A stretch of DNA of 64,000 bases from contig QPGO01000167.1 in NCBI GenBank assembly GCA_008632985.1, positions 1 to 64,000 on the forward strand, given 5' to 3'. The position numbers were made by a program, and so were the translations under genes. The notes under the pieces are model-generated. The model was given only the letters and a program-made list of their open reading frames with translations, was not told where the DNA came from and ran no database searches. Every line of letters starts with the position of its first letter. The first letter of the stretch is position 1. This document shows positions 1 to 64,000 of the stretch, piece after piece. The stretch is from Psammoneis japonica. Its lineage: Eukaryota.

Positions 1-1242
1 GGATATCCGGATGACTGGGAGTCGTACAATCCATACATTCCATACAAGGAATCAGAGAATGCTTGCAAAGATTGCGCCTCCAGTATAACTGGAGATTGCA
101 AGTTTCACAAGCAATCTCCGATTCATTTGCATCGCAACATTACAAGAAATCGCGAATGCCGAGACCGTCACTGGATGGCCTATAAGCGTGGTACGTGTGG
201 CTTTGGTGACATGAAATTTAAAGTGGAACGGCACGTCCTTCGTGCCTACCAACCCTTGAATGACCAAGCGCAAAGCACGTGTTCCAAACCCTCCAGTATC
301 GACTTTTCGTGGGGATTCCCCCGACGATGGCATTTGGTCCATACGGATATATCGGTTCCTAGTAATCACATGCAAGATGGAAAGCTCTATGACGCGGAGG
401 TTGTCCTGGCTCACATTTACTCGGTCAAAAAGTATGATCGTCTGGTGAGTATGTCTTGTGTTTTTTAGTTGTGCTGCGAAAGTTTACTGGAATGTTACTC
501 TCACCATAACTATGTACTATCTCCTTTATAGATTGGAAAAGTATCGATATTCTTGGAAGCTGGAAAGGAAAGTGACAAGTTTGCATTTCTTCAATCGTAC
601 ATTAATCGTTGGAAGAACGCCGCCCAAAATGTCAGAAACAAATGCGCTCGTAGGAGAGAACTAGGAATGTACAATGAGACCATTGACGAAATATCGGAGG
701 AAGGGGATCTGGACCCGTTTCATCATGACGGAATCCGTGGAGAAGATTTGGAAGGTAAAGGTCGACTATTGCAGAAAAAGAAATTCCACCCATACGAATG
801 GCTCAAGAAAGTTCAGACGGAGGTAAGATACGCCTTCAGCTCATCATCTTCTTGCCTCTTGAGCTTCCTCACAAACTTGTTGTTCTTTACGTCCCACTCT
901 CAGTATTACTTCCGCTACGAGGGTTCTCAGGGAGTACCACCGTGTATGGAAGCAGTCCATTGGCGAGTAATGAAGGATCCCATAATAGTTGCCCCCTCCC
1001 AAATTGAGGAACTGGAAAAGCTCATGGCCAAACGGATTGATCCAACTACGTGCAAACCGGATCATGCTGGGAGACGTGCCAACAATGGAAAGCTCCAATT
1101 CAATAGGCCCATCCAGACCACAACGGCAGCACACAAGGTTGTCTTTTGTGAATGCGTCGACTGGCCGTCCAAGCAGCAGAAAGATGTAAACTGGTGCAAG
1201 CGGTCGATGAATTATCGTGGTGTTCGTCCTCTCAAGAAATAG
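1..1242 (+). CDS. Alpha-carbonic-anhydrase-like protein, 5' partial; exons <1..444, 532..822, 904..1242
   Basis: Open frame from base 1 contains QSPI, VPSNH..DGKLYDAEVVLAH and YFRYEGSQGVPPCMEAVHW, all alpha-CA motifs. GT-AG introns 445..531 and 823..903 keep the frame. Confidence 0.85.
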
Positions 1243-1529
1243 GTGGCTTGAATGGTAGTGGGGTCAGTGTCATAGATTTACACGAAATAAATAGCTGTTT
1301 TTCTCGATTCATTACGGTGGTATCCTACTCAATCGTACACACACCGAACTATACATCTTCTGCGCTACTAGGCTTCAAACTAGATTGTATCTCTAGCCTA
1401 GAGATGAGCATCATAGCAGTTACCTATTACCAGTCGTTCGATCGCCGCCGGGACACAACCCGCACGCGCTCTGTACACGCGGACCCCGCACCCCGCAGAC
1501 TTCACAACTCGCGTTGTTGTTGCACACGT

Positions 1530-2155
1530 TTGCATTCAGCTCCCTCTGTATTTACCGCATTGTTGTCCCCGTCCACATATCTTACATACACACAGCACGA
1601 GGAACCAGAGGAGAGAGTTTCCAATCTCAATCAAAGGTGAACTCGGGCTCCGAGCAGCCACGGCGTTCCATTGGAATTTGGATTGTGCAACTTCAGCAGA
1701 ACCTGCCGCCGCATCTGGTCAACATTTGTGGCAAAATGGCAGATGTTGATCCAACATTTGTGATGGCATGGTGTCATCTCAAGGTGGCCACAGAAGCTGT
1801 GTCCCCCCCCCCCCCGTCCCCCCATTGCTCGTCACATGCGCACATTTCTGTGTGCATTCTTTTGCAAAATTGTTTCATGCTCCCTGTTTTGCAAAGCCAC
1901 AAAGGCTTTTTTCTGCACTTGTGAAAGCCAAAATTGGCTGGGTGTGTGTTCTTTGATGCACGCAAAACACAACCGGGCAAACTGGAAATGATGTGCTTCA
2001 AGTGTGGAAGAGCCTGTTCATTTGGGCTTGGCTCTGAGGCAACGAAATTTGTTTCCAACTCCCCACCTTGTCAAACATCTGGAGTTTGATGGCAGCACAA
2101 GTTTGCAAGGGGTGTGTGCAATTGCATCAAACCTGCAAAATGTGGAAAAGTTCAT
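1530..2155 (+). pseudogene. Decayed 5' part of an RI-type LRR gene, interrupted by a ~245-bp insert
   Basis: Colinear with the reverse complement of ~50680-51075 (SSEQPRRS..QNL..L.NIC....DPT, LGLAL.QRN.FP, AIASNLQNVE). Confidence 0.8.
1778..2023 (+). repeat. ~245-bp dispersed element, copy A, inserted in the LRR pseudogene
   Basis: Near-identical reverse-complement copy at 2901..3144. Absent from the intact LRR paralogue. Confidence 0.85.
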
Positions 2156-2900
2156 CCAAATGACCCACCATTGGGTGATTTGCAGAAGCTCTTAAAAGGC
2201 ACAATGTGAGAGTGATCCAATGTCTGTGTGGGAATGACCCCTTTCTGCTGACACCCCCCCCCCCCCCCACCCACACACACACACACTGGGAGAATCAAAA
2301 GCCTGGCAAAAGCAGGGTTGAAGATCTGCTGGTGCAACAGAGAAGTGGCACAAGTCATGACTGCCAGACAGACAGCAAAATGAACCTTGCTTTGTGGCGG
2401 GGCAACATGCTCTTTGGCTGATGAATCTCCTCTGCCTGTGCTCCTTGCACAAAACCTGTCAATGTTCTTGACAACCTTGAGTGCCATGATGCACCCACAA
2501 GCAACATCAAATGAGACAGCAGCTGGTTTGTTTGAAAAAACATGTCATCACCCACACTGTTGGCACTGTTCAGCCCAGTGAGCTGGGCCATGCAAAGGTC
2601 ATTGCAGCTGACATGTGCTCATTCACACACAGCCCCTTGTCAAGTGCAGTGAACTTGTCCTTGCAAATGTTGTCCTTCTTGATGCTGAAGTTGAGAGCAG
2701 TCCTGACAACACAGGTTTTGCAGATGCATCACATTGTTGCATGCCTTGAGTTTGCTTTGCTTGTTGAGCTGGCATGTTCCAGCCCTGAGTGGGGCTGTGA
2801 ACAACTTTGAGCCTGTGAAATTCTGCGCATGAGCTCCACAGCAAAAATGTCAGGCAATGAAAACATGAGTGATCACCAACAGAGAAAGAGACAATTTTGC

Positions 2901-3144
2901 AAATGAACAGGCTCCTCCGCACATTGAGCACATCATTTCCAGTTTGCCTGGTTGTGTTTTGTGTGCATAAAGAACACACACCCAAGCCAATTTTGGCTTT
3001 CACAAGTGCAGAAAAAAGCCTTTGTGGCTTTGCAAAACAGGGAGCATGAAACAATTTTGCAAAAGATTGCACACAAAAATGTGTGTGTGTGATGAGCAAT
3101 GGGGGGACAGGGGGGGGGGGCACAGCTTCTGTGGCCACCTTGAT
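2901..3144 (-). repeat. ~245-bp dispersed element, copy B (inverted)
   Basis: Reverse complement of 1778..2023 (AAGGTGGCCACAGAAGCTGTG-polyC...AGCCTGTTCATTT). Confidence 0.85.
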
Positions 3145-4555
3145 CTTCTTCAACAAATGTCAGCCAGCCCGCTTTTAGACTGCTGCATCTTTGCTTTTGG
3201 CCACAACAACGCTGGATCCAAAGTGGCTGTCAAATGCAAGACGTGCCTGCCTCAACTTGCAGCTGCGCCCATTTGTCCACCTGCGACAAAGTGTTTGCAC
3301 AACAATGGCCATCAGGCAGACAGGAGGTGCCAAGCACATGTGGGCGAACAAAGATCATGGTGCTGTTGATGTGACACAAAGGTCGTGGCACTGCACAACA
3401 TGCAAAAGAATTGCAAAAGTGCCCCCCAGCACTCTTTTGCATGCAGTCTTGCAGTCAGAGGCAGGATGCAGGCACAAGAAAATGGCAACGTTGTTTGTCG
3501 GCAATGCAAAGTTAAATTTTTGACGCTGTCTGCGGCGCACCAGAGAAGTCACCACTCACTTGACAATCAGCCCAACTCAGGTTGTTGGACAGATGACCCT
3601 TGTCTTCAACACAGCCAAAATGAGGACACAAGCAGAGCAGCGTGGTTGATGAAATGCAATGAGAGAAAGGCTGCAATTTGTTGGTGTCATGCAGCAACTG
3701 CATCGCGTCGATTGCTTCACAACAGTGCAGTGGCACCTGTGTTCAGCGCACCACAGGGCCCATCACAGACTCTCTGCTGCACTGGCCACTGGAGCAGAGT
3801 GCAGTTTTTTGAGGTCTGTGCTGCTGCAGCCTGTGCTCATGTCGAAGGCCAGACAGCTGGGCTTTCCCGTGCGTGCGTCGAGCGCGTTGCATCATGCAGC
3901 ACACGCTGCATGCCGTGTGTGCGTCATGCGCATTGCATCATGCAGCACACACTGCTGCATCATGCCAGCACCGCACCGCTGGCATGCATGCTGCGCAGTG
4001 CAAAACGGCACATTTGTTGGTCAGGCATCGACGCTGCTTGATGCCTCAGCCAAGTCATTGTTCGAGACAGTTTCTCAAGATGTTCCACCCAATTGGATGA
4101 CAGCAAACACAACACTTCGAAGGGACTGTCTGAAACAGTGATTCTGGGGGCACACACGCGATTTGGTGAGAAACGGCAGGTTGATCTGGTTGCCGCTTAG
4201 AGAAGGCTGTGGAGGGAGTTGGAAGCTCGGCCTTGCGCGGTGTGACCGCACGTTGAGTCTCGCTCACGAATCGTGATGATGACACTTTTCTTTTGTCACA
4301 ACGTTGACGACCGCCATGGTCCATTTGGGCAAAGAGGTGGATTTTACTAAAAAATGGCTCCTGCGTGATTTCTACGGCGTCCCCACGCTAAATGGGAACA
4401 GATCCGCGATTGCTTGGTCGTGTGCAGCACAATAGATGATGAGTCGCAGATTATTGGCACTGTCACCTTTATTGTTGAGTGCCACCCCCGGATGCCAAAC
4501 GCCATTTTCCCGGTTTGATTTTTTGTGATTTGTGGCTGTTCGACGAAACTGGAAG

Positions 4556-6479
4556 ATGACGGACCAGCATCCGCACGGCCAAGGCTCCTCTGGTGAAAAA
4601 CAAGAAAAATTGGTGCCATCGTCCGCGTATGGGTCGAGTCATGTACGCAAAGCGTGGGCGAAACCGTACGAACTGTCATCGAACGAACAAGCAGAATCAA
4701 CAACAAGAGAGTGTGAGGGTTCTCCTCGAACGAACAAAAAGTTTGCGAAGCGTATGCAAGGCGAGAGACCACGACAGGAAGAATCTCAATCAGAGCACTA
4801 CCCTCCAGTGTACAAAGGAGATCCGAACCTTGACACACACATCCCAGAACACTCCCCTCTCGAGTGTTGGTGGCATCGCTCGTCATTCTGTTCGTTCCAG
4901 TCTTCGGAGAGAGGAAGAAGACTCCTGTGAAAACCGAGCGGTGCTTCCTGTAAGACGAAACTCACAGAATCCTGAGACACATCGACACACCCAAAAGCCC
5001 CCCGTTGCAACTGCCGCAGCTGCCGGAGCGTTTGCGGTAGCTGGACCTGGTTCTGCTAATGACACAAGCGCGGCTTTGCCGAGACAAGTGGTGGTGGATT
5101 CGTCAAATGAGCAACCTTCGATACCCATTGCTGCAGAGTTGGTGTCGGGTCCTGAAGGTCCTTTAACTCAAGAGATTCGAGAGCAATTACGAGCGGAACT
5201 TAGAGAAGCGATGGAAGCAGAGCTACAGAATCGAATTGTTGACGCACAAGTAATTCCTATGGATGAGGAGGACTACCAGTCAAAACTACCTGATCAAAAG
5301 GAGCATCGAGTTGGACCAGAAGAGACTGCAATGGAAGTTGATGAAGAACGAAACAAGGACTCAGAAATTTCGCCTCGGAAGCGCCGAAGGTACTGCATTG
5401 CCATCGTCTTTGTAGTTCTTTTGCTAGGGGCCGCAGGGGCAGTCGTGGCTGTGCTGCTAGCAGGCAAAAATGGCAGCGGCACACCCAGTATCCCTGCAGG
5501 CGCTGAGGGTGCCGCAGGAGGAAACAATGACACCGCCCCGCCAACTACAATTAAGCCAATTCCGCCTGCACAAATTACGACACCACCCCAAGCTCCGGTT
5601 CCAACGCTCGATTCGACACCACTACCGTCACCTCCGCCGACACCAGCCCTAACGCCTCCGCCGACACCACCTCCGACCCGGCCACCGACGCCGACACCGA
5701 CCCCTCCACCTACCCCACCTCTGACCCGGCCACCAACCCGTCCTCCGACCCGGCCACCAACCCGTCCTCCGACCAGGCCACCTACACCACGCCCAACTCC
5801 TTCACCGATCTCAAGGCCTAACTTCTTTTTCAACCGAAACGTTCCGTCAGAATTACATACAAAAATGCTAGAGTATTCAAATACCGGGAGCAACATCAAA
5901 TGCGTTTCCTTTACTCCAAGTGGTGGCTGGAGTATATTGCACGGGTACAATAGCTACTGGAACTTCAACGTACCAAACACAGCCCACGAGAGGATGAAAG
6001 AACTATGGGATGAAGGACAAGAACTCAAGTTTGTCGCTTATGCTCCCAATGGCGGTTGGAGCATACTTTACGGGCGGAACGGCTACTCCAACTACAACGT
6101 CCCGACCGAATTCAATACCAAAATGAGGGAGTTTAACGCTGGTGGGTATGAACTCAAGTGTGCCGCCTTTACGCCAGACGGTGCAGGTTGGACTATTCTG
6201 TATGGCTCTAATGGGTACTTGAGTCGCAACGTGCCACAGGATTCCATCACAAAGTTACAAGAGCTGAACAGCAATGGATATCATCTCAAACTAATCGCTT
6301 ACACTTACCCACCACTCAATAATGGCTGGACCATCTTCTACGGCAGAAATGGATACTGGAACCAGAACGTTCCAATCGAAGCACACGAGAAAATTGGAGA
6401 GTATTCCAGTACAGGGTATGAACTGAAGCTGGTGGCTTATACTCCCAACGGTCGCGGCTGGAGTGTGTTGGCGAACTAA
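4556..6479 (+). CDS. Single-pass membrane protein with a Pro/Thr stalk and five ~43-aa C-terminal repeats
   Basis: ORF 4593..6479 has KRRR, a TM segment (YCIAIVFVVLLLGAAGAVVAVLL), a (PPTR)n stalk and 5x N.P..(helix)..G.(E)LK..A(F/Y).P.G.GW.I.YG. The start is inferred: ATG 4556 plus a putative intron 4810..4900 restores the frame. Confidence 0.75.
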
Positions 6480-6584
6480 ACAACAAGATCCCGCATTTGT
6501 CGGTAAACTACAGTGGAAAGTCGGTTGCGATGAGATTATAACTTCATGTTGTCTGCTGATGAAGCATTGACAAACGTAAGAACA

Positions 6585-6776
6585 ACAGTTTTTGCAAAAA
6601 GAAAACCACGGTGTGTAAAACCAAACAAACCACGATTTTTCTGCCGACCGGGTCGTGCCTGAGTCTGTCGTGAGTTCAAAATTCTCCTCTGTTAAGGCAA
6701 GTAATCGAGAAGCAGCAGAGTTCAAGGGTGCCGACGATAATATCAGCACAATCAGAATATTCTGTATAAGCATCAT
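6585..6776 (-). pseudogene. Thioredoxin/PDI-like gene fragment
   Basis: Signal-like MMLIQNILIVLILSSAPL, then LTEENFE...WFVWFYTPWFSFCK, resembling WFVKFYAPWCGHCK with the first Cys lost. No continuation of the domain. Confidence 0.55.
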
Positions 6777-7099
6777 TATCAGCTTGGCGTTGTTGATAAA
6801 ACGGTACCACCAATTTCGATGAGACTTAGACTTGTCTTCGGTCTCCTTTTCCATTGATTAGCGTCCAACCAGGGCAGTTATTCAGCACAAAATCGAGACT
6901 ACTGTATTCAGAAACTCAAGACTTTTCAGAACTCCCCATGTGTTGATGATGTGCCGCTTCCCACTTTCCGCATTTCCAATCTGGTGTAATTAGCCTAGAA
7001 CGATAATCCATTTTCATACATTTTTGTGGGAGCATTTCCGAAATGCCGAACACTTGCCGAACCTTCTGCACTGTAGGGCAGGAATGACTTCCAGGCAGA

Positions 7100-10000
7100 A
7101 AGAGCACATTCACGTCAGCAACCATCACTCTCACCTGATGACGAAAAAAAAAAAAGGGTAAGGTGCCATGCACATGCATGTCACCTCCTGCCAAGCCTGT
7201 CACAATTCCTCACAAACTGCATCAATCCTCATTGCAACCATGACTGCCACCCTGCATCCTGACACTCTTCCTGATTCCCATGATGTTCCCTTGCTGCAGG
7301 CAACAAATGCTCTGCTCAAGGTGGCCCGTGTCACCCCTGGTGTCCTTTGTGCACCTGTCACTGATGAATCCATGCTGTGGTGTGCCCAGCACTGGCTCTC
7401 ATCAGGCTGATCTAGTTGCTGCTGCAAGGACTTGTTTGCTTGCTGTCCTGATTTAATGCCATCCATGAACCAAGTCGATGCAACCAGTGTCACACAACTT
7501 TTGGTGCTTGCACGCAGAACCAGCACCTCCATCCACAGAAGATGCAGCCAGTTGTTGTCTCCATTCCTGCACCTGCATGAGGCATCTCTGCATCTGATGC
7601 TGATGCCACACAGCACCCATGGATTTGCCCCATTAGATTGACACAAGAGCAGCAAACTGTCTCTTGGACATGGCTTTTGATGATCTAACAAGGAAATTGA
7701 CTGGTCCTGAGAGAGAAGCAGAGATGTCAGGAAAAGTCTGCTTTGGCGTCTTGTTCCAAGAGAAAGAGCAATGCCACAAGATCTTCCATGATTCAAGCAG
7801 ATGCAATGATGTTTGCAAAATTGCCATGTGATTCCTGGGAAGAGATGGCTTTTTAAATCAATGATTGTTGTTTGCAACAGCAGCTTCATCCCATTTCTCA
7901 AATCCGAGTGTCTCTCATTTGCCAGACATTTTGCTTCTGTGCCTGCACCAACTTGACAATGTTGATTTTTTGTCTGAGAAGTGTGGAAAATGTCATTGGC
8001 AAAATTTGTCCATGACAAATGGCGCGCACCAACAAGGGAGCAAAGAACAAGACACCAACCAAGAAAACAGCTGGCAAGAACAATCAGAAGCGCCTTGTGC
8101 AGCAGTGCAGAGTTGTGGCACACAAGAGAGTGTGGATTAAAAAAATGTGGAGCCTGCTAAAAAAAAGGAGCAGATTGCCAACTCAGAAAGGGCAGCAGAA
8201 GGAACTGGAAATCAGCAATGATGTTGAATCTGGACTGGGCAAATGCAAAACATTTGACAGTGTGGCTGATGCAATGAAGGCGTGGGAGATGATTGTGAAG
8301 ATTCGGAGGATGGAAGAATGCAACAGCAGCGGTGCTTTGCCTGAAGACAGCTGCACTTGCAGGTGTGATCATTTGTGAGTCAGATCCAGAGAATCTTTGT
8401 CTTTTGGAAATTGTGAGAGTTGCAGATGACAGTCTGCAGGTTTGGGAGCACCACAGATGCACCATGAGTCGTGCACAAATGTGACAATGCCGCTGGGTGA
8501 AAGGGTGACCCTGGCGCCAAGGTGGGTGCAATGCTCCAGCCAGCTGACACATTGATGGTGGCTCCAGTCAAAGCATTGCTGGGGCTGAAGCTGAAGGCTG
8601 CAGCAATGACCAGGTCCAGCCATGTTGCCTCTGCCTTTGAGCCAGTTGGTGGCTGCTGGCACAGTCTCACAAGCAGAAGCATGTTGCCAGCGGCCAAGGT
8701 GGCTTGTGTGGCATGACACTCAGCAGAGTGGGCGGCTCGGAGCTGGGCACTGAGTGCCATTGTCAGTGACAACAACTTGCGCAGGGAGTGCCAGAGAGGT
8801 GGTGGCCAGACTGTCTGCTGTTGCAGAGATGCCAAGCAACAGCCAGGGCAATGTTGTTGGAATTGAGGTCTGGACAAACACCACCACACTGCTTTGACAG
8901 CTGTGCTGACCAGATTGGAGCTGGAGAATGCCAAAAAGGCCAGAAATGGTCCCTCCAGAAGGAAGGCACCATCAAGAAAGTGGACAGCAGTCCATGACCA
9001 CACTTCTCAGAGAGAGAAAACAAGGCAGCCAGCAATGCAGAAGCGCCAGAAGCTGAAGCTGAAGCACCAGCGGTGATGAAAGAAAAGAACAAGATTGCTG
9101 CAGCTTCTTGAGTGCTTGCAGCCATGAGTGCTGCTTCTGCGGCATGCAAAATGCCTCTGAAGCAGCGTCACAAAAAAACAGACCCCGCCCCACTCACGCA
9201 TGGGGGGGCATGGACCACCATCTCCTGTTGGTCTCTGATCTGTGCCAAGGCAACATTGGGGAAGCACAACATCCAATCTGAGCAGGAGCTTGAGCTGTGG
9301 GACATTTGCAAGAATGACAAAGCCCTCATCATCATCTCCAATGATGAGCTGTTGGCAAGCCCCCTTTTTGTTTGTTGACACATGTTGAGTGCACCTCACT
9401 TGACAACACTGGCACCACCATCCAAGGGTGACAGAGCAGTCATTGAGCATTGCACTGCATGAGTTGACACAGATGACTCCCTCTGAGCTGAATCTTTGGA
9501 GGCTTGGAGAGACACCATTGGTGCATGCAGCTTGGCTCCAGGGGTGAAAACTTTGGATTTGAGTGATGATGGCACCATTTGTGTCACAGAACCTTTGGCC
9601 CTTGGTGCAGGCTGTTGGCTGCATTGTCAGGGCTGGGGGGCACCACTCAAATGTGCAATGCTCCAGTGCTTGTGTGGCATCACAGATGAAAGTGCAGCAG
9701 CTTTTTTCAGGGGCCAAAAATGAGAAAAGGGTGTTCCACTTGCATCTGTCACACAGCTCCATTGGCAGCATGTGCCAAAAATGAGAGATTTGGAGCACTG
9801 TTTGAGAGGAGCCCACTGTCTTCCAGCGGGCTGCAAGTTGCGAAGGCAACATGAGGAAATCCAGACATCTGGATGGCTGAGCCCTCCAGATGACACAATC
9901 TGACAGCTGTTGCTGCAGTGATCATGATGTGGAGGAGAGTCTTTTGTTTTGTGTGGTGCGAGTCTGGCAGCTCTGTGTGTGCACAGCAGATGAGCTCATT

Positions 10001-11100
10001 GGGAATGGTGCTGCCAAGTTGCTCTCCTTTTAATTGAATCCCAACAGTCACAACCAAGCTTGAAGAGGGAAAGCCAGATGGGTGGGAGACAAGGAGATGC
10101 TGCCTGGGGATGCTGTGTTGACCCCCACCATCTCATCGTCTGCACAAATCTGTCGCTGAAGGCAATCTCTGCACCTGGTCAAGCCACTTGCAATGCCAGC
10201 TGCAAGTGTTCTCCAGCCAAATTGGCTGGACATTAGAGGGGGCTTGTTCTGGAGTGCCATCACATTGCTGTCTGTTGTGATGAATTCTCACACCTCACGA
10301 GCCTGTTTTTGTGAGAGTCAGGTTCATCTGCGCAGGATGTGTCTGGTCCTTTTTGACCCTTTCCCCTCATTCTTCAACCACATTGTCTTCACAATCTAAG
10401 ACATGACATTGTCCATGTTGTTTTTGGAGATCTTGGTGGTGCAACTGCATTTCTGGGCTTTGCACTTGGTGAAATGAAGAGGTGGAGGATGGTTTGGCCG
10501 GGCACCTCACCTCCTCTTGGCTGCGCGGATGCCACAAACCACTGCTGGTGCCAGGTTCCATAAAATTTGGCAGAGTCACTCAGAACCACCTCTGGGAGCT
10601 CATGTGGTGAGTGTGCTGTGATGTGTGTCCTCATTGGTTCATTGTTGTGTGTTTCGTTCCACTCGCCACATTTGCACCGCCTTGCTTGCTTGTCAGCAGT
10701 TTGCCAGCACGGAGTGTCTGTGGCTGCTGCGAGAGCCACATGACATGTGTTCTTTGACAACATTTGTTCATTTGGGGAATCAGATCCTGGAGTTTTCATT
10801 GTCTGGTTGTGGACAAATGTGGAAGATGGAGTTTGCTGCAGCAGGCGAACGTGCAATTGCGCTGTGTCTCTCGACGGCAGAGTTGGCAGCGAGCGTGTGC
10901 ACATTGTCCCATGAGCACCAAACCAGCAGATGATGTGTTTGGATTTAGATGGCTCAATGGCTGTCATTGTTTGTTAGTCTGCCAGTGTTCATTAGAGTTG
11001 CGACTGTGTTGGAGCAACATCACATCATGGTCATGCCAGGTGCGGCACGGCGGTGGCACGGGCACAATGCGGTGGCCCTTCCGGACTTCTTTTGCGTGTT
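7100..11100. other. TpA-depleted decayed block 2, grading out towards ~12.1 kb
   Basis: Same dinucleotide bias as block 1. Confidence 0.85.
9245..9905 (+). pseudogene. Heavily decayed RI-type LRR gene copy
   Basis: Colinear with ~13975-14840, including 3' flank, with many indels. The stop TAG has become CAG (GAGGAAATCTAG vs GAGGAAATCCAG). Confidence 0.8.
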
Positions 11101-12447
11101 TTCGACATGTGTTTGTAAAAAGCATAAAAAATTACCAATCTTTTAATCATTTATGACGCAATTATGGAAAAAATATCCCAACGCATTCGGCGCTCACCGT
11201 GCAAACAACACGACAATGGCCGAAATGCCGTTCGTTCTCGAAAAATTAGAGGGGCAGCCTCCAACTTTTTTCAGGGTATATCTCGTTTGATATAGGTAAC
11301 AAACTTATGAAGAAAGTTGGAGGCATACCCACCTCCATTGCGTTCAACGAACGGCATTTCAGCCATTGTCGTGTTGTTCTGCACGGTGAGCTCATAGAAT
11401 TCGCGCTCAAGACGTTTGAGCGTTTTTCCATAAATCGCACGCATTCGCAAAAACTACTGTCTTATTTTTATCCGTTTTTCCAGTGAAATTTCCAAAATGC
11501 CACAAACCACTGCTGGTGCCAGGTTCCATAAAATTTGGCAGAGTCACTCAGAACCACCTCTGGGAGCTCATGTGGTGAGTGTGCTGTGATGTGTGTCCTC
11601 ATTGGTTCATTGTTGTGTGCTTTGTTCCGCTCACGTTTGCATTTTGCTTGTCAGCTTGCCAGCATGGATGTCTGTGGCTGCTGCGAGAGCCGCGCGACAT
11701 GTGTTCTTTGACAACATTTGTTCATTTGGGGAATCAGATCCTGGAGTTTTCATTGTCTGGTTGTGGACAAATGTGGAAGATGGAGTTTGCTGCAGCAGGC
11801 GAACGTGCAATTGCGCTGTGTCTCTCGACGGCAGAGTTGGCAGCGAGCGTGTGTACATTGTCCCATGAGCGCCAAACCAGCAGATGATGTGTTTGGATTT
11901 AGATGGCTCAATGGCTGTCATTGTTTGTTAGTCTACCAGTGTTCATTAGAGTTGCGACTGTGTTGGAGCAACATCACATCATGGTCATGCCAGGTACGGC
12001 ACGGAGGTGGCACGGTGCACAGTGCGGTGGCCCTTCCGGACTTCTTTTGCGTGTTTTCGACATATATTTGTAAAAAGCATAAAAAATAACCAATCTTTTA
12101 ATCATTTATGACGCAATTATGGAAAAAATATCCCAACGCGTTCGGCGCTCACCGTGCAAACAACACGACAATGGCCGAAATGCCGTTCGTTCTCGAAATC
12201 TTAGAGGGGAAGCCTCCAACTTTTTTCAGGGTATATCTCGCTTGATATGGGTAACAAACTTATGAAGAAAGTTGGAGGCCTACCCACCTCCATTGCGTTC
12301 AACGAACGGCATTTCAGCCATTGTCGTGTTGTTTGCACGGTGAGCTCAGAATTCGCGCTCAAGCCGTTTGAGCGTTTTTCTATAAATCGCACGCATTCGC
12401 AAAAAATACTGTCTTATTTTATCCGTTTTTCAAGTGCGTTCCAAAAT
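10529..12447 (+). repeat. Tandem duplication of a ~960-bp unit (10529..11496, 11497..~12447)
   Basis: Both copies begin ATGCCACAAACCACTGCTGGTGCCAGG and end near TTCCAAAAT. Confidence 0.92.
11192..11391. repeat. 45-bp inverted repeat with a nested short hairpin; second copy at 12147..12345
   Basis: Arms 11192..11236/11346..11391 and 12147..12191/12301..12345 (one mismatch in copy 2). Inner GCCTCCAACTTT/AAAGTTGGAGGC pair. Confidence 0.85.
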
Positions 12448-12503
12448 CCAAAAGTTTCCAAATTATTGTTAAAATTCTCAGTCTCTCTGAAAGTCAATCT
12501 CAT

Positions 12504-13493
12504 GTGTCACTACTGCAAATTGCAGCAGCACAATGGCTCGCCAAGCTCTCCGTTCGAATTCCGTACAATCGCCCGTTGGCACTCAAAGTGATTCTCGCCG
12601 TACCTCTGCTGCCATTAGCAGTTGCTGTTTTGTGCTTTTGTGTCAATCAAATCACACCCGGAATTGTATTTCTGGTGCTCTTTTTGGTGATTGCATCGTA
12701 CGCTCTCCATGTAGCCTCTACCCATTCGGCATATCCATTGCTACCCGAAGCCACTCGAGGACGACGCCTGAGCGCTTCTCAAATTCGTGCCAAAAGCACC
12801 CCACTCTACGATGTCTACACTCCGCCGGGCCCCAAGCAAAATGTGCCTTGCGCTTTGCTCCTTGTTCCAGGTGCCAGGATTCGACCTGAATCCTATTCCG
12901 TAATTGCTCGATTACTGTCGGACGAGGGTATTCTCGTGATTGTTCAAAATACGGCTCGGTCGAGCTATTATTTGCCATCCACGCTTACCGGTTCTGGGCC
13001 AGAAGAATTGCAACAAATCATGAGAGAGGTGGAGAAGGAGTACGAAATTCAAGAATGGGCCATTGGAGGGCATGATTCGGGTACTATTCCTGCAGCTCTT
13101 TGTGCACAACGATTGGGCGTTTCGAAACTTGTCCTGTGGGGTCCATCCACAAATCAGTGGCGAGTGAATTTGAGCAAATCTCAAGTAATTGTCTTGGTCG
13201 TTCTGGTTGGTGACACGACGGATCGTATCGATAAGAATATTGAGAGTCGCCTTCCACCCATGGCTACTACTAGTTCATCAAGCAAAGGAGGGGTTACAAT
13301 TTATTCCGTAATAAAGGGCGGCAACCGTTCGGGGTTTGCTCACTACAAATGTGAACATGCGCACGGAGAAGAGACGCTTCCCTTGCAAGAGCAGCAGCGA
13401 CAGTGTGTGAGTGTGACTTCGCTGTTTTTGAAGCGTAGCCAAAGCTATTATACGGATCAAAACTGCGACTACAATCTCATCGAGTCTTCGTGA
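12504..13493 (+). CDS. Alpha/beta-hydrolase-fold protein with N-terminal TM helices, probably non-catalytic; start uncertain
   Basis: LLLVPGARIRPESY, WAIGGHDSG (elbow position) and IKGGNRSGFAHY (His position). The ORF starts at GTG, and the adjacent ATG 12502 is out of frame. Confidence 0.65.
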   Translation: MSLLQIAAAQWLAKLSVRIPYNRPLALKVILAVPLLPLAVAVLCFCVNQITPGIVFLVLFLVIASYALHVASTHSAYPLLPEATRGRRLSASQIRAKSTPLYDVYTPPGPKQNVPCALLLVPGARIRPESYSVIARLLSDEGILVIVQNTARSSYYLPSTLTGSGPEELQQIMREVEKEYEIQEWAIGGHDSGTIPAALCAQRLGVSKLVLWGPSTNQWRVNLSKSQVIVLVVLVGDTTDRIDKNIESRLPPMATTSSSSKGGVTIYSVIKGGNRSGFAHYKCEHAHGEETLPLQEQQRQCVSVTSLFLKRSQSYYTDQNCDYNLIESS

Positions 13494-13885
13494 AACTTAA
13501 TCATCCAGTCGCCCTTCTACTATGGAGCTTTGCTGTTCAAGCTGACGAGCTTCATATTGAGAATGCTAGCAAGGATTGCGATTCGAATGGTACAACTGGA
13601 GACTGCAAGCTTCACTGCTTGTATCGGCGAGTGATGAAGGATCCCATAATAGTTGCCCCCTCTCAAATTGAGGAACTCGAAAAGCTCACGGCCAAACGGA
13701 TTGATCCAATTACGTGCAAACCGGATCATGGTGGAAGTCGTGTCAACAATGGAAAGCTCAAATTCAATAGACCCATCCAGACCACAACGGAAGCACACAA
13801 GGTTGTCTTTTACGAATGCGTCGACTGGCCGTCCAATCAGCAGAAAGATGCAAACTGGTCCAAGCGGTCGATGAATTATCGTGGT
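13490..13885 (+). pseudogene. Internally deleted copy of the alpha-CA-like gene
   Basis: ~13560..13615 matches 55..108 and 13626..13885 matches 962..1222. The region between is missing. Confidence 0.85.
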
Positions 13886-14796
13886 CACACCTGCAAAATG
13901 TGAAAAAGCTCATCTTTACATATTATGGCTTTGGAACTGAGGGAGCAATAGAACTAGCTCGGGGGCTGTCTAGGAGCAACGTTGGGGAAGCAACATCCAA
14001 TCTGAAGGAGCTTGACCTGTGGGTCATGGACAATGAATCGCTTGCCATCATCTCTGATGAGCTCTTGGCAAACCCTTTCTGTCAGTTGACAAGCTTTGAA
14101 TATGCTTCAGTTGATGACAGTGATGACACCATCCCAGGGTGGCGGTCATTTAGCAGGGCATTGCAAACTAACACATCACTGACCAAACTGAGTTTCCAAG
14201 GACTTAATAACTTCGGGTGTGTATGTGCACTTTTTGAAGGGCTGAAATACAACACCAGTGTGGAAACCTTGGATTTGAACAACAATGAAGAAGGCGACGC
14301 AGTGTGTTTGGCCCTTAGCGAGCTGTTGGTTGCATCGTCGGGGGCGCCGCTCAAACGTGTAATCCTCTCTAACAGCTTCATCACGGACGAGGGTGCGGTG
14401 GCTCTTGCACAGGAGCTCATAAATGACAAAGGCTTGGACTCTTTAGATCTGAGTCACAACGACATTGGTGAGAGAGGCATTTCTGCCTTGTTGGAGGCAG
14501 TGAGAGATCACAACAGAACCATTACTTGTCTCGATTTATCTCAATCTGGTCGGCGGCGTTACAGTGTACCAGAACTTAACAACATGATGATCGATCAGAT
14601 TAGTTTCTACTGCTCGCTCAATCGTGCTGGTCGTCAACATGTGGGAGACACATCTGTACCAGCCGCCTTGTGGCCATGCATCTTGTACAAGGAACACATC
14701 AACTGTGACCCAAGTCTAATGTTTGGAATGATCCGAGAGAGGCCCGACATCTTCCAGTGGGGTGCTAGTCGCAAAAGGCGACACGAGGAAATCTAG
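13816..14796 (+). CDS. RI-type (NLRC3-like) LRR protein, 5'-truncated and fused to CA-derived sequence
   Basis: LRR motifs LQTNTSLTKLSF, LKYNTSVETLDL and LDSLDLSHNDIGERG. C-terminus LNRAGR..VP.ALWP.IL is shared with 49787..51020. Confidence 0.75.
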   Translation: MRRLAVQSAERCKLVQAVDELSWSHLQNVKKLIFTYYGFGTEGAIELARGLSRSNVGEATSNLKELDLWVMDNESLAIISDELLANPFCQLTSFEYASVDDSDDTIPGWRSFSRALQTNTSLTKLSFQGLNNFGCVCALFEGLKYNTSVETLDLNNNEEGDAVCLALSELLVASSGAPLKRVILSNSFITDEGAVALAQELINDKGLDSLDLSHNDIGERGISALLEAVRDHNRTITCLDLSQSGRRRYSVPELNNMMIDQISFYCSLNRAGRQHVGDTSVPAALWPCILYKEHINCDPSLMFGMIRERPDIFQWGASRKRRHEEI

Positions 14797-15143
14797 ACGT
14801 CCAGGTGGTTCGAGCTCTGTAGACGATACAATCTGACATCTACTGCCGTGATTGCGACTTGTGGGTAGTCTATTGTAATGAATCTAGTAGTAGTGGTGTA
14901 TGCATAATTTTGTTTTATACAGCAGGTCCAGTTCGCCCCTGTAATATGGACGTCGGCGGTTCACCCTGACGAGCTACGTAATGTTCCTCCCAATGAGTAC
15001 CTACGTATAATATCTAGAAAGTAGGGTGTCGCCATCGGTACAAAGACATTGGCACCCTGACACAAACATGAAAAGCAATGTGCTCGTTCTATTCATATTA
15101 TATAAACTGCAGTACAGGTTGTACAAACCGACCACTCCTTTGC

Positions 15144-16503
15144 TCAAGCTGTATGAACCCGCACGTCAATCACATTCAAATCCAACTCTTGCTTGAGTGT
15201 AGATAAATCTGTCAAGAGTGCGTGCAAGCTTTCGTCATCAAGGATACGCGAGGTCGTACACTCGGCCTCCACCACAAATTCTCGTGTTTTGGTCTTGTTT
15301 GTCATTTGCAAGTCGGTCGAAAGCGACTCGACCGATAGGCCCTTGTCCGCCAACCGTTCGGCAACACTGGCCAGTACGCCGGGTCTGAAAAAAAAAGAGA
15401 AAGAATATCATAAGCATTTACAAACCAATACCAATAACGCACGGTGCCCCTATTTCATAACCAAACTTGACTTACTTGTCTGCCCCGACACACTTGACAC
15501 GAATTCCCATGACCGCTTGATCGTAGGTTCCAGTCATTCGTCTATTCAAGTTGGTGGCACGAATATCCAATGGCTTCAGAGCTTTTTCATTCATAACACC
15601 GTCAATGAGATCCTTTCTCTGTTTCGGCGGCACGCTCACATGCATCAATATAACAAACTCTTGTCCCAATCGTACCATGCTGCTATGCGTCACATTCCCA
15701 CCCCTATCGGCAATGCATCTCGCCAACAACGCCACAACGCCGACTCGATCCGGACCACTGGCGGAAATACACACATGATGCAAATCACGATCCAACTCGA
15801 CGGGCCCTGTAAAGACATCGTGAAATCCTTCCTTCATGATACTCATGGTGGCTCCCGTCACGGCTCCACCAGCCATGTCTTCTCCGTGCATGACATCACC
15901 ACCACGCATGGCACTTAAAATACAAGTCCAAACCAAAGACACGCCCGCCACAAAGGGAATACGAGCGTACATGGGCATGAAAGCAAAATTGACTGCAGTC
16001 GCTGGAACCCACACTTTCCAAAGTGCTGACAAGTCGTCGGCCATGTTTTCCTTGTATTCCGCCAGGACACGTCCAAAATCGGGCTTGTCACTCATGACAA
16101 ACTCTCGTGTACAGTAGAATGCCGGAAAGTACATGAATGGATGGTGGACACATTGATCCAAAAACACTTGTGCCCCGAGCGCCGCCATGCCCTTGACATC
16201 CTTTAGTTTTTGACGCAACGACTTGGCCGCAAACGCCGAAGCACCGGGAAAGAGTCGACCAAAGAATGACACGTAAATGCTGTATTGGACGACACCCAAG
16301 TATCCAAATCCAAACGCGGCAAAGGCGGCATTGCGTTTCCAATCAACTTCTTGTTTTTGTTCGACCACCTTTTGTACGAGCAAATCGGAAGCGGACGTTT
16401 TGAATCCAGACAAAATCACACCAAACGCAAGAGGATAGGTCTTTGGGATTTTAGTCAAGTTTTGCAAAACAGAACTGCCCACAAACAAGCGTGCGGATGC
16501 CAT
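15144..16503 (-). CDS. Mpv17/PMP22-family membrane protein fused to two ACT domains; intron 15385..15475
   Basis: SDLLVQ..DWKRN..F, FLDQCVHHPFMY and WKVWVPATAVNFAFMP..RIPFV..VSLVWTCILS. Then SASGPDRVGVVA and CVGADKPGVLASVAE (GcvR-like tandem ACT). Confidence 0.85.
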
Positions 16504-16749
16504 TGTGAAGAAGAAAAAACAAAGGCAGGTAACGCTACAATCTCATTGAGAAAGCCTTCTTCGTGTTAGATTGTGTTGGCGATGAATCAAAATTTGGCAG
16601 AACAAAAATGAGGTGACGTCACACATTTGTGACGTATTGGTGACGTAACAAAGATTTTTCAATTACAGTATGTGCCGGCGGCATGTTACAGCACTGCTAT
16701 GGGGCCCAACGTCATGCTTCCACGTGTAATCACAAACTCCCCATTTTTT

Positions 16750-19700
16750 ACCAAAATGCAACTCCAGCCGACTAATGTCATTCTAATAAGAAGTTCCCGA
16801 CAAGTGTTGGGGTCGCAAGTGTTAGGTTTGGTTGGCAATGGAGATGTCACCAAAAATCATCCCTCGCACTTCCACGTGCAATGAAGGCGCCCCACGAAAA
16901 GTCAGCTCCATTTCCAAACACCCAGCACCATGAACAACACGTGCCTGTCACATTCTCGCAAGACACAAGTTTAAAGAGCAGGAGACCAACAATGCTCATG
17001 CCTCGGGTGTTTTGTGGCTCTAGCAGCAGGGGTCAAAGTCCAGCCAGTTCTTCAAAAAATTTTGAGTCGAGTGGTTCATGCGGGGTTCAAGACACGTGAC
17101 TCGGGGTGCGACGAACCCTTTCTCAACAAAGAGATGGCCAATGACATCAACACAAAGCACATTTTTATGGCAAAAGTCTTCTTTAAAATTCATTGTTGAC
17201 GTTGTGACAGCTGCGTTTGACCCGTTTCATGCTTTGTTTGAATGGACGAATCAATCCATGAAAACACATTTGCAAGCCACACTTTTCCATTTTCAGAATT
17301 GACGGTTGCATCTCTGCCAACAATCTGGTGAATGTACAAGCAAGGGGGCACTTCCATTGCCTGACTTTGTTCTTCTGCAGGAGAGCATCATCAACAGGCA
17401 ACTTTTTCAACGTTGTTTGACTGCTTCGTTTGAACAGTGCGCCAACTTCACTCTGCATTTTCACTCCAAAATCCACCCCATGCCCCACCCTCTCCCACTC
17501 AAAAACACTGGCTGATTGCATTGCAGTTGCTTTGTCAAAGTCTTGAAAAATGTTCCTCTTGTCATTGGCATCGCCAAAACGGGTTTGACGATGGGACTGC
17601 AACATTGGATTTGTCGATGAGCTCACACGACGATTGACACTGTGAAAATTGGCTGCATCTGCGTGACAGTTGAGTGAGACAACAAGTGGCAAGACTTTGG
17701 CACAATGACAACACCATTTTGATTCCATGTTGCTTGCCTTCACATGTCTGCCGGCTTTTGCTCTCAGCGGGTGTCGAAAATCCGGCGAATGAGTGGTTGA
17801 TGAAGACTCGGCACATGACATGGCGTCACAAATGACTGAATCGGCATGTTTGTCAACAGCTCGCCACAAAATCAAAATCGTTGAGAGTGCATTTAGATGC
17901 CTGTCCAACAGATGCCAATTGATCATGTGCCAAATGTGCTCTTGCAGAATCGAGGGTTTAGATGGCTTTCTTGGCGTCGCAATCCTCGCCATCGTCGGCG
18001 CAAGATTTGATCAAATTCCCCATGACAGCACCGCGGCGACAGTCTGTGTGCTCATCAGGAGTGCGCCTGCCATGCCCAATTGGATTTGCTTGAGGGTTGG
18101 GACCCAAACTGTGCACTTGGTTGTGTTGGGATGCATCATTGTTTTTTTTTCGGCACAGCTCTGCCAGCCACTGGCTGCTGTCAGAGAGCACAGGACTGCA
18201 CTGCAGAGGCGAATTCATTGATGCCTGCAATCAATTCAACGAACTAAACGAGATTTTGATGCTGCACAATGTCAGGCACACTTTTTTGTGGCCAACTTGG
18301 GCAAGGTTTGCTTTCAACCGCCACACAAGCACTGGTGTCGACTCTTGTCATTTCCATGGTTGCTTCTTCTGTGCTCCTCTGTGGCCTTCCTCTTCAGCAA
18401 GGAAGGTGTCGCCCCCAAGGTGATCCACTTGGCATGGCAGCAGCACATGGATTGGGCTTTCTTCCACTGGTGTCTGAGTCACACCTGGTCTGTGAAGCAG
18501 CAATGGCTGGGCACTCTGGGCACTGCACTCACCCCTTTGGTGTGCCAGCTGCTTTTGTTTGCTGCAGCAGCAGGAAATTTTTTGTCCTGCAGGGCTTTCT
18601 CTTGACTTTTCAAACTGTTGGACCCAAGCACAAACAATGCTGCCCTGTTGACAACTCCAAAAATGTTCTTGTGGGGCCCCAGAGTGCAGCAGCCTGGAAA
18701 ATGCCAAGCATCACATGTGGTTGTCTCGCTGCACACAGATGCTCCAACTTCACCTCAGCAGTCCACAAGGGCACAATTCACAAGTGAAGTGGGAACTTGC
18801 ACTGAGTGGAAAGCAAAAAATCACAAGGAAATGGATTTCTTGATGGGGTGTTTTGGGTGGATTTCCTGGTGAATGACTGGACAAGTGTCGCAGAGCAAAG
18901 TTGGAAGAAGTCAACAACAAAAAGCAGCTGTGTTGTTTCACAATGTGTGTCTTTTGGTTTTCAAACAAGTCATGGCAAAAACCATGCTTCAAAGTTTGTG
19001 AGTTTGTGCAAATGCTCAGCTGCCCATGTCTCTGTGGGTCATGGAGCTCCAGCCAGTCAGGCGAGTCCTTCCACCCTGCGTTGGAGGATGGAGCCACATT
19101 GCAGCTCTAAAAACATCACCAGAGTGTGCTCCTTCATGTTGGTGTGCAACCACAACAAGATGGAAAGACAAACATGCAGCCAGGCACTGTCAAAAAGAGG
19201 AAGCTGCAGCCAAAAGCTGCTCAAACTGAGGCCACACACACACACAGTGTGCAACAGAGCTGCACTTTGTCTGCCATGGACAGAGCCACCATGAGACCAA
19301 CCTGTTGTCATGCACCACAAGTTGGGTGGTTTCTTTTCTCTGTGTCATTTGAGAAAACAAGAATGGCGACATTTGTTTGCCACACACAACATCAAATGGT
19401 TTTGCAGAGCAACAATGGGCACAAACTCCTTGCTTTGCTTCCAAGAACCTCTGTGACAAAGAGAAAGTGTGGCTTGTTTGGCTTGGCCAACACAGCCACA
19501 AGCCCAAGTTTGCTGCTAAAAAACTGCTGCAAATGCTGTCATTCTCTCTGCAGCCAGCAGTGAAGGCATGTCAATTTGCAGCTTCACAAACATGTTTCAC
19601 ATGGTGGGAAAACAGAACAAATTCACAGCATCTGGGAGGGGCTGAGACATTGCTGCATGCCAGAAATGAGAGCAAGTCTTGTTGACTTGGAAACTGATGT

Positions 19701-20350
19701 CCACAGCCAAGAAGCAAAAAAAAACTCAAGTGCGCCAGACTGTGAATGAATTCAAGGCAAAAAATGGAGGGAGGAGGATTGGAGCTGCAACACTGGGCAG
19801 CCATGACTTTGATGTTGTGACAATCATCACATGGGTGCCATTGCACCCGCAGAAGACTTCAATGGAGGGGCAGTGTGGAAGACTTGGAAGCTTGTTTCCA
19901 GCTGTGGTGTGGCGCTGGGCACCAGCAGCGCAGAGTGTGGCACATCAGCAGCTGCCAGTGTGTGCCCCTGGAATGACAGCCAGCTGCTCAAGCACCATGC
20001 CACAGGGTTGTGATGACTTGGAGGTCTTGAAACTGAGTGTGCAACAAAGACATTGCAAAAGAAAAAGCATGCTCAGCCTGTTGGGGCATTGCACCAGCGC
20101 TCTTCTTCTTCCCTGTGTGCTCCAGAAACCTGGCTCCACCACATCAACACAATTCAAGCAAAGCTGGTGCCAGCAAGACAATCCAGCACCAATTTTTTTT
20201 TTTTTTACGACAGACTTCATTTTTGCCATCATTCATTTTGCTTTTCCTTGAGCAGTGTTGTTGAGCGTCAGATCAAGAACTCTCCTCTTTTCTTGCACTC
20301 TCGGCCTGACTTTGCCCGAACAAACCAAAGTTGAGTGAGTTCATCAACAA
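16750..20350. other. TpA-depleted decayed block 3
   Basis: Same dinucleotide bias. Contains retroelement relics. Confidence 0.85.
18150..18870 (+). mobile_element. Relic reverse transcriptase of a non-LTR retrotransposon (CRE/SLACS-like)
   Basis: Across frameshifts: IDACNQFNELN..LML.NVRH..WPT.ARFAFN and FLFSKEGVA/QGDPLGMAA(A)HGLGFLPL, matching DA.NAFN and EG..QGDPL.M..Y.LG.LP RT motifs. Confidence 0.7.
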
Positions 20351-20662
20351 ATTTGTTCTTTTGAGTGGAAGCAGCAGCTGCAGTCACACTCATGATGTTA
20401 ATTGCTCTTCTATCAGGCTCACTCTTTATGGTCATTGCACTCAAAACAACGCGATGAATGCGCTCTCGCTTGTCCGTCGATGCGGTTCATCCCACCGCGA
20501 CCAAGTTCTCGTGTCATTCGTGCATCTCAATAAGTTCAAAATCCTGGTGCCGCAAGGAAACCGCAAAGAACACACGCTGTGTGACCGTGGAAAAATCAGA
20601 TGTTCATTTTACATGCATGCTAACAAAAATTATGTAAAACGGTAAGTTAACAAAGGCCGTCG

Positions 20663-21721
20663 TCAGTTATCTAGAGGACGCTTGGTCTTCTTCAATTGAG
20701 GCTGTTGGTCTTCTGAAGGGTAGTGGCGCTGGTAAACCACAATGTCGTTATCATCAGCTGCGGCCTGCTCCAAGACCTCTTGGTTGAGTTGGATGTACGG
20801 ACACAAGGTAGGCTTCATCCAATATTCTACTCGTTCATCGCCCTTGAGCCCCAATTCGTCAATTCGGAGCAACCACAAGAACCGTTTGTTGAGAGTACCT
20901 TCACCCGCGCCCTCGTATTCAGGTGGAAGCGCCCCGATTTCAATCAAGAGACTTTCGTTCTCTTCTTCTTGTGTTAGCTTCTCATCCTTTGAAGCATACC
21001 AGTGCTTGCCCGTCCAGCCATAGTTACTGTCATACACTTGAAAAAGTGAGTTCGCCCTCTCCAGCACCAAGGTGTGGATTACAATAGCACGAATGACATG
21101 TTTGAAGCTCACAACGTCATCCTTTGTAAGAGTCTCTTCCGTCTTGTATCCCATCCAGCAATTGCACACTCGGTACACGAGTGCCAATACGGTCCTCCGA
21201 TCTTCGTTCAATGCCACTGCCAAGTCTTCGTTTTTCTTGAGTGCTCGTGCCCACCGTTCAGCTCGTTTCTCGCGAAGCTTTTTACGCTCGGTCCATAAGA
21301 AACCAAAGTCTTGCGGTTCGTCCTTAGTTACGTAATTTAGAATATTGGAAAGGCACCCTTGAAAGAAAGTGTCGCGATAGATGATTTCCTCAAACTCAGT
21401 CATGGTGGAGAGGCTCTTGATTCGGATTCTCATAGCTTTGTGCGTCTTGAGGAGTTCGTTGGGTTCTTCTTCTACTTCTTGTTGCGCACTGCTGTCGTTG
21501 GCGATTGAGTTTGATCCTGGTGTGACATAGTCGTCGTCGTCGTCAGGCTCTATCACCGCAAGATCCGTTTCCGGCTGCGGGGGATCATCTTCAACAGGAG
21601 GATTGGGAGGTGCTGCCGCTTCGGGCTGATGCTGAAGATCGTTTCCAACTGGAGGATCGGGGTCGTTCGGGTCGTAAACCTCCTCCCTTGGCGGTGGGAC
21701 GAATGTTTTGTCGCCTGACAT
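20663..21721 (-). CDS. Hypothetical protein with an acidic/Pro-rich N-terminus (352 aa)
   Basis: Long ORF with normal composition. ATG 21721 (MSGDKTF) follows a pyrimidine-rich leader. Confidence 0.7.
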   Translation of the reverse strand: MSGDKTFVPPPREEVYDPNDPDPPVGNDLQHQPEAAAPPNPPVEDDPPQPETDLAVIEPDDDDDYVTPGSNSIANDSSAQQEVEEEPNELLKTHKAMRIRIKSLSTMTEFEEIIYRDTFFQGCLSNILNYVTKDEPQDFGFLWTERKKLREKRAERWARALKKNEDLAVALNEDRRTVLALVYRVCNCWMGYKTEETLTKDDVVSFKHVIRAIVIHTLVLERANSLFQVYDSNYGWTGKHWYASKDEKLTQEEENESLLIEIGALPPEYEGAGEGTLNKRFLWLLRIDELGLKGDERVEYWMKPTLCPYIQLNQEVLEQAAADDNDIVVYQRHYPSEDQQPQLKKTKRPLDN

Positions 21722-22272
21722 GATGGCTACATACGTTAGAAAAAGAGGAGAAAGCAATAAGGACGAGAAGTTGGAAGAAGAGAAGTTTGGGAAGAATAAA
21801 AGAAAGAGAAAAAAGAAAAGAGGATCGCGGAATTCCAAAATTGCGAATCGCAAGAAGATACAGTACGCCTGGTCAGGCGGACAGACACATTCAGATCTGT
21901 GAAGCAACAGAAAAGCCTAAATGACCAAGAAACAGTAATAATATTTAACTCCAAAGACGTTCACGTTAAATAAATTTTGCGAAAGACAACAAATGAAAAT
22001 GTCTTTTGTACCTGCCACCTTTAAATCTCAGCATTTGCATCTATGTCTTTGACATTTTGAAATAAGGATATTTCCATTCTTTGTTAAATCACAAGATTTG
22101 CCGTGCAGTCATCGCTCGAAGGCTGTGCACTTTTTGACGCCCGTTGTCATCCATTGTCACCTCATCACGTCTCGTGTCTATGCGGCATTGCAGTATTATA
22201 TATATCTCCCCTCATTCATCCTCTTGCTATTTGTGTGTGTTTCCTTCTCTCGAGTCAACGCCACTGACAACT

Positions 22273-24029
22273 ATGAGTAGTAAAAACGACGTTTATGAAG
22301 GCTGTCGTGCCGAAATTGGCTCTGACGTTCATGATTTGCTTCGCTGTGTCGCTCGAGCAATTCAAGAAACAAATGAATATCATGATTCAACGGTGGACAA
22401 TGAACGAATGCTGTCATCCTCGGAGAATGCATTGGAGTTTGCGACTTGCTTTTTGTTTGTCATTTTTGCCGCCATGGTATTCATGATGCAGGGTGGCTTT
22501 GCCATGCTTTGCGCTGGAAGTGTACGAAAGAAAAATGTCAGCAACACCATGCTCAAGAATCTGCTGGATGCGTGTGGTGCAGCCGTTGCCTTTTTTACGG
22601 TTGGCTATGCCTTTGCGTATGGAGGAACGTCTCCCGACTCGATGGAAAAGACGTTTATTGGGAATGCAAACTTTTTCCTCATGGATGTGGATGATTTGGC
22701 GTTTTGGCTGTTTCAGTACACCTTATCGTCTGCTGCGGTAACCATTGTCGCCGGAACTTTGGCAGAGAGGTGCACCATGATTGCATACCTCATGTACAGC
22801 ATCTTATTGGCCGGATTTGTGTATCCCGTTATTGTTCGAGCGTTTTGGAGTACCGAAGGCTTTCTTAGTCCTCACGCAAATGAGCCACTCTGGGGAACTG
22901 GTGTGATTGACTTTGCGGGATCTGGAGTGGTGCATGCCACGGGGGGCATTACCGCCATTTTGGCAACGAGTATTCTTGGACCACGTCAAGGTCGCTTCCA
23001 TGACGAAGAAGGACGCCGGTTGGAAGTCCCGAATGAAATAAAGGGACACTCAATCGCATTGCAGGTAAGTGAATAGTGCATGAGAGTGACATTCAACAAG
23101 TTGATTGTGAATGAGAACACTACTTGCTAATGCGTTTTGTTCTCCGTTCTCGTCCTGTTCTCTATTTTTAGGTTCTCGGTACATTTATGCTATGGTTTGG
23201 TTGGTATGGGTTCAACGTAGGTTCGTCATTGACGTTACACGATGCTGACAGTCTTGGTGCCGTGGGTGCCTTGGCAGGTGTCAACACGGCCCTGGCCGGT
23301 GGCATGGCTGGTGTTACAGCCTTGTTTGCCAACTTGATCATTCTAGAACGTCAAACGGGCGAAGCCCTATTTGATTTAAAGTACGCCATGAATGGCGCAC
23401 TGAGTGGATTGGTGGCAATCACGGGAGGATGTGGCGTTTTGGAACCTTGGGCCGCCGTGTTGGTGGGCTTTATCGCTGGAAATTTATATATTTTGGGATC
23501 CTGGAGTCTCATCAAGATTCGACTCGATGATGCGGTGGATGCCATTCCTGTCCACATGATTAATGGGCTTTGGGGGTTGATTGCTGTTGGCTTTCTGGCG
23601 TCACCCTCAAGACTCGATGATGCCTACGGTCGGTCCAAGCACGTCGGATGGTGCTATTCGTGGGGCCGTGGAAGTAGTGACGCGACTCTGCTAGGTGCTC
23701 AGTTGGTGGGCGCTCTATTCATTATTGCATGGGTCACTGTAATCATGTTCCCCTTTTTCTTCTTTTTGAATTGGAAAGGATGGTTCCGCTCGGATTCTCT
23801 CGAGGAATTGGTTGGTTTGGACACGTCATACCACGGTGGATTGGCTTTACGATCAGGCGATGATGTCAATCCCGAATACATTAGTGCCTTTCAAAAGCAA
23901 CGTGATGAACGTGTGGAGCGTCGCTTGAGTGGTCGACGGTCCAACGCGAGTTCTGAAGAGTTTGCTCCGCCGCTCGACCGATCAACCGGTGGTACCCAGA
24001 CCCCCTTGTCGTCGACGCCCTCGTCTTGA
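22273..24029 (+). CDS. AMT: Ammonium transporter (Amt family); exons 22273..23064, 23172..24029
   Basis: MQGGFAML, GTLAER, DFAGSGVVH, LWFGWYGFN, NGALSGLVAITGG and DDAVDAIPVH. In-frame GT-AG intron. Confidence 0.95.
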
Positions 24030-24579
24030 TGAGAGGTTTTGTTTCATTTTTTATACGCTACATGAACAACGGAAGACTTTTTTCCATACACCAATGCTAA
24101 GAACCAGGTAGCACGAGCGAAGCATCATTAGTTCGATTGCATGTACCTTTTCATCTTTCTCGAGTTTCAACACCTTATACGCAATTTTGACGAGATTTCG
24201 TAACAACGTAATAGTTTTGACAATTTTGCCAAGACGCCACCACTCTGCTTATGAAAAACGAACTTCCATATAACTAATTTTATATAGCAAAGGACGCAAA
24301 GATTGAATTGGACGCAGACTACAGATAATACATACCGCGAGAGAACTTGGGAGTAAGGATCACGTGTCGCTCAACGCTGTTATCGATTCAAGATGAAGCG
24401 CGTGTGTTTAGTAGAAAAATGCTAAAAACTACAGAGCATTGTTCTGAGGCTTTTTTTGTTCCACGCTAAAACGGCATTATTCAGCATTGTTCACGAGATT
24501 TCTGAACTAGTTTCGATAATTGCGCCACCGCTCTGCTTACAGGAAAAAGGTCGTTACTTTCTGCAGTTTCCTAAGGAGA

Positions 24580-24870
24580 GGCTCTAGCCTACTACTTCGT
24601 AGCTAGCTCGTAGTTGCTTCTCACCGCCTCTCTAGAGTACCGGTAGAGAGTAGCTAGCTAGAGACTCTAGAGATGGCATCCCTCTGCCGGTGCTCTCTGC
24701 AGAGGTCGCACATGGGAGTGCAAGGTGCTCTCCAGTGGCTGCGGTCCTCTCCATTCTCTAGTGGAGCTAGAGTAGATCTCTCTCTTTCTACTCTAGCTAG
24801 CTAGAGTAGCAGCTACTCTAGAGTAGCTCTCTAGGGCCCTAGCTAGCTAGCTAGAGAGCTCTCTACTCTC
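24580..24870. repeat. CTAG/TAG-rich low-complexity island
   Basis: Runs such as TAGCTAGCTAGAG and CTCTAGAG. Confidence 0.75.
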
Positions 24871-24911
24871 CTGTTATAAGCCATGTGCAGGGGTTATGAG
24901 TCCCGAAAAAC

Positions 24912-25369
24912 AGGGTTTGGGCCGATTTCTGGTACAAAACTCACGTAGAAAATTCGCGTAGAATATTTTGTTCGTCGTGCTTTTCCCGTGCTTTGCGAAA
25001 AATAGGCCACGACCTCAAGGAATCGATTTCAGTCATAACGGTTGACACTTTGCGTACTTACTTTTTGATGACAAACACGACGATGTCCACCGTTCGGCAA
25101 AATTCCATCATTGGAAAATGTTTACCGTGGTAGGACCGTAGTGAAGTGTTGATCGAATTTCTGAAAATGGAATTTTGAAGTGTTCACGCACAGAATCGTG
25201 TTACTTATGTAAAAGTCATCATGTAAAGTGTCAATGGTTTCAGGGGAAAACGATTCCTTGAGGCGTCGGTGGAGCAGAGAAGCACGGTAGAAGCACGAGA
25301 AAAAAATCGGCCCAAACCCTAATTTTTATATTTTTTCTACGTAAAATTTCTACGTGATTTTTGTACCAG
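24912..25369. mobile_element. Putative foldback/MITE-like element with modular imperfect inverted ends
   Basis: Modules AGGGTTTGGGCCGATTT, CTGGTACAAAA.TCACGTAGAAA, TCGTGCTT.T.CCGTGCTT and CCTCAAGGAATCG.TTTC at 24912-25030 recur reverse-complemented at 25246-25369. Confidence 0.55.
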
Positions 25370-25774
25370 TGCACATGGCTTATTGTAAAGCGCATCTCGT
25401 TTCGCGCACCGCGGCGCCGCTGCTGCGCTCCGCCCGCACACGCGATGTCGCGCACTTGCGTCGTCACCACACACATTCGTCATGACTATTTTTCAGAAAG
25501 TCTTTAAGAGGTTTTGCAAAATATAACTCTTTGTGAACGAAGAAACGTTATTCTTCGTAGGTTGAAGGGGAAAATCTGTACGTAGAAACCATACAGATTC
25601 CTACAGGCATTGTTCTTTTGGCTTTTTTGTTCCGCGTTTCGCGAGCGAAGTTGTGTGGCACTCTTCAACGCAACGCGCATGTTTTGTTGTTGTTCTTCAT
25701 CTTGACGCTTGCAAAAAGCTCTCTCAAAGATACAGTACAAAGCAACGCTGTTATCGTCTCGTTGTATAATAACC

Positions 25775-27433
25775 ATGAGCGGTGACGACTTGTATGAACA
25801 ATGCCTCCTTGAGGTTGACGACTCGAATGATGTACACGACTTGCTTCGTTGTGTCGCTCGAGCTACTACTACTACTCTGAATAATCCCGACGGAGTTCCG
25901 AATCAACAGGATCGATTCCTGGCTGAAACGGCTCTTGAGTTTGCCAGTTCCTTTCTCTTTGTAATTTTCGCCGCCATGGTCTTCATGATGCAGGGTGGCT
26001 TTGCCATGTTGTGTGCCGGTTGTGTCCGAAAGAAAAATGTCAGCAACAGCATGCTCAAGAATCTGTTGGATGCGTGTGGAGCGGCTGTCGCATACTTTAC
26101 CGTGGGATATGCCTTTGCGTTTGGAGGCACATCACCCGACTCGACCGACAAGACCTTTATTGGGAATGCCAACTTTTTTCTCATGGATGTGGATGATTAC
26201 GCCTTTTGGTTGTTTCAGTACACCTTCACGGCGGCTGCAACGACGATTGTGGCTGGGACGTTGGCGGAGAGGTGTACCATGGTTGCGTACCTCATGTATA
26301 GCATGTTATTGGCCGGCTTTGTCTACCCAGTTATTGTTCGGGCGTTTTGGAGTACCGAAGGGTTTCTTAGTCCCAATGCAAACGAGCCACTATGGGGAAC
26401 TGGAGTGATTGACTTTGCAGGATCTGGTGTGGTACATTTGACTGGAGGTATTACGGCGATCCTGGCAACGAGCATTCTTGGACCTCGTCAAGGTCGTTTC
26501 CATGATGAGGAAGGACGCCAGTTGGAAGTCCCAAATGAAATCAAGGGACACTCAGTCGCATTGCAGGTGAGTTAAGGAGCATACAGTACGGTATTTCTGT
26601 GATGAAATCGAATTCACTCATCCTGTATGATTCGTTCTTGTCCTTAGATTCTCGGTACATTTATGCTATGGTTTGGTTGGTACGGATTCAACGTCGGTTC
26701 TGCCTTGACCATGCCCAATACCGAGTCACTCGGTGCCGTGGGCGCCTTGGCCGGTGTCAACACGGCTCTTTCGGGCGGTGCCGGTGGCATGACGGCACTT
26801 TTTGTCAATCTCATTATATTGGAACGCCGCACCGGTGAACCAATCTTTGACTTGAAGTACGCCATGAATGGTGCACTCGCTGGACTCGTCGCTATTACCG
26901 GTGGATGTGGCGTAGTGGAACCATGGGCGGCCGTGTTGGTGGGCTTTATTGCAGGAATTTTATACATTTTTGGATCCTGGGCTCTCATCAAGATGCGTTT
27001 GGACGACGCGGTGGATGCTATCCCCGTCCATATGCTTAACGGATTATGGGGATTGGTTGCAGTCGGTTTCCTCGCGTCACCCTCAAGACTCGAAGATGCC
27101 TATGGTCGGTCCAAGCATGTCGGTTGGTGCTATTCGTGGGGTCGGGGAAGCAGCGACGCGACCCTGCTCGGTGCCCAACTAGTTGGTGCACTTTTCATTA
27201 TTGGATGGGTCACTGTAATCATGTTTCCGTTCTTCTTTTATTTGAATTGGAAGGGATGGTTTCGCTCGGACCCGCTCGAAGAGTTGGTTGGATTGGACAC
27301 GTCCTACCATGGTGGCTTGGCTCTACGTGGCGAGGACGTCAATCCAGAATACATTAGTGCCTTCAAGAAACAACGTGATGAACGCACTGAGCGTCGCATG
27401 AGTCGACGATCCATATCCAACGATGAGCTCTAA
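25775..27433 (+). CDS. AMT: Ammonium transporter, paralogue 2; exons 25775..26566, 26648..27433
   Basis: Same motifs and same intron position as 22273..24029. Confidence 0.95.
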
Positions 27434-27831
27434 CGCTGTCACCGACCAAGGTTGGTGAGATTTTTTACGTTTTTTTTGTCCATCTACTACATTTGAAAAG
27501 GAGGAAGGAACGGAGGTGTATGCAGCAAGTTAGAAAACTGAGACGCTATTCAAAATAGTGTGTAACTTTTATAAGACTACCAGATCGATTAGGGTTTTGA
27601 ATCAGCGATTTGTGATGAAAGGGAACCGATGATCTAGAGGTTATGAGACGCATAGTTGCGGTTACTGTTGAGACTTATCCATATTCTCTCGGAGTCGCGT
27701 ACCTCTGGATCACCATTGCGACTATAAATTGTTCCGAAGCAAGCATACTCTTTCTTGATGAATCTTTTTATAATACGCAAGTATCCATCCTGCAGTACCT
27801 TCATGAACTTATTGCATTTGTGATAGCCACC

Positions 27832-30585
27832 TTACTCAATATTCATTTGCGCATCTGTTGGCGAGGATGGTAAAGAGTCTTGAGTCGTTCGTGTGCGGTC
27901 AGTCGACACCGAATCATTTTCTGATTCTTCGTCAGAGCCCTCCTCGCCCTTGTGATTCGAAAGCATCCTCTCGAGTGTCCGTTTGGATCGCTTCTGCGGT
28001 ACCTTCCCACTCCTTGATTCCTTTTTCAACATATCCATCATGTCGCGAACCTTCCTCAGAATTCGAATCTCGCTCGTGACTTGAAAGTGTTGTTCGTTCA
28101 GGCATTCGATAAAACGAGGATTCTTCGTGATGCATGCCAGGCGGCCAGCGCTGCCTCTGGCGTCTCGCCCTTGGCCACACATTCTTGTAGAAAATCCTTT
28201 AAAAGTACGTTGCCAATATGCGTATACGATCCAATCCCAAGGTAAACGTCATGCTTCCTTGGTTGGACGGGGATCCTTCCGTTTCCCCCCGATTGAAGCG
28301 ACTTTTTCGCTGCAATGGCTTCGGCCACTTTGAGCTCGAGCACTTGCTCGTCTGCAATTTCATACCACCTGCGATCCCTAAACTCGAGAAACCGACCTCC
28401 ATTGTATTTGTCCTTTTCATCCCAACTCACTAGAGCATTTGGGGCATCCAGCCCTTCCCATGCACAACTCGTCAGTAGCGCGTGGAAAGCACTGTTTGAC
28501 GGGTTCCTAACGCTTTCACGGTTAACACAAACATCATTGTCCCTCAGACGATCCTTGATTGGTACCAATCCGTTTGCTGATCTCGAGTCGAACTCTACAG
28601 AATCGTCGTCCTCCTCCTCCTCCGCGGGAGTTTTGAGTGGAATATTCTTTCTCTTGAGCTGCCATCGTGTCTTGCTCATGAGTGCTTTAATCTTGTGTCG
28701 GGTTTGTGCTTCATCCAGCACCTCGCGCCATTCCCCATCGACGCATTCCATGAACCGTCCACCCTTGGCCTTCAGGAGCGCGTTCCACTTTTTACCGCGT
28801 AATCCAAGTTTCGACTCTCGCCAGCCCATTCTTGAATTGTTTTGCGAAAGACGACGGTTCCAGGAGTGTCCTTGTGCTTGTGGCTAAAACAAACATCCAC
28901 GTCCGTGGGTGGACCTGATGGCTTGGATTTCGGCCGGGTCTTGAGTTTGGCTAGTTTTCGATTCCATGGCGCTACCTTGAGGGGTTCCCGAGGAGCAGCT
29001 GGCTTTGGCTTTCGGGGAGCAGCTTTCGGAGGCTGTCTGGTAGTACGTGGCTTCGCTTGTCGAACCGTAGGTGGCGCTGGCTGTTGGGCAGAAGACTTCG
29101 GCGGCTGTCGAGGAGCAGCTTTCGGTGGCTGTCGAATAGGAGGTGCCACTGGCTGTTGGGAAGGAAACGCCGGTGGCTGCTTCTGAATGGGGTGTGACGG
29201 CGGAGGCTTCGACACTATCCTGGGTTTCTTTTTTGCAGGCTGGCGTGAGGGTGACAGATGCAAGCAGTTAATATTCGCATCATCATTTCCTTCAAACATC
29301 TCGTCGCCGTTTTCAATCAACGAAATCGTATTCTTCATAATTCTGGTAATAAATCGACGAATCTCTTTCTCATCATCGACATGATTCCATTGACTTCCAA
29401 TCTTGTTCAAGAACCGTCCTCCTAATTTTCTTTCCTTCCAAAGTTCAAGAGTCTCTCGGCTGGTACGGTCCTCCAGTGTGCATCGTCTCACAAAGCGACA
29501 AAATTCCATGGTTCGAGGTTTGTTGCAATGAGCACTGCTGCCAAACAAGACATCCTTGTCGTTCTTGGGAACAATGCGGCCAGGTTTGTCAGACAATTGG
29601 TGCGTCAAACTTGAAGGAGAAGAAGACGCACGAAGGCTACGTCGTAGTGTTGGTGTCGTCTTGGCTGGGATTGACGAGGATTGCTTCTCTTTGGATGGAG
29701 GGGATCCAAGATTGATGGAAGCTAGGTCACGAGATACAACGTAGAGAGAAGTGAGCTGTTTTCAACGTCATCATACGTGCGAAAGGCATACATTTTCTTA
29801 CCTTTTGGATCCACGTTTTCGTCCGTGTTATCCTTGGTCAACGTCTCTGTTGCATGGTAAACCCCACTGACGGATGCAGCTGAGGGTTTTACAACTCCCG
29901 GCAAAACCTGAATGTTGCTGTCCGCCTCCGTGACCACGTCTTTACCTTCGTCCATTGTTTTCTTGATTTCGAGCATACTCTCCGTTAGTATCTGTTGAAT
30001 ACGCTGCTCATCCGTCACTTGTGTCCAGACACCATTATCCAGACGCTCAATGAAGCGACTGCCTGTTTTGGCTTGAACCTTTTTCCACGCAACGAGCACA
30101 TCCTTGTCGAGGAATTTCAGTTCTACAAAGCGCTTTAAAAAATCCGTGTACTCGACATTGCCTCGTGTCCACGAACCCGTCCGAAAGCAAACGTCATGTT
30201 CTGTTGGAACAATAGTATTACCACTACCAATGGCATCGGCATTTTTCAGTCTCTTCATGTAATATCCCACCTTGATCGAGATACGCCGTGGATCCGTGAC
30301 GTGATAGTACTTTCCCATGAAGACTTCAACATAGCGACCACCTGTATGTTCTTGTCGTTTCTCCCACTCTTTCAACGCATGGTCTAGACTCAAATCCTCT
30401 CGAATGCATGTCTTCAACAGTTCCCGATGTGCGACATTTTCCGGTTTCTTGCAGTATTCCCCCAAACCAAAGTACAAGTCTTTGTCGGTAGGAACACAAA
30501 ACACGTCGGACGGTGGTGGCTGGTTTTCAGCCGTAAGTGTTGGTGCATTGGTAGCCGGTGTCGTTGTCGGTAATGATGCCGCCAT
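27832..30585 (-). CDS. Protein with ~6 copies of a diatom DUF6824-like domain; intron 29722..29801; apparent 1-bp frameshifts at ~28792 and ~28130
   Basis: Recurrent P...DV.FG......GN..F ... W.......GGRF.E..D..W..V.DE..I..K. The intron joins ORFs 1 and 2 in frame, and the domain continues across both frame breaks. Confidence 0.7.
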
Positions 30586-31303
30586 GTGAAATTTGAATTC
30601 TTCTGTGTGTTATTGCGCGTGGAAGCAAATCGAAGGAATCGCACGTGATTGATTAGCACGAGTCAAAATTAGCCGGTGGAAGTGAATGCAACAGAACGAC
30701 ACGAACGCACTTACCCTTGCCTGTGTTGCCTGTGTTTCACACCGTATGAATGTATGCTATAACGATACTACTAACGGTGACCTTGATTGCGTTGAAACAG
30801 CGTCGTTGATGACAATAAGGACAAGAACAACGACGTCGTTGCTTTGCAGGGTCCGTGATGGTTTGTTAGTTGCGCTCCAGATTTTTTGTTCGAGTTCTGC
30901 CTGCGTATGACTTGGTATTGTTTCTACGCCGTCCCGACTTTGGTTTCCCGGCGCGTGTCGCCATAGCGCATGGAAGACACGCGTATGAAACTCCTCAGGT
31001 CTGAATACAGTAAATTTTCAAATCGCCGTCCACGACGGGATCTCGTCGCAAAATAAGATAACTTCTTTCTTCTCGATCTCCTCGTAGTCTAGAGGGCCTA
31101 CAAGGCAAAGAACCGCATGAGACGGGGAAACAAAAGAGTAACCTGAAGCAAAGAAAAGTGAGAGTGGTGGTGCTTGAAAGTTTTATTTAATTTGACTTTG
31201 CAGAGCCTCTTAATCTAGTATTTTTTTTTATAGAAACCAGATCTTTAGATGAAAAGTAGTATAGACTGTAAATGGAAAGATTGTAGTTAGAGAGTTCACT
31301 TGC

Positions 31304-34300
31304 CTATCTTCTCTTGCGCTTGCCATGGCGAACAACGGTTGACATTTGCTCCACCGCCGCTCGTCTATTCTTTTTGGTATAACTCTTGCCATCAAGAGGT
31401 ACATAGGCATATGGCTCGTACTTTTGATCCTTTCTCTTGACGTCACCACCAGCCTTTTTCGACTTGTAAGCCGCGCCCAGCGCTTTTGGTTCTTGTTTCT
31501 TCTTTTTCTTTTCGTCTCGCGCCGCCTTGGCGCTCTCGTACTTGCTCAAGCGTCGCTTTTTGCCACCAAATTTGATTTCGGCGTTTTCTTCCTGGTCCTC
31601 GTCGTCGTAATCACCCATGGCATTGTTGTCTTTGCTATCATCGTCATCATCAGGGACAACGAGACGTCCCTCGTCATCAAATTCCATGACACCTAGACTA
31701 TCATCATCGTCATCACTATCGGCATCTTGCTCAGCAAAATGAACGCTCTTTGCCATTTTAGGATCCAACATATCCATGACATCACCATCCTCTGTCTCGA
31801 CACGCAACTGCGCTTGCGGCAACTTCTTGGAAACAGAAGCTCTACTTCTTTTGGTAGACGTGGCGGCACTCTTGTCTCCCACAATTGTACCACCCCGGGT
31901 GGCAGCCGCACCCCGCAAGCTCCTGCCGGTTCGACCCGTCATGGCCGTAAAGCCCGTAGCACCCGTCATGAGGGTTCTGCCATCGTCCGAATCTTCCTCG
32001 TCGGATTCCATCATGTCATCGTATGCCACATCACCACCAACACCTCCGGTTTCTTTTCGTCGTTTGGCTCGTTCGTCCAATTTGCGCATGTGCGTCAACA
32101 ACCGGGCATTGTCGTCGGGAACAAGAGGCAAGAGTTTGTCGTAGCCAAAGGTTCTGACAAGCTTTTTGAGAATGATTTTAATCTTGGCACGGAACCGATC
32201 CTTGCCACGACCATACTTTAACATGCCCGTCATGAGTTCGGGCAAGAGCGGCTCGAGCTGTTGCGGTGTCATGGCGGCGACACTGACACGGACAAAGCCA
32301 ATGACGCTCTTGAGTACTTCACGACAATTCTCATCAAAGAGCACCAAAATGGTTTGCAACAGCGACGGGACGAGTGCTTGGACACGCATGTCGTTCCGGG
32401 CATACTCAAAGACCAAGCGAGAGGATGCCATGACGGCGGCCGATCTCATGTGGGGTGTTTCGGCACCGAGTGCGGCCAAAATGATTTTAAAGTACTCAAC
32501 AATGTCGTCGTCGTAAAGGGCAGCCATGGATATCAAGAGCTGATAGGCAGCTTCGCGCGTCTTGCCATTGGAATCCTTGAGACACAACAACACCTCACCG
32601 ACAATTTTGGATATGAGTGTCTAGCCAAAAGCAACGGGGGAATAGCACTGCGTAAGTCTATCGTACAGCTCAAAAACAATTACGCATAATATATACTTTG
32701 TTTCAACAATCTCACCTTGTGTTTTGGGTTGGAGTAATTCAAATTCTCCACAATACACGTAATACATTTGAGTCGCATATGCCGCGCCGAGATTTGGCAC
32801 GTCATGATGGAACCCGTCAAGAGTTCAATCATGCCATCCAAATGATCTTCCGACGTGACAAAGCTGGGATAGTGGACGCAAACCTCGGCCATGCACTTGT
32901 AGGCTCGCTTTTGGACACGAGCTTCCCATTCATCACTGCGACAGAGTGGTTTCAGTGTTCGGTACAAGAGAGCAACGGAATCATGGTGGAGCGATTCGGA
33001 AACCACCAGCGCTTGCGCCAATCCCAACAGCGTACAAATCTTTTCATCCTGGTTCGATTGGGTTGCCAGCAAGAGACGTTGCATAATTTTGGAAAAGAGT
33101 TTTTGAAGAAACTCTTTTGGTGCCAACCGCGCCAGAGCGGCAATGGCTTGGGTGACACTCTGGGCACGTTGGGAAACCAAAAACGACTGGTTCTTGTCTG
33201 CTGTAGTAGATGTTTCCATGGCATCGTCGTCGTTCGTCGCCTTGGTGCTTGTTCCGTGCAACGTCTCGACAAGTTTAAACAAGGCTGGCAACGTCTTGAC
33301 GGATACTTGCTGCATGACTGCCAGATCCTGTTCGTGATTTGATTCTTCTCCTCCTTCGATAGTATCTTGGCGGTCCAAGACACCCGAAACGAGCATCTTG
33401 AGTCCACCGCATATCGTTGTCTGTAGGGTGTATTGAATAAATTGCAAAAGATATAAGACAACACGATAACATTACAGCCCGACGACGACACATATTGTAT
33501 ACAACATATTATATACTCACAATGAGTTGAGGATATCGATTGTGATCTCCCAAGGCCTTGATGAAGGTTTGCGAAAGCGACGGCATGCACGTGGCCAAAT
33601 CGGGTGGAGAAGGTCCTTGACAAATCACTGGCAACAGCATCCACAAATCCACCACACGCGCCTTGTAATAATGCTGTTTTGACTTTTGTTGCGAGGACAG
33701 TACATCACAACGTCGGGCAAGTGGTAAAATTGTTTCCTGAAAGAATGCCAATGGCTGTGGCTGTTCAAAATGGCATTCTCGTAGTAACACCAAGATCCAA
33801 TCCTTTTTTTTGTTATTTGGTTTCCAATCCAACCAAGGCCAAGCGGTCGTTAAACCAATACCTTGAATCAACATTTTAAGACCGTCATCGACGTGCATAG
33901 AGGAGGACGAGTTGGACAGTAGGGATGTTCTCAAATCCACAAAACTCGTCGTGACGTGTTGGCACTGCGACGAGGATGATGCGTCATCCAAAAGAGAATA
34001 ATGCTGCAACACCATAATGACAAGTGGTGTCAACGTTACCGACCAAGTGGAACGGTACGAATGCAACAAAATGGGTCCGTGCATGTTCGTAATGCACGTT
34101 TCCAAACACTTGAGTCTTTCTTCTTGTAGACTATCCGTTCTTTTTTCAGCATTGCCAAGTGCAGTACTTCGCAACAAGAAAGTCAATTCCACCATGACAT
34201 CTTGTGCCACCACCGCCATGTCGTCATGTGAGTAGTTTTTCAAGAGAATCAAAATACGAGACAATGCCACGGGAAACAGCTTGTATCCAATTTGTTCTTG

Positions 34301-35494
34301 TTCTTGTTGTTGTGATTGCAACAATCGTGTACAAGACGTCAAGAGAATCTTGCTGTACAAGATTGTGGCTTCAGCAGAAGAAGAATCCTTCATCATCACG
34401 TTGTTATTGCTTTGCAACAAACTCGCCAAGACGGCATCATAGTTGGTACAATCGGAATGAGACACGCACGTATACAAGACTTGCAAAAGATGTGTACAAA
34501 GATGTGTGCGATACTCGTTTTGTTTCTTCTTGGTCGTTGCCGTCACGTCGACAAACATGGAATTATTGTTGTTATCGTTTTCTTGTTGTTGTTGCTGCAA
34601 CAAAAGCAGTTTGGTTACGGCCGTACCAAAGGCATTGACATCCAAATATGGGACAATTTGATTCAAGAATTGCAAATCGTGCAACACCTTGGCATTGTTG
34701 TCATTTTGATTGGTTTCGTCGTCGTCCAACAACAGTACGGCATTCGTGTAGTTCGAGACGGTTTGTTGAACAACTCGAGTCACAACAACGACATCATCTT
34801 GTTGCGGTTGTTGTTGCAATAGCACTACGACACATTCTTGTGCGTGCTTTCGTACCTTTGGTTTGACATCACGACACAAATGCAATAGCGTATATTGAAG
34901 CAAGTTTTGAACTTGTTGTTCTTCTTGTCGTTTAGAGAGTGATGATGATGATGATGTATTGAGTTTTTGCAACAAATCCATCGATACATCACAGACGGCA
35001 CGCAACGTGGCATTGGGACCAATCGTATTCTTGTTTTGTTGTTTTTGTTGTTTTTGTTTTTTCGTAGGACTACCAGAATGTTCCATCCCTTCCAGTGTTG
35101 CCATGATTTTGACAGTCGCCTTGCATAGACGTACCATCCAACCCATGGTCGTCCATAACGTTGGAATGGAAACGTAGGGAAGAACGTATTGCATCAAATC
35201 CAAAAACGCCACGAGCGTAGTACATGATATTTCGTCTTGTTCTTCTTGTTGTTTCACCAATGATCCTTCCATGGCGGCCAAGATATTGGTATACACGGTT
35301 GCAGCCAAGACTGCATCGTCTTCTTCTTCTTGATTATTATTTACCAGTAGCTCCTTCATGGCGGCTGCCACGGCACCGAGTCGCAACGAACGAGGATTGT
35401 TCTTTTTCTTCTTGGAGGATTCAATCAAATCATCAAGAACTTGAACAAAATTGTCGGAAGAATCATCATCATTATTGTGTTGATCCGTCCGCAT
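31304..35494 (-). CDS. RRP12: RRP12-like ribosome biogenesis protein (NUC173/HEAT); exons 35494..33521, 33420..32716, 32620..31304
   Basis: D.KPKVRK.AQ, LAFFQE.ILPLA, LW.LLP.IC..P.D, RVQKRAYK, EVLLCLKD.N.KTR, and C-terminal YKSKKAGGDVKR..KYEPYAYVPL. Both introns keep the frame. Confidence 0.9.
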
Positions 35495-37853
35495 GATGCT
35501 GTTGCAATGTTGATCTTGAGAGAGTAGTAGTAGTAACAAGTTGTGTTGCTTTATTTTTTCTCAACAGCAATCGACTTGTTCTTGTTGTTGGTCCTTTTTT
35601 TGTTTGTTTGTTTGCGATGAAGTGAGAGCCGACGAGTGGCTGTCAGGCATGACGGCTAGCGGACGGACATGATTTTCGAAAATTCAATCCAAAACCTTTT
35701 TGGGAATCTTTCTGGAAGGAACCATGTTCGGCGGCATTTAGGCTGACAACCCCAATCAAGCATCATCATGCTCTGTCGTCACAAAAGAGCCGAAAAATTT
35801 GTCAATGCAAGTGCCTTGGATTGAAAGCCAACCATTGCACTCTTTTGACCAACAAGGCGCCAGCGTCGCTGCTGTTTCCGGGCCAATGTGCAAACAGCAC
35901 TTGCGAGACTGTGTGACAAGCTCAGAACTGCTCGAGTTTGCCTGGCCATGTCATGGAAAAGATTCAGCCTCCACACCCTTTTTTGCTTTGCGCAAAGGGA
36001 AGCAGAGCAAGAACACACATCTGAGATCCACCAAGCTCCCCTTGCAAAACAACATGAAGGAGCTTTCTTTTCCTCCTCACATCCTGTGCAAACTCAGCTG
36101 CAAAGCATGCTTCATCTTTTGTGCTTCCTTGTGAGGTCTCACTTTGCAAGCAACAAGTGCATCAAAAGGGAGGGCTGCGTGTGCAGGTTGGCCAGTCAAT
36201 TGCACCCAATGTGACATTTTTAGAAATGTGCACTCACACACATTTAACTTCATGACTGAAGGTGGTGCAAATCTGTTTGAGACCAGATTTGAGATCCTCT
36301 CGCCGAGTGGACCGCCCCAACCTGAACTTTCAAATGGATTTGTGCCACCTTTGGTGATGGAGACATTTGATGTTCTTTTTTGTCGCAGTGTGAGATCATT
36401 GCAAGATTGCCATGATGTCACCAATGCAGCAGCAGCAACAGCGCGGTTTCTGCGCACAGGCAGCAAGAGCACCAATCTCATCACCGTTGGCTCCTCCATG
36501 TTTGACAGAGTTGGGACAAGGCTGAGACTGGCTGCAGCACTGCAAGTCTCATCACACAACTTTGCAAAATTTCATCTCCCAGTGCTGTGTTGTCCATGCT
36601 TGATTTACAATGCTCTTGGCAGCTTGTTGGCAACTTGCAGGTGCAGTCTGTCCTCTTGTTTAGAAGTGGCTGTCTCTGAACATGCATGCATTGCATTCTG
36701 CTGTTGACCTGAGCTTGTGATGCTGCCAAATCATTTCTTGTTTGCTTGCATTTTTGTGTGCCATCTGTCCAACAGCAGCAATGAGGACTGCTCTTGGGTC
36801 TCCATTTCAGTTCAAGACAAAAAAATTGCACCTGGTTTTGTCAAAATTCATCTTCCGGCACGTTTGGTCATTGCTTCCACCTGAAAGCCACAGCACCTCA
36901 CACATCTGGATTGGCGCCAACTTCATTTCAACACTTTCACCTCTTGCTTTTTTCTTGCATCTCCAACATGCTGCCATGGGTGGGTTGAGAGAATGTTGGG
37001 GATCGAGCTCGGGGCTGCATCATTTGGGTTCCTCCAGTGTGGGCCAGTGCATTGTTGCAACCTGACAACCATTTTTGGACATGCCAAAAAGCTTTTTGCA
37101 CACTGCTGCCTTCTTCTTCAAGTGTGGCAGCTGCAACCCAAGGAGGATTTGCCATTGAAGATTTCATTAAAAAATCTGGAGGCAGGGCAGAATGTCTTTG
37201 CAAGGATTGGCACAGAGGGCAAGTGTGCTGCATCTCAAATGCAAGCACTTTGTTGCCAGGCTGTTGGAGAATCCGTGCAAACTCAAAAAGGGGGGAACGT
37301 GTGGCATGAACAGATTCAATGCTGGCTGGTTTGTGGTGCTTGGATTTGTTGGCATGATCAAAAAGAAAAGTCAGCAACAGGGGAGACCACTGGTGTGAGC
37401 CAACTGGAAATGAGCACGTGGTGCAATGTGCAGCAACAAGTTCGTCAGCAGAAGCATTTGGCAAGATGTCATGCTCACTCACACCCCATGTGAGAAAAGG
37501 CTCTGTGGGCTTGAGAGAGCCTTGGAAGATGCCACACAATGGCGCGGCACACTCACATCTCACATCACATGATTTGCATTCATTGCCAATAAAAAAGGGA
37601 CAACATGTGCTGCTTGTTTTTTTAAAAGTTCACCTGCCACATCAATCTCAGTTTCTGAATGTGAAACATTGAAAATCAGGCGCGTTTGTCTCTCACAGTG
37701 CCTTGTTGCCATCATGCAGGATTGAATTTGCTTGATGCAAACATTAAAAACAGGCACTCTTTCATGCTGGTGGTGCAGATTTAAATGGCTTTATTCATTT
37801 CTGTTTGCATCATCTCATGTCCCACAGTGCTGTTTGTGGAAAGTGCCCCAGAG

Positions 37854-38129
37854 TGACAGAAATTGAAGGCAAATGGCAAGAATTCAAACAACAACTCCTT
37901 GCTGCTGTCTAAATGGCAGATGAGTCTCCGCTCAGAGACTGTTGCAGGAGCCGAAAGATGTGTGAGTCGGCACAATCGGGCCACTGTTGTCATTCTTGTG
38001 AGCCTTGTGGCTCGAAAGCAAACTGCATCGCGTGCGAACGCGCGGAACTGAAGCACACAAAACTGTGCGCGGCAAACTAAACAGCGCGCAACATTTTGCG
38101 CGCACCCAAATCCTGTTCAAATCCTGTCA
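37854..38129 (-). repeat. 3' LTR
   Basis: 276 bp, preceded on the minus strand by the purine tract GGGGAG (38130..38135). Confidence 0.95.
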
Positions 38130-41100
38130 CTCCCCAGTTTGCTTGAGGAGTCACAGAAACAGATTTGACTTCGGATGAAATGAAGTTCCAGAACATGAGG
38201 GGGCGGAGAAGGTCCCAGATTTGGGAGCAACCCCAATGCTTGCTGAGGATGTCAGCAGGGTTGCGGGAGCCTTTGATGAAGTGGAGCTCAAGGCAACCAG
38301 AGGCAATTGCCTCACGCACACGGTGGAACGACAGTGCGGTGTGTCGCTTGTGTAACTTGGAGTGCGGGATGGTGGCACTGTCTACAACCGACTTGTTGTC
38401 ACCGAACATGTAACTGACATTACGGATCGGGACGCCAAGGTGGTGCAGGGTGATGCGCAGGTCAACAATCTGCTCGACACAAGTCCTTGCGGCAACAAAT
38501 TCAGACCCACAGGTTGCAGTCTCCACGGTGGCTTGCTTCTTAGAGAACCAATCAGCCGGGAATTTGTTGAGGAAGTGGAGCATTCCCATGACAGAGCGTC
38601 CGGTGAGCATGCAATGGCACAAGTTTGCATCGATGCAGTGGGTGGCAGTGACGAACTTGCCAAGGGGCGGTGGAGCGTCCTTCGGGATCATCTCTTCTGC
38701 TTCGCCGTACACGGAATGCATCCATTCACAGGCCGGAGCAGGGAGATCCGAGTGGTCGGGCTCTTCCGTGCGAACGCGGAGAGCACCGTGTCGCATCTTG
38801 GAGAGGTGCCCACAGACGCGTTTGGCATGATCCAAGTGGCCTTGACGGGGCGCAGCTCGGAAGCTAGAGAGTGACATGACGGCCGTGGCAATGTCAATTC
38901 GACCAAGGGACACTGCCCATTGGAGTGAACCAACAAGAGACTGGAACTTGTGAATGCCATCGGGTCCCAGCAGTTCGGAAGTGTCCAGTTCGGGGTGGTC
39001 ACCCTTCTCCAGAGGTGACAGGGCGTTGGTGGTGGGTTTCTCCCCAAACAGTCGGGCGCAGCTGTCAACCATGCGCTCGATGTACTTGCGCGGAGACAGG
39101 CACAAGGTTCCGTCGGGATCCCGGGAAAAGTCGCAACCCAGATGGAACTCAATGGGTCCCGCACCCTTGAGCTTGAACTTGTGCTTTTCCGTGAGAGCAT
39201 CGACGAAAGATTGAGGGTCCTTCATGGCAATGGCGAGGTCATCCACATAAACGGCAATGCATTCATGGTGGTCGCCGTTCCTGCGCATCCAAATGTCGGG
39301 TTAGGCGCGGCAGGGGAAGAAGCCTTCAGCTCGCAGGCAGTCGGCGAAGCGCTCATGCCAGCGGAGACCGGAGCTGTGCAGTCCGCACAGGGCCTTGTGG
39401 ATGACAAGGATGTGTCCTTCGAGTTTGCCAAATTCGGGTCCGACTGCAATGTAAAGCTTCTCCTTGGTGGTGGCTTCAAGGCAGGCATTGCCAATGTCGG
39501 TGGCCCATGTCTCCAACTCGTTGAGTTCGGCCAGGAAAATCATCAGCCGAAGGCCACGGAGGGAGACCACTCCGGAGCAGACACTGTCGATGGGTACGTC
39601 CGTGAGGTGCCCGTCGGCTACGAGTCGTGCCTTGTGGCGACCGTCGTGTTTCACGTCGCACACCAGGTGCACTCGGATCTTCTTGTGTCCCGCAGGAGGA
39701 GTGGAAGACTCGAAGGGCCCGCAGTCATGGAAGACTTCATGTTCGTCGAGTTGGTCCATCTCGAGATTAGTTGCGTCTCCCCATTTGCGGTTGCCGTTGC
39801 ATTTGTCTGGTGACATGGCATGCTTGCAGTTCCGGGGAACTTCGCACCCGCATTTGCAGCGAGGTGCAGTGTGGAAGGAGCGAAGCTTGGCTTGGTTGGC
39901 CATGCGAAATGGCTTCTTTTGGCGCCTCGCGATGGTGCGGAACCGCTTCCAGCCATCCGTGTTGAGGAGTCCGTTCTCTCATGCATAGATGGCGCAGGTG
40001 ACGGGGTCGTCCTTGGCGATGATGGCAAGAGGCTCGGACGTGATCTCCCCACTTTCCCATTCAAGCATGATGTTGTAGCTTGAGCCTTTCCAGGTTGGGT
40101 CGTGAGGCTTCAGAGGTCCTTCGTGTGACACGATGCGTCGAAATTTCCAAATGGTGGTGTCTTCGTCTTCTTGCTCAATGTGATTCATGATGTCATTGCA
40201 GGCAAGGACTTCCTCGCATTCGTCGTTGTTGACAGAGCAGACGAACTTGGTGAGCTCGGGATTGCCGTTCACTTTCCATTTGTGGTCTTCGACGGCCTTG
40301 ACGATGCGAGCTCTGTGGCGTTGTCCGTCCTCTTGTGGCTGCATGAGGAAGGTGCGTCCAATGATGTCTTGTGGATCGAAAACTGGCATCTTGGGTGTCC
40401 TGATCTCCCCATCAGGAGAATCGACGGGGTTGTCATCATGGCGAGATTTGATGTTGGGTTCAGGCAGGAAGGTGCGTCCAATGATGTCTTGCGGATCAAA
40501 AACTGGCATCTTGGGTGTCCTGATCTCCCCATCAGGAGAATCGACGGGGTTGTCGTCATGGCGAGATTTGATGATGGGTTCAGGTGGCTCCCCATCAGGA
40601 GGATCAAGACGTGGGTTTCGAACGGCAGGATCGGTGGTGGCGGAGCGGACGTTGGACCGGCAGAGGATCTTCTGGGTCTCGTCAGAGAGAATCTTGAAGG
40701 TCATCTGGTGGCCGACGTGCTCAGCAATGCCAACGAAGCGTCCACGCAACTCACGGGATTCGGACGGCCAATCGGAGTCATCGAGGTGGAAGTGCATGGG
40801 TTCCCACCAGTGAAAGCGAAGCAATGGGCTGATGTCCGGGGTGGAGCCAGTGAGAGTCTCGAGGGGCGTGCGCCAGTGGAGACGTGGGGACGCTGCATGG
40901 TTGAGTGTGAAGCACACACACATGAGCGCCAGCAGCCATGTGTGGGCGGGCGAACCAAAACGATCCATGACAGTGTTCGCCATGCGCTTCACGGTCTGGC
41001 ATCGACGCTTGGCACAGTTTTGGTGTTGCTGGTGAGGCTCACTTTGCCAGCTGGAGATGAAGAGGGCCCGCAGGATCCCGAGCACTTTGTTGCTGATCTC

Positions 41101-43866
41101 AACTTGAGCACGGTCGCCAATGAGTTTGGATGGGGTGCCACGCTCACGGATCTGATCCTCGAGTGTGTTGACAAACTCTTTGTCCGTCTTGGTGCTGCAG
41201 ACGTCAGCGACGGTAGACTCGGTGCCAACAAACAGTTGGGCACTGGTGCAACCAGAGTCGACGGCCGGGGTGTCGGCACAAACGGTGTCAGTGGCGACAG
41301 GCTCGTTGCGGCGGTGCACATTAAGGGTGGGGTTGGGTGATTTGCAGGCCTTCCTAAGGTGTGCACCGGCGGGCATGCGGGCGCACTGCATGGTGCAGTC
41401 AAAAGTGCGACGGACCACATCGGCAGGCAGGAAGCCAAAGTGAGGCCGAAGAGACTCGAAGGGCGGGTCCTTGGGCTGTACAGTGCACTCCGGGGGTGGG
41501 ACGTCATCGTCCTTGGGGTCAATTGCGTGTAGATGACACTCGCAGAACACGTTGTCGTCCGGAATGAGGTGATCATTGAGGGCGGACGCGTGATCGGCAG
41601 ACAAGGAAGCAGACATGATGGTCTCGTTGACAATGACACGATGACGGCAGTTGCCGCATTCGTCAAACAGGTTGGCAGTGGGATCGTCCTGCAGGTCAGA
41701 GATCGCGTCGCACCACTGGTCGTCGTCAGCGACAGAGTGATCGAGGATGGAAGGATCCCATGTGCCATCACCGGTGAGGATGACATGGGGCAGGGTGTCC
41801 CATTCGGCGTCAGTGCAAGGTCGCATGGCAACACAAGGCAGGCCGGCCTTGATGTCAATGGGGATGACACAGCCATCAGGAGTGGCAACACGTTGCAAGC
41901 CGTTGGGCACCTTGACAGAGCGATCGTTGACATCCTGTTTGTGCCATTCGAGCTGGCCGCAGGAATGGATGGTCTTGCCCTTTCCCGTGCATGCGCACTG
42001 ATGGAGGATGGCGATGACGGGACCACGCTGGGTCTCAATGACGGCACCAGCGGTGACAATGGGGATGTCCACCATTTGATGGTCGTCAATGCCCTGAACG
42101 TCAACTTGGCGAGAGGTGCGTGCAATGACGTGAACGTCGTCGCCAGCAATGCCACCGTTGGCCCCACGATCGACTGGAGTGCCAGTGCGTGTGGAGCGAT
42201 GAGCAGAGGCAGAGCAAATGACATTGTGGTTGTTGATGCGGCGGCAAGTGCGGCCGTTAAGTTCCATGTCATCGGCAGAAGCTGGCGGGGTAGAGGGGGC
42301 GACGGATGGCCCCGGTCGACTGGCATTGGGGGCTTGGTTAGGAGACAACAGATGGTGCAGATCACCGGGTGGCAGTGGCTTGCGCTTGGTGAGGTGCACC
42401 AGGATGGGATCATCCGAAGTGGCACCCACATTTGGAGCGGAGTCACCAGAGTCAGCAGGAGTCGTGTTGGACAAGTTGACATCACCGTCACTCCCAAGGC
42501 GTTGGTCGTGAAGGTTGGCCGTAACGGACTCATGGCAGTTGCTGTCTCGCGGGTTGCGGGGAGGCGGACGAGAATGCTCAAGGATGATCGCCTTGGAGGA
42601 ATGGGGCAATGAATCCCAAATCCGTTGGTGGTCGGGAGGGAGACGTTTCCATTGGTCACCGGCGAGGCTGGGACCACGGGTGTGGGCAGCATTGGCCTGA
42701 AGGACGTCAATGTCACTGTCAATGTCACAGAACACATCGTCGGACGGTTCCTCGGAGCAGACGTCGTGTGCGCACATGGCGCGGCGGGGAGCTCGAGGTG
42801 TTGTCTTGGGTTGAAACGCACTGTCGCATTGGGCTGCTGCGGAGAGGAGCAAGCCACAGCATTGATCGCATGTGAGGCTCTTGCCACTCTGCGTACGATG
42901 CTGATCAGCTTGGCTCTTGACAGCATGGAGTTCCTCGACAGGGTGCACGGCATTCTCGAGCATGACGCGCTTCTGTCCTTCAGAGAAGTGGTCACTGGCC
43001 GGGATGAGTGCCTCGCACTTGCGCAACTGGTCTTGCCAATGAAGGATGAACCCGTGGGTCGGACCTTTCCAAGTGCCATCACCAAGACGTGCGGTGGCAA
43101 GGTACGTCAGCAGGGTGGAGGACTCGACAGATGCGCGGGTGGAGGCGAGCGCGCACTCAGACAAGGCGCGGCAGATGGTCTGTGCATCAGAAGACCCCAC
43201 ATTTTCGCGGATGAGAGCCTTGCCCTTGTCGGTGAGAAGGATGCGTTCGAAGACGGCGAACACGCACTTTTGCTGTTCAGCAAAGAGCAGTTTGTCTTCG
43301 GGGCTGGTCGGTTTGTACGACGAGTCTAGAATGCACTCGACGTCTTGGGCACGGGCTTGTGCCACAAGTGAGGTGTGCCAAGTGTGCCACTGCTTGTCAG
43401 ATTTGAGAGCCGTGAAAGCGGTGGGATCACGCTTGATGCCTCGCTTGAAGTCCCGCACCGGGTCGCGTGCCTTGGTCGGGTTGGTGACATGCGGAGGTGC
43501 GAGGGGTGAGCTGCCAATGGACACAGAAGACATGCAGTCGGGGCTGAGGCGGCAGGCAAGGAACTCGTCATGCGTGAACAACGAGAAGTCATTGGCAACG
43601 TCAAGACCTTTGTGTGCTTTGACAATGTACAGACTGGCTAGAGCTGCTGACATGTTCTCACAACCACGGGGCAAAGGGATCACATTAGTGCCGTTGTCGC
43701 ACTCAAGCGAGTCGATTTGGGATGGTGTGAATGCGAATGGTTCTTGATGCGAGTCCGTGCCATCTTGTGCCAAAGCCAAACTGAGAGGGCTCCAAGCACC
43801 TTGGGCAAGCACGGTTCCAACAACATGCTCGAAACCATCGGTTTGTTGCTGACGAGTGAGAACCAT
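38077..43866 (-). pseudogene. gag-pol polyprotein, one frame with two premature stops (39979..39981, 39301..39303)
   Basis: Protease VDRGANGG; integrase TDTV..D, DRAQ, QSEPHQQHQN; RT HKARLVA, YVDDL; RNase H DANL, SEFVA, GDNKSV, NPADILSK. The three track ORFs share one frame. Confidence 0.93.
40346..40585. repeat. 120-bp in-frame tandem duplication in the IN-RT linker
   Basis: IKSRHDDNPVDSPDGEIRTPKMPVFDPQDIIGRTFL occurs twice. Confidence 0.92.
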
Positions 43867-44789
43867 GGTGGACAAAAGTGGTGTCAGGACAAGCAATTCT
43901 TGTTGGGAAGCGAAGGCAGACTTGAAGCTTGGGTGAGAGCAGACTTGACTTGAAACAGACTTGACTTGAAATCTTGAACTGTCTTGAAATCAGAAGTCGC
44001 CGGGCTTTGCTGTCCCGTTCGTTGTCAAGTGCCAAACTTCCCATCCGGTCCGCAGAATTGTGCCGGCACGTCCGAACCCGCAGCCAGCGGCGCTTTGGGT
44101 TGCTTGCGAGCAGAGCAGCGGGTTGTAAACCCCTGCAGGTGAGCTGACCAGAGGTGGACAAGACCCCCGAACCGTTCTTGTTTTATGTCGGTTGGATTTC
44201 CCGATCAGGCTGGCCAGTTGACGCAGGCGTTGGGCGCTGTGGACGAACGAACAAACGCGGGGAAAGCACCCTCGCCCCAACGTGGGCTGCAATCACGGCT
44301 GCTTGCTCTCACAGTCGTCCTCGTGGACCTGGCAGAACTGCAGAGCACCAGCAGTCCGGGGTAGATCAGGTGCAATGGACTCGGTGTGCTTGTAGAGTGG
44401 CAGCAAAACCGCAGTCCGAAGAGTGGGTGCAGGTTCTTGGCCGTGAAGACATGCACACATGCACATGTCTTCAGCGACGAAGATCCTTGAACATGTGGGG
44501 TTCTTGACCGTTGACCGATGAGCAGGTGCATCAAGGGATGAGGATCAAGGACAGACTTGGACATGACCGTTGAATGCATGTCTTCAGTGACCAAAGGCAG
44601 CACAATCAATCCAGATGTCCAGCGGCAAGGAGACTTGACGGTGACGTTAACTTCCTGCCGATGCCCTGGCATTGAATGTGCGCAGACTTGCCCGTGCATG
44701 TAGAACACATGCGGAGGTCCACGCAGAATTGAAGTGGCATCGTTGGTAAATCAACGACGACGATGGCGGTTGCTCAATGGGTTGACAAT

Positions 44790-44806
44790 GAGCAAGACTG
44801 TTAATC
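44790..44806 (-). promoter_or_regulatory. Putative primer-binding site
   Basis: GATTAACAGTC directly abuts the 5' LTR. Its complement GACTGTTAATC resembles a tRNA-Asn(GTT) anticodon arm. Confidence 0.6.
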
Positions 44807-45082
44807 TGACAGAAATTGAAGGCAAATGGCAAGAATTCAAACAACAACTCCTCACTGCTGTCTAAATGGCAGATGAGTCTCCGCTCAGAGACCGTTGCAG
44901 GAGCCGAAAGACGTGTGAGTCGGTACAATCGGGCTACTGTCATCATTCTTGTGAGCCTTGTGGCTCGAAAGCAAACTACATCGCGCGCGAACGCGCGGAA
45001 CTGAAGCACACAAAACTGTGCGCGGTAAACTAAACAGCGCGCGACATTTCGCGCGCACCTAAATCCTGTTCAAATCCTGTCA
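44807..45082 (-). repeat. 5' LTR
   Basis: 276 bp, colinear with the 3' LTR without indels. Confidence 0.95.
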
Positions 45083-46959
45083 CAGAGCATGACCTGGCAT
45101 GCTGGTGGTCCTGGCAACAGGAGCCAATCCTCAAAATGTCATTGCAGGGTGTTTTTGGTGCAAGCAACCAGTCAACCTGCCCTCTGTGCAGTTTCCACAG
45201 GTTCAAAAACAAAGAGAATGTCAGCAAGGTCATGACTGTGAAGGCCAAGATGATGATGAGTGTTGGCACACAGATGAGTGCACAGGAGGGAGGGGTGAGA
45301 CAGATGGGGAGGAGGAGGTTGACAATTTAGAGGCTGTCACCCCCATCCCAGTCAAATTACAACCTTCCTGACTTCCATGTTTCCAAGGAAGAAATTCTTG
45401 TTTGTTTGTTGGAGCTGGTGCAGTTGAACACTGCAAACAGCCAGTTGCCTTCTGACACACACAGATGGTGTGAAGTGGCAAGGCAAAGACTTGCAGATTC
45501 AGAATGAATTGTTGGAGACCAGGGGGGTGGCATTGGAAGGATGCTCCAAATGCTGCAAAACCTGATCACAGAGACAATGATCAATTGAAATGGCAAGTGC
45601 CTCTGTCTTTTTTTTAGTTGGCGTCATTCTGAGATTGTGGTGGCATCTTGACCTGCGGATCTCGACTTTTTCCAAGAACAACCGGACAACTGCGCACTGC
45701 ACAAACACAAATCGACAATTCGCAAAACATTGCAGACTGCAAAAGAAACACATGAATGCTCACAAACAAAATGCAGTCACTGCTGAAATGACAATTGTTG
45801 CTGGGTGTGAACTCTGCTTTGTGCCGCCACAAAAGGTGCCACTGTAGAGTCCGCCTTGACTGTCGTCAGGTGATGCACAACAGACCGATGCATTGCAATT
45901 GTGCTCTCCAGTGTGACCAAATTGGCCGCTTCTTCTTCTTCTCAATGAGACACTTGATGTTGCAAAAGAATGAGTGCAGATGTCATCTGTCCAGTCAATG
46001 GAACAGTCTGACGTGGCGGAACATGAAACTTTTCCAGTTGAGCTGCCATCTTCAAGAACAATTTCAACAGATCTCGAATCGCATTTTCTGGCACACTCTA
46101 AGAGGGTGCTGCCAACGGCCTCCCCACAGCAGATGAGGTCACCCTCCATTGGTTCTCCAGCCGGTGGATCTTCCAATTCATTCCACATTTTCGAAAAACA
46201 ATGAGGCAAGGCAAGTTTGTGAAGCTGTGTGCGATTCAAGCAGCTCATCTGCGGTGCTTGTCAAGCATGTGATGAACAACAATGCAAGAGGAGATGCGTC
46301 ACACGACTTGCCTCACCGCAGCTTTTTTCAAGCTCACAAGTGATCTGGTCGGATTGTTGCAAGCTGCAAAACAAGTCTCCCTGGTGTTCACCATGCTGCC
46401 GCAACAATTTGCAGTGACGCCACATCCAATTGGCTCATGTGTGTTGGCATCAAATGGACCAAGCAGGTGAACATGGCCTTTGTTCACTTGGGTGTGATGG
46501 CAAACATCTCCTGGAAAGGTCACCATGTTGCCAGCCACCTTTGCCACTTGCTCAAAATCTTTCTGGCTGGCTGATGCAGAACAGCCTCAGCTTCTTTGAC
46601 ACTGCCACGCACTTTTGGATGTGATGCATGCTGTTGTTGAATTGTGTCGACTTCTCTGTTTTCACAGCCACAATTGCATTAAAAAAACCTTTGCTTTTGT
46701 TGACTCAGGTTGACATGCTGTGCAGTGTGCAGTGCTGCACCCGACACAGCTTGCCATGTCATGCAAGAAACCCTCCCCAGATGTTGGGAGATGATCTTGT
46801 GCGGCGCAACTGGTGGGAAAATTCACTTGCCATGCAAAAGGCCAAAGCAGAAGACCACAACATGTGAGCAATGAAATGTGTGAAGCAACTGACATTTTCA
46901 ACATGCCTGTCCATTGCAGCGACTCTGTTGAGAGACAAGCGACCCCACAATGAAACCCT

Positions 46960-47615
46960 TGTTAAAGCAAATTGCACTGTGCAGTGCGTTTTGAATTCCT
47001 TGACAAGTTTTTCAATTGCCTCCAGAGACATTGCATCTTGATTGATCTCTTGAGAGATGTCAGGCTGTGAAAGAACCATGCAAGCACCACAAATGTGCCA
47101 TTGAGCACGTTGAGAAAACTTGCAGATTCTCTTGGTGGCAAGCACATTGGCGCAGACAATGACTCTCGCACCCCCTCTTCTTGTTCTTCTACCAACAAGG
47201 TTCCTTCCATGGTGGTCAAGACATTGGCACACACAGTTGCAGCCAAGACTGCATCTTCTTCTTGATTTACCAACAGCTCCTTCATGGCAGCTGCCACGGC
47301 ACCGAGTCGCAATGAACAAGGATTGTTCTTTTTGTTCTTGGAGGATTCAATCAAATCATCAAAAACTTGAGAAAAAAAACTGTCGGAAGAATCACCATCA
47401 TTGTGTGGATCCACCCACATGCTGTTTTTGTCACTGACAGCTTTGGTGACAACTTGTGTGCCGCACAATGGAGAGTCTTAATTTGGCACAATTGACAGAG
47501 TGTCAGTTTGTTTCTCAACAGCAAATGTGAAATGGTTTTGTTGGTCTTCATTTTTTTGTTGCGAGAGCACCAACAAGTGGCTGTCAGAAATGGTGGATGG
47601 CTGACTGACATGATC
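46960..47615 (-). pseudogene. Decayed duplicate of the RRP12 5' end and upstream region
   Basis: DDLIESSK.KKNNP.SLRLGAVAAAMKELLVN..EEDAVLAATV matches ~35230-35495. Upstream motifs match ~35555-35672. Confidence 0.9.
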
Positions 47616-49786
47616 ATCAAAATTTCAGTGCAAACCTGTGGGTCCAGAGGACATGTTGCGGCAGGCCCCACATTTGTCAGGTGGTTTGAAACAACAACAC
47701 AACATGAAACAGTGCACACTGTGCATCCTTTGGGGAGCATTGGCCACTGTCTCTCATTGAGTCTCCGATCTGCACCAAAAGTTCTTTTGTTGCTCATCAA
47801 AGAAGACAGAGGTGGGAAGGAATTCCCACAGAAAACAACAGCAAGATGACAAGTCAGTCGACCTCCCCCACCTCCTTCTCCTTGGGGCAGGAGTGTTGAA
47901 AGAGTTGCTTCAAAGCACTCAAGCAGCAAGAGCAGATGAAGCAGTTGCACCTTGTGAGACTGGTCGTGTCTTTCAACAACAAACCAAAGGGCAGCAAGCT
48001 GGGGACTGGGGACAAAAAAAAGCTGCAAACACCCAAATGAGACTGAACTTCATCTCACATCTGTCTTGGTGGTGTTTCTGGATGAGAACACTGCAAACAA
48101 CTTCATTGCAGATGTTCACAGCCATGTTGCCAGCCAAATCACCTGGTGCGGCTCTTTTCAACAAAAAAGACTGCTGTGCTTTGACAGATCCCTTTGGTCC
48201 AAAACATCTTGTCCTTGAAACCCACTGCAAGCACAGCGAACAAGACAGGGAGAGGCGCCACTCAACTCACCTGTTTGGGGTGTTGAGTTGCATTCCATTG
48301 ATGCCTCCTCTGTCATGTCATTCTGCACTTTCAATGACACTGTGTGCAAACATCAGAAAATTGAGGAGCGCAATGCATGTTTGCTCAATGCATGCCCAAG
48401 GGCGCACATGTTTTCCCAAAGGCAAAATGTCACGGCACTTCTTGCGAATGGTTGGACAAAGAAAAATTCAACCACAGGCTTGCTCTGAGGAGTGGAGATG
48501 GCCACCAGCAAGTCAACGGCACAGGCAAGGGGGGCAAGGTGAGAAGGCAAAGACACATCCCATGGTCTTGTTGTTTGTCAGCTGACTGGCATGACCCCAA
48601 CTCAGCTCAATGGTGCTGGCTTTCAAAAGATCGATGTCCGTCTCTGGCACACTGGTGTGAAAAATGTTGCTGAAGTCTGGCAGCCTGTTCCACCCAACCA
48701 CACAACACTGCACAGTGAGGGTGAGCTTTGCTGCTTCAATGTTGTTTTCTCTTCTGTGAAACACAGCAAGAAAGAAAATTGCTCTTTTGGACACATGGGA
48801 CAAATCAACAAAGTCAGCAGCCATGCATGAAGTCATGCAGTGTTTGCTGCACTGATGACTTTTTGAGCAAAAAGGAAAATGCCCCACATGCTTTTGTTCC
48901 ATGCTGTGCAGCACACAAGTTGCCCATGTGCTGGCATCATTTGTGCCACTTGTTGTTGTTTTGGCTGTGCATTTTCAGAGGCAGGTTGTGGGCACATTTT
49001 GCCTCTTCAACCTGATGGGGCAGCAGCACCCTGCTGCAACAACAACAGGCCCTCCCCAAGCTCTGCATTATTTCCTGTCACAACAAAGTGCCAAATGGGG
49101 TTGATGTGCATGACTGATGGATGGTGGCTGCAGCAGCATCAGGGTCGGGTCATGTGCGGCAACCTCCCACAACAAGGGAGGTCTGTGGGTGTGGTGGCAG
49201 TGCCCCGCATGCCAAAGAAAGAGATGTGGTGAGACACTGAACAGGCCTCAAGATTGACTTTTGGGGACCATCACATGGTGTTTTGAAAAAAAAAAAAAAT
49301 TGATTGGTGCAGCAGTGCCCAGTTGTTGGGGCTTGGCCCTCTGTCGTGCTTCACTGCTTGTGGTTGGCCGGCTGTGCATTCTGTGCCTGGCCAGCATGGC
49401 CCTGGCTTGCCAGAGAGCACTCTTAACCCTGGCATTGCTGGCTCCAGCATGCCACGCTGTTCAGAGCTTGAAACCTCCAGAGCACTGGAGTGTTGGCATT
49501 GTGCGAATGAGGTTGTGGGCAGCAATCCAATCTCTCTCTCTGAAAGGTTAAATGCAACCACTGAGATTGTGTCTAAAAGGTGCAACTAAAAAATGCCATT
49601 CCCAACATTCTGCTTGAAGCAGACAGTCAGTTGTGATCATTTTCTTCGCACCCTTCTGTGCAGTGTGTGACAAATCTGCGCATGCACAACTGCTAGATTC
49701 TCTACATAAGACTCTCCACATGTCACAATCATGGCAGTAGATGTCAGATTGTGTTACCGGTATCTAGAGCTCAACTACCCAGAGGT

Positions 49787-51020
49787 CTAGATTTTATCAT
49801 GTCGTCTTTTGTGACTTTCAACCCACTGAAAGAGGTCGGGCTTCTCTCGAATCATTGCAAACATCAAACTTGGGTCACAATTAATGTCTTGTTTTCGTAA
49901 GATGTGCGGCCACAAGGCGGTTGGCACAGATGTGTCTACCACATGTTGACGGCCGGCACGATTTAGCAAGCAGTAGAAAGAAATCTGCCGTATCATCATC
50001 TTTTCTGGCACACTACGCAGAAAAGCACGCCGAAAAGCACACCGGAAATCGAGCCGAGTGATGGTTCGGTTGTGATCTCTCACTGCCTCCAACAAGGCAG
50101 AGATACCTCTCTCACCAATGGGGTTGTAACTCAGATCTAACCAGTCCAGGCCTTTGTTTTTCTTGAGTCCCTGTGCAAGAGCCACCGCACCCTCGTCCGT
50201 GATGCCACAATCACAGAGAATCACACATTTGAGCGGCGCCCCCGACGATGCAACCAACAGCTCGCTGAGGGCCAAAGCACTTGTGACATCGATGCCATTC
50301 AAATTCAAACACAAGGTTTCCACGCTGGAGTTGTGCTTCAGCCCTTCAAAAAGCGAGCACACACTCCTGGTGTCCTCAAGTCCTCTGAGAGTCAGACTTG
50401 TGAGTGATGTGTTAGTTTGCAATGCCCTGCTCAATGACTGCCACCCTTGGAAGCTGGCACCAATGCCGTCAGGTGAACGGCATTCAAAGCTTGTCAACCG
50501 AAAGAAAGGGTTTGCCAAGAGCTCATTCGAAATGATGGTAAGCCCTTCATCTTCAATGCAGCATCCCCGCAGATAAAGCTTCTTCAGATTGCATGTTGCT
50601 TCCCCAACGTTGCTCCTGGACAGCCCCCGAGCCAGCTCCATTGCCCCCTCCTTTCCAATGACATTATGATCAAAGAGGAGTATTTCCACATTTTGCAGGT
50701 TAGATGCAATGGCACGCACCCCTCGCCAACTCATGCCACATGTTTCCTGAAATTGTAAAAATTCGACAAGCCGGGGGTTTGGAAACGAATTTCGTTGCAT
50801 CAGAGCCAGGCCCAACGCTTCGGCAGCGGCATCACCATCGTTATCATACTGTACCGCCACAAGGGTTGGATCATTTTCAGCAATTCGGTTACAAATATTG
50901 ACTAGATACGGCGACAGGTTCTGATGAAGTTGCGCAATCCGAATTCGAAGGGAACGCCGCGGCTGCTCGGAGCTCGAGTTGACAGAGATTGGGAACTCTT
51001 CTCTGTTTCCTCGTGCTGTC
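49787..51020 (-). CDS. RI-type (NLRC3-like) LRR protein, last exon; first exon not located
   Basis: The frame is open from an AG acceptor at 51021-51022 through RIAENDPTL and the LRR repeats to TAG. Paralogue of 13889..14796. Confidence 0.75.
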
Positions 51021-51124
51021 TATAATATGTAAGATGTGTGGACGGAGACAACAATGCGGTAGGAACAGAGGGAAGGGAGCTTATGAGCCACCGGTAAAGC
51101 GAAAGCGCAACAATATCCCTGCTT

Positions 51125-51441
51125 ATGCACACGAACCACCTGGTGGTCCGTGTGCATTTTTTGGTGCACACGAACCACCTGGTGGTTCGTGTGCACCCTA
51201 CGCAAAATGCTGCGTAGATTTGTACCGAATTAAATCTGAATGCCTACATCTGCAGTAGGCTCTACGTGAAAACGCACTCGAAACAGTGTCCACCGAGCCG
51301 GCAGTCATGTGCCGGAACGTCGTGAAAAGTATTTTATGTCTGAGAAAGAGTTCGTCAGGGCCGGCGAACAACACCCCTCTACGATGCGACTGGTATAAAA
51401 TGTACGTAAATGCACAGGAACCAGCATGTGGTTCGTGTGCA
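51125..51441. repeat. Cluster of related ~33-bp palindromes (51125..51157, 51163..51197, degenerate 51411..51441)
   Basis: GGTGCACACGAACCACC-T-GGTGGTTCGTGTGCACC is a perfect 17-bp stem with a 1-nt spacer. Confidence 0.9.
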
Positions 51442-51841
51442 AATTAGAGCTCGTGAAAAATAAGCAGGGCAAAAACCGCGCACAACGCACAACGCAACGC
51501 AGATGATACACATCCCGCGAGTTCGTACTTGGGGGGACGAGAGACAGACAGACACACACACACACAACAAACGCGAAGTAGCACAATACGTAAAAGATGA
51601 TGGACTCAGACAAGGATTTATAAATCCTTGGGTATACTATAACATACCGTACGGCAGCTACTAGAGGCTAGCTAGATATACAACAAGGATAGGAAAGCGG
51701 ATGCGAGCAGTAGAGAGAGTACAAGCTGTGTACAATTTTCCCTCTCAATGGCTCCTTGTTGGGCGCAAGCCTCTTGAGAGTGCGACGCCCTGACAGCTGG
51801 CGTTAGCTTTTTTAATCTCGCAGGTAAGTTCCTGTTCTAAT

Positions 51842-54800
51842 TCATCCGTCTCTTAGCAAGTCTGCATACTTCGATTCTAGCATCTCTGTCTTTCTACATG
51901 CACCCCATTCAGAATACAACTTCACAGCTTCACGCATGTGATATTTGGCATCATCCATTTCTTGCCATGACAACAAACACAACGCTAACCGTTCGTTCGC
52001 CAATGCTGCATTCTGAATGAATCCCCCTCTCGAAGCACTTACTATTGCTTTGTCGAACGACTTCTTAGCCCTTACAAAGTCACCCTTTAATGCTGCTTCT
52101 TCCGCGTTGAAGATGTGTAGCTGGTGGACATAGTTGACACCTCCTTTTTTCACCCAGGTTCGAAGTTTCGCTTTCACATCTGCGGCGGCGGTCTTGTACT
52201 TTCTTTGAGAGGTCTCGCGAGCCATTGCATAGAGACAAAGTCCTCTGAAAAATGTCTCATGGCCAAAGAAACTAGATCCTAGATGCTGCTCGTAATAGGA
52301 ATCTCCGACGGAGAGTGCAATCGCAGCACCTTTCTGGAACTCGGCAAAATATACCGAAACAAAACAAATGGAGATATTATCCAAACCGTACTGAGCGATT
52401 GGGTGGTCTTCAATTCCACTACCACTCGTAGCATCGCCTTTCAATGTCGTAGTGTGCGGGTTTGACGCCCCCCCTCTCAGATTCAGAACCGCCTGATAAA
52501 TGTAACGCATTCCATGAGCCGAATGTACGTTCCCCAAGGTGTCCGCCTGACGGATGTAAACGTCCACGTCTTGTGCAATTGTTGAAAGTGGTGTTCCAGC
52601 GTACAGTCGAGCACAAACTGAAAACCAAAGAGCGTAACACCCGCTTTCGATATTTCCCGAAAGCATTCCAAGCCGGTGGGATTCGATAAGGTTCTTCCCG
52701 CAAGTTTTTAGTGGCTTCACCCATCCCAAAACAAAGGAATTGGTCTTGTATATTGTGCTTGCTTTCGAAAAGTTAGAGGCCAGTCTTGCTTGAATCGCCA
52801 AGGCAACCTCAGCAAGATCTACGGCGGCGTCCCAATCCCCATATTTGTGCATCAATAAGCTAGCTAACGATGCAAAGAGGGATGCTGAATAACTCGTCAA
52901 TCCAAACCGCTTCGTCCACTTCAAACAGCGGCAACAAATAAGGATATACAATGGCGGACTGTGAGCGATAGCGTCCCTGCGGCCATCAACAGAAACCCAA
53001 GCGTTTCCCTCCTCGCTGCATCAGCCATAAAAGGCATCATATCAACCTGGTCCATCGAGGGCACAAGCCTCTTGATTCCTCGCAACTCTTTCGCCACCAT
53101 GATTCTTTGAATTCCTCTGGATTGTGGAAAGTGACATCCCAGATCATCAAGGGTATCTAGACAAAGTTTCCATGCTGCATCGTACTGCCCTTCTCCCTTT
53201 ACAATATCAAACATCACCTTGTTAACCCTAAGCTTGTCCTGAGGCGTAGCTTTCGGCTGTCTCGTCACTTCTTCGCAGTACATCACGGCCTTCTCTTTGT
53301 TGCAGCTTGCCCTCTCAGCCTCTGCACCAATCGAATGCAACTTCAAGGCAAGACTGAAATGTGATTTCCACATTTCGGTGTCCTTAAGGTTTAATATGCC
53401 CATTTTGACATATCTTGCCGCAGTGGCGAAAGCTGAGAGCTCTGCAGCCTTTTCTGCAGCTTGTAGATTCAGGGCTGCTACCTCCAAGGAGCAACTGGTG
53501 CCGTAATTCAGGAGGTTAACAACAACAAAAATCATAGATTGCATCTCGTTCTTGTCCAAGTGCTCGTATAGGCAGGCTCCTACAGCATATCGAAGCTCCT
53601 CTATTTCGACGCTTGATGGTATCAGCAAGCAGGCCTCTTGGATTCTATCGTGCACGAATCTGTAAGAATTGCCGCCGGCTGCCTCTAGCAAATGTCCCGA
53701 ATAGAGTCCTGCAACAGCTGCTCCAACGCTTGCCTCTGATGGGAGACCCTTGAAGTCAGAAAGTCACTGTGTAATTTTGTCCAGACTAGATCAAGTGCAG
53801 CCTTACTGAAACAATTCCCTAAACAGGACGCCATTTGCAGCAATAGCGTCATTTCCTCAGAAAACTTCTTCATTTTTACTACAATCAACTCGATGACGTT
53901 GTCCGTTGCAGCCGTCTCGGATTCGACTAAATCTTCATCCCACGTCCATTGAAAGCCGCCAATATCAAACTTCAAGAGGCTTCTTTCTGATAAAGTCAAT
54001 AGGAAAACCTTGAAGAAAAAAGCGTTACCAAGAGTTCGCTTGTAGCAAATCCTTGCTAGCCCCTTGACCTTTGTTTTGTCAGAGACAGAAAGCAGTTCCA
54101 TGAGCATATCCGTCAAAGACCTTTGGGATAAATTCGATAGTTCGATCTCGCTCACGTGAACACCGCTACCATCTATTTCGTGTTCTTCATAGTAGGCTTT
54201 TACATCAGATATAGCGGCTGAAAGCATATGATTCTCGTCCACTTCGTCGGATCGAAAAGATCCCAATATCATCAAGTTTGACATGTCAGAATCCATCAAT
54301 ATGCCTTTGAGTAGTTCAATCGAGGCAGCATCTGCAAACTGTAAGTCATCAAGAAAGATCACAGTGGGTCCATAGTTGCTGGCGACTATGCGAAGAAAAG
54401 TTCGCAAAGCAAACTGAAAAGCCTCCTTAGACGGTATTTCGTCATTTGCAGTTGATCTTGGTGCTACTTGGATTGTATTCTCGAACGATGCTTGGGCTTC
54501 GGTGCTGTCACTGTTGGTAGGAGACGTCTCGAGACTGGTCGGGCTCGTTAAAAGTGTTCCCAACAGGGGGACAATGTTGGTAAGCAGCTCGATCTGAGAA
54601 TTGTCCATATGGGTCCCTATTTCACGACGTACTTTTGTCAAAGGTCCGTCCATTCCTCTCTTTAGAAGCGTTCTACAAGCCTCGTTGCAAGCAGCTCCTA
54701 TCCCCGACAACGGTTGGTTTCGGCCAGAATCTAGATCATATTTGCCGCCGACAAAGATACCGTTGTGCCTTTTCAACAGAGCTGAGTCTCGGAGATAGTA

Positions 54801-55124
54801 TGCGAGAGACGTTTTTCCAGCACCAGACAAACCGCTTATCAGGACCAGCTCCATGCTGTGTCTCGGAGGTGCTGACGGTGATGTTGTGGTTTTCGATGAA
54901 AATTGAACCAGCCGTTCAAAGCATTCTGTCAATACATCCTTCTCCATTTCTCTTCCGACTAAGCCGAGCGAGTCAAAGTTTAGCCTGCTCACAGAGGGAA
55001 GCGCCTCAGAGATTTTGGCTTGTATGGCATTTTTGCCTGAAGATGTCACAACATTTACCTCGGGCGCTATCATTACAGCATTCCTGCCGCTCGGCGTGTT
55101 TTCCAAACCCATAGAAGAGCTCAT
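51842..55124 (-). CDS. STAND-type AAA ATPase with a helical/TPR-like C-terminus; apparent frameshifts at ~53697 and ~52960
   Basis: LVGRE.E, Walker A GLSGAGKT, Walker B VIFLDDLQFAD, T.GNAFF, YRFVHDRIQEA, ALANERLA and YSEWGA..K. Confidence 0.8.
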
Positions 55125-55329
55125 TACTTCGTCGTCAATAGCTCAAAGAGGATCACGACGCTAGATCTAATGCAATCATTGTTCATTGCGTCGTCAATGT
55201 ACTTGTAATGACAAACTCTGTCTGCTAAAGTCTTAAAGAAGCCAACTGAAGACAGACGAATACCTACTAGAAGAAAAGCTACGCCATAACGACCAACGAC
55301 GCAACTTGCAACTTGCGGCGCAAGCAACA

Positions 55330-56190
55330 AAATAAAACGCCCTGTCTGTCTCTCTGTTTGTTTGTCTGTTTGCCATGTTGACAGTTGCGAAGGTTCTCTC
55401 CAACCTTCCATCTCGCAGGGGAAGGGCGGCCACAAAGTTGCCACCAACACTTGGCTGTTGAGCCATCAGGAGCAAACAGGATGCAAATGCCAAATGGACA
55501 CAAGGAGTGATCCATCAATCACAGACTGGCCCCTTCTTTTTTTCTCCAACAGGGTTGGTGTGTGTGCTGCAAGGCTTGTGTTCTCGCCCCTTCTCTTCTT
55601 CCAGCGTCAAAGACACCTTGGTTGTGGGCAGGTTTTTGTGAGAAAAGGTTTTTGCTGTCTGCCAAGTTTTTGCTTGCAGGCATTTTACAATTTGTGAGAT
55701 GTTGTGAGCATTGGCCCTGGCTCCTCTCCAAAGTTCTCATTTGTTTGGCCATTTCTCGCACACACGCACCCCCCGCTGCTTCGCTCCTGGCATCACTGGC
55801 CCATTTTTGCATTTGACACAATGGGCTCTTTCAAAATCGGGTTTTTCCCAAATCGAAGGGTGAGTGCACACAAAACTCTAATTTTTGAAATGATCAAATT
55901 TGAAAGAGTTCAACGCGCCAAATTGCACAGAAAATCAGCCTCTCGAGTGATTGGTTTCTCATCAGGGGAGAGGGCGGGGGGGCAGTTGGTGTTTTTGTGC
56001 TCTTTAATTGTTGGGGAGGCCCATCTTGTGGCAACCTCATGTGTCCAATGTGTGCTTGCATGTGCCACATGCCAAATGGATGAGACACAGGACACAGATG
56101 AGTGCTCTCTGCTCTGGAGCCTGCGGCAGCCGGCAGCCACCGGGGCGGGGGGAGCACTGACCACCGACTCCAGTCATTTCTTCTCCGCTT
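55330..56190. other. Small TpA-depleted block 5 between divergent genes
   Basis: Same bias with sharp edges. Probably a decayed repeat. Confidence 0.7.
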
Positions 56191-56421
56191 CGAATAGCCC
56201 TACGCATTAAGTCATTATTCAGATAAGGTCATTGATTCACATAAGTCATACACAACACTTATTGCGAGGAATCTTCAATGTTCAAAATAAGATCATTAAA
56301 CGCACTATCGAAACATTTATTGACGACCGCACCGCCCACGACATCTTTCATGCATCAAACACAACATAAAAACAAAAAGCGCAACTATTCACTATATCTT
56401 GTGTAACCGATTTCATCCAAC

Positions 56422-58455
56422 ATGCGTTTCAAAGCCTCCGTTTTGGCGTCTCTTACCAGCGTTGTGTGCGCGCAAGGTGAGCTAAGGACTCGCTGCTCGG
56501 CGACATGTGGCTCTGTAAAAGTATGCGTCATCGATCACGTCGATCAGATTCATAAACGAGCTGGCTGATGGTTTCTTTGACTACCGCACCATCCTCTTTA
56601 GGCACAATCAATGACGAGGATCATGCCCATTTACGTTTCAACGTAAGTCCAAATACCAAACTGGGTTGCCTTTGTTAGCTCGATATCGCAACTGACACTT
56701 TTATTCTTTTACCACAGCCCCTCCACAGTGAAGCTATCCAAAATGAGAAAGCTTCGCCCAGCGATGAGAAGCCTACTGAACGAAAGCTCACGAGGCCTTC
56801 TCGCGCTGTTGAATTCCCTTACGGTAGTCCTTGTTTGAATCTTCCTCGAGACCACGATCCTCACGATCAGTACGCCAACGACGGGTGGAAGCTCGTCGAC
56901 TTTTGTCGTGCGGGTGCCACTGGAAACCGTCCAGCGCAGCGTCCCGACTGTCACCACAATGATGACGATTCCTCCGTCCATACGCTCAAGTTTCCTTTTA
57001 AATTCTATGGAAGGGACTTGAATCGAGTCTTTATCAACAACAATGGCAATTTGTCTTTTGATCGTCTTTACAGCACCTACACTTCCACTGGCTTTCCCGT
57101 AGAGGGATTTCCCATGATTGCTCCTTTTTGGGCAGATGTTGACACAGGAGACAAGGGCGACACGACTTATCTTGGTCATGTGTGGATGAAGGAACTGTCG
57201 AACAACAAGCTCGCAGTAACCTGGGAAGAGGTTGGATACTACTCCAAGAATGATTCTCGCCTCAACTCGTTCCAGGTACTGATCTCAGACGGTTCAGACC
57301 CTGCGATGGGCTTAGGAAATAACGTGTAAGTGCTCGAATTGTTATTGTGGTTTCGGCTCTTTTTTGCGTGCCATTTCGCTCATGAAGCTTTCTCGTTTTC
57401 TTTCCAGCTGCTTCTGTTATGCGGACATGGAGTGGACTACAGGCGATGCTTCGGAAGGTGAGGAAGGACTTGAAGGAATTCCTGCTACAGTGGGGACGAA
57501 CAAGGGAAACGGCAAAACTTCCTTTCAGCTTGGTCGTTTCGACGCGGAAGGAAATTACGATGGTCCTCCAGACGTAAACTATCTCGACGGAAAAGGCTTC
57601 TGTTTCGATGCTGCTGGACAAAAGAACATCCCTCCGATCGCCTTCAACTTTCCATCGGACAACAAGATCAACCTGGAGAACTGTGCAGAGCTTGATACGG
57701 AGCTCAGCTTCCTCAGCCCAGAGGAAGATCAGACAACCATCATTAAGGTTTTTGGTGTCCCTGACGCGATGCGCGTCACAAAGCATAACGGATACTCAGC
57801 TACTGTTCGTCTCACAATGACTCCAACCGTGAATGCGGAGTACCAGTTGTACTTCAAAGCAAAAGACAACAAAGGTGGTGTTACCAAGAGGAATTTGCTG
57901 GTCACCGTGTCTGGCTGTAGGACTGCCAAGTCACCTAAAATGCGCTGCAAGGAACGAAACAAGAGAGCCATATCCTCCTCAGCGTGTTATGCTTGGACTT
58001 CGATTGATAACGGGTCCACATCCTTTTCTGGTGGGCCTGTGAGTTTGTCGCAAGACCCACCTGCGCCCTTCTCTATTGGGGTTACGAGCGTGACTCTAAC
58101 AGCCACCGACAGTGAAGGTAGAACAAACACGTGTACGAGGTCTGTGACGGTTCGTCAACCTAGGCAGGGTTCCTGTCCTGTGAACAAGCCGCCAGTTATG
58201 CGCTGCAGGAGCAGGGATAGAAAAGCTCGATCCTCCCCACTGTGCAATGTTTGGACAACGATTGACTTGGGTTCTTTTGACCCGAACGGTGATGACTTGA
58301 CCCGCGTCCTCGATCCTCCACCTCCCTACGGCATTGGAAACAGGACAGTGACGCTCACAGTTACGGATAGCAATGGCGCATCCTCGTCATGCACAAAATA
58401 TGTCAACGTTCGACCCCCAGGTGACGGTACTTGCAAGAACGGACCCAAGGATTAA
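56422..58455 (+). CDS. Secreted NIDO (nidogen-like) protein with two C-terminal HYR/Ig-like repeats; exons 56422..56476, 56602..56642, 56718..57325, 57408..58455
   Basis: Signal MRFKASVLASLTSVVCA; FPFKFYG...VFINNNGNLSF, IAPFWADVDT, VTW..VGYY, NSFQVLI, Y.DMEWTTGDAS; 2x (F/Y).IG...VTLT.TD..G....CT..V.V. All three introns keep the frame. Confidence 0.85.
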
Positions 58456-58792
58456 GTCCTCCACTGCATTGAATGTTGATGATATCCTGAACTGTGGCGC
58501 TATTGGACCGTTGCCACATGTCAGAGGAGAGTAAGGTTAATGACTATTTTATGTTAGTACATTTGCTCGGCCTGTACTTGTACACAGCTCGGGTGTTGCA
58601 CCCACTGCGAACCCAGGATGGAGCAGACATATTTTGCAAGCTCGCTGAATTATTCTTAAGGACACTAGAGACGAGCCTCGTGAGACTGTGCCGTTCGCTT
58701 AACATGTAATAGTGTTTACAGTCATCGTGTGAACTATCCTGCACCTATTCTGGTCCCTATGAAGAGGGAGGCGACTCGACTTCGTTACCCCA

Positions 58793-61700
58793 TCAAGTCT
58801 CCCTAAGTTTCTTCGTGGAAAAGAATCGGTCATGCTCCAATACCAAGTCCGCGTGTCGGCTCTGAATCTTGCGTTCCCGCTGCTCATATTCCTCCATGCA
58901 CGTTTCAAGCTCCAAAAGACGCTTTTTGCCATTTTCCGCTTGCACGGCGCGCTCCTCCTCTGACAAAGAGAACTCTTGGTTCTTTTGATAGTTTTGTTCC
59001 TGCTCAAGCTTGCGCTGGTTTGACTGTTTCTCCGACTTAACTTTTTCCCGTTCAACCTCCAGATCCAATAGCTTTTTTCGTGATACCATGATCCAACGGA
59101 GGTATTCTGAATGCTTGGCTGGGCTCCAAGAATCAATACATTCCTCTGGTGACTTTGGCTCCACCTCAACTTCCATCTCTACTGCGTCGTCGAAGCCATT
59201 GTCCTCGGTTGATTCTTCTGTTGGTGACTCGGTTGATTCATCTACTGGTGTTATTGGCTGTTTGCTTTTGTCCGCTACTTGCTCTGGCGTGCCTTTGGGC
59301 GATCGTCGCTTGGACTGGTCCTCCATTGCTCTCATGGTTTCACGGAATTTTCGTAGAATACGGCGTTCCTCGGATACGACAAAATACTGATCGTCCACTT
59401 TTTCGACAAATCGCCGCCACTTGCCTTGACCACATTTCCACTTGAAAAGTGTTTTGGACGCATTCCAACCTCCCCTTTCCACATGTGCAGCTAAAAATTC
59501 CTTCCAGGCTTGGTTTCCTTCCTTGTTTTGGTTGCCAGGGTAAAACAAGTGTACATCTTCATCCGTCGGCTCCATCGGGATACGGGTGCAATTTTTCCTT
59601 TTCGCCTGTCGTAATGATTTTCGGATATCCCCATGCAAAATGTCACCTTTTGTTTGATTCGAAATTCATCCTTCACTTGATAGTACTGCCCATTGACATG
59701 CTCGATGAAACGACCGCCACGCTTTTCTTGAATCTCTTGCCACGAATCGACAGCCTCCTTGGCCTTGACACCATTCTCCACACACAATTCCATGAATTGT
59801 CGATGCAAGACATTGCCCGGTTTGGTACGAGTCGATGCGCCCTTTCCAAAGTGTACATCGTATTCATTGGGTGTAATGGGATCACGTGGTTGTTGGTGCT
59901 CCAAATTACGTTTTGGAGTTGGAGATCTCGAAGACGCAGAAGAATTCGGAGTCGAAGGTTTTCTTGTTGGCGTCGTTTGCTGAAACAACTTTGGTTGGGG
60001 CTGCACCGGTGGTGGTGTTGTCGCTGCTCCTTGATAAAGTCGGCTCGTGACTAAAGACGGTGTCGATGCAATTTTGGGGGGTGGAGTCGTTGTTCCTGCT
60101 TGTTGTGGTGTCATTGTATCCGGTGCCGTCGATCCTGCTGCAGCTTGTGGTGGAGACAATGCAACTTCTTGCACTTGTGGAAGTATAGACGGTGTCGTAG
60201 CTGTGTCTGCCTTGTTTTGCTCTTGGAGCCCGTCTTGTTGCTGCGGTAAGTGTTGTGTCACCTCTGCTGGTGTCGGTACTAGAACGTCTGGAATTATAGA
60301 CGGTGTCGCAGTGTCTGCCTTGTTTTGCTCTTGAAGCACGTCTTGTTGCTGCGGCACGTGTAGCGTCGCCTCTGTTGGTTTCGTTGCTAGATTCAATGGA
60401 GATGCAAGAGGAAATAACGTGTTGTTGGACGGTGTCGCAGTGTCCGCCTTGTTTTGCTCTTGAAGCACGTCTTGTTGTTGCGGAACATGTAGCGTCGCCT
60501 CTGCTGGTTTCGTTGCTAGATTCAAAGGAGATGCAAGAGGAAATAATGTGTTGTTGGAAGTTGTCGCAGTCTCTGCCTTGTTTTGCTCTTGAAGCACGTC
60601 TTGTTGTTGCGGAACATGTAGCGTCGCCTCTGCTGGTTTCGTTGCTAGATTCAAAGGAGATGCAAGAGGAAATAATGTGTTGTTGGAAGTTGTCGCAGTC
60701 TCTGCCTTGTTTTGCTCTTGAAGCACGTCTTGTTGTTGCGGAAGGTGTAGCGTCGTCTCTGCTGGTTTCGTTGGTAGATTCAAAGGAGATGCAAGAGGAG
60801 ATAATGTGTTGTTGGACGGTGTCTCAGTGTCTGCCTTGCTTTGCTCTTGAAGCACGTCTTGATGCTGCGGCACGTGCAGTGTCGTCTCTGCTGGTTTCGT
60901 CGCTAGATTCAAAGGAGATGCAAGAGGCAATAACGTGTTGTTGGACGGTGTCGCAGTGTCTGCCTTGTTTTGCTCTTGAAGCACGTCTTGATGCTGCGGC
61001 ACGTGCAGTGTCGTCTCTGCTGGTGTCGTTGCTAGATTCAAAGGAGATGAAAGAGGAAATGACATGTTGTTGGACGGCGTCGCAGTTTCTGCCTTGTTTT
61101 GCTCTTGAAGCACGTCTTGTTGCTGCGGCACATGTAGCGTCGCCTCTGCTGGTTTCGTTGCTAGATTCAAAGGAGACGCAAGAGGAAATAATGTGTTGTT
61201 GGACGGTGTCGCAGTGTCTGCCTTGTTTTGCTCTTGAAGCACGTCTTGTTTCTGCGGCACGTGTAGCGTCGCCTCTGCTGGTGTCGTTGCTGGATTCAAA
61301 GGAGATGAAAGAGGAAATAACGTGTTGCTGGACGGTGTCGCAGTGTCTACCTTGTTTTGTATAAGAAGCCCGCCTTGTTGCTGCGGCACGTGTAGTGTCG
61401 CCTCTGCTGGTGTCGTTGGTAGATTCAAAGGAGATGCAATTGATGGAAGAATCGTCGTTTGCTCTTGCTGGAGCCCTGTAGTTTCTGTTGCGTTAAGCTG
61501 AAATAACGTGTTGTTTGGCACAACCCTTTGAGCTCCTTCCGGCATATGCAGAGTCGATTTTATTGATGGTTGATGCAACAAAAATTCCGACGCCGTTTCA
61601 TGAGATGCTGGAAACGATGTCAAAGCCACTCCACTTGCTGCTGCTACTTGTGCAGGAGGAATCGACAACGCTTCTTGATAAGCAGTGTTTTTCGTTTCAA

Positions 61701-62013
61701 AAGCCGCAGCCGTTTCTTGTTGAAACAGACTTGGTGTCGTCGATTCTCCTGCTGGTGATTGCACAGAAAACGGAAGTGTTGATTCTTCTTTTCGTAATAG
61801 AGTCGTAGTCGTCGATTTGTCGTGCTGCTGCAACATGATGTTCTGCTGTGGTAGAGCCGTAGGCATTGTTTCAATTTCGTTGTCGCAGTCTTTTAGTGGC
61901 GCTACAAAGCTTGCTGGTTCCTCGTTTTGTTGATCCTCATTCATCATCATGACGTCTTCTGTCGGAGCAGCAGCAGTAATCTCCATGGACGACGCTTCTC
62001 TTTGATCTGACAT
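58793..62013 (-). CDS. Protein with 43-aa tandem repeats, two DUF6824-like domains and a coiled-coil tail; apparent frameshift at ~59631
   Basis: 840-aa ORF with PNEYDVHFGKG....KPGN..H...GGRFIE. The second ORF continues with PTDEDVH..GN..W. Confidence 0.75.
60300..61440 (-). repeat. Coding tandem repeat, 129-bp unit, ~9 copies
   Basis: GCCTTGTTTTGCTCTTGAAGCACGTC (near-identical) recurs every 129 bp from 60317 to 61220. Confidence 0.93.
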
Positions 62014-62578
62014 GGCTATTGCAACTCTTTCTCTGGACAGAATAGTAGTGGTGAGTTATTCTGACCGCGATCATCGATCGATTCGATCGCTCATCGCTGC
62101 GATCGTCTGCTCCGCCGCGCTCGGCTGCGCCGCCGCCCGCCGCCGTTCATAAGCTAATTTTTCGAGTTTTGATGGTACACCTTCACAAGGTTCTTCTTCG
62201 TTTTACACACTGGATTTTCAATCTACTAGAGTCTCTGCTACTCGCTTAGTTTTGCACCGCGTTTTCATTGAACTTTATGCTTCAAGCTACAATGGACAAA
62301 GATGCGATATTCACGTTGGAAAACAAACATTGTGCTCGAGCAAAGAAATCCACAACACCAACGCGGCAAAAAGAATGGGACGAGTAGCTTTGTTTGGTAG
62401 TTATTTTTATAGATGGGAAAACGAAACGCTCTCGTGTGAGATCCCCAACGGCTCTTGTGTCTCATAGCGTCTATTGTGTATTTTGCTCGTGCATTTTGTC
62501 TTGTGTCTACGATGATGCGCAACCTTGTGGCTGGCTCATTCTTTTGATTTCTCAAAAAATACCAATGAAAACTGTTTT

Positions 62579-64000
62579 TTAATACGCATGGTCCGACGAC
62601 GGCTCGGTATCAAATTCGGTCGAATGGTGATGTTCACTGGACTGTCGACTCATACGTCGTTCCGTACGCTCTTGACGTTGTCTCTTAAAGGCATTGATAT
62701 ATTCTGGATTCACATCATCGCCTTGCAGCGCCAATCCACCGTGATACGACGTGTCCAATCCCACCAATTCATCCAGCGAATCGGAACGAAAGGCACCTCG
62801 CCAATTCAAAAAGAAAAAGAACGGAAACATGACTGCCGTGACCCACGCTAAAATAAACAAGATTCCCACCAATTGGGCACCCAACAAGGTCGCATCACTG
62901 CTGCCACGACCCCACGAATAACACCATCCAACATGTTTGGACCGTCCATAGGCATCCTCGAGTCTCGAGGGTGACGCCAGAAAACCCACCGCAACCAATC
63001 CCCACAGCCCATTCACCATGTGCACGGGAATCGCATCAACGGCATCATCGAGCCGTACCTTGACGAGCGCCCACGATCCCACGATATACAAATTACCCGC
63101 CACAAACCCCACCAACACGGCCGCCCACGGTTCCAATACACCACAACCACCCGTAATGGCCACAAGACCGGAAAGCGCCCCATTCATGGCGTACTTGACA
63201 TCAAAAATGGGTTCACCCGTTTGACGTTCCAATACAATGAGATTGACAAAGAGGGCGGTCACGCCACCCATGCCACCCGACAGAGCTGTATTGACACCCG
63301 CCAACGATCCGACGGCACCCAATACCTCTCGATTGGGCATGGTCAAAGCGGAACCGACATTGAAGCCGTACCAACCGAACCAAAGCATAAATGTACCGAG
63401 AATCTGTATTTTTAAAAACAAGAGAGTAAAAGAAGAGAGGTATAAAACTGAATGTGAGTGATTGTTAGAAAATGGTTCCTCTTTGAATCTCATAACCAGT
63501 AGCACCACAACTCTAGAGTGCCACCATACATACAACAACAACATTATAATATACATACCTGCAAAGACACAGAATGCCCCTTGATTTCGTTGGGAACTTC
63601 CAAACGCCGTCCTTCATCGTCATGAAACCGTCCCTTGCGAGGTCCCAAAATAATGGTTGCCAAAATCGCGGTAATACCTCCCGTCATGTGTACCACACCG
63701 GAACCGGCAAAATCAATCACACCCGTCCCCCACAGTGGTTCGTAGGCACTGGGACTGAGAAAACCCTCGGTACTCCAAAAGGCCCGTACAATGACGGGAT
63801 AGACAAAGCCCGTCAACAAAATACTATAATACAAGTACGCTGTCATTTTGCATCGTTCCGCTAGAGTACCGGCTACAATCGTGACGGCCGCTGCCGAAAA
63901 GGCGTATTGAAACAACCAAAAGGCATAATCATCCACGTCCATGAGAAAAAAATTGGCATTGCCAATAAAGGTCTTGTCGGTTGATTCCAACGAAGTTCCA
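62579..64000 (-). CDS. AMT: Ammonium transporter, paralogue 3, 5' partial; intron 63404..63558
   Basis: Same motifs and intron position as the other two AMT genes. Confidence 0.93.

What the first reader, a model, noticed from the sequence alone, without database searches (positions are those of the whole stretch)
7100..11100. Sequence-context preference: surviving TpA sits in TTA/TAA
Residual TA in the depleted blocks lies mostly in TTAA, TAAA, TTTA or ATTAG (e.g. ~2193, 3453, 7454, 7854, 8138, 10031), and both LTRs retain CTAAA. In the polyprotein Y->C looks more common than Y->H. Both observations fit A->G being favoured in TAY and disfavoured in TAA. That would be an enzyme fingerprint and argues against a plain WA/Pol-eta spectrum.
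Basis: partly seen in the sequence, partly recalled or inferred. Interest (0 to 1): 0.7.

Follow-up and report, generated by a model that had tools for sequence, protein, structure and literature searches.

The report
Neighbour rule of TpA-erasing mutator
In this alga-like genome, mobile DNA has had most of its TA steps rewritten to TG or CA after insertion, and the rate depends on the neighbouring bases (fastest before C or T, slowest next to A/T runs), which gives a fingerprint for finding a still unknown DNA-mutating defence enzyme.

Summary
Confirmed and quantified. Window 7100-11100 keeps 15 TA where 246 are expected; 13 of 15 are YTAR, against 16% outside the blocks. In 40 copies of the window's copia element, 261 TA-derived sites read TA 3285, TG 2700, CA 3917, CG 14 times. 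A>G is 2.3-fold faster in TAY than TAR (CI 1.9-3.0); a second repeat family gives 2.2-fold. Amendments: TAG is nearly as slow as TAA; T at -3 or A at +2 halves the rate on both strands; the sense strand is hit 1.3-fold more in coding DNA. Tyr>Cys beats Tyr>His 1486:550, and strand bias alone predicts only 57% Cys against 73% seen. Pol-eta is disfavoured mainly because AA>AG stays at background (0.17% against 33% for TA) and about 99% of changes are transitions. LTR pairs differ, so mutation follows insertion. Best reading: DNA adenine deamination, enzyme unidentified. TpA hypermutation is published for Bigelowiella natans, without a flank rule in the text I read. The +1 pyrimidine preference matches TadA-derived editors, not reported ADAT2/3 preferences. 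The scan already noted this rule at least 8 times elsewhere in this genome.

The parts
7100..11100 (.). TA-erased block of the finding; a mosaic of decayed repeats. TA survivors at 7159, 7413, 7454, 7634, 7686, 7854, 8138, 8158, 10031, 10234, 10397, 10561, 10946, 10975, 10993
   Evidence: 15 TA vs 246 expected, 56 CG vs 253; 13 of 15 survivors lie in the slowest quarter of predicted rates
9250..9913 (.). Decayed pieces related to the LRR-type genes at 13771-14796 and 49787-51019
   Evidence: 64-74% DNA identity; none of the 12 aligned TA of the TA-bearing paralogues is TA here: 9 TG/CA, 3 other
10274..11075 (.). 0.8-kb dispersed repeat; partly repeated in the tandem duplication 11497-12330
   Evidence: 80-95% matches on other contigs. 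In the duplication 5 TA of the second copy are TG/CA in the first (GTAC, CTAC, GTAC, ATAT, ATAT), while the 5 YTAR sites are kept
37854..45083 (-). Ty1/copia LTR retrotransposon used for the mutation spectrum
   Evidence: RVT_2 matches; 277-nt LTR pair, 95% alike; 39 further copies fetched
37854..38130 (-). 3' LTR; CTAAA kept at 37910
   Evidence: TA kept in 184 of 599 site-copy pairs
44807..45083 (-). 5' LTR; CTAAA kept at 44863; relatively protected
   Evidence: TA kept in 349 of 599 pairs; rate x0.51, CI 0.33-0.78
38077..43989 (-). Polyprotein frame with stops at 39301 and 39979 boundaries; Tyr codons changed to Cys or His
   Evidence: 71 in-frame Tyr sites; window copy 50 Cys, 11 His, 10 Tyr
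16840..18106 (.). 1.26-kb dispersed repeat of unknown class, used as independent replicate
   Evidence: No Pfam match; natural TA-rich and TA-poor copies exist; window copy keeps 7 of 70 reference TA
1561..4380 (.). Other TA-erased block, with a long inverted repeat (1800-1942 / 2982-3124); survivors at 2193 and 3513
45090..49680 (.). Other TA-erased block; includes a decayed duplicate of part of the gene at 33509-35560

Best explanation
A locus-targeted process acts on integrated repeats as DNA and changes the A of 5'-TA-3' to G, on either strand, most likely by deaminating adenine to hypoxanthine, which is then copied as G. SHOWN: strict TpA target; transitions only; one hit per step (TG or CA, almost never CG, because the first hit destroys the target); action after insertion; a two-layer neighbour rule. 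Layer 1 picks the strand: a pyrimidine 3' of the A makes it 2.3-fold faster. Layer 2 sets the rate of the whole step: T at -3 or A at +2 halves it on both strands; A at -2 raises it about 1.5-fold. Slowest hexamers are TTTAAA, TCTAAA/TTTAGA; fastest are AATATC, GATATC. Modest rate differences become large survivor biases once about 90% of TA is gone. INFERRED: deamination chemistry; an enzyme working on duplex or only locally opened DNA (neighbouring hits are not strand-coordinated); recruitment to silenced, CpG-methylated chromatin (TA loss tracks CpG loss between copies, comes in 200-400 bp patches, spares the 5' LTR). Odds: rule is real 0.93; deamination 0.6; rule reflects the mutator itself rather than repair or chromatin 0.6; enzyme has a TadA-like pocket 0.3.
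For: 261 sites in 40 copies: TA 3285, TG 2700, CA 3917, CG 14. Competing-risk model on 224 sites, 8317 site-copy cells, site bootstrap: TAY/TAR x2.35 [1.91-2.95], -3T x0.53, +2A x0.53, -2A x1.47. Holds in non-coding DNA (+1C x2.7; +1T x1.65, CI spans 1), in the CDS and in three subfamilies separately, unfiltered and with one copy per subfamily, x2.0-2.8 over 40 draws. The TAY strand is changed more often whether it is sense (80 of 95 untied sites) or antisense (23 of 28). Replicate family with natural TA-rich references: x2.19 [1.56-3.22]. The copia-trained model predicts survival there, 43% to 8% across quartiles, AUC 0.73, and the survivor spectrum of old blocks, Spearman 0.89 against -0.19 for uniform loss. 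AA>AG singletons 40 of 23045, GA>GG 54 of 35027. LTR pairs discordant at 294 of 599 site-copy pairs. DDE transposase loci are depleted too. Same TpA>TpG/CpA spectrum seen de novo in B. natans.
Against: No enzyme found: the genome has an ordinary, unexpanded set of CDA-fold deaminases; its TadA-like protein begins with a hydrophobic, signal-like stretch (by eye), so it may be plastid-bound. The model leaves much site-to-site variation and under-predicts CTAA and TTAA survivors by 1.6-1.8-fold. The -4T effect did not replicate (x0.57 vs x0.97), and -3T and +2A were equal in the copia family (ratio 0.98) but not in the replicate (1.55). TadA-derived editors also edit CA, which is untouched here. 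The link to CpG loss (rho 0.70) may only reflect copy age. Copies were the 40 best-scoring of 485 candidates.
Confidence: 0.6

Rival explanations
1. The lesion forms at any TpA alike, and the neighbour rule comes from repair (hypoxanthine glycosylase, endonuclease V, mismatch repair) or from DNA shape and nucleosome placement near A/T runs. It would then fingerprint repair or chromatin, not the mutator. Compatible with deamination chemistry.
For: -3T and +2A act on both strands alike in the copia family (ratio 0.98), as a duplex property would. Loss comes in patches: autocorrelation 0.11-0.19 up to 200 bp against a null of 0.05-0.07. The 5' LTR is protected with the same sequence as the 3' LTR.
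Against: The +1 pyrimidine effect is strand-specific (x2.1 in both families after removing the mirror term), as expected of a direct contact. A strand-specific repair enzyme could still do this.
Confidence: 0.25
2. An error-prone polymerase (Pol-eta- or Pol-iota-like) fills gaps in repeats and inserts G opposite T only after a T primer end; the +1 effect is mismatch extension.
For: WA is the known A/T hotspot of somatic hypermutation (PMC6423074, passages). Patches of 200-400 bp resemble repair tracts. A weak sense-strand bias exists, x1.30 [1.07-1.54] in the CDS.
Against: AA is not hit above GA (0.17% vs 0.15%, against about 33% per strand for TA); 6617 TG/CA states against 43 other ungapped states among the 12 commonest; neighbouring hits show no strand coordination (autocorrelation -0.04 to 0.00, null 0.00 +/- 0.01-0.03). 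That Pol-eta hits AA strongly and makes many transversions is recalled, not from a call.
Confidence: 0.12
3. TpA, a palindromic step like CpG, carries a modified adenine (for example 6mA) in silenced repeats, and this base is deaminated or miscodes, as 5mC does at CpG.
For: Palindromic target, both strands alike, no strand coordination; co-variation with CpG decay; all-or-none between copies of the 1.26-kb repeat (8 of 20 copies TA-rich).
Against: TA loss is about ten times CpG loss in the same copies (26-84% vs 1.4-11%). 6mA pairs as A and eukaryotic 6mA is mostly at ApT (recalled). No methylation data were examined.
Confidence: 0.1
4. ADAR- or ADAT-type RNA editing of element transcripts, fixed by reverse transcription.
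For: U at -1 is the shared preference of ADAR and fungal Tad2/Tad3; slight sense excess.
Against: Both strands are hit nearly equally; the two LTRs of one insertion differ at 294 of 599 pairs, 81 of them in opposite directions; DDE loci and host-gene duplicates are hit; fungal editing favours A/G at +1.
Confidence: 0.02
5. Artefact: codon avoidance of TAA/TAG/TTA/CTA in the baseline, selection, shared ancestry of copies, or base-calling error.
For: The outside baseline is gene-rich; subfamilies exist; direction varies with codon phase.
Against: YTAR share is 16% outside, 16% among copia TA-derived sites and 23% in TA-rich repeat copies, against 57% in survivors. The synonymous term is x1.20 [0.93-1.59] and leaves the effect unchanged. 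One copy per subfamily gives the same result. A public-run contig agrees with the block.
Confidence: 0.02

Closest known systems
TpA hypermutation of integrated NCLDV and virophage DNA in Bigelowiella natans (bioRxiv 10.64898/2026.01.13.699255; read parts 1-3 of 5 plus term search; figures not seen, supplements closed)
   Same: Only TpA>TpG/CpA transitions, both strands, DNA level, foreign or mobile DNA, patchy activity; TpA-poor CDS there are enriched for DDE and reverse-transcriptase domains.
   Different: Other lineage; here transposons and gene duplicates dominate and up to about 90% of TA is lost. The text has no flank analysis ('context', 'trinucleotide', 'diatom': 0 hits). It proposes ADAT2/3, whose reported preferences do not match the +1 pyrimidine rule.
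TadA-derived deoxyadenosine deaminases of adenine base editors (ABE7.10, ABE8e-YA; PMC10188366, PMC12528748, passages)
   Same: A>G in DNA; ABE7.10 favours YAY and disfavours AAA; ABE8e-YA ranks YAY above YAR.
   Different: Engineered, work on single-stranded DNA in an R-loop, accept CA as well as TA; the process here ignores CA and shows no strand-coordinated runs.
Eukaryotic ADAT2/ADAT3 (fungal Tad2-Tad3 mRNA editing, PMC11156358; amphioxus BjADAT2 on DNA, PMC10354150; passages)
   Same: Adenosine deamination; U at -1 in fungi; BjADAT2 can act on DNA.
   Different: Fungal editing favours A or G at +1; BjADAT2 prefers GAA on DNA and also deaminates C in TCG. Neither matches.
Repeat-induced point mutation (RIP) of filamentous fungi (recalled; search listings only)
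   Same: Heritable, dinucleotide-specific mutation of repeats on both strands after insertion.
   Different: RIP is C>T, mainly CpA>TpA, and creates TpA; this process runs the other way.
Pol-eta WA mutagenesis in somatic hypermutation (PMC6423074, passages)
   Same: A>G at TA.
   Different: AA is not hit here and transversions are nearly absent.

Membership tests
B. natans-type TpA hypermutation | Changes confined to TpA | tested here: met
   About 33% per strand at TA against 0.17% (AA) and 0.15% (GA); CA at most about 0.15%, from a pooled tally
B. natans-type TpA hypermutation | Almost only A>G / T>C transitions on both strands | tested here: met
   TG 2700, CA 3917, 43 other ungapped states among the 12 commonest
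B. natans-type TpA hypermutation | Acts on integrated foreign or mobile DNA, spares ordinary genes | tested here: met
   LTR pairs discordant; blocks 137 TA in 26.7 kb against 1498 in 37.3 kb
B. natans-type TpA hypermutation | Ongoing de novo hypermutation, about 1000-fold above background | not testable with these tools
   Needs mutation-accumulation lines; only one sample's contigs were available
B. natans-type TpA hypermutation | Same enzyme or same flank rule in both lineages | not testable with these tools
   The preprint's mutation table is in closed supplements; enzyme unknown in both
Pol-eta WA mutagenesis | AA mutated as well as TA | tested here: not met
   40 of 23045 AA; with subfamily variants included AA 0.99%, CA 0.97%, GA 0.60%, TA 34%
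Pol-eta WA mutagenesis | Substantial A>T and A>C share (recalled) | tested here: not met
   At TA: A>G 2421, A>C 9, A>T 7
TadA-type DNA deaminase signature | YAY preferred over YAR | tested here: met
   TAY/TAR x2.35 and x2.19
TadA-type DNA deaminase signature | CA edited as well as TA | tested here: not met
   CA at background in the copia family; 4.6% in the replicate is confounded by CpG decay in the reference copies
TadA-type DNA deaminase signature | A nuclear TadA-fold enzyme with DNA activity | tested here: inconclusive
   One TadA-like gene (L162, E=6.6e-39, 133 bits under the 150 cut-off) and one ADAT2-like gene (L165); no expansion; location and activity untested
ADAT2/3-type editing | Purine at +1 (fungal) or GAA context (amphioxus DNA) | tested here: not met
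   +1 C/T x2.5-2.6 over A, +1 G x1.2; GA at background
Fungal RIP | C>T at CpA producing TpA | tested here: not met
   CpA>TpA 0.16%; polarity from Tyr codons and TG/CA exclusivity
APOBEC-like kataegis on long single-stranded DNA | Strand-coordinated clusters | tested here: not met
   Strand residual autocorrelation about 0 at all distances from 1 to 3200 bp

The most novel reading that the evidence does not exclude
The genome encodes a natural deoxyadenosine deaminase that works on double-stranded, silenced chromatin, reads the TpA step as a duplex hexamer, flips out the A that has a 3' pyrimidine, and is shared across distant algal lineages as an A-to-G counterpart of RIP. Its preference would point away from canonical ADAT2/3 to an unrecognised enzyme with a TadA-like pocket, a natural double-strand adenine editor.
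Probability: 0.3. Interest if true: 0.9.

Novelty: new variant of a known kind. Interest (0 to 1): 0.6.

Why it matters
No enzyme is known for TpA hypermutation. A quantitative flank rule turns the search into a direct test: a candidate enzyme, or a knockout, must reproduce strict 5' T, about 2.3-fold for a 3' pyrimidine and about 0.5-fold for TNTA/TANA. The rule already argues against plain Pol-eta, RNA editing and the reported ADAT2/3 preferences. It also predicts the flanks of the 231 de novo mutations in the B. natans hypermutable regions, which would show whether the process is shared between the two lineages. A natural DNA adenine deaminase would matter for genome defence, for dating algal transposons and for base editing.

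Tried and rejected
Strand-coordinated clusters: none. Strand bias as sole cause of Y>C: predicts 57% Cys against 73% seen. TAA-only protection: TAG is nearly as slow. A -4T effect: not replicated. Testing the rule on the 0.8-kb repeat inside the finding: 6 copies, too few sites, no clear trend. Pfam identification of frames in 7200-10973: no significant family. Candidate enzyme by family search: PF00383 gave 9 matches (dCMP deaminase, TadA-like, ADAT2-like, RibD-like by eye, two other nucleoside-deaminase-like), PF14437 gave 5 of the same; no expansion. PF14428 (DddA-like) gave no match, but the control rang nowhere, so this says nothing. ADAR/ADAT1, 6mA methyltransferase and Y-family polymerase families were not searched. 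Spreading into flanks: flanks of the insertions are TA-poor throughout (0.6-1.8 per 100 bp), but without pre-insertion alleles spreading cannot be told from insertion into already erased DNA. No RNA holder listed. Literature: searches listed no paper on TpA erasure in diatoms or on its flank rule; one search gave the one preprint. The library lacks most subscription journals, and the preprint's figures and supplements were not visible.
Full report
Setting. The window is the first 64 kb of contig C166 of a 91-Mb assembly. It alternates gene-bearing DNA with blocks that have lost almost all TA. That the organism is a diatom comes from earlier scan notes and my impression of its genes; I did not test it. 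Eight blocks cover 26.7 kb and hold 137 TA; the other 37.3 kb hold 1498.

Check of the observation. Window 7100-11100 has 15 TA against 246 expected and 56 CG against 253. Thirteen of the 15 are YTAR and 14 contain TTA or TAA. Five of six quoted positions are right; 3453 should read 3513. In 94.6 kb of deeply depleted DNA (six window blocks without the copia element, plus flanks of the fetched insertions) 192 of 334 TA are YTAR (57%). The baselines are 16% outside the blocks, 16% among TA-derived sites of the copia family and 23% in TA-rich repeat copies, so codon avoidance does not explain it. TTAA is enriched 5.7-fold, CTAA/TTAG 4.1-fold; ATAT falls to 0.04. A 6.1-kb contig of a public run matches 4400-10450 with one difference; the run may be the assembly's own sample, so this speaks against base-calling error only.

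What the block is. It is a mosaic: pieces related to the window's LRR-type genes (9250-9913), a 0.8-kb dispersed repeat (10274-11075) and low-copy matches elsewhere. It is too old and too low in copy number to give rates, so I measured them on the copia element at 37854-45083.

Direct spectrum. I fetched all 39 other copies among the 40 best-scoring of 485 candidates; this selection favours likeness to the window copy. At 261 TA-derived sites the 40 copies read TA 3285, TG 2700, CA 3917 and CG 14 times. CG is nearly absent because the first hit on either strand removes the target. Singleton A>G changes are 40 of 23045 at AA and 54 of 35027 at GA, against about 33% per strand at TA; CpG decay is 3.3%. 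With subfamily variants included, on 30 partial copies, AA is 0.99%, CA 0.97%, GA 0.60%, TA 34%, and TA gave 2421 A>G, 9 A>C and 7 A>T. The two LTRs of an insertion differ at 294 of 599 site-copy pairs; of 226 pairs changed in both, 81 went in opposite directions. So much of the mutation came after insertion. The 145 same-direction pairs may reflect context or changes made before insertion; I cannot separate these. DDE transposase loci and host-gene duplicates are depleted as well.

The neighbour rule. I fitted a competing-risk model: each strand's A has its own rate, with terms for copy, region, strand and flanks, and intervals from resampling sites. I dropped 12 sites of doubtful polarity, 25 sites in TATA runs and 26 subfamily-fixed cells, leaving 224 sites and 8317 cells. 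Relative to A at +1, C is x2.63 [1.96-3.63], T x2.49 [1.77-3.60], G x1.18 [0.83-1.62]; TAY/TAR is x2.35 [1.91-2.95]. T at -3 is x0.53, A at +2 x0.53, A at -2 x1.47. The result holds without filters and with one copy per subfamily, and in three subfamilies and the CDS separately; in non-coding DNA +1C holds (x2.7) and +1T is weaker (x1.65, interval includes 1). A model-free sign test agrees: the TAY strand is changed more often at 80 of 95 untied sites where it is sense and 23 of 28 where it is antisense; symmetric classes show no significant skew, 33:24 and 20:15. T at -3 on one strand is A at +2 on the other, and the two terms are equal in this family (ratio 0.98 [0.77-1.34]), so this layer slows the whole step; the +1 term chooses the strand (x2.1).

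Replication. The 1.26-kb repeat at 16840-18106 has natural TA-rich copies (8 of 20 examined), which serve as references. Eleven of 12 depleted copies were used; one was too diverged. YTAR survives in 134 of 270 counts and RTAY in 52 of 368 (each site counted on both strands); at YTAY sites the TAY strand wins 161:80. The fit gives TAY/TAR x2.19 [1.56-3.22], -3T x0.46, +2A x0.30, -2A x1.59; -4T does not replicate and the -3T/+2A symmetry is less exact (ratio 1.55). The copia-trained model predicts survival in this family (67 of 155, 46 of 162, 17 of 155, 13 of 156 by quartile) and ranks the ten tetramer classes of old-block survivors (Spearman 0.89; uniform loss -0.19), though it under-predicts CTAA and TTAA by 1.6-1.8-fold. 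Thirteen of the finding's 15 survivors lie in the slowest quarter of predicted rates; TCTAAA, kept in both LTRs, is among the three slowest hexamers.

Y>C against Y>H. Over 71 in-frame Tyr sites the copies give 1486 Cys and 550 His, the window copy 50 and 11. Strand alone predicts 57% Cys, context alone 63%, both 69%; 73% is seen. Where the antisense strand is TAR the ratio is 749:179; where both strands are TAY it is still 636:335. So a sense bias contributes (x1.30 [1.07-1.54] in the CDS, x1.12 [0.91-1.37] outside) but does not suffice. Direction also varies with codon phase; the synonymous term is x1.20 [0.93-1.59] and does not change the context terms.

Clues to mechanism. Neighbouring hits in one copy are not strand-coordinated at any distance, which argues against long single-stranded tracts. 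Hit versus spared sites do cluster over 200-400 bp beyond a permutation null. The 5' LTR keeps TA in 349 of 599 pairs, the 3' LTR in 184. TA loss (26-84% per copy) correlates with CpG loss (1.4-11%), rho 0.70, which may reflect age or shared targeting; DNMT5 methylates transposons in Phaeodactylum (PMC9998398, abstract). I read this as many independent hits on duplex or briefly opened DNA in silenced chromatin. Deamination is inferred from the transition-only outcome.

Comparison with what is known. An earlier scan note led me to bioRxiv 10.64898/2026.01.13.699255. I read parts 1-3 of 5: de novo TpA>TpG/CpA hypermutation of integrated viral DNA in Bigelowiella natans, with ADAT2/3 proposed. 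'Diatom', 'trinucleotide' and 'context' do not occur in its text; its Figure 2B and supplements, which I could not see, may show flanks. TadA-derived editors favour YAY and disfavour AAA (PMC10188366) or rank YAY above YAR (PMC12528748) (passages), matching the +1 rule, but they also edit CA. Fungal Tad2-Tad3 editing favours U at -1 and A or G at +1 (PMC11156358) and amphioxus ADAT2 prefers GAA on DNA (PMC10354150); neither matches. WA is the Pol-eta-linked hotspot (PMC6423074); its AA rate and transversion share are recalled. The process works like the B. natans one and meets the three features I could test; shared enzyme is untested. It works like RIP in purpose, with the opposite chemistry.

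Candidate enzymes. The genome holds one TadA-like gene with a signal-like N-terminus, one ADAT2-like gene and other ordinary CDA-fold genes, with no expansion. Nothing singles out a mutator.

Earlier scan notes. At least eight notes on other pieces of this genome report the same survivor rule, including TYTA/TARA. I saw them after fitting the model, and they are unchecked, so I count them as neither support nor discount.

Verdict. It is a new variant of a recently described kind: a quantified, replicated flank rule for a TpA-specific A>G process whose enzyme is unknown. Interest 0.6.

Noticed in passing
window 44350-45083 against 37854-38130: The 5' LTR and adjoining leader lose far fewer TA (40-46%) than the rest of the copia element (57-80%), although the two LTRs share one sequence; CpG loss shows only a weak dip.
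   Followed up: partly
window 16840-18106 and loci L121-L139: Copies of this repeat are mostly either untouched (56-82 TA) or nearly erased (1-27 TA), with one intermediate; this suggests a locus-level switch.
   Followed up: partly
flanks in loci L061-L099: Almost all copia insertions lie in DNA that is already TA-poor, lowest within 300 bp of the ends: either insertion into erased regions or spreading.
   Followed up: partly
window 1541-2148, 9250-9913, 47178-47634: Decayed duplicates of host genes (LRR-type family; the gene at 33509-35560) have lost TA and CG while the paralogues in the same window keep them, so the process is not limited to transposons.
   Followed up: partly
window 40346-40584: A 120-bp in-frame tandem duplication in the window's copia copy that the other aligned copies lack.
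   Followed up: no
window 10529-12330: A 0.95-kb tandem duplication spans the block's edge; the copy nearer the block has 5 more TA>TG/CA and 7 more CG>CA/TG changes.
   Followed up: partly
G000 C512 against C166: Contig C512 repeats this part of the window at about 100% identity, probably an assembly duplicate or second haplotype.
   Followed up: no
window 9924: The only difference between the window and the public-run contig over 6 kb is A>G at a CpA.
   Followed up: no
window 60170-61501: Nine 129-bp tandem repeats inside an 854-aa frame on the minus strand.
   Followed up: no
L162:1327-2055: Bacterial-type TadA homologue with a signal-like N-terminus, possibly the plastid tRNA-Arg editor.
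   Followed up: partly

Follow-up and report, generated by a model that had tools for sequence, protein, structure and literature searches.

In-place loss of TpA and CpG probably drove apart the two LTRs of a young Ty1/copia element in the diatom Psammoneis japonica

How can the two long terminal repeats (LTRs) of one retrotransposon insertion come to be 5.1% divergent when no background change at all separates them? This question was raised by an element in Psammoneis japonica that lies within a 64-kb window, by which we mean the whole stretch of DNA that was analysed. A sequence-only reading had reported 12 differing sites (14 nt) and no indels between the two 276-bp LTRs, and a MAFFT alignment of 37854-38129 with 44807-45082 (276 columns) gave the same result. 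The classes of difference were also as claimed. Five sites involved TA (left/right LTR, four CA/TA and one TG/TA), five involved CG (four TG/CG and one CA/CG), and two were double differences with TG in one LTR and CA in the other. The same reading had traced both TG/CA sites back to TA or CG, which fits a model with CA/TG as the sink state. All 14 differing nucleotides were transitions and all 14 lay inside YpR steps, with no transversions and no difference outside a YpR step. YpR steps cover 144 of the 276 LTR positions, and the chance that 12 independent sites would all fall inside them is ~4e-4. The LTR pair was recovered independently by a repeat search at 95% identity, both LTRs had TG...CA termini, and the flanking target site duplication (TSD) was intact, as the earlier reading had stated.

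From its sequence features, the element at 37854..45082 was classified as a Ty1/copia LTR retrotransposon on the minus strand (Table 1). Its direct TG..CA repeats of 276 bp stand between 5-bp CAGAG duplications, and it has a copia-type reverse transcriptase (RT; Pfam RVT_2) that scored 47.2 bits vs a cut-off of 31.6 in the ORF at 39301-39903; the second ORF of the split domain, at 38077-39288, scored 26.9 bits and was below the cut-off. Several of the 2,884 homologues were annotated as Ty1/copia-type. The 1,305-aa ORF upstream of the RT, where an integrase would be expected, gave no Pfam match but aligned over its length with long copia-like polyproteins, for example P0242 (1,881 aa, query 42-1943), and the residues covering 39982-43578 matched 11,591 representative proteins at E<=0.001. 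The gag-pol frame was free of frameshifts, and its two in-frame stops were a TGA at 39979-39981, which faces Lys/Arg in homologues, and a TAA at 39301-39303, which is a transversion from Glu. The two units of the tandem duplication in the polyprotein differed by four mismatches, three of CG vs CA/TG and one transversion. Inspection by eye of the sequence adjoining the 5′ LTR revealed no tRNA-complementary primer-binding site, and no relatives were found among viral contigs.

Table 1. Positions of the retrotransposon features and of the TA/CG-depleted blocks in the 64-kb window (o/e, observed over expected).
Feature	Position	Strand	Remarks
TA/CG-depleted block	1501..4400		TA o/e 0.08, CG 0.42, CA+TG 1.83; ORFs without Pfam match
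TA/CG-depleted block	7001..11100		TA o/e 0.07, CG 0.23, CA+TG 1.82; ORFs without Pfam match
TA/CG-depleted block	16801..20600		TA o/e 0.06, CG 0.39, CA+TG 1.74; ORFs without Pfam match
TA/CG-depleted block enclosing the element	35401..49700		TA o/e 0.10, CG 0.62, CA+TG 1.60, element included
Left TSD copy, 5 bp	37849..37853		CAGAG, read directly; same as 45083-45087
LTR at the 3′ end of the element (left-hand in the window), decayed copy	37854..38129	-	276 bp, TG..CA; 2 TA, 17 CG
Gag-pol frame, single	38077..43989	-	1,970 codons, 2 in-frame stops
Candidate polypurine tract adjoining the 3′ LTR	38130..38140	-	Purine-rich on the minus strand, by eye
RT domain (Pfam RVT_2, Ty1/copia type)	39061..39696	-	Profile search, two ORFs; split by the TAA stop
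In-frame tandem duplication in the polyprotein	40346..40584	-	2 units of 119 nt, 97% alike; repeat search
LTR at the 5′ end of the element (right-hand in the window), spared copy	44807..45082	-	276 bp; 7 TA, 22 CG
Right TSD copy	45083..45087		CAGAG, sequence read
TA/CG-depleted block, short	55301..56200		TA o/e 0.09, CG 0.44, CA+TG 1.53

Judged from the coding frame and from other copies, TA and CG are the ancestral states and CA/TG the derived ones. Tyr was retained in 5 of 26 conserved Tyr columns, and 18 had turned into Cys (13, as TGY) or His (5, as CAY), compared to a retention of about 92% for conserved residues other than Tyr. Of the 18 conserved Tyr columns in RT/RNase H, 4 still held Tyr (8 held Cys as TGY, 5 His as CAY and 1 Phe), compared to 283 of 309 other conserved columns that kept their residue (p = 4e-11); of the 8 in gag-PR-INT, 1 still held Tyr (5 held Cys), compared to 236 of 256. 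Over the whole polyprotein, Tyr made up 0.5% of the residues (10/1971), where the median across 270 homologues was 4.0%, and Cys made up 3.7% vs 1.0%. Since both Cys and His outcomes were seen, both DNA strands are targets; a moderate excess of sense-strand A-to-G changes was found when Tyr codons and LTR sites were counted together (17 vs 6, p = 0.035). Four conserved columns had gone from Arg to His, which gives the polarity for CG. The TA o/e of the element was 0.14, whereas it was 0.54-1.07 in 75 of 79 related metagenomic copia loci. The Tyr-to-Cys/His signature was also present in 3 of 120 homologous proteins of other assemblies, one of which, P0099, is encoded on L005, with a TA o/e of 0.33. 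The earlier warning that standard LTR dating would overestimate the age of this element was supported, with no LTR differences outside YpR steps and a frame that has acquired two stops and no frameshift yet keeps so few of its Tyr codons.

The two LTRs were not affected to the same extent. The right LTR is the 5′ LTR because the coding strand is the minus strand, and at all ten sites with a single difference the left (3′) LTR had CA/TG and the right LTR had TA/CG (10/10, binomial p = 0.002). The asymmetry was 12:2 once the double sites were included, the left LTR held fewer TA and CG (Table 1), and the 480 bp at the right end, from 44600 to 45082, contained 11 of the element's 49 TA. A process acting equally on identical LTRs is not expected to give a 10:0 asymmetry, and an extra assumption is required: the promoter was protected, or a tract was converted. 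Comparison with other copies gave the same polarity at individual sites: at 38090 and 38097, CG accounted for 91% and 83% of the depth of other copies where the left LTR has CA/TG, and at 44936 one third of the other copies had TG where the right LTR still has TA.

The family was extremely abundant and polymorphic: 14,465 contigs from the public run X1 were aligned, and of the 559 places that varied, 486 did so by a transition. YpR transitions made up 31 of the 40 best-supported places, and at 15 of the 40 this copy had CA/TG where the others had CG, often at >90% of depth. Private CG-to-CA/TG states of this copy were numerous in the interior, up to 44588. The public-run contigs (X1-X4) ended at the borders of the element, where thousands of copies pile up. 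The TA/CG-free flank was reproduced by public-run contigs: one contig showed no difference over the 513 nt at 37119-37631, and 4 differences were found over 918 nt.

The loss of TA and CG extended beyond the element and was restricted to certain regions. Five blocks, together 26,000 of the 64,000 bp, had a TA o/e of 0.06-0.10 and a CG o/e of 0.23-0.62, vs 0.58 and 0.99 in the remainder of the window. Within the block that encloses the element, the flanks had 0-7 TA per 500 bp vs 26-38 expected. The depleted flanking blocks were low-copy by contig depth, and none of the 82 ORFs outside the element (stop-to-stop, at least 90 aa) had a Pfam match at E<=0.01, nor was any transposon or viral protein found among them; we assume that these blocks are foreign. 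The TA that was left in the blocks was mostly TTAA and CTAA/TTAG, and ATAT, ATAC and ATAG were almost absent. No motif was drawn from the surviving TA, because other mutations can create new TA. Gene duplicates in the same window served as controls and had ordinary substitution spectra: YpR transitions accounted for 62 of 249 mismatches between the AMT gene duplicates (Fisher p = 1e-8), for 39 of 182 between further gene duplicates and for 6 of 18 in the 959/13623 gene pair. With these ordinary control spectra and no LTR difference outside YpR steps, the proposal of the sequence-only reading that the LTRs changed in situ, and far faster than background, was supported, and all 12 LTR changes probably originated in place.

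The combined observations are best explained by in-situ TpA-to-CpA/TpG hypermutation together with CpG decay in silenced or foreign DNA, which would have acted on a young diatom Ty1/copia element after its insertion; we give this reading a probability of about 0.7. The TpA process would be a fast A:T-to-G:C transition limited to TpA, and either TG or CA would replace TA, according to which strand is struck. The CpG process would be slower and would convert CG to TG or CA, as from 5-methylcytosine deamination. Because CA/TG would be the shared end state of both processes, old targets would be left almost without TA and CG. In this element, the 3′ LTR and the interior would have been struck, whereas the 5′ LTR, together with roughly 200 bp adjoining it, would have been largely spared. 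The changes were not exclusively at TpA, as CG to TG/CA accounted for half of the sites in the LTRs and for many in the interior, and we read this class as a second process superimposed on the first. By analogy with Cyclotella and other diatoms, methylation may drive the CpG part.

The same end state could in principle be reached by other chemistry or other routes. A modified thymine at TpA could mispair with G, and the resulting T-to-C changes would have the same outcome as adenine deamination, TA to CA/TG on both strands; 5-hydroxymethyluracil (5hmU), or a compound derived from it, that a TET/JBP-type oxygenase produces would be an example. The 5hmU of dinoflagellate DNA reportedly favours TpA and TpC, but no evidence of modified thymine in diatoms was found, the sole study of the same signature proposes, in its available text, an ADAT2-like adenine deaminase, itself unproven, and we consider a modified thymine unlikely. 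Ectopic gene conversion, in which one LTR and adjoining sequence were overwritten by another copy of the family so that the differences sample the polymorphism of TA/CG decay, would account for the single direction of all ten single differences and would leave the TSD intact. The family is abundant and polymorphic enough for this, and the concentration of TA in the right-hand 480 bp is what conversion by a copy with less decay would leave. However, the donor would have had to lack any non-YpR difference across 276 bp, the two TG/CA sites would still demand hits in both lineages, and the private states in the interior represent real in-place decay. Conversion seems quite improbable, and it would not change the ultimate cause, which would still be TpA and CpG hypermutation. 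Errors in the consensus, whether from base-calling at modified bases or from mis-polishing with reads of other copies, were also considered. Long-read base-callers are known to make transition errors at methylated motifs, the abundance of the family would suffice to mislead polishing, and the LTR differences fall exactly where the copies of the family vary. This account is nevertheless very unlikely, as public-run contigs reproduced the TA/CG-free flank with the few differences given above, the Tyr-to-Cys/His signature recurs in other assemblies, including P0099, and base-calling cannot erase TA nearly totally over kilobases.

Two further explanations were rejected. In the first, an ADAR-like enzyme edited UA in the RNA of the element and reverse transcription fixed the edits before insertion, which agrees with the sense-strand A-to-G excess and with the preference of ADARs for a 5′ U. 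Both LTRs are made from one reverse-transcription template, though, so edits made before insertion cannot make them differ; five Tyr-to-His changes and one LTR change require hits on the opposite strand; the non-repeated flank blocks are TA-free too; and polarised in-place changes were seen both in the LTR pair and in non-transcribed single-copy DNA. RNA editing is thus a highly improbable cause of the LTR differences, and it could have been an added source of variation among copies. The least probable of all is that C-to-T changes at CpA and CpG, of the type known from fungal repeat-induced point mutation (RIP), made the TA sites, in which case it is the right LTR that would have mutated. Every difference is indeed a transition in a CpA, TpG, CpG or TpA context, but TA is depleted rather than enriched in the element and in the blocks, GC is raised, and conserved Tyr codons are now Cys or His. 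The right LTR would need C-to-T as well as T-to-C changes, and several stops would be expected via CAA, CAG and TGG codons; the frame is open apart from two stops, neither of which fits C-to-T.

For the TpA part of the preferred two-process reading, our choice of chemistry is tentative: enzymatic adenine-to-inosine deamination in DNA, by analogy with the proposal for the chlorarachniophyte Bigelowiella natans. It is conceivable, at a similar level of confidence, that diatoms use chromatin-targeted A-to-I editing at TpA as a defence, which together with CpG methylation would yield silent DNA free of TA and CG; active promoters, such as the 5′ LTR in this element, would be shielded. As a rhizarian alga has the same signature, such a system could be old and extend across the SAR supergroup. 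If TpA-specific A:T-to-G:C hypermutation does operate here, the single report to date among the literature found, a 2026 preprint on a chlorarachniophyte, would be joined by a case in diatoms, major primary producers of the ocean. The process would act in place on retrotransposons, it would have remodelled about 40% of the 64-kb window, and a second, genetically tractable lineage would be available for the enzyme search. In such genomes dating by LTR divergence is unreliable, and old insertions are lost to protein searches while their long frames stay open, which can mislead gene prediction and repeat annotation. If the SAR-wide defence were true, a large share of some genomes would have been reshaped and LTR clocks would be invalid there.

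Several known systems resemble parts of this pattern. The editing of retroelements by animal ADAR and APOBEC enzymes likewise leaves deaminase-type transitions with a neighbour preference, which for APOBEC is G-to-A in GG/GA contexts. These enzymes work on RNA or on pre-integration cDNA, so the LTRs of one insertion cannot diverge by their action. RIP in ascomycetes also riddles transposon copies with context-specific transitions and leaves a dinucleotide signature. In RIP, C-to-T changes mainly at CpA make TpA and stop codons and lower GC, whereas in the diatom element TpA was destroyed, GC was up (0.57 vs 0.48 in the flanks) and the frames remained open. CpG decay in methylated transposons shares with the diatom case the CG-to-TG/CA changes, the repeat or silent blocks in the kilobase range and the sparing of gene-rich stretches, and CG was the older state and TG/CA the derived one at 38090, at 38097, in the 15 of 40 variable places and in the four Arg-to-His changes. 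According to the available part of a study of Cyclotella and other diatoms, methylation in diatoms is mainly at CpG and covers repeats in large blocks (PMC5124317). Decay of 5-methylcytosine at CpG accounts for the CG half of the diatom signal only.

The closest counterpart to the TA half was found in B. natans. A literature search, mostly outside subscription journals, returned the B. natans preprint and papers on fungal RIP, and no published report of TpA hypermutation in diatoms. According to the available text of the preprint, mutation-accumulation lines of B. natans show A:T-to-G:C hypermutation at TpA only, at ~1000 times background, which strikes integrated viral DNA and for which an ADAT2-like adenine deaminase is proposed, though unproven (Mettrop et al., bioRxiv 10.64898/2026.01.13.699255). 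As far as that text goes, the two systems agree in several respects: TA becomes TG or CA on either strand, the changes are limited to particular foreign or silent regions, the rate is far above background (as measured in B. natans and, from indirect sequence evidence, probably in the diatom), TpA-poor and CpA+TpG-rich clusters arise, enriched for reverse-transcriptase and DDE domains, and GC is pushed up. The change from ancestral TA to TpG/CpA was seen here in the Tyr columns, in the element's low TA o/e and at site 44936, and the regional confinement was seen within one 64-kb window. In contrast to the rhizarian B. natans, the host here is a stramenopile, and instead of integrated viral DNA the targets comprise an LTR retrotransposon as well as intergenic blocks of low copy number. 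Our evidence is historical, whereas the B. natans lines recorded mutation in real time. The word 'CpG' is absent from the available preprint text, while in the diatom CpG decay accompanies the loss of TpA, so the systems are not identical. The depletion of TA is also far deeper in the diatom blocks than in the NCLDV region of B. natans, for which the same text gives an o/e of 0.45.

Alignment of the left and right LTRs of the copia element gave 276 columns with no gaps and 14 differing nucleotides, which group by dinucleotide step into 12 sites: five in a TA class (CA/TA at four, TG/TA at one), five in a CG class (TG/CG at four, CA/CG at one) and two doubles (TG/CA). This reproduced exactly the list of the sequence-only reading, which had described 12 sites, all of TA or CG type, without indels. 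All 14 differences were transitions and all 14 lay inside a pyrimidine-purine (YpR) step. Such steps cover 144 of the 276 LTR positions, and the probability that 12 independent sites all fall there is about 4e-4. Neither transversions nor transitions outside YpR steps were found in the 276-column alignment. Both LTRs start with TG and end with CA, and a CAGAG pentamer immediately flanks each on its outer side.

The long open frames of the element are on the minus strand, where a nearly intact polyprotein frame was found. Its distal part matched Pfam RVT_2, the copia-type reverse transcriptase (47.2 bits, cut-off 31.6), and a distal 403-aa ORF retrieved 2,884 relatives at identities up to 69%, the few named ones from Cylindrotheca. 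The proximal 1,199 residues had 11,591 representative relatives. The strand of the frame, the RVT_2 match and the relatives thus identify a Ty1/copia element in which the right LTR is the 5′ LTR and the left LTR is the 3′ LTR.

Features of the window, with mismatch spectra of repeated sequences
Feature	Position	Strand	Details
Left (3′) LTR	37854-38129	minus	276 bp
Right (5′) LTR	44807-45082	minus	276 bp
Polyprotein frame	43989 to 38077	minus	1,970 codons; 2 internal stops, 0 frameshifts
gag-PR-INT ORF	39979-43896	minus	1,305 aa
Internal stop TGA	39979-39981	minus	
Internal stop TAA	39301-39303	minus	
Tandem unit inside element	40346-40584		3/4 mismatches YpR transitions
Inverted pair	1779-2024/3143-2900		8/11 mismatches CG-type or TG/CA doubles
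Tandem duplication, depleted-block edge	10529-12453		about 954-960 bp, 94.6% alike; 16/30 mismatches YpR transitions
Direct repeat, 230 bp	35241-35473/47176-47402		84% alike; 9/20 mismatches YpR transitions
Ammonium-transporter paralogues (control)			62/249 mismatches YpR transitions
LRR gene pair (control)	13889/50700		39/182 mismatches YpR transitions
Control pair	959/13623		6/18 mismatches YpR transitions
Ammonium-transporter gene	22138-24029	plus	tandem with 25706-27433; one short intron-like gap
Ammonium-transporter gene	25706-27433	plus	tandem with 22138-24029; one short intron-like gap
Ammonium-transporter gene	62579-63981	minus	
Tandem 129-bp units	60170-61501	minus	about ten copies within an 854-aa ORF

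The direction of change was read from protein alignments. Among 60 homologues of the RT/RNase H region, Tyr occupies 18 columns in 80% or more of the sequences, and at these the window copy has Tyr at 4, Cys (TGY) at 8, His (CAY) at 5 and Phe at 1, compared with 283 of 309 other conserved columns kept (Fisher p = 4e-11). The gag-PR-INT region, aligned with 150 homologues, gave a similar picture at columns conserved at 70% or more: of 8 Tyr columns 1 is still Tyr, 5 are Cys, 1 is Phe and 1 is Trp, and 236 of 256 non-Tyr columns are kept. The whole polyprotein has 0.5% Tyr (homologue median 4.0%) and 3.7% Cys (1.0% in homologues). The altered columns and this composition indicate that TAY codons became TGY and CAY, so TA is the ancestral state and both strands are affected. 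Four Arg-to-His changes at conserved columns are evidence for CG as the older state. The gag-PR-INT ORF had no Pfam match at E ≤ 0.001 despite thousands of protein relatives, and the loss of Tyr with the gain of Cys and His may be part of the reason.

Other family copies were compared through variable places in X1, a public sequencing run of the same organism, where transitions account for 486 of 559 variable places. Among the 40 best-supported places, with 531 more ranked below them, 31 are YpR transitions: the window copy has CA/TG at 15 where others have CG, often at >90% of depth, and at 9 where others have TA; at 7 it retains TA or CG, and some of the others have CA/TG. Two of these places are LTR sites, 38090 and 38097, where CG makes up 91% and 83% of depth, which marks the left LTR as derived. 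Position 44936 shows one TA altered in both possible ways: the right LTR has TA, one third of depth has TG, and the left LTR has CA.

Duplicated DNA elsewhere in the window showed ordinary spectra in three control pairs, each differing from the LTR pair at p between 1e-4 and 3e-9. The ammonium-transporter genes among them are 77-81% alike at the DNA level, with best matches (identity up to 70%) in Seminavis, Nitzschia, Entomoneis, Amphora and other diatoms, which places the host among the diatoms. Three repeats within TA-poor DNA in the window, namely the inverted pair, the tandem unit inside the element and the tandem duplication, shared the LTR-like bias. The near-intact 1,970-codon frame is consistent with little ordinary mutation. 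Together with the lack of other LTR differences and the ordinary control pairs, this supports the earlier proposal of in-situ, context-specific change far above background. The 5.1% LTR divergence comes wholly from the two fast classes, so a standard LTR clock would overestimate the age of the element, as had also been suggested. Of the repeats in the window, the inverted pair, 245 bp and 93% alike within a depleted block, may represent the two termini of a small DNA transposon; the 230-bp direct repeat, of mixed spectrum, brackets the element at about 2.4 and 2.1 kb; and the 129-bp units, whose 854-aa ORF has a weak DUF6824 match below cut-off (E = 0.0019), show an ordinary substitution spectrum among copies.

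TA o/e (observed/expected) was 0.39 for the whole window. Segmentation gave five depleted blocks that together span 26,000 bp of the 64,000-bp window; in them o/e is 0.06-0.10 for TA, 0.23-0.62 for CG and 1.53-1.83 for CA+TG, compared with 0.58 for TA and 0.99 for CG in the rest. The block sequence is complex, not microsatellite-like, and Pfam gave no match for any of the 82 ORFs taken from it. The element lies within the largest block, and its flanks contain, per 500 bp, 0-7 TA (expected about 26-38) and 3-19 CG (expected about 25-37). The element itself has lost most of its TA (49 in 7.2 kb, o/e 0.14) and few CG (o/e 0.86), and the left LTR has lost 5 of 7 TA and 5 of 22 CG. Such loss of TA before CG fits two processes of unequal speed, fast at TA and slower at CG, that act on sequences differing in age. 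Surviving TA in the five blocks is mostly in TTAA and CTAA/TTAG (survival ratio 0.54-0.60), and ATAT, ATAC/GTAT and ATAG/CTAT are nearly absent (0.01-0.03); either the process favours some contexts or new TA arises unevenly among them.

Several observations suggest that the process reaches beyond the window copy. In 3 of 120 homologous proteins, all from other, unrelated assemblies, conserved Tyr columns are now Cys or His (P0075, 10/16; P0097, 11/19; P0099, 6/18), and P0099 is encoded on a metagenome locus, L005, with TA o/e 0.33. The more distant loci L070, L073 and L075 have TA o/e 0.24-0.32, CG 0.03-0.06 and CA+TG about 1.9; the remaining 75 of 79 related loci have TA o/e 0.54-1.07. The family is highly abundant in X1: 14,465 contigs match positions 37602-45126, summed depth is 55,000-233,000 across the element versus 56-154 in the flanks, and likeness among copies ranges from <90% to >99%. 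Two contigs connect the left flank (37827/37853) to the right flank (45085/45102) without the element, with a few substituted letters at the joint. Either the insertion is heterozygous and they come from its empty-site allele, or the flank block has a paralogous copy.

Two context-specific transition classes, restricted by region and far above background, converge on CA/TG, and we put the probability that in-place TpA and CpG hypermutation accounts for the LTR pair at roughly 0.7. The CG class would arise by deamination of 5-methylcytosine at CpG; in one study, diatom methylation is predominantly CpG and lies on repeats, in large blocks beside unmethylated gene-rich DNA (PMC5124317). For the TA class, deamination of adenine in DNA at TpA would be the likeliest chemistry, a tentative assignment whose chief chemical competitor is thymine modification. 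A sense-strand excess of A-to-G changes is moderate (17 vs 6, p = 0.035) and would agree, weakly, with preferential action on the non-template strand. For the LTR differences, editing of RNA before insertion was rejected because a single template gives rise to both LTRs, and RIP-like C-to-T change was rejected on polarity, TA and CG being ancestral.

The two LTRs are unequally affected. At the 10 single-difference sites the decayed state is in the left LTR every time (p = 0.002), and with the doubles scored as one change per LTR the ratio is 12:2 (p = 0.013). Of the 49 TA in the element, 11 are in its right-hand 480 bp, and private CG-to-TG states of the window copy extend as far as 44588. This fits shielding of the promoter-proximal end (the 5′ LTR and about 200 bp) against both processes, as could happen if the promoter there is active and unmethylated, and equally a gene-conversion event in which a less decayed copy overwrote that end. 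Gene conversion within the copia family as the source of the LTR differences themselves is unlikely: the conversion tract would have to bring in YpR transitions and nothing else. An artefact is more improbable still; a public contig matches the flank at 37119-37631 with no differences, and the TA/CG-free state therefore does not come from errors in a single assembly.

In the literature searched, with most subscription journals outside its reach, we found no report of the same process in diatoms. The only known precedent is a 2026 preprint on Bigelowiella natans (bioRxiv 10.64898/2026.01.13.699255). In its mutation-accumulation lines, two integrated viral regions acquired 231 mutations, of which 230 were A-to-G or T-to-C; the GC-biased ones all fell at TpA, and they arose at about 1000 times the background rate. 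Elsewhere, reverse-transcriptase and DDE domains were over-represented in clusters poor in TpA and rich in CpA+TpG, and the authors propose that DNA is the substrate of an ADAT2-like adenine deaminase. The TA class described here matches that system, whereas CpG decay and an LTR target are features of the present case, CpG, diatoms and LTRs being nowhere mentioned in that text. We classify the finding as TpA hypermutation of the B. natans type in a diatom, where it targets an LTR retrotransposon and overlies CpG decay.

Follow-up and report, generated by a model that had tools for sequence, protein, structure and literature searches.

Probable Post-Integration Recoding of a Young Ty1/copia Retrotransposon at TpA and CpG in the Diatom Psammoneis japonica

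The Element and Its Insertion Site

The window analyzed here, 64,000 nucleotides of contig QPGO01000167.1 from Psammoneis japonica (assembly GCA_008632985.1), contains a 7,229-bp Ty1/copia LTR retrotransposon on the minus strand. The element is flanked by a perfect 5-bp target-site duplication, the letters CAGAG being read directly, and identically, at 37849..37853 and 45083..45087; copia target-site duplications are usually of this length. It is delimited by two LTRs in direct orientation with TG...CA ends and 95% identity. In the element's own orientation, the 3' LTR of 276 nt, the more mutated of the pair, lies at 37854..38129 (minus strand), and the 5' LTR, found as a repeat match to it, lies at 44807..45082 (minus strand). 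A purine-rich run abutting the 3' LTR at 38130..38140 (minus strand) resembles a polypurine tract and, from its position, may act as one.

Between the LTRs, a polyprotein frame of 1929 codons (38077..43866, minus strand) runs from an ATG at 43866 to a final stop at 38077-38079, within the 3' LTR. Two in-frame stops, a TGA at 39979-39981 and a TAA at 39301-39303, split it into three minus-strand ORFs that share one frame (39979-43896, 1305 aa; 39301-39903; and 38077-39288). An initial reading of the DNA made from its letters, hereafter the sequence-only reading, had explained one of the two stops as a CGA to TGA change. This origin is plausible and unproven for the TGA, as 29 of the 60 relatives carry Arg at that column and another 29 carry Lys; the second stop is a GAA to TAA transversion at a column where 60 of 60 relatives have Glu. 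The assignment to the copia type was correct. Read through its stops, the translation carries a copia-type reverse transcriptase (RVT_2, PF07727) at 39061..39696 (minus strand; residues 1391-1602; E 1.9e-24, 87.1 bits against a Pfam cut-off of 31.6) and aligns end to end with polyproteins of 1,700-2,070 aa. The same domain scores 104-109 bits in two intact relatives, and its two halves are also found separately. The roughly 1,390 residues upstream of the reverse transcriptase align with relatives, and alignments to the 120 intact relatives listed extend, for most of them, over 88-100% of their length at 45-58% identity; for integrase, protease, and gag, no Pfam model matched the query or two intact relatives at E up to 1. 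A stretch of 120 nt, encoding 40 residues, is tandemly duplicated at 40346..40584 (minus strand; 2.0 copies, 96% matches).

The named relatives of the element are proteins of the diatom Cylindrotheca. Diatom Ty1/copia elements have been grouped into "CoDi" lineages in an earlier survey (Maumus et al., 2009; PMC2806351). The element shares with these lineages LTRs with TG...CA ends, a 5-bp duplication, and one long polyprotein with RVT_2 near its C-terminal third, along with its diatom relatives, a likeness by general features rather than by clade placement. A host ammonium transporter also has diatoms among its named relatives.

In the reads, a contig of 2,132 nt joins position 37848 to 45083, skipping 7,234 bases with 5 letters shared at the joint. 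The insertion is still polymorphic, since this contig crosses the unoccupied site. The four read runs, with no RNA run among them, represent one sample and one study, possibly the source of the window's own assembly, and are not independent support for its sequence. Integration was recent, as the LTRs, the perfect 5-bp target duplication, and the element-free allele in the reads show, in agreement with the young insertion proposed at the outset. Summed read-contig depth is 55,000-200,000 inside the element versus 56-129 in its flanks, and 12,505 read contigs were aligned. The element belongs to a Ty1/copia family that is present in very high copy number in its diatom host; within the window, a tblastn search for other copia relics with six intact relatives returned six segments, all within the element.

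Loss of Tyrosine From the Polyprotein

The read-through polyprotein of 1929 aa contains 10 Tyr, 71 Cys, and 93 His. Its Tyr content is 0.52%, versus a mean of 3.84% (SD 0.32, minimum 2.86%) in the 120 intact relatives (z -10), and its Cys content is 3.68%, versus 0.92% (maximum 1.28%) in the same relatives (z +17). The sequence-only reading had counted just five Tyr in the 1305-aa ORF, and a recount gives exactly five. The seven Cys- or His-bearing motifs that it quoted all occur in the translation, but in the two downstream ORFs (reverse transcriptase and RNase H) and not in the 1305-aa one.

Conserved columns were defined on an alignment with the first 60 of the 120 relatives listed, a Tyr column being one with Tyr in at least 80% of them. 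At the 41 conserved Tyr columns obtained, the query has Cys at 24, His at 7, Phe at 3, and Tyr at 7; at the other conserved columns it keeps the residue in 661 of 734 cases (90%). Of its 71 Cys, 34 fall at positions occupied by Tyr in the relatives, and only 7 at positions occupied by Cys. The proposed conversion of conserved Tyr to Cys or His is confirmed at the codon level: since every Tyr codon contains TA, a TA>TG change produces Cys and a TA>CA change His. The possibility that active relatives themselves carry Cys or His at these positions can be set aside, because the 60 aligned relatives keep Tyr at the 41 columns. The Tyr of the YVDD motif is kept in the query. The same process turns CTA and GTA codons into Pro and Ala codons and Arg CGN codons into His codons. 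Judging from the translated sequence, the products of the polyprotein are probably dead.

Context and Rate of the Changes

Across 38077-43896, the dinucleotide TA occurs 33 times (observed/expected ratio, O/E, 0.12) and CG 399 times (0.86), with TG at 1.33 and CA at 1.61; TpA is nearly gone and many CpGs are left, as had been remarked. Outside the depleted blocks described below, the window has TA at 0.56 and CG at 0.97, and GC content is 0.57 in the element versus 0.48 in the background. Interior TA loss is estimated at about 82%, with 32 sites left against some 179 expected at the relatives' median O/E of 0.68.

Among the single-transition replacements at conserved columns, 57 of 63 convert TA or CG to TG/CA (TA>TG 32, TA>CA 9, CG>CA 14, CG>TG 2); A in other contexts has barely changed (AA>AG 2, GA>GG 1, CA>CG 1). 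A context-specific transition process has converted TpA and CpG, both self-complementary pyrimidine-purine steps, to TpG/CpA, and the direction and contexts of the changes can be regarded as established. Per site, TpA has been lost several times faster than CpG. TA was lost by transition in 31 of 41 conserved Tyr codons (76%) and CG in 5 of 54 conserved Arg CGN codons (9%; Fisher p 2e-11), and this ancestral-site comparison upholds the earlier suggestion that TpA loss outpaces CpG decay. The process is also flank-specific, with ATA/TAT lost first and YTAA longest-lived: the surviving TA sites of the element avoid ATAN/NTAT (3 of 49, versus 49% in relatives; p 2e-10), and 32 of the 48 TA sites surviving in the old blocks are YTAA.

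The two LTRs agree at 263 of 277 aligned bases, and 14 of their 14 differences are transitions between TA/CG and TG/CA. LTRs are identical at integration, and since no other kind of difference separates these two, the process acts on DNA that is already inserted. The LTR at 37854 contains 2 TA and 17 CG, versus 7 and 22 in the other LTR; it has lost 5 of 7 TA and 5 of 22 CG that the other keeps (Fisher p 0.03). At two LTR sites, one copy has TG and the other CA, representing hits on opposite strands. Between the copies of the tandem duplication in the polyprotein, 5 of 6 differences likewise lie between TA/CG and TG/CA.

The changes in the coding region show a sense-strand bias, with Tyr>Cys at 24 sites versus Tyr>His at 7 (p 0.003) and Arg>His at 5 versus Arg>Cys/Trp/stop at 0; a simple 3'-neighbor rule did not fit the Tyr>Cys excess. 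Such a bias is not predicted by a purely symmetric process on double-stranded DNA and could reflect an RNA- or cDNA-level step, or transcription-coupled repair. One explanation places the whole process before integration: RNA or cDNA would be deaminated during retrotransposition, by an ADAR-like A-to-I activity or another nucleic-acid deaminase, much as retroviruses are hypermutated by APOBEC-type enzymes, and copies would be dead on arrival. Both the strand bias and the heavy mutation of a still-polymorphic insertion would follow, and a U on the 5' side of the edited A is favored by ADARs. This enzyme family is, however, an animal one, and LTRs made from one template should match on arrival, yet these differ at 14 sites of the kind in question. 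Moreover, the sense strand shows T>C in 22% of the TA changes, A outside TA is barely touched, and host gene fragments and blocks without a retroelement signature are changed symmetrically. Editing before integration is, on this evidence, quite improbable.

Other Copies of the Family

Comparison of the window with the other copies in the reads (run X1) gave 309 transitions versus 28 transversions. Among the best 40 of 361 differing places, the window has TG/CA at 30 where other copies have CG (22) or TA (8), and the reverse is found in 6; at three adjacent-pair sites, the window has CA and the others TG, or the reverse. Where nearly every other copy disagrees with the window among those 40, the change is at CpG in about 20 places and at TA in just one or two. 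Family members may therefore share a large part of the TA loss seen in the window copy, which would then be older than the insertion.

Taken to its limit, this observation leads to a family amplified by trans-mobilization from a master that was already TA-poor, so that the window copy came in without its Tyr codons and the changes made in place are mostly ordinary CpG decay; the TpA process, if it exists, would be older and slower than a young insertion implies. Among the best 40 differences, the roughly 20 CpG changes are indeed private to the window at about 100%, the TA-type changes being partial (0.2-0.9), and the sheer size of the family, as measured by read-contig depth and contig number, fits a burst from one source. 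On the other hand, 5 of 7 TA disappeared from one LTR once it was integrated, close to the 82% of the interior, and other copies keep TA where the window has lost it, and vice versa, with opposite outcomes (TG versus CA) at the same site. It is also unlikely that a polyprotein so altered, in which 76% of the conserved Tyr are replaced, could drive a burst unaided. We consider inherited decay of this kind unlikely.

Depleted Blocks Elsewhere in the Window

Six other blocks of the window, 16,671 bp in total, are depleted near to saturation, with TA at 0.05, CG at 0.29, and TG/CA at 1.8; TG (1.78) and CA (1.81) are raised symmetrically. The element itself sits in an older saturated block, the left half of which lies at 35601..37853 (TA O/E about 0.06, CG 0.34; single-copy by its read-contig depth of 56-129) and the right half at 45088..49500 (TA 0.04, CG 0.25). 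Within the right half, at 47175-47640, lies a decayed copy of an RRP12-like gene's 5' end (35240-35700). Further saturated blocks are located at 1601..4300, with a 245-nt inverted repeat (1779-2024, 2900-3143; TA 0.03, CG 0.37), at 7701..10900, with a decayed copy of an LRR gene (9247-9919; TA 0.04, CG 0.21), and at 17201..20400 (TA 0.04, CG 0.30), and a short depleted block at 55301..56200 (TA 0.09, CG 0.43). Functional genes beside the blocks read normally, and no depletion is seen in a 1.1-kb array of 129-nt repeats (92% matches).

The decayed pieces of host genes (pairs 35240/47175 and 9788/14721, summed) show 30 forward changes versus 2 reverse, a forward change being TA/CG in the gene and TG/CA in the copy. 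Non-transposon DNA in the neighboring blocks thus bears the same directional changes as the element. The process appears to be regional and genome-wide, reaching beyond the element. When blocks were compared with each other and with the element in purine/pyrimidine code, nothing rose above shuffled controls (control maxima 85-100 bits) except the inverted repeat of block 1 and a marginal 116-bit palindrome.

In the 16.7 kb of these blocks, 47 stretches of at least 110 aa are free of stops, and a Pfam search of them yielded no family at E up to 0.01. Dead DNA here is full of long ORFs because TA loss removes TAA and TAG, new stops arising only via CGA>TGA. The sequence-only reading had described the polyprotein frame as otherwise intact. 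The long ORFs do lie in one frame, but they are a sign of neither youth nor selection, as TA loss erases TAA and TAG.

Other Copia Families and Data Sets

The same recoding is seen in other copia families, namely in one metagenome contig and three proteins. The contig (L018), the only TA-free locus among 80 related loci, has TA at 0.00-0.10 along all of its 2,766 nt and a Tyr content of 0.27%. Three of the 120 proteins listed (P0195, P0217, and P0219) are poor in Tyr, and their per-site Cys or His outcomes differ from those of the window. Several of the 80 loci combine a CG O/E of 0.13-0.3 with TA at 0.4-0.6.

These data bear on the possibility that modified bases of silenced DNA (5-methylcytosine at CpG, modified T or A at TpA) were miscalled in sequencing. 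The pattern does sit where base modification is expected, and single-T insertions at 45607 and 46350, which separate the window from a read contig, resemble long-read assembly error. Read contigs of the sample nevertheless match the depleted flank without a difference over 403, 513, and 186 nt, and the recoding recurs in data from other sources and families. Miscalls, furthermore, would not produce opposite outcomes, TG and CA, at one and the same position of the two LTRs, and the functional genes adjoining the blocks read normally. Miscalling is therefore highly improbable.

A different proposal is that an active family evolved TA avoidance, for instance against a UpA-reading nuclease or sensor, with Cys and His tolerated in place of Tyr. 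The long frame and the retained Tyr of YVDD would suit such selection. It is contradicted by the two in-frame stops, by the loss of 34 of 41 conserved Tyr, most of which 60 of 60 relatives keep, and by the Tyr-poor copies, which differ in Cys versus His at the same site. Non-coding LTRs and junk blocks show the same loss, and a sequence that cannot contain TAA or TAG will have long frames in any case. Such selection is scarcely credible. On the points given above, we reject three readings: selection against TA, an artefact of base calling, and editing before integration.

Comparison With Known Mutational Systems

A parallel in design is repeat-induced point mutation (RIP) of Neurospora and other ascomycetes, which likewise introduces dense, transition-only, dinucleotide-specific mutations at the DNA level into transposon copies and duplicated gene fragments, at a speed far above background and with neighboring genes spared. 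The two differ in their chemistry. RIP acts by C>T at CpA, creates TpA, and leaves AT-rich DNA; here, TpA is destroyed by A:T>G:C changes, C>T falls at CpG, and GC rises. The CpA>TpA preference of RIP is absent, as TpA falls to 0.05-0.12 and TG/CA rise to 1.3-1.9. C>T at CpG is seen in the high-copy element and in gene-fragment copies; the older blocks are now single-copy, and the tandem array escapes. Many diatoms have a DNMT4 of unknown function that is related to the RIP enzyme RID, according to one report (PMC9998398).

Methylation-driven CpG decay also produces CG>TG/CA changes with an excess of TG/CA, and CpG depletion with normal TpA is common among the relatives of the element. Changes of this kind are present here: the blocks have a CG O/E of 0.21-0.37 with TG/CA at 1.8, and 22 CG>TG/CA changes are window-specific relative to sister copies. 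It explains only the slower half of the process, however, and does not remove TpA. Under CpG decay, other dinucleotides should be unaffected, whereas TpA is lost faster than CpG.

Hypermutation by APOBEC3 (G>A) or ADAR (A>G) resembles the present case in that retroelement copies become filled with one class of transition in a preferred neighbor context. These systems act before integration and on one strand and leave identical LTRs; here, both strands are hit (TA>TG 32, TA>CA 9), the LTRs differ, and non-retroelement DNA is affected as well.

In dinoflagellates, 5-hydroxymethyluracil marks and silences transposons (Li et al., 2024; PMC11572971), and older work quoted in that study reports TA and TC as its preferred dinucleotides. 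The likeness is a transposon-directed thymine modification, made by TET/JBP, in another alga of the SAR group; the difference is that 5-hydroxymethyluracil is described there as an epigenetic mark rather than as a mutational outcome.

Possible Mechanism and Implications

The account that we find likely is that a recent copia copy in a diatom genome was hit after integration by a process converting TpA/CpG to TpG/CpA, with TpA changing fastest. On the evidence of one 64-kb window and of read depth, such a process may be aimed at silenced or repeated chromatin, in a RIP-like or methylation-driven manner, and not at the genome at large. For the six older blocks, which are mutually unrelated in the window and single-copy by depth where measured, a repeat-induced origin is conjectural.

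Diatom transposons are CpG-methylated, and for this reason the CpG half can be read as probable deamination of 5-methylcytosine; CpG decay of this kind is ordinary. The TpA half would need another chemistry, and its mechanism is a matter of conjecture. One speculative option is adenine deamination in DNA. Another, equally speculative, is a mutagenic modification of thymine at TpA, such as TET/JBP-made 5-hydroxymethyluracil. Oxidized thymine mispairs with G; we know of no 5-hydroxymethyluracil in diatoms.

To our knowledge, every mutator described so far that is directed at repeats or retroelements (RIP, the basidiomycete TCG type, and APOBEC) deaminates cytosine and pushes DNA toward A:T. The signature reported here has the opposite polarity, TpA being destroyed and DNA pushed toward G:C. 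We tentatively suggest that some diatoms may carry a chromatin- or repeat-directed mutator acting by A:T>G:C at TpA with a flank preference, plus C>T at CpG. If this is true, natural processes resembling genome defence would have their first example of AT-to-GC polarity, one that kills transposons via the erasure of tyrosine codons and leaves their reading frames open. It would also imply either a natural adenine deaminase of chromosomal DNA or an enzymatic, mutagenic thymine modification at TpA (5-hydroxymethyluracil-like, TET/JBP-made). An enzymatic process would point to a natural enzyme working on the adenine of chromosomal DNA, or on its TpA thymines, of interest to both genome defence and base editing. 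The signature offers a concrete, testable phenotype for diatom RID-like DNMT4, TET/JBP, or deaminase genes.

In the literature searched, which included few subscription journals, neither TpA loss nor RIP-like mutation nor a recoding of Tyr was found described for the transposons of diatoms, and absence from print is thus unproven. Term look-ups in PMC2806351, PMC8147415, and bioRxiv 10.1101/2025.10.24.684338 gave no such description, and those in PMC2806351 met no mention of a mutational signature.

Several practical consequences follow for the dating and annotation of such genomes. Dating by LTR divergence fails, as the LTRs of this still-polymorphic insertion diverge by 5%, with no difference outside TA/CG. 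Junk DNA that is free of TA, and hence of TAA and TAG, offers many long open frames that gene finders will call. Searches of metagenome proteins will likewise meet ghost polyproteins that lack Tyr and are rich in Cys, three of which are among the 120 matches listed here.

Identity of the Element

The minus strand carries three ORFs in one shared frame, running from 43896 to 38077 and separated by the internal stops TGA (39979-39981) and TAA (39301-39303). They belong to an element of 7,229 bp with a pair of long terminal repeats (LTRs), direct repeats of 276 nt each with TG...CA ends (37854-38129 and 44807-45082), and a perfect 5-bp duplication, CAGAG, lies on both outer sides of the pair. The read-through polyprotein (P0001, 1929 aa; the query below) matched RVT_2, the copia-type reverse transcriptase model, with 87 bits (cut-off 31.6), and a protein search with it returned 966 proteins at E <= 0.001 out of 7,871 candidates. 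The 120 relatives listed from this search range from 1,695 to 2,068 aa in length and share 45-58% identity with the query, with full-length coverage in most cases. For the RT/RNase H part, the relatives that carry a name are proteins of the diatom Cylindrotheca; for an ammonium transporter that the host encodes in the window, they belong to Nitzschia, Seminavis, and Trieres. Therefore, judged from its LTRs, duplication, RVT_2 match, and diatom relatives, the element is a Ty1/copia LTR retrotransposon of a diatom genome and, in itself, an ordinary new member of the diatom copia elements. Because a Pfam search gave no integrase, protease, or gag model for the query or even for its intact relatives, the gene order is taken from collinearity only.

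Tyrosine Loss and Its Dinucleotide Signature

The sequence-only reading had counted five Tyr in the 1305-aa ORF and proposed a wholesale recoding of Tyr to Cys or His. The recount is likewise five, and the observation is confirmed. Over the whole query, Tyr amounts to 0.52% (10/1929), compared with a mean of 3.84% and a minimum of 2.86% in the 120 listed relatives; Cys reaches 3.68% (relatives' mean 0.92%, maximum 1.28%), and His, Pro, and Ala are each raised as well. The query was then aligned with the first 60 of these relatives, and columns with Tyr in at least 80% of them were taken as conserved. At the 41 conserved-Tyr columns, the query has Cys in 24, His in 7, Phe in 3, and Tyr in 7, i.e., Cys or His in 31/41, while it keeps 661/734 of the other conserved columns. 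Its 71 Cys residues include 34 at relatives' Tyr positions and 7 at relatives' Cys positions. Active relatives thus lack Cys and His at these sites. The recoding interpretation is supported and can be widened. The Tyr loss is caused by a process that acts on dinucleotides.

In 38077-43896, only 33 TA remain (observed/expected, O/E, 0.12) along with 399 CG (O/E 0.86), and TG and CA are in excess; the window minus its depleted blocks has O/E values of 0.56 for TA and 0.97 for CG. Relatives' DNA from 80 metagenome loci gave median values of 0.68 for TA and 0.80 for CG. At this baseline the polyprotein region should contain about 179 TA; 32 are left. The direction and contexts of the change are established by 63 single-transition replacements by which the query departs from conserved columns: 32 are TA>TG, 9 TA>CA, 14 CG>CA, 2 CG>TG, and 6 any other transition. 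The remaining replacements comprise 22 by transversion and 22 by more than one step. As had been claimed, TpA is lost faster than CpG: 31/41 conserved Tyr codons lost TA by transition vs. 5/54 conserved Arg CGN codons that lost CG (p 2e-11).

Within the element, the coding columns show a sense-strand bias (Tyr>Cys 24 vs. Tyr>His 7; Arg>His 5 vs. Arg>Cys/Trp/stop 0), whereas the differences between the window and sister copies are symmetric between strands. Flanking bases matter too. Only 3/49 surviving TA of the young element lie in ATAN/NTAT, compared with 49% in TA-normal relatives (p 2e-10); in the saturated blocks, 32/48 surviving TA lie in YTAA/TTAR, vs. 11% of background TA. For CpG, survival is highest in GCGC and lowest next to A or T. 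Such a flank preference argues for an enzymatic cause or a defined lesion over general decay.

Open Frames as a By-Product

The frame had been described as otherwise intact with two stops. Both stops are present, yet the long frame is no sign of selection: TA loss removes TAA and TAG, and the process can create a stop only by CGA>TGA, so that long frames arise as a by-product. The proposed CGA>TGA origin is plausible for the first stop, at a column where the relatives have Arg (29/60) or Lys (29/60); the second is GAA>TAA, a transversion. Other frames within the element contain ORFs of 703, 389, and 359 aa, and the depleted blocks, devoid of TAA and TAG, contain 47 stop-free stretches of at least 110 aa. 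Gene finders would over-call in such blocks and in the element.

Action on Integrated DNA

Both LTRs of a retroelement are copies of one template. In 277 aligned positions the two LTRs differ at 14, and all 14 differences are transitions between TA/CG and TG/CA, with none outside these contexts. Of these sites, 10 have retained TA (5) or CG (5) in the 44807 copy but read TG/CA in the 37854 copy; two others read TG in one copy and CA in the other, meaning that opposite strands were hit. The process thus acts on DNA after integration. The 37854 LTR has lost 5/7 TA vs. 5/22 CG (p 0.03). The in-place mutation load of the LTRs is comparable in magnitude with the load of the interior, and the element may therefore have landed largely intact.

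Contigs from four read runs of one sample, placed on 36000-47000, uphold the suggestion of a young insertion. One contig of 2,132 nt links 37848 straight to 45083, skipping 7,234 bases with 5 letters shared, and thus an allele without the element exists. The family is clearly very abundant: summed read depth, which is not a copy number, is 55,000-200,000 within the element vs. 56-129 in the flanks, and one run (X1) alone placed 12,505 contigs. In that run, the window differs from other copies by 309 transitions and 28 transversions. Dinucleotide context was assigned for 40 of 361 differing places. The window has TG/CA at 22 places where other copies, mostly nearly all of them, have CG, and at 8 where 20-90% of them have TA; it keeps TA or CG at 6 where others have TG/CA, and 4 fall outside these contexts. 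These 40 of 361 places suggest that the window copy shares some of its TA loss with its family. At three adjacent-pair sites the window has CA and the others TG, or the reverse; such opposite outcomes indicate that copies are hit independently and that the process is still running.

Depleted Blocks and Host-Gene Copies

The process also occurs in non-transposon DNA. Six blocks (1601-4300, 7701-10900, 17201-20400, 35601-37853, 45083-49500, and 55301-56200), together 16,671 bp, have pooled O/E values of 0.05 for TA, 0.29 for CG, 1.78 for TG, and 1.81 for CA. They are interspersed among normal genes, and the element is inserted within one depleted block. A Pfam search of the 47 stop-free stretches, in several frames on both strands, found no family; no relics of the element's copia family were found in the blocks, nor any block-to-block similarity within the window above shuffled controls.

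Recoding the window as purines and pyrimidines before self-comparison revealed relatives hidden by transitions: a decayed copy at 47175-47640 of the 5' end of an RRP12-like gene (35240-35700), and another at 9247-9919 of LRR genes at 13875-14920 and 49663-50713. Two pairs (35240/47175 and 9788/14721) have a clear polarity: across both, TA/CG in the gene corresponds to TG/CA in the copy 30 times, and the opposite arrangement occurs twice. The RRP12-like duplication spans the 5' end of the gene (ORF 33509-35539) and upstream DNA, in the same orientation about 11.9 kb apart, with decay in the distal copy only (TA 14 to 3, CG 20 to 6). The LRR_6 genes lie in opposite orientations with 79.5% identity; the 49663-50713 gene adjoins a saturated block and has 26 TA vs. 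44 in the other, and the third copy is fully decayed.

Homology alone is no trigger of the process, given that two functional ammonium transporter paralogues show a mixed, ordinary spectrum (86 transitions, 66 transversions) and that an array of 8.8 copies of a 129-nt unit at 60299-61439 (92% matches) is not depleted (TA 0.38, CG 1.02). The array lies inside an 840-aa minus-strand ORF (59491-62013) without a Pfam family. The transporter copies (22144-24029, 25709-27433, and 62579-63993; about 80% identical to each other) comprise two in tandem and one inverted, each split in two ORFs, probably by an intron, and their substitutions follow an ordinary spectrum.

Mechanism and Relation to Known Systems

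Taken as a whole, the data are probably best explained by a process of TpA/CpG to TG/CA transitions on integrated DNA in a diatom copia element. It would be aimed at silenced or repeated chromatin, and its CpG half would be 5-methylcytosine deamination. Because T>C cannot be deamination, the lesion of the TpA half might, speculatively, be a deaminated adenine, in whichever strand, or a thymine modified so that it mispairs. In dinoflagellates, 5-hydroxymethyluracil made by TET/JBP is placed preferentially at the dinucleotides TA and TC and in repeats, where it silences transposons (PMC11572971); many diatoms possess DNMT4, a relative of RID, the enzyme of RIP, and its function is unknown (PMC9998398). 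Tying either to the TpA half would be a speculative analogy. Like RIP, the process is dense, confined to transitions, and dinucleotide-specific, and it would likewise be directed at transposons and duplicates. However, TpA falls here and rises under RIP, and TpA changes in the direction A:T>G:C; the process therefore fails RIP's defining signature. It also goes beyond methylation-driven CpG decay. No description of it was found in the full texts searched, which take in few subscription journals.

Similar Recoding in Other Data Sets

The loss of TA and Tyr recurs in further copia families of public databases. For the RT/RNase H ORF, 120 relatives were listed (mean Tyr 4.63%), and three of these proteins, at about 63% identity to the query, are Tyr-poor and Cys/His-rich: P0195 (Tyr 0.24%), P0217 (0.91%), and P0219 (2.25%), the last with Tyr>His only. 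Tyr-poor proteins often show opposite outcomes at a shared Tyr column (window vs. P0195: 1 same, 4 different). One of the 80 metagenome loci, L018, is depleted over all 2,766 nt (TA 0.00-0.10, CG 0.15-0.60, Tyr 0.27%), with 368 matched codons without a stop; two more, L024 and L054, are partially depleted. CpG-depleted, TpA-normal relatives are common among these loci. With Tyr-poor cases few and CpG-only depletion common, the TpA process occurs rarely, recurs, and is confined to certain hosts.

Further Features of the Window

A 0.95-kb tandem duplication (10527-11485 and 11495-12436; 96.6% identity) lies on the margin of a saturated block; in it, 16/23 transitions are between TA/CG and TG/CA, with TG/CA in the block-nearer copy in 13/16, as if the process faded across the boundary. 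Compared with the window, the empty-site read contig carries an additional T at 45607 and another at 46350, along with 14 further differences over 45083-47000, which are either allelic differences or small assembly errors. A 245-nt inverted repeat inside a saturated block (1779-2024 and 2900-3143; arms about 875 nt apart, 94% identity, 97% in purine/pyrimidine code) may represent DNA transposon ends or a foldback element.

Follow-up and report, generated by a model that had tools for sequence, protein, structure and literature searches.

Repeat-induced point mutation (RIP) in filamentous ascomycetes changes CpA to TpA, lowers the GC content and mutates both copies of a repeat, and its criteria include methyltransferases of the RID/DIM-2 type and a premeiotic stage. 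APOBEC editing leaves plus-strand G-to-A changes in GG and GA contexts during reverse transcription. Deaminases of the TadA/ADAT2 and ADAR kinds make A-to-G changes in RNA. The natural site of TadA reads U-A-C, trypanosome ADAT2/3 is able to deaminate C in DNA too, and mRNA editing in the fungal sexual stage prefers a 5' U. In dinoflagellates, 5-hydroxymethyluracil favours TpA. Methylated CpG decays to TpG and CpA, a process that leaves TpA alone.

We analysed a window of 64,000 nucleotides from Psammoneis japonica (contig QPGO01000167.1 of assembly GCA_008632985.1), in which a domain depleted of TA and CG holds a copy of the 5' end of an RRP12-like gene. On the one hand, the depleted blocks of the window resemble the products of RIP, showing transition-only hypermutation in confined stretches, sharp compositional blocks, wrecked mobile-element genes and damage to host-gene duplicates too. 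On the other hand, they differ from them in that TpA is erased, A:T-to-G:C change is a main component and GC is unaltered; C-to-T change at CpA that makes TpA and lowers GC is not what we found, as TA stands at 7% of normal. Also in contrast to RIP, the DNA affected here is present in single copy, and its partner has been spared rather than mutated along with it (none of the 15 TA/CG bases of the copy differs from the gene, whose composition is normal). The CG half of the pattern matches the decay of methylated CpG, with low CG rho and a compensating TG/CA excess in the domain, but the loss of TpA is faster and its borders are partly different. As in APOBEC3-type editing, host-driven hypermutation appears fossilised in an LTR element; unlike in such editing, the main signal is at TpA and C-to-T change is bound to CpG instead of occurring in TC and CC independently of it (37 of 49 G-to-A events lie in CpG). 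The A-to-G events, with a 5' T in 20 of 36 and a 3' A in 2 of 36, are similar to those of TadA/ADAT2 and ADAR enzymes, but these act on RNA, whereas the changes described here are chromosomal and follow integration.

The TpA-erasing process appears to be undescribed, while the CG half is ordinary. Our literature search on TpA loss in silent DNA, with subscription journals outside its scope, found no description, which does not prove absence. Look-ups of the terms dinucleotide, deamination, RIP, point mutation and hypermutation in PMC2806351 and 10.1101/2025.10.24.684338 gave no occurrence. Passages of 10.64898/2026.05.21.726589 deal with ApT adenine methylation and not with mutation.

Results

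The RRP12-like gene and its partial copy

The features of the window are collected in Table 1. The RRP12-like gene matches HEAT_RRP12_N (PF25772) in Pfam with an E value of 9e-15 and has 140 homologues at E<=1e-3, the best of which spans residues ~13-659; two of the top homologues bear the source-given name 'ribosomal RNA-processing protein 12'. With an N-terminal HEAT domain and orthologues aligned from the N-terminus, its predicted product satisfies what is expected of RRP12.

Table 1. Positions of the features discussed in the text, numbered along the window.
Feature	Position	Strand	Remarks	Basis
RRP12-like gene, first long exon	33509..35494	(-)	ATG at 35494	ORFs, translation, Pfam HEAT_RRP12_N
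RRP12-like gene, continuing open frames	32680-33447, 31304-32593			ORFs
Source segment R	35241..35736	(-)	~242 bp upstream DNA and first ~86 codons of the RRP12-like gene	
TA/CG-depleted domain with R'	35740..49500		unique parts 35740-37853, 45084-49500	dinucleotide counts
Ty1/copia LTR retrotransposon, nested in the domain	37854..45083	(-)	LTRs 37854-38130, 44807-45083	
Copy R'	47176..47663	(-)	fragment of the 5' end of RRP12 with upstream DNA; oriented like the gene	
Depleted block B1	1590..4200			dinucleotide counts
Fragments homologous to 50683-51074	1540-2148		left edge of B1, starting 50 bp outside the block	
Depleted block B2	7160..10950		holds a 1873-bp TA-free run	
LRR gene family fragment in B2	9247-9919		family also at 13816-14796 and 49787-50860	
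Depleted block B3	17184..20400			dinucleotide counts

An earlier note on this DNA had claimed that a copy of the RRP12 5' end with upstream DNA lies ~12 kb from the gene, inside the depleted block, and both blastn and local alignment confirm it. In blastn, 35241-35504 matches 47176-47430 with 81.9% identity over 270 columns (E 3e-70), and there is a weaker upstream match between 35554-35693 and 47508-47634. Local alignment extends the homology to the whole of R and R', which are ~82% identical. The two reading frames share 55 of 86 residues in BLASTP (E 4e-34), and the match stops at gene residue 86. The copy had been placed at 46960..47615, where its left edge lay ~215 bp too far out and its right edge ~48 bp short; homology to the RRP12 gene region is not detectable in 46960-47175. 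The three pairs of gene and copy strings that had been quoted were all found as written in the local alignment. R and R' are direct repeats, with ~4.2 kb between them before the copia insertion, and no further homology was seen in their flanks, even with a purine/pyrimidine alphabet.

Base changes between gene and copy

The composition of R is normal, with 14 TA and 22 CG in 496 bp, and R' holds 3 TA and 7 CG in 488 bp. Gene and copy differ by 77 mismatches over 451 ungapped columns. Tabulated by dinucleotide, the substitutions show the enrichment at TA and CG that had been expected: transitions affect 17 of the 61 gene bases in TA or CG and 17 of the 390 elsewhere (Fisher OR 8.5, p 8e-8). In the core of the alignment the corresponding values are 11 of 34 and 8 of 215 (p 2e-6), and of the 28 core mismatches, 9 are transversions, 11 belong to the TA/CG type and the remaining 8 are transitions of other kinds. 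Among the aligned gene dinucleotides, 8 of 9 TA (4 to CA, 1 to TG) and 14 of 20 CG (8 to CA, 4 to TG) are altered in the copy, as are 2 of 33 CA.

These changes run in one direction. Wherever the two sequences differ as TA/CG against CA/TG, the TA/CG is on the gene side (17:0 over the whole alignment), and the same asymmetry appears in the confident parts of the alignment, the core (11:0) and the upstream match (3:0). Together with the normal composition of the gene region, this upholds the claim that the source gene keeps its TA and CG. The copy's own TA/CG bases show no difference from the gene (0/15). The sparing of the homologous partner is supported by the composition and by this count, the latter being a test of little power.

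Direction of change judged by outgroups

As outgroups we used 25 distant RRP12 proteins (~24-36% identical), with synonymous and upstream sites lying outside their reach. An exhaustive search for a close RRP12 outgroup gave a best identity of 34% overall and 53% over short C-terminal pieces, and a word-based search among longer proteins gave one distant match only; accordingly, the outgroups are all distant. At Y68 (gene TAT, copy Cys TGT), all 25 outgroups have Y. At R35 (gene CGT, copy Cys TGT), 19 of 25 have R and none has Cys. Both sites mark the copy as derived. The same holds weakly for A74 (gene GCC after a C, copy Thr ACC after a C), where 16 of 25 have A and 9 of 25 have T. T69 (gene ACC after a T, copy Ala GCC after a T) goes the other way, since A is found in 25 of 25 and the copy thus shares the outgroup state; this would reflect either a convergent hit or a post-duplication change on the gene's side. 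The copy also agrees with the outgroup majority at A73 and S78, neither of which is a change of the TA/CG type. The agreement at T69, A73 and S78 indicates that the gene lineage changed too, so the polarity assigned to one or more of the TA-type differences may be wrong. As a whole, the protein comparison appears net supportive of a derived copy, although it is not clean.

Composition of the depleted blocks

From per-kb dinucleotide ratios, the depleted blocks have TA rho 0.00-0.13, CG rho 0.07-0.45 and CA/TG rho near 1.9. The block around R' has TA rho 0.00-0.10 and CG rho 0.18-0.40 and contains a TA-free run of 1590 bp (47479-49069), compared with 190 bp for the longest TA-free gap in the normal parts of the window; the domain begins 3 bp past the end of R. 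Normal DNA (34,905 bp) holds, per kb, 39.2 TA, 56.8 CG, 72.3 CA and 76.4 TG (sum 244.7), and the five unique block parts hold 1.9-4.7 TA, 12-21 CG, 106-120 CA and 110-124 TG (sum 243-259). The base composition of the blocks is that of normal DNA, with GC unaltered. This constancy of both the YpR sum and the base composition is as expected if TA and CG became CA/TG by transitions.

The loss of TA and CG in block copies extends beyond R'. Five further alignments of normal or part-depleted copies with block copies, covering fragments of the LRR gene family and DNA upstream of one LRR member, have TA/CG lost in the block in ratios of 12:1, 6:0, 16:0, 11:1 and 14:0 (59:2), the third and the fifth using one common block copy. 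Besides R', two host-like fragments in other blocks show this asymmetry. The claim that sequence other than transposable elements is hit gains support, as regards sequence of host-gene origin within a domain, from these fragments and from the single-copy depth of the block. We abandoned a three-copy polarisation of the LRR family because the block copy is too diverged (~72%) and its context labels are unreliable; few ancestral TA/CG were inferable there, with 2 of 2 TA and 7 of 7 CG lost in the block copy.

A self-comparison in the purine/pyrimidine alphabet gave 32 matches above a reversed-sequence control, none of them new, and even in this alphabet the blocks have no detectable homology to one another except for one internal inverted repeat in B1. 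That repeat (1779-2024 and 2900-3143) is 246 bp long and 92.7% identical; both arms are TA-free and differ mainly as CG against CA/TG; they may represent the termini of a foldback or terminal-inverted-repeat element. None of the 46 stop-free frames of >=110 aa from the unique blocks matched a Pfam domain at E<=0.01, and likewise none of eight longer block frames. For remnants of copia outside the element, tblastn with five copia polyproteins gave nothing with E below 0.5.

Two processes and their sequence context

Relative to normal density, the unique blocks keep 7% of their TA and 28% of their CG. Moreover, TA is gone and CG is normal in the border windows 35751-36000 (0 TA, 9 CG) and 3751-4250, and the reverse is seen at 49501-49750 (7 TA, 3 CG). 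We read the loss of TpA and the loss of CpG as two overlapping processes, whose borders and rates are partly unlike.

With strands collapsed, the NTAN density of the blocks relative to normal is 0.57 for TTAA, 0.41 for CTAA and 0 to 0.05 for all others, and a simple rule covering all TpA leaves the survival of TTAA and CTAA unexplained. For NCGN the corresponding values are 1.0 for GCGC, 0.45 for CCGC and 0.13 for ACGA. With each event written as a purine change and read from normal to block copy, the 36 A-to-G events have as 5' neighbour T in 20, A in 10, G in 5 and C in 1, and as 3' neighbour T in 13, C in 12, G in 9 and A in 2. The 5' neighbour is C in 37 of the 49 G-to-A events, which places these within CpG. 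A strand bias is not consistent: Tyr-to-Cys and Tyr-to-His replacements stand at 24:7 in the copia element, the unique blocks hold nearly as much CA as TG, and in a related metagenome locus (L068), with its translation read by eye, the two replacements are roughly equal. As evidence on strand-coordinated action on a single strand, the counts are too small and mutually contradictory.

The nested Ty1/copia element

The element nested in the domain has TG..CA ends, a 5-bp target duplication CAGAG (37849-37853 and 45083-45087), LTRs that are 95% identical and a Pfam RVT_2 domain, and a single tblastn match covers residues 1-1834 of an 1845-aa RVT_2 homologue. With the integrase placed before the reverse transcriptase, as judged by eye from the translation, it can be classed as Ty1/copia. 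It is TA-poor (6.8/kb, ~17% of normal density), and its CG is 67.5/kb (rho ~0.86).

Of the 277 LTR positions, 14 differ between the two LTRs, in each case by a transition. Ten of these differences set TA/CG against CA/TG, with the CA/TG in the left LTR every time (10:0); the left LTR lost 5 of 7 TA and 5 of 22 CG. The LTRs of one element are identical at integration; accordingly, the ten directional differences arose in the chromosome.

The coding sequence has been affected at its tyrosines. Among 46 tyrosines conserved in >=70% of 40 full-length copia homologues, 8 are kept in the element, and the others are replaced by Cys (24), His (7), Phe (5), Ile (1) and Trp (1); in every other class of conserved residue, 75-100% are retained. 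The integrase-bearing frame by itself gives the same tyrosine result as the whole element. Tyr makes up 0.4% and Cys 3.5% of that frame, against 3.8% and 1.0% in the homologues, and the 1305-aa integrase-bearing frame has no Pfam match. One polyprotein frame is still alignable, with a single stop at a conserved position despite the loss of most tyrosines; it survives because TA-free DNA cannot make TAA or TAG. The element also has an internal tandem duplication of 120 bp at 40346-40584.

A set of 80 related copia loci from metagenomes includes several that are poor in CG alone (L013, L046, L053 and L072, rho 0.22-0.24). L068 is the sole TA-free locus (TA rho 0.02, 3 TA in 2766 bp; CG rho 0.44), and its tyrosines are replaced by both His and Cys; L055 is intermediate (TA rho 0.31). 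Since its DNA shares no more than 66% identity with that of the window's element, L068 constitutes a separate, independent case of TpA erasure. The make-up of a database protein (P0260) is likewise poor in Tyr and rich in Cys and His.

Comparison with a public read set

We compared 44700-50700 of the window with one public run, hereafter X1, which is possibly the source sample of the window. Contigs of X1 contain 82% of the sampled words from 45100-49600. The block at 45102-49500 has a depth of ~56, against 57.5 in the normal flank, and the LTR at 44807-45083 has a summed depth of ~280,000-374,000 over 2508 contigs. These depths indicate that the LTR family is very abundant and that the block is single-copy at >=90% likeness. 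All listed variants among the LTR copies in X1 are transitions, including CA/TG doublets at 44941/2 and 45045-7. Just to the left of R', at 46911-47111, the depth is ~293 as against 56, and left of the RRP12 fragment, at 46837-47045, three contigs skip 71-96 bases; from the raised depth and the skipping contigs, a short dispersed repeat may adjoin R'.

X1 and the window differ at 23 positions in 45133-49070, all by transitions, and no differing position falls in 49071-50700. Of the 23 differences, 18 are on the axis between TA/CG and CA/TG, two TG-against-CA doublets among them. In detail, CA/TG of the window corresponds to CG in X1 at 8 positions and to TA at 2, CG of the window to CA/TG at 3, and TA of the window to TG at 1; the TG/CA doublets at 46309/10 and 47438/9 correspond to the opposite doublet (4 positions), and 5 positions are other transitions. 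Such doublets would be expected where a single ancestral TA or CG had been hit twice independently. X1 and the window are also separated by indels of one base, several of them T or A, and some of the 23 differences could be assembly errors and not variation between strains or alleles. Whatever the cause of the 23 differences, the depletion itself is reproduced in X1.

Discussion

We consider, with a probability of roughly 0.7, that R' arose by duplication of part of the RRP12 5' end, came to lie in a silent domain and was rewritten in place by CpG decay together with a separate TpA mutator. The duplication, the direction of change, its restriction to the domain, the action in place and the sequence context are established by the comparisons above. 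The conversion is directional and transition-only, it is bounded by the domain and not by homology, and it acts after integration. Sequence of host-gene origin and sequence of the mobile element are hit alike, and the working RRP12 gene, whose homology to the copy ends 3 bp from the border, is spared. The RRP12 fragment is what shows that the domain, and not the mobile element, is the target.

As to the mechanism, the multi-kilobase domains would be silent, methylated chromatin. In one process, CpG, presumably methylated, would decay in the ordinary way to TpG/CpA. In the other, a faster and separate mutator would change TpA to TpG/CpA; regarded as A-to-G, this change would favour a 5' T and disfavour a 3' A. 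The TpA step would be an enzymatic base conversion on DNA. Our first guess for it is deamination of adenine on DNA by a TadA/ADAT2-like or other deaminase, and an alternative may be TET/JBP-type oxidation of thymine with mispairing of 5-formyluracil. The simplest chemistry for a TpA mutator would be adenine deamination on DNA with a preference for T-A-(not A). That the host and at least one metagenome host have such a chromatin-domain-targeted DNA mutator, changing TpA to TpG/CpA in silenced DNA whatever its origin and independently of CpG decay, is a proposal that we hold tentatively, at slightly below even odds.

Editing of RNA in place of DNA has to be weighed against this reading. The affected sequences could be retro-copies of transcripts hyper-edited before integration by A-to-I conversion of the ADAR/ADAT kind, which prefers a 5' U, and by C-to-U conversion, with chromosomal DNA not acted on. 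The order of 5' neighbours of the A-to-G events, T>A>G>C, resembles the preferences of RNA adenosine deaminases, and an LTR element replicates via RNA, its 24:7 ratio of Tyr-to-Cys to Tyr-to-His corresponding to A-to-G on the sense strand. The element also lost TA without loss of CG, and R', which stops inside exon 1, could start near a transcription start. However, changes made before integration would leave LTRs and alleles in agreement, and they do not agree: 10 such changes separate the two LTRs, which were alike when the element integrated, and one locus differs by like changes between the window and X1 (23 transitions). Moreover, a single sharp-bordered domain spans the element with its intact target duplication and both flanks, CA and TG occur at similar density in the unique blocks, and no remnant of a reverse transcriptase was found in these (0 of 46 frames with a Pfam match, and no copia match). 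Accordingly, we regard RNA editing as unlikely. A foreign or selected origin of the blocks, by which they would be DNA avoiding TA and CG (for example viral DNA, or avoidance of a nuclease or sensor) and not mutated host DNA, seems less probable still. It would fit blocks that lack recognisable domains and, save for the inverted repeat of B1, detectable mutual homology, but host-gene fragments in three blocks show the same directional changes, the replacement of Tyr by Cys or His harms the element's own polyprotein, and the YpR total and base composition are those of normal host DNA.

The two remaining explanations have very little probability. If the polarity were reversed, the gene would have gained TA and CG, for instance by a RIP-like change of CpA to TpA, and the block copy would be ancestral. 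The comparison of gene and copy by itself cannot orient the changes, and the copy's state at T69 is common to all 25 outgroups; nevertheless, the outgroups carry the gene state at Y68 (25/25) and R35 (19/25), the gene region equals the window's other genes in TA/CG density and the copy resembles its extreme surroundings, the neighbouring element has lost 38 of 46 conserved tyrosines, and the YpR mass balance holds, so that a reversed polarity is largely refuted. An artefact, in which modified heterochromatin bases were miscalled in a long-read assembly and TA and CG are still present in the DNA, is equally improbable. The single-base T/A indels against X1 and the 8 sites with CA/TG in the window and CG in X1 would fit errors at methylated CpG, but X1 reproduces the block at ~99.5% identity, with TA near-absent likewise, and over 4 kb it adds 2 TA and removes 1, and adds 8 CG and removes 3. 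In addition, miscalling of the palindromic TA and CG on both strands should yield mixed calls and not clean CA/TG, and the unrelated metagenome contig L068 is in the same state.

If rewriting in place by a TpA mutator is correct, it would be the first natural genome-defence system that works by A:T-to-G:C editing of chromosomal DNA. Such a mutator, if real, would add a second chemistry to the directed hypermutation known from silent DNA, one that mirrors RIP at TpA, and would imply that an enzyme exists in nature which edits the adenine (or thymine) of double-stranded chromosomal DNA in a defined context. There are also practical consequences. DNA that is free of TA contains no TAA or TAG, and therefore shows long false open frames in all six frames. 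The change of Tyr codons to Cys and His blinds domain searches, as with the 1305-aa integrase-bearing frame. Dating by LTR divergence gives inflated values, since the 14 differences between the LTRs are without exception transitions, 10 of them of the TA/CG-loss type.

Further observations in the window

Besides the genes treated above, those of the window include LRR_6 proteins and a weak DUF6824 match. Together with the ammonium-transporter copies and the copia-type element, they suggest a eukaryote of the diatoms or other stramenopiles. At the right border of the big block, 49787-50860 holds an apparently intact LRR_6 gene with a 275-bp TA-free stretch (50138-50413); CG is low around 50251-50750, and the depletion may extend into the gene. 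A tandem duplication of ~960 bp (10529-12447) is 94.7% identical between its units, and since a TA/CG-poor stretch is equally placed in both, the duplication seems to postdate the depletion. At 60299-61439, a 129-bp tandem repeat of 8.8 copies (92% matches) lies in an 840-aa open frame that has no Pfam match. Three copies of an ammonium-transporter gene, at 22144-24029, 25709-27433 and 62579-63987, are 76-80% identical in DNA, and their TA and CG are normal.
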